Below are positions 1 through 20,000 of a stretch of DNA of 20,000 bases, in pieces. The notes under the pieces are model-generated. The model saw only the letters and a program-made list of their open reading frames with translations. It was not told where the DNA came from and searched no databases. The translations under genes and the position numbers were made by a program. The stretch is from an uncultured virus (IMG/VR IMGVR_UViG_3300008113_000179) (taxonomy: Duplodnaviria; Heunggongvirae; Uroviricota; Caudoviricetes). The DNA lies in IMG/VR virus record IMGVR_UViG_3300008113_000179. The stretch is one strand, 5' to 3'. The stretch's first letter is position 1; every line of letters begins with the position of its first letter.

Positions 1-900
1 ATTGATAATGCTGGAAAACAGTGGATCTGTCTCAAGCATCCGTTTGCATTAAAAGACAAATTTAACAAGGAAGTTCAACCATCACTAACTGATGATCGTT
101 CATTCTGGGACCCAGAACAACGAGTTCGTAAATTTTCCATATACGATATTAATCTAATATTACTGCAAAAATTTATTTCAGATAACGGATTTATTATTGA
201 TAACACGTTCTTGGATTATGCTGCTACTGTGGAAGAAATTTGGCAAGAATCTGTGAATTTTTTACCCTACTGCATGGTTTCTGATAACGAAGTTGTTTTA
301 AAAAACTCAAACGAGTCTACACAAACATACTTTGAAAAAAATAAAAAAGAAAATATCTTTGATAATTTACTATTAGCAAAAAATCTTGGGTTCAGATTAG
401 AAAAAATCACAAAACCTGAAAATTTGGTGGAAAAAATCGCCTCTGAACATGCAACGAAATTTTGGTTGAAAGATATTGAAAAATTTTTTACTATCTATAA
501 AAACATATCAGGGGTGGTTTGTGTTATTGTCGATGACAATGCTGATCCACAAGCATGGATTGAAAAGTTTATCGATACTTCGAAGAAAAATGATGTAAAC
601 TCTGAAGAAATCCGAGTTTGTTTTAGAACACGAAACGATGAAAATCCCAAATTCAATGATTGGATTAAAAATAATAATCTGGGCGGACCAATCGATAATG
701 CACGGCTACTAATTTTTAAAAATAAACCCCCTAAGTGGTTGTTTAAAGATAAGATAGATGTTAAAATTATAGTTGTGAATAAGCCGTTTCCACCTAGTAG
801 CATAATTACGCAATCGTGGATTAGTAATCATCCTTGTGTAATTTATCTAGACAAACTGAGGCCATCTATCACTAAGGAAAAAAATATTGTCGACTTGTAA
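1..900 (+). CDS. Hypothetical phage protein, 5'-truncated by the window edge
   Basis: Frame 1 is open from base 1 (IDNAGKQWICLKHPF...) through the listed 211..900 ORF, so the true start lies upstream. Its end overlaps the start of the helicase gene. Confidence 0.8.
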   Translation: MDNAGKQWICLKHPFALKDKFNKEVQPSLTDDRSFWDPEQRVRKFSIYDINLILLQKFISDNGFIIDNTFLDYAATVEEIWQESVNFLPYCMVSDNEVVLKNSNESTQTYFEKNKKENIFDNLLLAKNLGFRLEKITKPENLVEKIASEHATKFWLKDIEKFFTIYKNISGVVCVIVDDNADPQAWIEKFIDTSKKNDVNSEEIRVCFRTRNDENPKFNDWIKNNNLGGPIDNARLLIFKNKPPKWLFKDKIDVKIIVVNKPFPPSSIITQSWISNHPCVIYLDKLRPSITKEKNIVDL

Positions 901-2341
901 ACTTACAATTAGAGATGAAGTAAACATTAAGATTGATGGGCTTAGTGTAGAAATACGGCGCAAGATTGTTAACAAATTAAAGTTCGATCTGCCATATGCA
1001 AGACATATGCCAGCATATAAATTAGGCCGATGGGATGGAACTAAAACTTATTTTGGTATTGGTGGTACTGGTTATCTTGCACACTTGGATGTCATATTAC
1101 CCATCATAGAAGATGCAGGATATGAAATTGATGTGGAAGATTTACGCAATCATAATACATTTACATTTACTAACGTTACAGAAAACTATTGGTCGGATCA
1201 AGGAAAGACTTGGCCTAAAGGGCATCCTCAAGCAGGTCAGCCTATCATACTGCGTGATTACCAGTATGATGTTGTTAACAAGTTTTTAGAAAATCCTCAA
1301 GCATTACAGGAGGTAGCTACAGGTGCCGGCAAAACAATTACTACTGCTACGCTTAGTCATCTTTGTGAGCCTTATGGCCGTACAATGGTTATTGTTCCTA
1401 ACAAATCACTAGTTGTACAAACTGAAGAAGATTATAAAAATCTTGGACTTGATGTTGGAGTATACTTTGGTGATCGCAAAGAATTAGGCAAGACCCATAC
1501 CATTTGTACTTGGCAAAGTCTTAACGTATTAGACAAGAAAAGTTATGACACAGATGCGCTATCTTTAGCAGAATTTACTGAGGGTGTAACCGCCATAATC
1601 ATTGATGAAGTGCATCAAGCTAAAGCCGAAGTGCTAACAAAATTGCTAACAATCAACTTTAGAAACTGTGCGATTCGTTGGGGACTTACCGGAACAGTAC
1701 CTAAAGAAGCATTTGAATTTCAAGGTATTTTAGCCAGTATTGGTCCGGTAATTAATCAAGTGTCAGCACACGATTTACAGGAAAAAGGTGTTCTTGCACA
1801 ACTGAATATTAATGTATTACAGACAAATGAGGTTCAAGTTTTTAGAAGCTTCCAAGACGAATACTCATTTTTAGTAACAGACGATGATCGACTAACTTGG
1901 ATTGCAAACAAAATTAAAACATTATCACTAAGTGGAAATACTCTAGTATTAATTAATAGAATTGATACCGGCAATAAATTAATAGAACGATTGCCCGAGG
2001 CTGTATTCGTTAGTGGCGGAATGAAACTAGACGATAGGAAAGAAGAGTATGATGAAATTAAAACTAGTGATGACAAGATTATTGTGGCGACTTACGGTGT
2101 GGCCGCTGTGGGTATTAATATCCCTAGGATTTTTAATCTGGTTCTTCTTGAGCCCGGAAAGAGCTTTGTCAGAGTTATACAGAGTATTGGGCGAGGTATT
2201 AGAAAAGCAGAAGACAAGGATCATGTAGAGATCTGGGACATAACTAGTGCCTGCAAATATAGCAAGCGGCATCTAACAGAGCGCAAAAAGTTTTACAAGG
2301 ATGCAAAGTATCCCTTTACAGTAACCAAGGTAACCATATGA
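887..2341 (+). CDS. uvsW: UvsW-like superfamily 2 DNA helicase
   Basis: Q-motif LRDYQ, Walker A ATGAGKT, DEVH box, motif III TGT, and C-terminal GINIP and QSIGRGIR. TTG start with AAGGA upstream. Confidence 0.9.
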   Translation: MSTCKLTIRDEVNIKIDGLSVEIRRKIVNKLKFDLPYARHMPAYKLGRWDGTKTYFGIGGTGYLAHLDVILPIIEDAGYEIDVEDLRNHNTFTFTNVTENYWSDQGKTWPKGHPQAGQPIILRDYQYDVVNKFLENPQALQEVATGAGKTITTATLSHLCEPYGRTMVIVPNKSLVVQTEEDYKNLGLDVGVYFGDRKELGKTHTICTWQSLNVLDKKSYDTDALSLAEFTEGVTAIIIDEVHQAKAEVLTKLLTINFRNCAIRWGLTGTVPKEAFEFQGILASIGPVINQVSAHDLQEKGVLAQLNINVLQTNEVQVFRSFQDEYSFLVTDDDRLTWIANKIKTLSLSGNTLVLINRIDTGNKLIERLPEAVFVSGGMKLDDRKEEYDEIKTSDDKIIVATYGVAAVGINIPRIFNLVLLEPGKSFVRVIQSIGRGIRKAEDKDHVEIWDITSACKYSKRHLTERKKFYKDAKYPFTVTKVTI

Positions 2342-2844
2342 GAATTTTAACACTGAACAATAGATCTTTTGATCTAAACGAATTACCGGATGAGGTAGAT
2401 GAAGATACACGATTTAGTGTGTTAGATAATTCAAATCCTAATGAACCAGATTTTTTCTTTATGCCGCTAATTTTTCTTGAATCATTTAATAGTCCTGCTA
2501 TTTTATTAAATGTTGGAGGCTATGCAGTCCAAATGCCTTTAGACTGGTGTATGGTAGTTGGTGACAAAGATTGCGGGCTCGATCCAGAAGTTTTACCATT
2601 AACTAGTATTAACGAACGTGGATTTGATGCAATGTGTTTTAATCCTATTAACGGATTTAAAGTTGAATTTCGACCAATTGAAATTGTAAATATCTATCAA
2701 GACGTTCGTTGGTATTTTCCAAAGATGAAAAATGGCCAACTACTAACAGTGCCTTTACACGACGGCGATAGCCCTCCGTGTGTTTACTTTGTTAAAGAAG
2801 TATCAAGACAATGTGAAGTAATTCAATTAGATAAAATATTATAA
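2338..2844 (+). CDS. Hypothetical protein, possible degenerate stand-alone Hint-fold domain
   Basis: 168 aa; start overlaps the helicase stop. Hydrophobic pattern resembles intein blocks A/B/F without the catalytic residues (see findings). Confidence 0.7.
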   Translation: MRILTLNNRSFDLNELPDEVDEDTRFSVLDNSNPNEPDFFFMPLIFLESFNSPAILLNVGGYAVQMPLDWCMVVGDKDCGLDPEVLPLTSINERGFDAMCFNPINGFKVEFRPIEIVNIYQDVRWYFPKMKNGQLLTVPLHDGDSPPCVYFVKEVSRQCEVIQLDKIL

Positions 2845-2852
2845 GGACTAAT

Positions 2853-3209
2853 ATGAAAGCAGGAAAAGTATGGGGACAGACTGAATTGCTAGAAGCTAAT
2901 GGTGTACTAGAATTTCACCGCATTGAAGCCAAGGCCGGCGGAGTGTGTTCCAAGCACAAACACAAGTTTAAATGGAACGGATTTTTTGTTGAATCAGGTG
3001 AAATGATTATTCGAGTATGGAAGAATAATTATGATCTAGTAGACGAAACCTTGTTAAAGGCAGGTGATTATACCAAAGTTGCACCCGGAGAGTATCATCA
3101 GTTCGAAGCGGTTACCGATTGTGTTGCCTTTGAATTGTATTGGGCAGAATTTGACCATAACGACATTGAACGCGAAACAGTTGGACATGCAAAGAATGGG
3201 AAACCTTAA
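2853..3209 (+). CDS. Cupin-domain protein (sugar isomerase-like)
   Basis: Cupin motif 1 (SKHKH...FFVESG) and motif 2 (LKAGDYTKVAPGEYHQF); AAGGA RBS. Confidence 0.85.
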   Translation: MKAGKVWGQTELLEANGVLEFHRIEAKAGGVCSKHKHKFKWNGFFVESGEMIIRVWKNNYDLVDETLLKAGDYTKVAPGEYHQFEAVTDCVAFELYWAEFDHNDIERETVGHAKNGKP

Positions 3210-3495
3210 ACCAGGAGCATCTTACGTGTACGAGCGAGAGCAAGGCACCGTGTATGCTCATGAAACGGGAACTGATCCTAGTACTAGACAACCAATTGGG
3301 TGGAATTACGATCCTGGAGAATCGCCCCGATTCGATGCTCGAACGGATGACAGAAGACCGTTGCACGAACACATAATGGAAAACAAGTTATGGGGTGATA
3401 TTCGACAAGCTGCAAAAACAAATATCACTTTACAAGATGCCCTAGAACGTGTTAAAATATTGTATCACTTGAGCAAAGAAAATGGGACAAAATAA
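3196..3495 (+). CDS. Hypothetical protein (99 aa, MGNLKPGASYVYERE...)
   Basis: The ATG at 3196 overlaps only the cupin 3' end; the listed start at 3064 would overlap the cupin gene by about 145 nt. Confidence 0.7.
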   Translation: MGNLKPGASYVYEREQGTVYAHETGTDPSTRQPIGWNYDPGESPRFDARTDDRRPLHEHIMENKLWGDIRQAAKTNITLQDALERVKILYHLSKENGTK

Positions 3496-3961
3496 ACACG
3501 TAGACCTTTTTAAGGATATGATTCCGGCAGTAGACTTGGGTCTTATGGACCTATGGGATGCTGTTACTGAGGAAGGTCGAAAAGAAATTAAAGGCGACTT
3601 TTGGAATCTTAATCGTTACATCAGTAATGTTAAATCTAATAATAAAGAGTTGCAAGAACACTTCCTGTTAACTACAAACGAATTTTATAACAAGCACTGG
3701 AATGACATTCAAAAACATCCCAAGTTAGTTTGGCAAACTTTATGTATGTGTAGTCATGAAAGTAAAAAAACTCAATTTCACGAATGGATTCCTTTAAAGA
3801 AACAAAAGAATAAAAAGGTTGAATTTTTGTCGGAACTATTTCCTAATATGAAAATAGCAGATGTTGAAACATTAGCTACTGTAACTACTGACAAAGAAAT
3901 TAAGGAATACTGTGCGACACTTGGTTGGGATAAAAAGCAAGTCAATGCAATTAAATTTTAA
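3482..3961 (+). CDS. Probable clamp-loader small subunit (T4 gp62-like)
   Basis: 159 aa, helical composition. FHEWIPLKKQK followed by ELFPNMKIADVETLATVTTDKEIKEY resembles the gp62-family C-terminal pattern. Replication context; resemblance by eye only. Confidence 0.5.
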   Translation: MGQNKHVDLFKDMIPAVDLGLMDLWDAVTEEGRKEIKGDFWNLNRYISNVKSNNKELQEHFLLTTNEFYNKHWNDIQKHPKLVWQTLCMCSHESKKTQFHEWIPLKKQKNKKVEFLSELFPNMKIADVETLATVTTDKEIKEYCATLGWDKKQVNAIKF

Positions 3962-4628
3962 ATGCGAACATTGTGAAAAATTATTTGCTAAAGAAAAAAC
4001 TTTAGTAGTTCACATCTGCGAACAAAAACGTAGACATTTAAGCAAAAATGAAAAGCATGTTCAAATGGGGCTGTTAACTTTCCAGCGGTTTTATGAGCTC
4101 ACACAAAAAGCAAAGCAACCAAAAACTTTTGAGGAATTTGCATCAAGTAGTTTTTATACAGCGTTTGTTAAGTTTGGTAGCTTCATGGTTAATACCGCTC
4201 CGATCTATCCAGAAAGATTTATTGACTTTGTTGTTAAGAGTGGAGTTAAATTAGATCACTGGTGCAGAGACGAGTTATACGACAAATACATCAGCGAACT
4301 AATTAAAATAGAACCTGCAGATGGCGCTGTACAACGAACGATCCAGTCTATGATGAATTGGGCAGATAACAACTCTGCACCGTGGGAACACTATTTTGCT
4401 TATGTTAATTTAAACAGAGCTACACACGATATTAAAGAAGGTTTAATAAGTCCTTGGATCTTGTTAAATACCAAAGCAGGAAAAGAAATGCTTCAGCGCA
4501 TGAATGACGAACAATTAGAAATTGTTGGTCCGGTAATTGACCCACAATTCTGGATGCGTAGATTTAAATCTTTACCGGCAGATATTGAACTTATTAAAGA
4601 CGTCATCAAGGAGGCGAAAATATTATAA
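3945..4628 (+). CDS. Hypothetical protein with N-terminal C2H2/C2HC-type zinc finger
   Basis: FKCEHCEKLFAKEKTLVVHIC = C-x2-C-x12-H-x-C; ATG at 3945 preferred. Confidence 0.75.
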   Translation: MQLNFKCEHCEKLFAKEKTLVVHICEQKRRHLSKNEKHVQMGLLTFQRFYELTQKAKQPKTFEEFASSSFYTAFVKFGSFMVNTAPIYPERFIDFVVKSGVKLDHWCRDELYDKYISELIKIEPADGAVQRTIQSMMNWADNNSAPWEHYFAYVNLNRATHDIKEGLISPWILLNTKAGKEMLQRMNDEQLEIVGPVIDPQFWMRRFKSLPADIELIKDVIKEAKIL

Positions 4629-4852
4629 TGGCCAAACGACCAGATCCTGAGATTCAAGAAGAAGAATTAAAAGACAACGAAGAATTTATTTCTAGAGATG
4701 ACATTGATATTGAAGTAGTAGTTGCAGAAGATACTAACGATGTATATGTAAAATTTTCTGGTTTTGATGATGATGAAGATGCAGCAGAATATGCAGAATT
4801 TTTAGCAGAAACATTGCCATTACTGTTATTTGAAACTACGAGGTTACAATAA
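4628..4852 (+). CDS. Small highly acidic protein
   Basis: 74 aa with about 24 Asp/Glu versus 6 Lys/Arg. AAGGAGG lies upstream; TAATG coupling at both ends. Confidence 0.75.
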   Translation: MAKRPDPEIQEEELKDNEEFISRDDIDIEVVVAEDTNDVYVKFSGFDDDEDAAEYAEFLAETLPLLLFETTRLQ

Positions 4853-5427
4853 TGCCAGACATCGATATTGACTTTGTTGATAGAGAAGCCGCACTTAAAT
4901 TATTTAAATATACAACTGCAAGTCGTCTTGAAAATAATAATCTAGTGAAACACAATACCGGAGTCTATCTACACGATGTTCCAGTAGATCCGATCACTGG
5001 ATTATGTTCTATCCCATATGACCAAGCAGAGGATAAGTTTTTTAAAATAGACTTTCTTAATGTTGGGATTTATAAAGGTGTTCGAGATGAGGCACACTTA
5101 ACACAACTAATGGGGACTGAACCACTATGGGATCTACTAGAACAAGACGACTTTAGCAACTTGCTATTTCACGTGAATGGACATGGGTCTATCTTAAAAC
5201 AAACAAAGCCGCAGAGTGTGGAACAATTAGCGGCAGTACTTGCAATGATTCGTCCCGCCAAGCGTTACTTGATAGGAAAAGGATGGAACGAAATCAATTC
5301 AGAGGTGTGGGTAAAGCCTGTAAACGATGATTATTTCTTTAAGAAAAGTCATGCTACTGCATATGCTGTAGCCATTGTAGTACAAATGAATTTAATTTGC
5401 GAAAATATTAGTTATGGGTTTAGTTAA
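4852..5427 (+). CDS. dnaE: Miniature DNA polymerase III alpha (DnaE, C-family) catalytic core
   Basis: Ordered DnaE motifs MPDIDIDF, KHNTGVY, KIDFLNV, LAAVLAMIRPA and YFFKKSHATAYA within 191 aa. Confidence 0.85.
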   Translation: MPDIDIDFVDREAALKLFKYTTASRLENNNLVKHNTGVYLHDVPVDPITGLCSIPYDQAEDKFFKIDFLNVGIYKGVRDEAHLTQLMGTEPLWDLLEQDDFSNLLFHVNGHGSILKQTKPQSVEQLAAVLAMIRPAKRYLIGKGWNEINSEVWVKPVNDDYFFKKSHATAYAVAIVVQMNLICENISYGFS

Positions 5428-5795
5428 GTTGCTTTTCTAACTAGCGTAATAGATTTTCGTTTAATTCTTTTTGTTATAATATCATTTAAACTTGTGCATG
5501 GGCCTAATACAAGTCTAACATCTTTAGTTGAAAAATTCTTAATTGCGTATCTAAACTCAAAAATTTCTCTAGATAAAAATATATTAATGGGGATTTGCCT
5601 ATTTGATTCCCACCACCAAGCTTCTCCTAATTCTAAAAACTTGGCTTTTTCTGGATCTGTTTTAATAGAAGCATAATCATAAAGGCTAGTTATTGCGGCA
5701 TCTTGATTGATGATAATACCCACGTATTCTTGGCTAACGTGAGTGATAACGCTAATAAACGGAAAATTTTCTTGTAGGTTTTCTGTAATTCTCAT
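5424..5795 (-). CDS. Hypothetical protein (123 aa, MRITENLQENFPF...WWWESNRQIPINIF)
   Basis: Start reassigned to the ATG at 5795, because the listed extension to 6023 overlaps the divergent 5825 gene. Stop overlaps the dnaE stop. Confidence 0.75.
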   Translation of the reverse strand: MRITENLQENFPFISVITHVSQEYVGIIINQDAAITSLYDYASIKTDPEKAKFLELGEAWWWESNRQIPINIFLSREIFEFRYAIKNFSTKDVRLVLGPCTSLNDIITKRIKRKSITLVRKAT

Positions 5796-5796
5796 A

Positions 5797-5803
5797 CTAA
5801 ATA
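5797..5803 (+). promoter_or_regulatory. Putative T4-like late promoter box CTAAATA
   Basis: Resembles the T4 late box TATAAATA; 21 nt upstream of a structural-type gene; the motif recurs before several other genes. Confidence 0.55.
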
Positions 5804-5824
5804 TATTAAAGGGTCGACAAATGT

Positions 5825-6619
5825 ATGCAACTAATTCCAGTTTATTTATATCCAAACAAGGTCGACGTCTACACAAATGTCCCTGGGACATGGACCACGG
5901 AGAGGTATCGAAAAGTGTATAATCGAACTGTAAAGCTGTTTCGTGGTGCCGATAACCGTGTTGATATTCAGATAAGAAACTCTGACGAAAAAGCATTAAA
6001 TGTAACCGGCTCCACAGTATCATTTAGCCTTATTAGGTACAGCAACCAAAGTTTAGTGGTTACAAAAACTTGCACACCTATTGATATAACCAAAGGTAGA
6101 TTTTACGTAACTATTACCGAACAAGAACTGTATGATATCAACAATGGGTTTTATCAATACTCGGTCTACAAAGAAACTCCAACAGGAGTAAAAACTCCAT
6201 TATATATTGATAGTCAGTATGGTGCTGTAGCTAACATCGAAGTTGTAGGCGACATAAAAGGTAATTTGCAACCGAGCCTTGATATAATCGAGTTTGCTGA
6301 ATATAACCCCGGTGTGTTTGGAGAAATTGGTAATATATTTTTTACTAGCAGTCTAATAGATACAAATTATGAATCAGAAGTTAGTAACAGTACACATACA
6401 TTTGCGTTTTATTCAACAGGATATACTGGATCGGTAAAAATACAAGCAAGTTTAGACGAAAGTGCTGCACCTAATAATTGGACAACAATTACTACAATTT
6501 CGATCAATAATGACCCGTTAATGTATTCAAACGTTACCGGCAAATGGAAATGGTTTCGAATTGTGCATACTCCGGTAACTAATTCTACCGGAAAGTTTGA
6601 CAAAATAACGTATAGATAG
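5825..6619 (+). CDS. Probable virion structural protein with BppU N-terminal-like beta domain
   Basis: RGADNRVDIQIRNSDEKALNVTGSTVSF...KGRFYVTITEQE pattern; Thr/Ser/Asn-rich beta composition; late box upstream. Confidence 0.55.
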   Translation: MQLIPVYLYPNKVDVYTNVPGTWTTERYRKVYNRTVKLFRGADNRVDIQIRNSDEKALNVTGSTVSFSLIRYSNQSLVVTKTCTPIDITKGRFYVTITEQELYDINNGFYQYSVYKETPTGVKTPLYIDSQYGAVANIEVVGDIKGNLQPSLDIIEFAEYNPGVFGEIGNIFFTSSLIDTNYESEVSNSTHTFAFYSTGYTGSVKIQASLDESAAPNNWTTITTISINNDPLMYSNVTGKWKWFRIVHTPVTNSTGKFDKITYR

Positions 6620-6625
6620 TATACT
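6597..6625 (+). promoter_or_regulatory. Sigma70-type promoter for the primase gene (probably leaderless)
   Basis: TTGACA(6597-6602)-N17-TATACT(6620-6625), then 6 nt to ATG 6632. Confidence 0.8.
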
Positions 6626-6631
6626 AGTGCT

Positions 6632-7648
6632 ATGGCCCTAGTCGTAGACACTTTTCGTAAACTAATACCTCCCCGTGCTAAGTCGAGCCCTAGCGGATGG
6701 ATCAGTTTTAATGCCCCATGTTGCAGTCATCGTGGACATAGTTCAGATACTCGTAAACGTGGCGGGCTTATGGTTGGCGATTCAATTGTATTCAATTGCT
6801 TTAATTGTAAATTTTCTACAGGGTGGAAGCCTGGGTCGTCACTAACTACTAAATTTAAAAATTTGTGTAAGTGGTTAGGAGCATCAGACGACGATATCAA
6901 GCACATGATATTCGATGCTATGAAAACCGAATCCGTTGACTATGTGCCTACAGAATCAAAAGAACTTGTAATATTCACGAAAAAAGAATTGCCGCCAGGC
7001 TCATTGCCTATTAAAGAATGGGCTAATCGATCATCATCATTATTAACTGAACTAGGTCCAGTATTAGAATATCTTGTTGATAGAGGGTTTGATCCAGCTG
7101 CCAATAATTTTTATTGGAGTCCTGAACCAGGATATTCTGATAGAGTTATCATTCCGTTTTTCTATAACGGAGAAATTGTTGGCAATACTGCAAGAAAAGT
7201 TCGTAACGGCAAACCAAAATATTTGTCAGATCAACATCCGTTTTTTGTGTTCAATGTTGACGAGCAAACAGAAGAAAAAAAATATGTATTTGTTTGTGAA
7301 GGCCCGTTTGATGCATTATCAATCGGAGGTGTTGCACTTCTCACTAATGAAATCTCTTCGCAGCAGGCCCGCATAATTAATAATATAGGGTGTGAAGTTA
7401 TTGTGATCCCAGATCAAGATATTCCAGGACTGGTATTGATTGATCAAGCAAAAGAATTAGGATGGAAGGTAGCATTCCCCACGTGGGACAATGATACTAA
7501 AGATTGTGCAGATGCTGTACAAAAATATGGAAAATTATTTGTTATTGTGGATGCTATAAAAACAGCCACTAACAATCCTGCTAAAATAGAAATTGAAAAA
7601 AGAAAACTTCGAGATAAGTTTGAATATATGGAGAATCAACATGGTTAA
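6632..7648 (+). CDS. dnaG: DNA primase (T4 gp61/DnaG-type, Zn-binding plus TOPRIM)
   Basis: N-terminal PCC...NCFNC Zn ligands, RVIIPF, KPKYL, and TOPRIM motifs CEGPFDAL and PDQD, then KDCAD. Confidence 0.9.
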   Translation: MALVVDTFRKLIPPRAKSSPSGWISFNAPCCSHRGHSSDTRKRGGLMVGDSIVFNCFNCKFSTGWKPGSSLTTKFKNLCKWLGASDDDIKHMIFDAMKTESVDYVPTESKELVIFTKKELPPGSLPIKEWANRSSSLLTELGPVLEYLVDRGFDPAANNFYWSPEPGYSDRVIIPFFYNGEIVGNTARKVRNGKPKYLSDQHPFFVFNVDEQTEEKKYVFVCEGPFDALSIGGVALLTNEISSQQARIINNIGCEVIVIPDQDIPGLVLIDQAKELGWKVAFPTWDNDTKDCADAVQKYGKLFVIVDAIKTATNNPAKIEIEKRKLRDKFEYMENQHG

Positions 7649-7757
7649 AAAAATACTAAATTTTATTTTATATCCCTGGCACAAGTATCAAGAACACAAG
7701 GCGTGGAAAAAACGTTTAGAAGAATTACGTAAACGTGATCCATTTATCTACAAATGA
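7641..7757 (+). CDS. 38-aa basic peptide MVKKILNFILYPWHKYQEHKAWKKRLEELRKRDPFIYK
   Basis: Below the ORF-track cutoff. GGAGA RBS upstream; fills the gap exactly; ATGA-coupled to the carbamoyltransferase. Confidence 0.75.
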   Translation: MVKKILNFILYPWHKYQEHKAWKKRLEELRKRDPFIYK

Positions 7758-8695
7758 TTGAGTGGGGGGTGAATGCCCTTAATCACGGTTCTAGTCTAGC
7801 TGTATTCAAGGACGGTAGTCTATGGTCCAACCAAGCGGGCTCTTCGGACGAGTTAGACAGCAAAATAATTACCGATGCCCTGCATGTTGGAGCACCGGAT
7901 CGTATCTTTTGGTACGAACGTCCCTGGATAAAGAAGGCAAGACAACTACGTGCAGGCCAATGGCATCGTGTCTTAGACATGTCCGTACTTCCACGCAAAT
8001 ACATGAAAGCGCAACATTATGCTCCGATCACTTATACTCCGCATCATGCTAGCCATGCAGCCGCAGGCTACTATACCAGTCCTTTTAATCATTGTGCTAT
8101 TGTGGTACTCGACGCCATAGGTGAGTTTGAATGTGCTACCATATGGGAAGGCAAGCAAGGAGAAATGCGCAAAGTGTGGAGTAGAAGCTATCCAAATAGT
8201 TTAGGATTATTTTACAGTGCATTTACACACGCTCTCGGAATGACTCCTATTCAAGATGAATATCAGTTACAACAAATGTCTGAAAAAGGCAATCCTAAAA
8301 TTTTTTATTACAAAGTAAAGAAATATTTTACAGGTCTTTTAGAATTGAATTATAATTTTCACAAAGGTGTTAATGATCAAAAATTCTACATAGATAGCAT
8401 AGAAGACGAATGCAATCTTGCTGCCGCTGTTCAATTAGTGTTTGAAGAACAAATTGCATTGATTATGAATAAGGCAAAAGAACTAACTAATTCAGATTGT
8501 TTAGTATACATGGGTGGATGTGCAATGAACAGCAAGGCAAATAAAAAAATTGTAGAGCCCATGTTTGAGTATCGTTGGTCATTGCCTAATCCAGGAGACC
8601 CTAGCAGTAGTATTGGAGCAGTATTGTATCACACTAAACAAAGAGAGCAAAAATACAACTTTGGTGTTGCAAAACATATAGAGATTCGTGTATAA
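7754..8695 (+). CDS. NodU/CmcH-family carbamoyltransferase, N-terminal Kae1-like domain only
   Basis: HHASHAAAGYY, LDAIGE, SLGLFYSAFT, GGCAMNS and PNPGDPSSSIGA motifs. Ends at 313 aa without the C-terminal YrdC-like domain. Confidence 0.85.
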   Translation: MIEWGVNALNHGSSLAVFKDGSLWSNQAGSSDELDSKIITDALHVGAPDRIFWYERPWIKKARQLRAGQWHRVLDMSVLPRKYMKAQHYAPITYTPHHASHAAAGYYTSPFNHCAIVVLDAIGEFECATIWEGKQGEMRKVWSRSYPNSLGLFYSAFTHALGMTPIQDEYQLQQMSEKGNPKIFYYKVKKYFTGLLELNYNFHKGVNDQKFYIDSIEDECNLAAAVQLVFEEQIALIMNKAKELTNSDCLVYMGGCAMNSKANKKIVEPMFEYRWSLPNPGDPSSSIGAVLYHTKQREQKYNFGVAKHIEIRV

Positions 8696-8696
8696 T
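8667..8696 (+). promoter_or_regulatory. Putative sigma70-type promoter (probably leaderless)
   Basis: TTGCAA-N18-TATAAT, then 6 nt to ATG 8703. Confidence 0.55.
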
Positions 8697-8702
8697 AAAA
8701 GT

Positions 8703-9350
8703 ATGCAGAATCACAAGCACAATAAAAAATATCAAGTAGGGGATCAGTGGTTAATTGACACGCAGTACACTAGATACAAAGAGTTTCTTCCATTCTTAGA
8801 TCGTGATTCAAGTGAAGACTATGGTCGTGAAACTGTAGCCCAACATGCTAGTCAGTACCCGTTATGGCACGATCCGGATCAAAGTGTAATGTTGGCATAC
8901 CCAAAGAAGTACGGTGGAGACTTTGAAGCACATCCGTTGTGGCATACAGTAGCAGATGGTGCTTATAAGTGGACTAACCGAAAATTAAAAGAGAATGGGA
9001 TTGAATCTGAGATCCGACCAGTAATTAGTTGGTATATTGATTACAAAGAAGGTGGTTGGCAACCAATGCACACTCATTCTAAGAACTGTGTAACACAGAT
9101 TATCTACATGGATGCACAGACTCATAGTGTTAAAGTTAACGAAGCCAATGTACCAGAATTTGATGGTAAGGAAGCACAATGGGGTTCAATGTTTGCATTA
9201 ATGGCCAGTAAGGATGAAACAAAATACGTGTCTTTCATGAATTGGCCTGGAAGATGTGTTTTAATGAGAGGCGATATATTCCACGGTGTGTATCCTGTTA
9301 AATCAGTACCACGTAGAAGTATTATTATTGATTATATAATTTTAACATGA
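8703..9350 (+). CDS. Putative 2OG-Fe(II) oxygenase
   Basis: YKEGGWQPMHTH...IFHGVYP...RRSIIIDY double-stranded beta-helix pattern. ATG 8703 preferred over GTG 8688. Confidence 0.7.
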   Translation: MQNHKHNKKYQVGDQWLIDTQYTRYKEFLPFLDRDSSEDYGRETVAQHASQYPLWHDPDQSVMLAYPKKYGGDFEAHPLWHTVADGAYKWTNRKLKENGIESEIRPVISWYIDYKEGGWQPMHTHSKNCVTQIIYMDAQTHSVKVNEANVPEFDGKEAQWGSMFALMASKDETKYVSFMNWPGRCVLMRGDIFHGVYPVKSVPRRSIIIDYIILT

Positions 9351-10828
9351 TAAAAAATTACGATTACGAAGTACAGAAATTATATCTTGAACTTATGCTG
9401 GCAGACGCAGAAGTATTTGTTCGCTGTCAAGGTATTTTTGATCACACATTATTTGATCGCAAACTGCAAGATGCGGCAGAGTTTCTACATGAATATGCCA
9501 AAGGGTATAATGTATTGCCAGACTATGAAATGGTCAATGCCACCTGCAGAGTTGACCTCAAACGTCCAGAGGACCTCAAAGAAGGACATATGGATTGGTT
9601 TATGGATGAGTTTGAGAAGTTTACTCAACACAAGGCTCTTGAACGTGCAATTATACAATCAGCCGATCTATTAGAAAAACATGACTACGGTGCAGTAGAA
9701 GTATTGATCAAAGAAGCAGTACAGATTGGACTTGCTCGAGACATGGGCACAGATTACTTTGCTGATCCTCGTGGCCGATTGATGGGCATCAAGGACAAGA
9801 ACGGACAGGTAAGTACAGGTTGGCCGACAATGGATAAAAGATTGTTCGGTGGATTCAATCGAGGAGAACTGAATATCTTTGCAGGTGGATCTGGTGCAGG
9901 TAAGAGTTTGTTCTTGGCTAACTTGGGTGTGAACTTTGCACTTGCAGGATTGAACGTGGTTTATCTAACACTGGAACTTTCAGAAGCACTAGTTAGTATG
10001 CGTATTGATGCAATGCTAACAGGAATAGCAACCAAAGACATCTTCAAGGACCTAGATGATGTTGAAATGAAAGTCAAAATCATTGGCAAGAAATCTGGAC
10101 TGTTACAGGTCAAGTACATGCCAAGTGGCAAGACTGCCAATGATATCCGTGCATATCTAAAAGAATATGAAATCAAAGTAGGTAAGAAAGTAGATGTACT
10201 TCTAGTAGACTACTTAGACTTGTTGATGCCACTCAGCAAGAAGATTAGCCCAGCAGACTTGTTTATCAAAGACAAATATGTATCGGAAGAATTGCGTAAC
10301 CTAGCAGTGGAAAAGAACTGTGTGTTCGTTACTGCGGCACAGTTAAATCGTGGTGCTGTGGAAGAAGTTGAGTTTGATCACAGTCATATCTCAGGTGGCT
10401 TGAGCAAGATTCAAACTGCAGATAATGTGTTTGGTATCTTTACCAGCAGGGCTATGCGTGAACGTGGACGCTATCAATTACAGTTGATGAAGACTCGTAG
10501 CTCAAGCGGAGTAGGCATGAAGATTGATCTTGAATTTAATCTTGAAAGTCTTAAGATTTCAGACTTGCCAGAGGACGAACAAGAACACAGTGGAGCAACA
10601 TCTAGGGGTAGTAGTTCGATCATCGAATCTATTAAAAATAGATCAACAGTTGTAAAATCCGACGACCGGGCACAACCCAAAGAAGGATTTGACCCATTTA
10701 ATCCAACGCCTAATGCAGGTAGAGGATTAGACCCATCGCAAGGCACAGGCGTTGGAAAAGTTCGTGCTAACGTAGAATCCACAAAATTACGTGAAATTTT
10801 AAATTCTATGGGTAATGATGAAGAGTAA
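9347..10828 (+). CDS. dnaB: Replicative DNA helicase, DnaB / T4 gp41-like
   Basis: STGWPTMD, Walker A GGSGAGKS, TLEL, Walker B LLVDYLD, AAQLNR and MKTR; low-complexity C-terminal tail. Confidence 0.93.
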   Translation: MIKNYDYEVQKLYLELMLADAEVFVRCQGIFDHTLFDRKLQDAAEFLHEYAKGYNVLPDYEMVNATCRVDLKRPEDLKEGHMDWFMDEFEKFTQHKALERAIIQSADLLEKHDYGAVEVLIKEAVQIGLARDMGTDYFADPRGRLMGIKDKNGQVSTGWPTMDKRLFGGFNRGELNIFAGGSGAGKSLFLANLGVNFALAGLNVVYLTLELSEALVSMRIDAMLTGIATKDIFKDLDDVEMKVKIIGKKSGLLQVKYMPSGKTANDIRAYLKEYEIKVGKKVDVLLVDYLDLLMPLSKKISPADLFIKDKYVSEELRNLAVEKNCVFVTAAQLNRGAVEEVEFDHSHISGGLSKIQTADNVFGIFTSRAMRERGRYQLQLMKTRSSSGVGMKIDLEFNLESLKISDLPEDEQEHSGATSRGSSSIIESIKNRSTVVKSDDRAQPKEGFDPFNPTPNAGRGLDPSQGTGVGKVRANVESTKLREILNSMGNDEE

Positions 10829-11060
10829 TAGACTTGAGCTGTATCATTGGCGCATTGCCGTTGGCATCGATGCACCGATCGAAGTCGATTGGCCCGACGT
10901 ACACAAAACTGTAGGAGTTGATCTAATAAGTTGGATTAACAAACAGCCCAAGGAAAAATGCCAGTTAGTTGTAGATAAACTCAACGACGATTTCAAACTC
11001 ATAGCAGAATTTTACGATCAACAAACACTACTAGCTTATCACTTAATGTGGGCTAAATAA
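10815..11060 (+). CDS. Hypothetical protein (81 aa)
   Basis: Overlaps the helicase stop and fills the gap to the next gene. Confidence 0.7.
   Translation: MMKSNRLELYHWRIAVGIDAPIEVDWPDVHKTVGVDLISWINKQPKEKCQLVVDKLNDDFKLIAEFYDQQTLLAYHLMWAK
11053..11059 (+). promoter_or_regulatory. Putative late promoter box CTAAATA
   Basis: 4 nt upstream of ATG 11064; recurrent motif. Confidence 0.55.
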
Positions 11061-11063
11061 TGA

Positions 11064-11774
11064 ATGCGCCTAAGAGAATTACAAGAACGATCAGATATAA
11101 TTACAGTTAATCGCCGTCTTAATCCCAAGATATGGGACGGTGATTCGCTCGACCCAGCAGTTGCACAAAAGCTCAAAGAAATTGCTGACGCATTTCAAGA
11201 GTTTATAGGCATTGATCTAGATGTAGTAGATTACACAATTACTGGATCAAACGCCAATTATACTTGGACTGATCACAGCGACCTAGATCTGCATCTTATT
11301 ATTCAAGGAGAGGTAGGAGAAGCGGCTCGCGAACTGTTCAATGCCAAAAAGGCACTCTGGGCAGAGCAACACAATATTACTATCAAGGGATTGCCTGTTG
11401 AATGTTATGTTCAGGGCAAAGAAGAAGAACACCACAGTACCGGAGTGTATAGCATAGCTGACAATCGATGGCTGGTTGAACCTAAGAAAATAAAACCAGA
11501 AGTAGATGACAGTGCTGTGGAAGCTAAAAAAGATTCAGTCATCCATGATATCGAAACTGCCCTGTTAAGCAAGGATCTTAACAAGTTAAGAGCTGTTAAA
11601 GAAAAAATTACCAAGATGCGCAAAGCAGGATTGGAACGTGCAGGTGAGTGGTCGGTGGAAAACCTAGTTTTCAAAATACTAAGAAATTTGGGTCTTATTG
11701 ATGAAATTGCAGATAAGATTCGCGAACTAGAAGATCAAGAACTGAGTCTAGAACAAACTCAAGTGTTAATTTAG
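11064..11774 (+). CDS. DNA polymerase beta-superfamily nucleotidyltransferase
   Basis: ITGSNANYTWTDHSDLDLH = hG-S-x10-DhD motif; candidate third acidic residue in PVECYVQ; helical C-terminal domain. Confidence 0.85.
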   Translation: MRLRELQERSDIITVNRRLNPKIWDGDSLDPAVAQKLKEIADAFQEFIGIDLDVVDYTITGSNANYTWTDHSDLDLHLIIQGEVGEAARELFNAKKALWAEQHNITIKGLPVECYVQGKEEEHHSTGVYSIADNRWLVEPKKIKPEVDDSAVEAKKDSVIHDIETALLSKDLNKLRAVKEKITKMRKAGLERAGEWSVENLVFKILRNLGLIDEIADKIRELEDQELSLEQTQVLI

Positions 11775-12340
11775 TCTTTGTAAACAGTATTAAAACTAAT
11801 AGTAATTCTGTTATCAGTTGAATTAACATCAGTGCTATGTTCTAACCAACTGGGAAATATTATTAACTTTCCGGGAACACAATCAATATCAAAATGGTTG
11901 GTACTATTAAAGTTTGGTTCTTGAACAAAATCAAACATCTTAAATGCTGCTATTGGACTGTGTAGAGTCAGTGGCACACTGCCCGGATCTGCATCAACAT
12001 AAAATGCTCCAGACACAATGCTCATTTCGTGCCGGTGATTGTCAACTCGTTGACCCTTGCCCATCTTGTTAAACCAATTGCTAGAAATTGTAACTGGTTT
12101 AATCCCCATGTTTGTAATATAACTATCAACACAGTCTTGTATACGCTGTTTAAATCCAGCAAGTTCTGCAATGTCTAAAAATTGTCGTTCATACAGATTA
12201 TAACTACTTTCTGCGCCGTGAAGCAGTCCGTGTGGTTTAGTTTTGTGAACTGCAATCAATTGTTTAATTAGGGGCAGGTCTGGATCTGTTGATAGATCGT
12301 ATTCTTGTATCACAGTGGGAAATAAATTAGCTTGTCTCAT
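11771..12340 (-). CDS. Putative 2OG-Fe(II) oxygenase (TIGR02466-like)
   Basis: LFPT N-terminus, WFN...HRH...SGAFYV...GKLIIFPSWLEH...RITISFN. Confidence 0.88.
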   Translation of the reverse strand: MRQANLFPTVIQEYDLSTDPDLPLIKQLIAVHKTKPHGLLHGAESSYNLYERQFLDIAELAGFKQRIQDCVDSYITNMGIKPVTISSNWFNKMGKGQRVDNHRHEMSIVSGAFYVDADPGSVPLTLHSPIAAFKMFDFVQEPNFNSTNHFDIDCVPGKLIIFPSWLEHSTDVNSTDNRITISFNTVYKD

Positions 12341-13233
12341 TTAACGCCTTTAGTTATAGTTTTCGGCTTAATGCTGAAATCTTTGCTAATACCCATGCGC
12401 ACAGCCCAACTGGTCATGCCTTTTTCGAATCGTTTCTGTTTGGCATTAGCATCTACTACAAACGGGTTAATCTCTCGTTCAATCCATGCTCTATCATTAA
12501 TAGAGTCCGCTTGTATGATACCTTTCATATAACCGTCAACTAAATCCAATGTGGTATCATTGTGCAGTGCTTGACCTGCACGTGGCCCGAGAATGTTGTG
12601 ATTGCTAAGACACATGTGATTGTATCTAGGATCAATGCCTTTCCAATAGACTTGATTTTCATCTAATAGTGGATCCCAAAACTCATGCACCTGTATGTGA
12701 TCCATTAGATTGCCATTGGCCCAATTAAGCTCTTTAAATTGTCCAGCCTGTGCAACAGTTTGATCAAAGCATTTGATAACCAAGGGCCTGCGTAACTTTT
12801 GTCTGCGAGTTTGATAAGCCACATAGGCCATACGATTTTGTAAATGAAGTGTATCTAGCAAAGGTCGCTGTATGTATTGAATGAATCCCATGATAGCCTT
12901 GGCCTGATCCTTGGTTACAAATTCGTCTAGATCAGTTAGATGATGGTTGCTAACGTCTGGCTGTGTTTCAAAGTACCATTGACGATTGGGATGTGTCAAT
13001 CCAATGATCAAATAATCGTCGGGTGTGATGCGCCCTGAATACAATTGATGTAATAAAAAACAACTAAAGTCTTGAGCACTGCCCATAACTGCTTTGGTAT
13101 CAACTTCAACAGTCTTGCCTGATAGTCGTGACAGTTCATCAGCAGCCTGCTGAATCCACCAGGGTTTGATTTCTTCGTTCAACGGCGGAACCATAAAGCT
13201 ATCGCCTACCACGAATAATTTAGGATTTCTCAT
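12337..13233 (-). CDS. SGNH/GDSL-hydrolase-like protein, paralogue B
   Basis: KLFVVGDSF block I motif and C-terminal DPRYNHMCLSNH; colinear with the adjacent 292-aa ORF. Confidence 0.65.
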   Translation of the reverse strand: MRNPKLFVVGDSFMVPPLNEEIKPWWIQQAADELSRLSGKTVEVDTKAVMGSAQDFSCFLLHQLYSGRITPDDYLIIGLTHPNRQWYFETQPDVSNHHLTDLDEFVTKDQAKAIMGFIQYIQRPLLDTLHLQNRMAYVAYQTRRQKLRRPLVIKCFDQTVAQAGQFKELNWANGNLMDHIQVHEFWDPLLDENQVYWKGIDPRYNHMCLSNHNILGPRAGQALHNDTTLDLVDGYMKGIIQADSINDRAWIEREINPFVVDANAKQKRFEKGMTSWAVRMGISKDFSIKPKTITKGVK

Positions 13234-14108
13234 TTGTTATTAGTGGTAATTCCACGACGGTTTTTCCAGGGCAACAAAGAATTTTTGTATTGCTTTCTAT
13301 TGTCCAAGTTCCTAAGAGTAATTTCATAATCCAGTTCAGTCTGCTGGAATTCGATATTAGTTTCCCAATCATCGGGTATAATCTTTTCAACGAATCCAGA
13401 TGTAATATCAAGAACAGAGTCAGTGATCAATGCTGTGGCAATCTTTTCAGCGAGTATTTTATGATTGCTAAGACACATGTGATTGAATCTGCCGTCTAGC
13501 CCTCGCCAAAAAACATCAGCAACTTCACGATCCTTATCGGAAAATTCGCCACGTTGGATATCTTCAAACAAATTGCCCTTGGCCCAATTTAGTTCTTCAA
13601 ACTCTTCAGCATGCCCAATCATTTGATTAAAACAGTTGATCATCAACGGTCGATTGAGTTTTTGCTCGTTAACCATAAGAGCCAAATAGGCCATGCGATT
13701 GATCAACAGCATTGTGTCTAAGTTAGGACGTTGTATGTGCTTGATAAACAGCTCAATAGCTGTGGCTTCTTCTTTAGTAACATGTCGATCTAAATCAATA
13801 ATGTTAACATTGGTCAGTTCGGGAAGTCTTTCTAGAAACCAATATCGACTGGGATGTGTTAGGGCAACAACAAGATAATCGTCAGGTCCTATAGCATTGT
13901 TAAAAAACCATTCCTGTAGTAGTCCCCAACAAAAGTCCTGTGCTGACCCAATCAATGATGAGTTGATTAAGTGTACTGGTTCCCCGTGATGCTGACTCAA
14001 CAGGTCTGCGGTAAGTCTATGCCAAGTGGGTGCGGATTCAGTTCCGGGCCTACAGGCAGCAAAGCTGTCGCCCAATATAAAAAGTTTACGTCCTGCGGGA
14101 TATGTCAT
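13230..14108 (-). CDS. SGNH/GDSL-hydrolase-like protein, paralogue A
   Basis: KLFILGDSF, GSAQDF, PDDYL, LTHPSR, NRMAY and DGRFNHMCLSNH, matching paralogue B. Confidence 0.65.
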   Translation of the reverse strand: MTYPAGRKLFILGDSFAACRPGTESAPTWHRLTADLLSQHHGEPVHLINSSLIGSAQDFCWGLLQEWFFNNAIGPDDYLVVALTHPSRYWFLERLPELTNVNIIDLDRHVTKEEATAIELFIKHIQRPNLDTMLLINRMAYLALMVNEQKLNRPLMINCFNQMIGHAEEFEELNWAKGNLFEDIQRGEFSDKDREVADVFWRGLDGRFNHMCLSNHKILAEKIATALITDSVLDITSGFVEKIIPDDWETNIEFQQTELDYEITLRNLDNRKQYKNSLLPWKNRRGITTNNK

Positions 14109-14147
14109 ATTATTAATTATCTATTTTCTCATTCAGTGCGTATTTTA

Positions 14148-14206
14148 TTGATTTATGATAAGTATTCATGTATACTAGTATACACGACTCACAAGGACAC
14201 TGTCAA
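14148..14206. promoter_or_regulatory. Overlapping divergent sigma70-type promoters
   Basis: + strand TTGATT(14148-53)-N17-TATACT(14171-76); - strand TTGACA(14206-01)-N18-TATACT(14182-77). The -10 boxes form the palindrome TGTATACTAGTATACA. Confidence 0.6.
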
Positions 14207-14208
14207 CC

Positions 14209-14646
14209 ATGCTGCACGAAATTAATGATCTAACCGACGAACTGCTTCGACTAATCAAGGACGATCCTGTGAGACCAGAAATTCCCCTAGATCAACGTGT
14301 CAATGGTAATAGCAAAATTTACGTGTTGCAAAATGACCAAGGTGATCCAATTGCAGTTACCTGTGTCAAGTTTCTCAGTGACATTCCCAAATCAGTTAAC
14401 GAACTGACTGATCTTGCAGTTAATTCTAGTACTGCTGTGTTCTATACCATTTGGAGTTATGCTGCGGGTGCGGGTAGAGATCTTATCATGGCTGCTCAAA
14501 AGAACATTGAAGAAACCAAACCTGAAGTGAAAACTTTTGTTACGCTAAGTCCCAAGACAGAAATGGCCCGCAAGTTCCATCACAAGAACGGGGCCACTAC
14601 ATTTAGAGAAAACGAAGACTCGATCAACTACCTATACAAAGGTTAA
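14209..14646 (+). CDS. GNAT-fold protein resembling the malonyl-CoA decarboxylase catalytic core
   Basis: TAVFYTIWSY...GAGRDLI...KTFVTLSP...ARKFHHKNGA; AAGGA RBS. Confidence 0.6.
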   Translation: MLHEINDLTDELLRLIKDDPVRPEIPLDQRVNGNSKIYVLQNDQGDPIAVTCVKFLSDIPKSVNELTDLAVNSSTAVFYTIWSYAAGAGRDLIMAAQKNIEETKPEVKTFVTLSPKTEMARKFHHKNGATTFRENEDSINYLYKG

Positions 14647-14831
14647 CGAGTTTGGTACAGTTCTACTTCACCAACCCACTGATCGCGACCCTGTAGGCCC
14701 ATGCGTTCAGCAAATTCGCGAGCTTGTGCTTCTGCCAGTGCAAGTTCACGCACTTCAGTGCCGTCTAGGAACTGTTGTACAATACGCTGTTTTGTACGTG
14801 AATTACGAGCCATTATTTTGTAAGCCTGCAT
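14643..14831 (-). CDS. Hypothetical protein (62 aa)
   Basis: AAGGAG RBS and a CTAAATA box (14856-14850) upstream. Confidence 0.75.
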   Translation of the reverse strand: MQAYKIMARNSRTKQRIVQQFLDGTEVRELALAEAQAREFAERMGLQGRDQWVGEVELYQTR

Positions 14832-14924
14832 GATATCTCCTTGATGAATTATTTAGCTGGGCATGCTTGTGATGCCGAAGGCGCAGCGCAAATTTTTTTG
14901 TGCGTAGCACTAGCGCAAGATTTT

Positions 14925-15149
14925 TTAGTCGAATAAAGTGCGCACTATTCTTGTCTGTTCAGGGTACATGATGAGCCACTGTGCAGCCAGCATTTCAGCA
15001 CTAAACAGGAGCCACCAATCTGTAGGAATTGCTGCGTTATACTGTTCTGTATGCGCATAACTGCGCGGCCAATACCGAACCTGCCGATCCCACGAGGTCA
15101 AGATCGTAACTTGCGCTAACACTAGAGGTTCAAGATAAACTAGCAACAT
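14925..15149 (-). CDS. Hypothetical protein (74 aa)
   Basis: TTAAATA box 8 nt upstream; fits the gene packing. Confidence 0.55.
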   Translation of the reverse strand: MLLVYLEPLVLAQVTILTSWDRQVRYWPRSYAHTEQYNAAIPTDWWLLFSAEMLAAQWLIMYPEQTRIVRTLFD

Positions 15150-15164
15150 GCTAGTAGTATTTAA

Positions 15165-15734
15165 TTATTTTTTTGCTATTTGATAGTTTACGGTCATTAC
15201 CATGCGTGTTTCGTGCAAGGTAGGAGTAGAACTTGAATGATAATGTTGTCCCGGAAAGTCAAACCATAGGTTAGCAGTAGGTGCCTGTTCAAAGATCAAG
15301 CTAGGAGTCTTGGGCACAGGTTGTCGACGTGTTTCCCGATAAACCCTAGTAGGACCTGTACTAGAGTAGGGATACCATATGCCTGTGCGATGCTCCAGCA
15401 CAGGATGATCCACGTGAGGCGTGTGTACTATTTCTTCGGGAGTACGAGTGCTGAAGCCCAAGCGTATGCGCAACACACTAACAGGAGTTTCACCATTGAG
15501 ATCACACGCTCTAAATAACACCTGTAGAGCCGGCTCCCACAGAGTGCTTAGACCCTTGTCGTCTGCGCCGATAAGGTGACTGAAGCTGCCTGAGTATTCT
15601 GATATACTGTCCAGATCGTCGGGGTTGGCTGTAAAGGGGCTGTAGAACCACTGTATAGCTTCGGGTGTCAAGCGTTCACGAGTATAGATATACTGACTAG
15701 GGCCTAGTAGGTTTTCATGCCGTCTAACTATCAT
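15165..15734 (-). CDS. Putative 2OG-Fe(II) oxygenase (189 aa)
   Basis: HTPHVDH (HxD), FPGQHYHSSSTP and RMVMTVNY. Start moved to ATG 15734, immediately after the upstream stop. Confidence 0.75.
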   Translation of the reverse strand: MIVRRHENLLGPSQYIYTRERLTPEAIQWFYSPFTANPDDLDSISEYSGSFSHLIGADDKGLSTLWEPALQVLFRACDLNGETPVSVLRIRLGFSTRTPEEIVHTPHVDHPVLEHRTGIWYPYSSTGPTRVYRETRRQPVPKTPSLIFEQAPTANLWFDFPGQHYHSSSTPTLHETRMVMTVNYQIAKK

Positions 15735-15735
15735 G

Positions 15736-16419
15736 TTAAAACTCAATCCAACCGTTGACCAAGTACTTGACGCCACTGCGTGGAGGATTTCCACGATGTG
15801 TGTGCGTGTAGTTGCCAGGGTAGATCAGTAAGGTGCCCATACGACTTGGCTCTACTCGGGGATAGTACAAGAACTCTGTTTCTCCACCCGCTGCCACGTT
15901 GTTCAAAAACAACTGCACATTCATGAGTCGGCTGCAACTGGTACGTCCTTCCTGTTCCCAATGCCACACATGAAATCCACCGCCTATTTCAGTTTTTTGT
16001 ATTTTGATTTCATAAATGCCCTGCTGTGCTTGTGTGTCTAGAGCAGAGTACTTTTCAGTGTAGATTCTATAGCATTCCCACACCACATCTAGAAAGTGAT
16101 TTTGCATAGAAGGTACGCCCACAATGCCAATATCGTTAACACCTGCTGACACAGCACGACTGGTGTTAAAGGCCACTGTGTCTTTTAGATGCGCAGGCAC
16201 ACCTTCCACTCGCTGGCGACTGCGTCCAAAGCCTAGAGCGTTCATGCTCTCAAAGTATTCAATAGCTGATGAGCAGTAGTCCTCTGTAAAGGCATGTTCA
16301 AACTTGCCCACAAAGTCTGAGATCTCTACTGTCATACTAGGATTTAATATACTAGTGGGATCCGGGGGTGTCCACGTATTGGCCAAATTGGGTGTGGCTG
16401 CGGGCTTGAATTGCGTCAT
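15736..16419 (-). CDS. 2OG-Fe(II) oxygenase, prolyl-4-hydroxylase-like
   Basis: KIQKTEIGGGFHVWHWE, FLNNVAAGGETEF, IYPGNYTHTHRGNPP, KYLVNGW; GGAG RBS. Confidence 0.9.
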   Translation of the reverse strand: MTQFKPAATPNLANTWTPPDPTSILNPSMTVEISDFVGKFEHAFTEDYCSSAIEYFESMNALGFGRSRQRVEGVPAHLKDTVAFNTSRAVSAGVNDIGIVGVPSMQNHFLDVVWECYRIYTEKYSALDTQAQQGIYEIKIQKTEIGGGFHVWHWEQEGRTSCSRLMNVQLFLNNVAAGGETEFLYYPRVEPSRMGTLLIYPGNYTHTHRGNPPRSGVKYLVNGWIEF

Positions 16420-16422
16420 AAA

Positions 16423-16462
16423 AATACTCCGTAAGCAGTGTGTAACTACTTATCGGAGTATT
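16423..16462 (-). promoter_or_regulatory. RBS-sequestering hairpin / possible terminator containing an ATAAGTA late-type box
   Basis: AAUACUCCG-A-UAAGUAG/UUACACA/CUGCUUA-CGGAGUAUU followed by UUUAUG. Confidence 0.6.
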
Positions 16463-16485
16463 AGCGAACTAAACTAAGTCTTGGT

Positions 16486-16716
16486 TTATGCTTGGCCAGT
16501 GGGGATATGCTCTGGACGACCCGTTACTTCAAGTCCTGCTTTTGGTGCTCCGTACTCTGCTGCTTCTACTGAAGTCTTGAGTAGACCGCTGTATACTGCA
16601 CGAGCAGCTTCGCCTTCCGCTAGTTTGGCTTGTGCTTCTGCGCCACGTGCATTACGAGCTGCTAGAGCTGTGGCTGCTGCTTGTTCTGCGCTTAATGGTG
16701 TAATTGTTCTTGACAT
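16486..16716 (-). CDS. Small Ala-rich hypothetical protein (76 aa)
   Basis: AGGAG RBS; CTAAATA box at 16760-16754; strong GCA/GCT codon bias. Confidence 0.8.
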   Translation of the reverse strand: MSRTITPLSAEQAAATALAARNARGAEAQAKLAEGEAARAVYSGLLKTSVEAAEYGAPKAGLEVTGRPEHIPTGQA

Positions 16717-16752
16717 GTTGCTATGCTCCTAATGGGTAACAATGTTATAGTG

Positions 16753-16932
16753 TTATTTAGCATGAAACTCCGCATAATATGCAATGGCAGCTAGTAACAG
16801 GGTAATAAACACCCATGCCCAGCGGCTGACTGGACCTTCTACATCATGTACTGCATAGTAAGCATCAAAGTCGGGATCATAGCGATACAGCTTGCCCCTA
16901 ATGATTTCGTGTTCTGTACGTTGTTGTTTCAT
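16753..16932 (-). CDS. Small membrane protein (59 aa)
   Basis: MKQQRTEHEIIRGKLYRYDPD... with a C-terminal hydrophobic helix WAWVFITLLLAAIAYY. Confidence 0.65.
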   Translation of the reverse strand: MKQQRTEHEIIRGKLYRYDPDFDAYYAVHDVEGPVSRWAWVFITLLLAAIAYYAEFHAK

Positions 16933-17065
16933 ACTAGTATATAGTAAAAAAAGGTTACAAGCTGAGAAAAAAATACTGCGCAAATTTTTTAAAAAGCGTT
17001 TTTCAACCAGTATAGGATGATTTCTATAGTACCAGGATCTGGGGGAATGGGAACGTACATGCGAC

Positions 17066-17269
17066 TTATATAGAGGTTACTTGAGCTGCAACACAGGTTG
17101 CTTGCACCAGCACAGCTAGTCCCTGGACTCTAGCTGTGTTAACAATCAAGGCACGTTGGGTTTCCACAGCTAGCACACACTCTTGAGCTGAATAGAAATG
17201 TGTGGTTGCCTGCAGAAAATCACAAGTTGAATTGGCACAAATGAATAGCACGGGTATGAATATGTTCAT
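17066..17269 (-). CDS. Small 4-Cys hypothetical protein (67 aa)
   Basis: Hydrophobic N-terminus and four spaced Cys; CTAAATA box 7 nt upstream. Confidence 0.65.
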   Translation of the reverse strand: MNIFIPVLFICANSTCDFLQATTHFYSAQECVLAVETQRALIVNTARVQGLAVLVQATCVAAQVTSI

Positions 17270-17471
17270 GATGAATTATTTAGTTTTGATTACACTAAAC
17301 AAGATTACAGAAAAAGGGCTGTGTGAGGGAAAAAACAAGAACGCTAAAAAATTGTGGGTAAGTACTTTTCGTTTCAGGGTGGTGATTTTAGACCACTACC
17401 ACTTTTTAAACTACTGTACGTATATACAGTACTATGCCGGCCGGCCTCGCCCACCGACCACCACCGACCCC

Positions 17472-17699
17472 TCATCGGTTGGCGGTGTTCAACCATGACC
17501 AATAGGTCAGCATGTCACCCTTGAGTCCCATAAGGACCCCTTCGTATGCAGCGTAGGGCAACACTTGGTATTCCCCAGCTTCATATCGAAGACGATGCGG
17601 GTTGTTGTTCAGCTTGGTAGCCTGCTGCTTTGCTGTGCGCTCTTGCTTGTAGTAACGCTCTGCACGTCCGCTTGCTGTGTTGTATACAATGTATCCCAT
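17472..17699 (-). CDS. Hypothetical protein (75 aa, MGYIVYNTASGRAERYY...)
   Basis: ATG 17699 follows the upstream stop by 1 nt; AGGA RBS. Confidence 0.65.
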   Translation of the reverse strand: MGYIVYNTASGRAERYYKQERTAKQQATKLNNNPHRLRYEAGEYQVLPYAAYEGVLMGLKGDMLTYWSWLNTANR

Positions 17700-17700
17700 A

Positions 17701-17886
17701 CTACTTCCTACATCCATTAGGGTTATAACAAGGCTGCTTGCCCATTGGGTGATCCCAGTTAGGTAACTGTTCGTGTAAGGCACGACCCGTCTTGGGGTCC
17801 CAGGGTGCATCACGTGGATCCCTACTGGCGCAGCCTGTGCTAATCGCTGCGAGCGTTAGCAATACACATGTCAGCACGAGCCGCAT
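17701..17886 (-). CDS. Small predicted lipoprotein (61 aa)
   Basis: MR, hydrophobic core, then lipobox-like ISTGC; two C-terminal Cys. Confidence 0.7.
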   Translation of the reverse strand: MRLVLTCVLLTLAAISTGCASRDPRDAPWDPKTGRALHEQLPNWDHPMGKQPCYNPNGCRK

Positions 17887-18076
17887 AGTCTTCTAGCCTT
17901 CCTTCTTGTTCTAGTGTTTCCAGTACTGCCATCTGCATAAGGCTGTTAGCGTCTGCACGATCCTTGGGTGTGGGCATGCTTCGTATGAACAGTTGAGCTT
18001 GCTCTATACTGGTGCAGGCCCACAGTATGTCCATGATGGCCTTTTGCTTGTGTGTGAGTCCTGTAATGGTAATCAT
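17840..18076 (-). CDS. Hypothetical protein (78 aa, MITITGLTHKQKAIMDILW...)
   Basis: ATG 18076 directly follows the upstream stop. Confidence 0.7.
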   Translation of the reverse strand: MITITGLTHKQKAIMDILWACTSIEQAQLFIRSMPTPKDRADANSLMQMAVLETLEQEGRLEDYAARADMCIANARSD

Positions 18077-18077
18077 G

Positions 18078-18263
18078 TTAGTCATAGTAGTGACTGTTAC
18101 GGAAACCCAGTGTGCCCGCATACATAGCCAACAGGCCCAACACTGCCAATAGCAAACTGCCTGTCAGTTGTTCTGCATCCACGCTGGCTTCTACACCACC
18201 CACTGCACCCAGTGTAAGTATGAGTCCTGCTATGAATACGAAAAAGGCTTGATTAGTTGTCAT
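18078..18263 (-). CDS. Small two-helix membrane protein (61 aa)
   Basis: Two hydrophobic stretches; AAGGA RBS; consensus promoter upstream. Confidence 0.75.
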   Translation of the reverse strand: MTTNQAFFVFIAGLILTLGAVGGVEASVDAEQLTGSLLLAVLGLLAMYAGTLGFRNSHYYD

Positions 18264-18288
18264 ATAGTTCCTTTGTGTGTATGTAGTA

Positions 18289-18319
18289 ATTATAGCGTCA
18301 TCTATCCAAACTGTCAACC
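18289..18319 (-). promoter_or_regulatory. Early sigma70 promoter P1
   Basis: GG-TTGACA(18317-12)-N17-TATAAT(18294-89). Confidence 0.9.
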
Positions 18320-18336
18320 AAAGACCCTTGCGGGTC
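18320..18336 (-). terminator. Short stem-loop, possible terminator
   Basis: GACCC-GCAA-GGGUC then UUU, just after the stop of the 115-aa gene. Confidence 0.5.
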
Positions 18337-18341
18337 CCGGG

Positions 18342-18689
18342 TCAATCAAGTCTGCTGCCCGCATAGGCTTCGAAGCCGTACTTCTCAAACACCCCGGCTG
18401 CTGCGCGAGCGCCTGCTTCAAGAGTGTCCACGTTCTGGCAACCGAACTTTGAGGGATTCCACATCTCTAAGCCGCCTGAGTAGGAAGGACGAATCCCGGT
18501 GGCTTTCAGGGCCTTGCCCAACTTGGTGTTGCCCTTGACGCCGTAGATCTTCACCCAGGCAAAGCCGCAGGCGAATTGATCCCTACCGCCCAGCTCTTGG
18601 CGAAAGTACTGATCAGCTGCTGCGTGTGCTGCTGATTCAGCTTCGGCTACGATCATTGGAATCTGCTCTGGGGTTGCTGTGATAGTCAT
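18342..18689 (-). CDS. Hypothetical early protein (115 aa, CGFAWV motif)
   Basis: AAGGAG RBS; own promoter and downstream hairpin. Confidence 0.85.
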   Translation of the reverse strand: MTITATPEQIPMIVAEAESAAHAAADQYFRQELGGRDQFACGFAWVKIYGVKGNTKLGKALKATGIRPSYSGGLEMWNPSKFGCQNVDTLEAGARAAAGVFEKYGFEAYAGSRLD

Positions 18690-18717
18690 TGCTGCTCCTT
18701 AGTGTGTGTATGTGTCA

Positions 18718-18748
18718 ATTATACTGCCAAATGCCCAAACTGTCAACC
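18718..18748 (-). promoter_or_regulatory. Early sigma70 promoter P2
   Basis: GG-TTGACA(18746-41)-N17-TATAAT(18723-18); the -35 box contains the TGA stop of the upstream gene. Confidence 0.9.
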
Positions 18749-19087
18749 AATTTCGCACTCTTGTGCCATTGTGATTGGAGTTGCTGGGTAGCGTATGGAT
18801 CCCTCGTAGTCCAGCTGGCTCTGCTCAAACTCTGTAAGGTATGTGTCCTCTACTACAGAGTAAAACAGTATGGTCTCACGATAGTAGTCATCATCCTGCT
18901 CAAGGCGAGGGCGGAAGTATTCAATGATCTCTTTCAGGGCCTCAGTGCTGCGAGCCTGGGTGCCGAGATCATAGCGATAGTCGTTGCCGCCTTTGGCTTT
19001 CCAATACTGGGGGCAAGCACCATCAGCAGAATCCCAATCATGGGCGCCGTAGTTCTCGTATATTTGTGTAGTGATGATCAACTTCAT
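18743..19087 (-). CDS. Hypothetical early protein (114 aa, TQxYENYGAHDWD...PQYWKAKGG)
   Basis: TAAGGAG RBS; own promoter. Confidence 0.85.
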   Translation of the reverse strand: MKLIITTQIYENYGAHDWDSADGACPQYWKAKGGNDYRYDLGTQARSTEALKEIIEYFRPRLEQDDDYYRETILFYSVVEDTYLTEFEQSQLDYEGSIRYPATPITMAQECEIG

Positions 19088-19118
19088 ATTCGCTCCTTAT
19101 TTGCTAAACTATGTACAT

Positions 19119-19149
19119 AGTATAACACCTTGTGTCCAAAATGTCAACC
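19119..19149 (-). promoter_or_regulatory. Early sigma70 promoter P3
   Basis: GG-TTGACA(19147-42)-N17-TATACT(19124-19). Confidence 0.9.
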
Positions 19150-19176
19150 AAAATGACTGTGGCATTTCTGCCACGG
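19150..19176 (-). terminator. Stem-loop, possible terminator or palindromic operator
   Basis: GUGGCA-GAAA-UGCCAC then AGUCAUUUU, immediately after the 128-aa gene stop. Confidence 0.5.
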
Positions 19177-19179
19177 ATC

Positions 19180-19566
19180 TTAGTCTAACCAGCTTTCTAC
19201 CATCACCACGGGCTTCTTGAGCACACGCTTGACGAAGTCCTCAGGCTCATCGTCACAACGCACTAACATAAAGCCCATGCTCTCTACCAAGTCCACCTCG
19301 CATACCTGCAGATCTAATGCGGCAGCTTCAAAGGCAATGTTCATCTTGGTCAGTGCATACTTGACGCCGGCGGCAAAGGCCTCGTACTCGTTGTCTACCA
19401 CTTCGTCAAAGTCGAATTCCTTTAGAAGGATTGAGCTGTACTCTTGTCCATCTGCCACAATGAACTTGCCGATCTTCTTCCAGTTGCTTTGCTTCTCACT
19501 GTCGAAGTGATCGCATGCTTCATTGAGGTCAAAGCTGGCAAAACGGTCATAATTTACTTTAGTCAT
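19180..19566 (-). CDS. Acidic hypothetical early protein (128 aa)
   Basis: AGGAG RBS; own promoter. Confidence 0.8.
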   Translation of the reverse strand: MTKVNYDRFASFDLNEACDHFDSEKQSNWKKIGKFIVADGQEYSSILLKEFDFDEVVDNEYEAFAAGVKYALTKMNIAFEAAALDLQVCEVDLVESMGFMLVRCDDEPEDFVKRVLKKPVVMVESWLD

Positions 19567-19599
19567 CTGTCGCTCCTATTACTGTGTTACTGTGTCGCT

Positions 19600-19630
19600 A
19601 TTGTACAACTAATTTGGCTAGTTGTCAACC
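19600..19630 (-). promoter_or_regulatory. Early sigma70 promoter P4
   Basis: GG-TTGACA(19628-23)-N17-TACAAT(19605-00). Confidence 0.85.
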
Positions 19631-19638
19631 TAGTATTG

Positions 19639-19852
19639 GACAGTTAGGAAAGAACTAAAGGAACATGTAGTCTACCCAGGGGACCGTCTCCACAAGGGCT
19701 TGTACCGTCATTACTGCCTACAAGATCCGCCGCTTCTCCAGTCATTGCTGACCTATTTCATGCACCTAGATTGAGCGTGACCGTCGCCACTGTCCTAACC
19801 CTCTAAGTACCTAACGGTGTAGGTAACCTCTAACTCTTTCCTAACTGTCTAT
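19639..19852 (-). ncRNA. Candidate structured non-coding RNA (~210 nt), family unrecognised
   Basis: Dedicated promoter with predicted +1 a few nt before a 23-bp terminal stem (15 perfect bp plus 8 bp with three G-U); internal GNRA-capped hairpins; no long ORF. Confidence 0.7.
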
Positions 19853-19858
19853 GTATCT

Positions 19859-19889
19859 ATTATATGTTCAATTTACCATTCTGTCAACC
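19859..19889 (-). promoter_or_regulatory. Early sigma70 promoter P5 (drives the candidate ncRNA)
   Basis: GG-TTGACA(19887-82)-N17-TATAAT(19864-59). Confidence 0.9.
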
Positions 19890-19911
19890 AAACAAATAAT
19901 AACCCTACTGC

Positions 19912-20000
19912 CTATGCAGTTTCTTCGTCTTCTAAAAAGTCCTCTGGAAAGTTCTTGCGATCGCACTCTTCCCAATAAGCTTCTTCAGCGATCAAATACT
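19912..20000 (-). CDS. 3' end of an acidic hypothetical protein (start outside window)
   Basis: Reads ...YLIAEEAYWEECDRKNFPEDFLEDEETA-stop, TAG at 19914-19912. Confidence 0.6.
   Translation of the reverse strand, partial: YLIAEEAYWEECDRKNFPEDFLEDEETA

What the first reader, a model, noticed from the sequence alone, without database searches (positions are those of the whole stretch)
19639..19889. Unrecognised ~210-nt multi-domain structured RNA occupying its own early cassette
Seen: perfect promoter P5 has a predicted +1 at about 19852, with no RBS or ORF following. The 5' end GACAGUUAGGAAAGAGUUAGAGG (19849-19827) pairs over 23 bp with the 3' end CCUUUAGUUCUUUCCUAACUGUC (19661-19639). The three non-Watson-Crick positions are all G-U on the - strand (A-C on +), favouring an RNA helix on the transcribed strand. 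Interior by manual folding: hairpin UACCUA-CACCGU-UAGGUA; arm CUUAGA/UCUAGG + GGGU/GCUC + GUGGC-GACG-GUCAC; and a domain closed by GCAUG/CAUGU containing GGUCA-GCAA-UGACU, GGAUC/GGUCC and UUGUA/UACAA capped by CA-GUAA-UG. The loop ACCGU is complementary to GACGGU, which occurs three times, allowing a pseudoknot or alternative registers. I do not recognise it as tRNA, tmRNA, SRP, RNase P, 6S or a known ribozyme. Inference: an abundant immediate-early phage RNA, for example an anti-defence decoy, protein sponge or new ribozyme.
Basis: partly seen in the sequence, partly recalled or inferred. Interest (0 to 1): 0.88.

Follow-up and report, generated by a model that had tools for sequence, protein, structure and literature searches.

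The report
New folded RNA of lake phages
An uncultured giant lake phage carries a real gene for a compact, folded non-coding RNA of an uncatalogued family that related phages usually keep among their tRNA genes; its shape is now well supported, but its job is still unproven.

Summary
The gene is real: a 12/12 sigma70 promoter, a 23-bp closing stem and no Rfam match. I collected 173 distinct homologues from freshwater phage contigs. They come from ~350-kb jumbo phages and from unrelated ~173-kb phages, one copy in each near-complete record that has it. It has two three-way junctions with near-invariant cores, and two arms whose loops (GACG and GACGN) change together and so probably kiss. The closing stem looks like a dispensable processing helix. 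The 'own early cassette' is the exception: 53 of 76 representatives lie within 1.5 kb of tRNA or tmRNA genes, and 23 follow a boxA-like element, a layout like that of rRNA operons. The internal ORF, the GACGGU pseudoknot and rRNA mimicry are not supported. My best guess (about 40%) is a stable trans-acting RNA that binds a host translation or RNA-metabolism protein by shape. Expression evidence is weak and comes from relatives only. This scan found the same family before on other DNA (e1-6110433).

The parts
19859..19887 (-). sigma70-type promoter, TTGACA-17-TATAAT (12/12); +1 near 19852 is inferred from spacing
   Evidence: in 9 of 76 representatives the -10 box ends 30 nt before the conserved core, the spacing the window shows
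19639..19849 (-). RNA gene including the closing stem, 211 nt; conserved core about 19828-19660
   Evidence: model R1 180.1 bits
19827..19849 (-). P1 5' strand; the outer part is a variable, AU-rich leader-trailer-type helix, and only the innermost two G-C pairs are invariant
   Evidence: 21 of 23 pairs change on both sides; stem under 20 nt in 15 of 76 representatives
19639..19661 (-). P1 3' strand
19813..19826 (-). P2 5' strand: P2a UUAC (19826-19823), P2b CUAC (19822-19819), P2c CCGUU (19817-19813)
   Evidence: 98.7-99.7% of cells paired in A3; P2b and P2c covary, P2a shows no compensatory change
19711..19731 (-). P2 3' strand: GGCGG (19731-19727), GUAG (19721-19718), GUAA (19714-19711)
19762..19810 (-). 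P3 arm (45-49 nt between the 10th and 90th percentile of the family) with GACG tetraloop L3 at 19785-19782
19757..19761 (-). junction strand AUGAA (ANGAA in all 173), opposite the AG at 19812-19811, in the second three-way junction
   Evidence: partly fixed by the search patterns
19732..19756 (-). P4 arm, very variable in length
19662..19709 (-). P5/P6 arm with GACGG pentaloop L6 at 19688-19684, predicted to kiss L3
19600..19628 (-). next promoter (11/12), starting 11 nt after the RNA; no terminator-like site lies between them
19180..19566 (-). 128-aa ORF of unknown function; not a constant partner of the RNA
   Evidence: no PHROG or Pfam hit; the RNA lies in the fetched flank of 13 of 80 loci of this gene
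19644..19745 (-). internal 33-codon ORF, judged incidental
   Evidence: its start lies in the variable P4 arm; 45 of 164 homologues have an in-frame ATG with 30 codons or more, 85 have fewer than 10

Best explanation
A phage gene for a stable, compact, trans-acting non-coding RNA. SHOWN by comparison: it is a conserved family, with a nested fold of two three-way junctions. It is non-coding and independent of its neighbouring gene. INFERRED, strongly: the L3 and L6 loops form a 2-3 bp kiss that closes the fold. Host sigma70 polymerase transcribes it, alone here and in most relatives as part of a tRNA operon. INFERRED, moderately: P1 works like an rRNA leader-trailer helix, helping folding and being trimmed by a double-strand nuclease such as RNase III, which releases a core of about 170-180 nt from read-through transcripts. 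GUESSED: the core acts by shape, binding a host protein of translation or RNA turnover as a decoy or scaffold, and so helps keep phage translation going alongside the phage tRNAs and tmRNA. That it is a real structured RNA gene: about 0.97. The confidence below is for the protein-binding mechanism.
For: Covariation: 89.0% of cells paired and score 0.446 on a plain MAFFT alignment of 50, against 38-45% and at most 0.115 for slid controls; 91.7% and 0.646 on the model-fitted alignment of 60. L3/L6: both core pairs are Watson-Crick in 159 of 160 members with both loops called, with GGCA/GAUGC in 7 and GCUG/GACAG in 1. Context: 40 of 76 representatives within 150 nt of a tRNA-type gene and 53 within 1.5 kb, all on the same strand; 23 of 76 behind a boxA-like motif. 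In G007 and G017 the only strict match to that motif lies just upstream of this RNA. One match per record in 12 of 14 near-complete records, and in 6 of the 7 that were reached through the neighbouring protein. Present in two phage lineages whose helicases are 28-29% and 55-69% identical to the window's. Conserved bases sit in junctions and helices, with no long conserved unpaired stretch for antisense pairing.
Against: No partner protein or target was found: 31 ORFs shared by three carriers and missing in the non-carrier G009 included none I could recognise by eye as RNA-binding (one negative genome, not scanned against family libraries). G009 is 100% complete and lacks the RNA, so it is not essential. 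No transcript of the window's own copy was seen. Core invariance is partly built into the search patterns. P2a has no compensatory change. Eight members have neither kissing loop called. The loop permutation test ignores relatedness and rests on few events. RNase III cleavage was not tested.
Confidence: 0.4

Rival explanations
1. An RNA-only oligomer: the GACG/GACGN kiss forms between molecules, building rings or cages as ROOL and GOLLD do.
For: The loops change together, which fits inter- as well as intramolecular pairing. GACG hairpin pairs stabilise MuLV RNA dimers (PMC5874298, passages). ROOL and GOLLD lie near tRNA islands and oligomerise through kissing loops (PMC12286853, passages).
Against: It is 211 nt against 659 for the ROOL studied there, with a single kiss. 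Both loops are missing in some members that keep the core.
Confidence: 0.15
2. A new ribozyme that processes the stable-RNA operon or another RNA.
For: A junction plus loop-loop contact is an architecture that ribozymes use (own knowledge). It often abuts tRNAs: 17 of 76 begin within 40 nt of an upstream tRNA, 14 of them tRNA-Glu(UUC).
Against: No Rfam ribozyme match. The invariant bases are mostly paired. In the window and 22 other representatives no tRNA lies within the flank read (four of these had only about 300 nt of flank), which argues against cis processing.
Confidence: 0.12
3. An rRNA mimic that titrates ribosomal proteins or an rRNA-attacking nuclease.
For: rRNA-type packaging (boxA-like motif, leader-trailer-type helix). 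Shared 8-mers with the E. coli 16S head region: 3 of 100 shuffles as high.
Against: That was the best of 24 comparisons; 23S and the reverse complements were at shuffle level. Model R2 without filters scored at most 2.8 bits on E. coli rrnH. Only E. coli rRNA was tested, not the host's.
Confidence: 0.08
4. A cis-acting leader, riboswitch or antisense RNA.
For: Paired-junction folds can bind metabolites (own knowledge). The transcript can read into the next ORF, since no terminator-like site was found.
Against: The next gene has its own promoter. Downstream neighbours are tRNAs or changing ORFs. No long conserved unpaired region.
Confidence: 0.05
5. A passenger of tRNA arrays with no current function, or an mRNA for the 33-aa peptide.
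For: Absent from G009; two copies in L166 and L501.
Against: Structure is kept at a mean pairwise identity of 55% and across two phage lineages. The ORF is not conserved.
Confidence: 0.04

Closest known systems
Phage T4 small stable RNAs rnaC (species 1) and rnaD (species 2)
   Same: Phage non-coding RNAs of unknown function in a tRNA cluster (PMC9697503, passages).
   Different: 139 and 119 nt; no homology (best score 5.7 bits, E 0.28). They are classed as late RNAs there; this RNA follows a host-type promoter.
GOLLD and ROOL RNAs
   Same: Phage or prophage RNAs near tRNA islands, function unknown, with covarying kissing loops (PMC12286853, passages).
   Different: Three to four times longer; no Rfam match to them; oligomerisation of this RNA is untested.
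Bacterial pre-rRNA cassette (boxA plus leader-trailer helix)
   Same: Promoter, boxA-like motif, long helix enclosing the RNA, then tRNAs (PMC10250234, abstract).
   Different: The enclosed RNA is about 175 nt and not detectably rRNA-related. The helix is short in about a fifth of members. The window copy has no boxA-like motif.
MuLV SL-C/SL-D GACG tetraloop kiss
   Same: GACG-capped hairpins pairing through C-G pairs (PMC5874298, passages; Kim and Tinoco 2000 seen only as a reference title).
   Different: Here it is a tetraloop with a pentaloop in a phage RNA; a shared motif, not homology.
Phage RNA decoys: pseudo-ToxI of phage PhiTE and RNA anti-CRISPRs (Racrs)
   Same: Phage non-coding RNAs that neutralise a host protein by mimicry; the functional model for the leading guess (PMC3475682, PMC10651486, start of abstracts).
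   Different: Those mimic short repeat units; this is a multi-domain fold with no identified model or target.

Membership tests
Any Rfam 15 family (includes RNase P, SRP, 6S, Y-like RNAs, riboswitches, catalogued ribozymes, GOLLD, ROOL) | score at or near the family's gathering threshold | tested here: not met
   no match in 19639-19849 up to E 10; in 20 homologue loci only tRNA reached its threshold; one search likewise for L109
tRNA / tmRNA | cloverleaf, or tRNA-like domain with tag frame | tested here: not met
   ARAGORN found 0 genes in the window; the four genomes read carry a separate tmRNA
T4 rnaC / rnaD | sequence or structure homology | tested here: not met
   R2 without filters, best 5.7 bits, E 0.28
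T4 rnaC / rnaD | location in a phage tRNA cluster | tested here: met
   met for the family (53 of 76 within 1.5 kb), not for the window copy
GOLLD / ROOL | large ornate fold of over 500 nt | tested here: not met
   211 nt; model R1 has 218 positions
GOLLD / ROOL | RNA-only oligomer | not testable with these tools
   needs native gel or cryo-EM
GACG kissing-loop motif | two loops with complementary CG cores that change together | tested here: met
   159 of 160; further variants by eye in L467, L480, L496; physical contact not shown
pre-rRNA-type cassette | boxA-like motif upstream and a long enclosing helix | tested here: inconclusive
   motif in 23 of 76, helix of 20 nt or more in 61 of 76; Nus binding and RNase III cleavage untested
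rRNA fragment or mimic | sequence or fold similarity to 16S/23S above chance | tested here: not met
   E. coli rRNA only
Racr / pseudo-ToxI decoys | likeness to a CRISPR repeat or antitoxin repeat unit | tested here: not met
   no Rfam CRISPR-repeat or ToxI match; inside the RNA only one two-copy direct repeat of 24 nt at 79% was listed, among the 20 largest families shown
Self-cleaving ribozymes | protein-free cleavage | not testable with these tools
   needs an in vitro assay
CsrA/RsmA sponge RNAs | several conserved ANGGA sites | tested here: not met
   79 of 173 have none, 69 have one
Small-protein gene | conserved start and frame | tested here: not met

The most novel reading that the evidence does not exclude
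A new class of RNA machine: phages mature this RNA by the host's rRNA pathway (Nus/boxA, leader-trailer helix) because it is a ribosome-associated or catalytic component of their own translation kit, passed between unrelated phage lineages that share betaproteobacterial hosts.
Probability: 0.2. Interest if true: 0.9.

Novelty: new variant of a known kind. Interest (0 to 1): 0.62.

Why it matters
The known kind is the orphan structured RNA of phage tRNA operons (T4 rnaC/rnaD, GOLLD, ROOL); what these RNAs do is a long-open question. This family has a fold found in no catalogue I searched. It is small enough for probing, cryo-EM and pull-downs, and it comes with natural compensatory variants and minimal versions that define mutants to test. 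Its rRNA-like cassette and its presence in two unrelated phage lineages point to a host-facing function. The limits are that no cultured phage searched carries it and that no function is shown.

Tried and rejected
No genome is held for the window; the nearest record G001 covers only window 1-18434, so the sequence beyond 20000 is unknown. blastn against 50,697 phage records gave 2 chance hits at E 3. R1 found nothing in 8 cultured jumbo phages (4 repeated with laxer filters) and R2 nothing better than E 2.8 in 5. One pattern scan of the GTDB genome collection gave 0 matches; this is an exact pattern, so distant cellular homologues are not excluded. rRNA mimicry, suggested by look-alike words seen by eye, failed the k-mer and model tests. 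A two-piece partnership with a second RNA of the same operons is not obligatory: that RNA was not found by BLAST in G004, G013 and G029, all at least 96% complete, which carry this one. Of the 4 laid, X1 did not cover the RNA and none covered its first 49 nt. Two contigs stop right after the conserved core, but family members diverge there, so this is not evidence of a 3' end. Fremin et al. 2023 (PMC10690425): core motifs were not found in supplementary files 3-6, but files 1-2 and three larger files could not be read, so the family may be among their candidates. RNAalifold alone recovered only P1, P2b, P2c and P6.

Full report
Observation. The minus strand carries a 12/12 promoter at 19887-19859 and an 11/12 promoter at 19628-19600, with no ORF of 40 aa or more between them. 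The 23-bp stem is the longest inverted repeat in 17000-20000 and its three non-Watson-Crick pairs are G-U on this strand. The region folds at z -3.09, the opposite strand at -2.04. Rfam has no match here up to E 10 and ARAGORN finds nothing. The window is phage DNA with helicases, primase, a polymerase piece and several 2OG-Fe(II) oxygenases; its helicase is closest, at 53%, to Pseudomonas jumbo phages PA5oct and Paride.

Family. Of 80 viral loci picked by the downstream protein, 13 hold a homologue in the fetched flank. Pattern scans followed by profile or covariance searches gave 122 hits in 305 loci, 64 of the 80 listed loci and 80 of 80 fetched metagenome loci. Pooling alignments A1-A4 gives 173 distinct sequences of at least 170 nt. 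Mean pairwise identity among 50 representatives is 55%. Model R2 finds one match in 12 of 14 near-complete records. Many of those were chosen because they carry it; among the 7 reached through the neighbouring protein it is 6 of 7, G009 being negative. G029 and G030 are 172-175 kb with helicases 28-29% identical to the window's, against 55-69% for the 350-kb group, so two distant lineages share it. One carrier has a betaproteobacterial-type tmRNA 760 nt away, which suggests that host group. No cultured phage tested and no GTDB genome (exact pattern) matched.

Fold. The top mutual-information pairs are mostly Watson-Crick and defined the helices. P1 closes a junction with P2 and P5. P2 runs through P2a (UUAC/GUAA), P2b and P2c to a second junction with strands AG and ANGAA that carries P3 and P4. 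On the plain alignment this structure has 89.0% of cells paired and covariation 0.446, with 0 of 500 shuffles as high and slid controls at 38-45%. With the divergent subfamily added, P2b, P2c and P5a show compensation (91.7%, 0.646; this alignment is fitted to the model). The shuffle control does not keep relatedness. GGUUACC, UAGG, CAUGAA and GUAAUG were used as search words, so their invariance is partly circular. Members found without them, such as L327 and L328, keep GGUUACC, UAGG, ANGAA and GUAAUG.

Kissing loops. P3 ends in G(A/C)CG and P6 in GACGN in 141 of 173. Seven members have GGCA with GAUGC and one GCUG with GACAG. Both core pairs are Watson-Crick in 159 of the 160 with both loops called; random pairing of loops gave at most 150 in 10,000 trials. 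Thirteen members were left out because a loop was not called, 8 of them both. By eye L467, L480 and L496 show two more complementary variants, and L372, L363, L334, L400 and L529 have lost both loops. A few loop calls are register errors of my script, and the signal rests on roughly four events. The third pair holds in only 85 of 160. GACG hairpin kisses are described for MuLV (PMC5874298, passages). Whether the contact is within or between molecules is open.

Context. Among 76 dereplicated members, 40 have a tRNA-type gene within 150 nt and 53 within 1.5 kb, all on the same strand; 17 start within 40 nt of an upstream tRNA, 14 of them Glu(UUC), whose 3' end pairs into P1 by eye. Sixteen have a near-consensus promoter directly upstream. 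Twenty-three follow a boxA-like motif, which resembles the two sites in E. coli rrnH; in G007 and G017 it is the only strict match in the genome. P1 reaches 20 nt or more in 61 of 76 and is short in 15, two of which look like scoring artefacts. It is AU-rich and free in sequence. This matches the boxA plus leader-trailer design of pre-rRNA (PMC10250234, abstract). I therefore read P1 as a folding and processing helix; this is inference. The window copy lacks a terminator-like site, so a discrete RNA would need such processing. Its place in an early promoter array is a minority arrangement.

Expression. I searched with the commonest relative, L109, not the window. Of 4 metatranscriptomes laid, X2 and X3 have contigs over the 3' arm (2612-2676 listed for X2, with 5-9 differences) and X4 a low-depth piece of P3. 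These are contigs of relatives without strand or ends, and DNA is not excluded. This is a weak hint only.

Mechanism. The ORF is not conserved, the neighbours change, ANGGA sites are not kept and no long unpaired conserved stretch exists, so peptide, cis-leader, CsrA-sponge and antisense readings are unlikely. rRNA mimicry failed its tests. No phage partner protein emerged. What remains is a compact RNA selected for shape, made with the phage's tRNAs and shared between lineages. The most economical reading is a decoy or scaffold for a host translation or RNA-turnover protein (0.4), ahead of an RNA-only oligomer (0.15) and a ribozyme (0.12). About 0.15 is left for functions not listed.

Comparison and novelty. 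The niche is that of T4 rnaC/rnaD (PMC9697503, passages) and of GOLLD and ROOL (PMC12286853, passages), but it is a member of none. Five literature searches listed no paper whose title or abstract start describes it; PMC7162821 (passages) mentions tmRNAs but not such an RNA. The alignments of Fremin 2023 (PMC10690425; listing, abstract start and four supplementary files) could not be read and may contain it. This scan reported a look-alike family member earlier (e1-6110433); that note is not independent support. Verdict: a new RNA family with a well-supported fold and unknown function; interest 0.62.

Noticed in passing
L109:3042-3242 (+); also G005-G008, G010, G016-G019, G024, G030: A second conserved ~200-nt RNA in the same tRNA operons, with no Rfam match at threshold, 58 hits in my loci and contig cover in all 4 RNA runs laid. 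The scan has reported look-alikes before.
   Followed up: partly
L326:1389-1510 (+); L323, L119, L084, L124, L013, L016 and others: A third conserved ~110-nt structured element (79 hits) that sits directly upstream of this RNA in 11 representatives and alone in other early regions; no Rfam match at gathering score in the loci scanned. Absent from the window.
   Followed up: partly
L109:3236-3326 (+): Another AU-rich long inverted repeat enclosing a short unrelated insert (by eye), suggesting these phages use such stems as general processing helices.
   Followed up: no
L166:79-529 and L501:637-844 with 1430-1628: Two copies of the RNA on one contig: back to back in L166, and two divergent copies in L501.
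   Followed up: no
window 18289-19887 (-): Five near-perfect sigma70 promoters, each ahead of one small unknown gene or the RNA, sharing a 55-nt repeat in four cases: an early promoter-cassette array.
   Followed up: partly
Some members of this family have AGGAGC in the P3 internal loop, the window copy does not.
   Followed up: no
window 12337-14108 (-): Two adjacent unknown ORFs of 298 and 292 aa share short DNA repeats (12588-12627 with 13451-13490, 90%): probably tandem paralogues.
   Followed up: no
window 14209-14646 (+): 145-aa ORF with a weak match above cut-off to Pfam MCD, malonyl-CoA decarboxylase C-terminal domain.
   Followed up: no
L372:254-594 (-): Phage-encoded permuted, betaproteobacterial-type tmRNA.
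   Followed up: no
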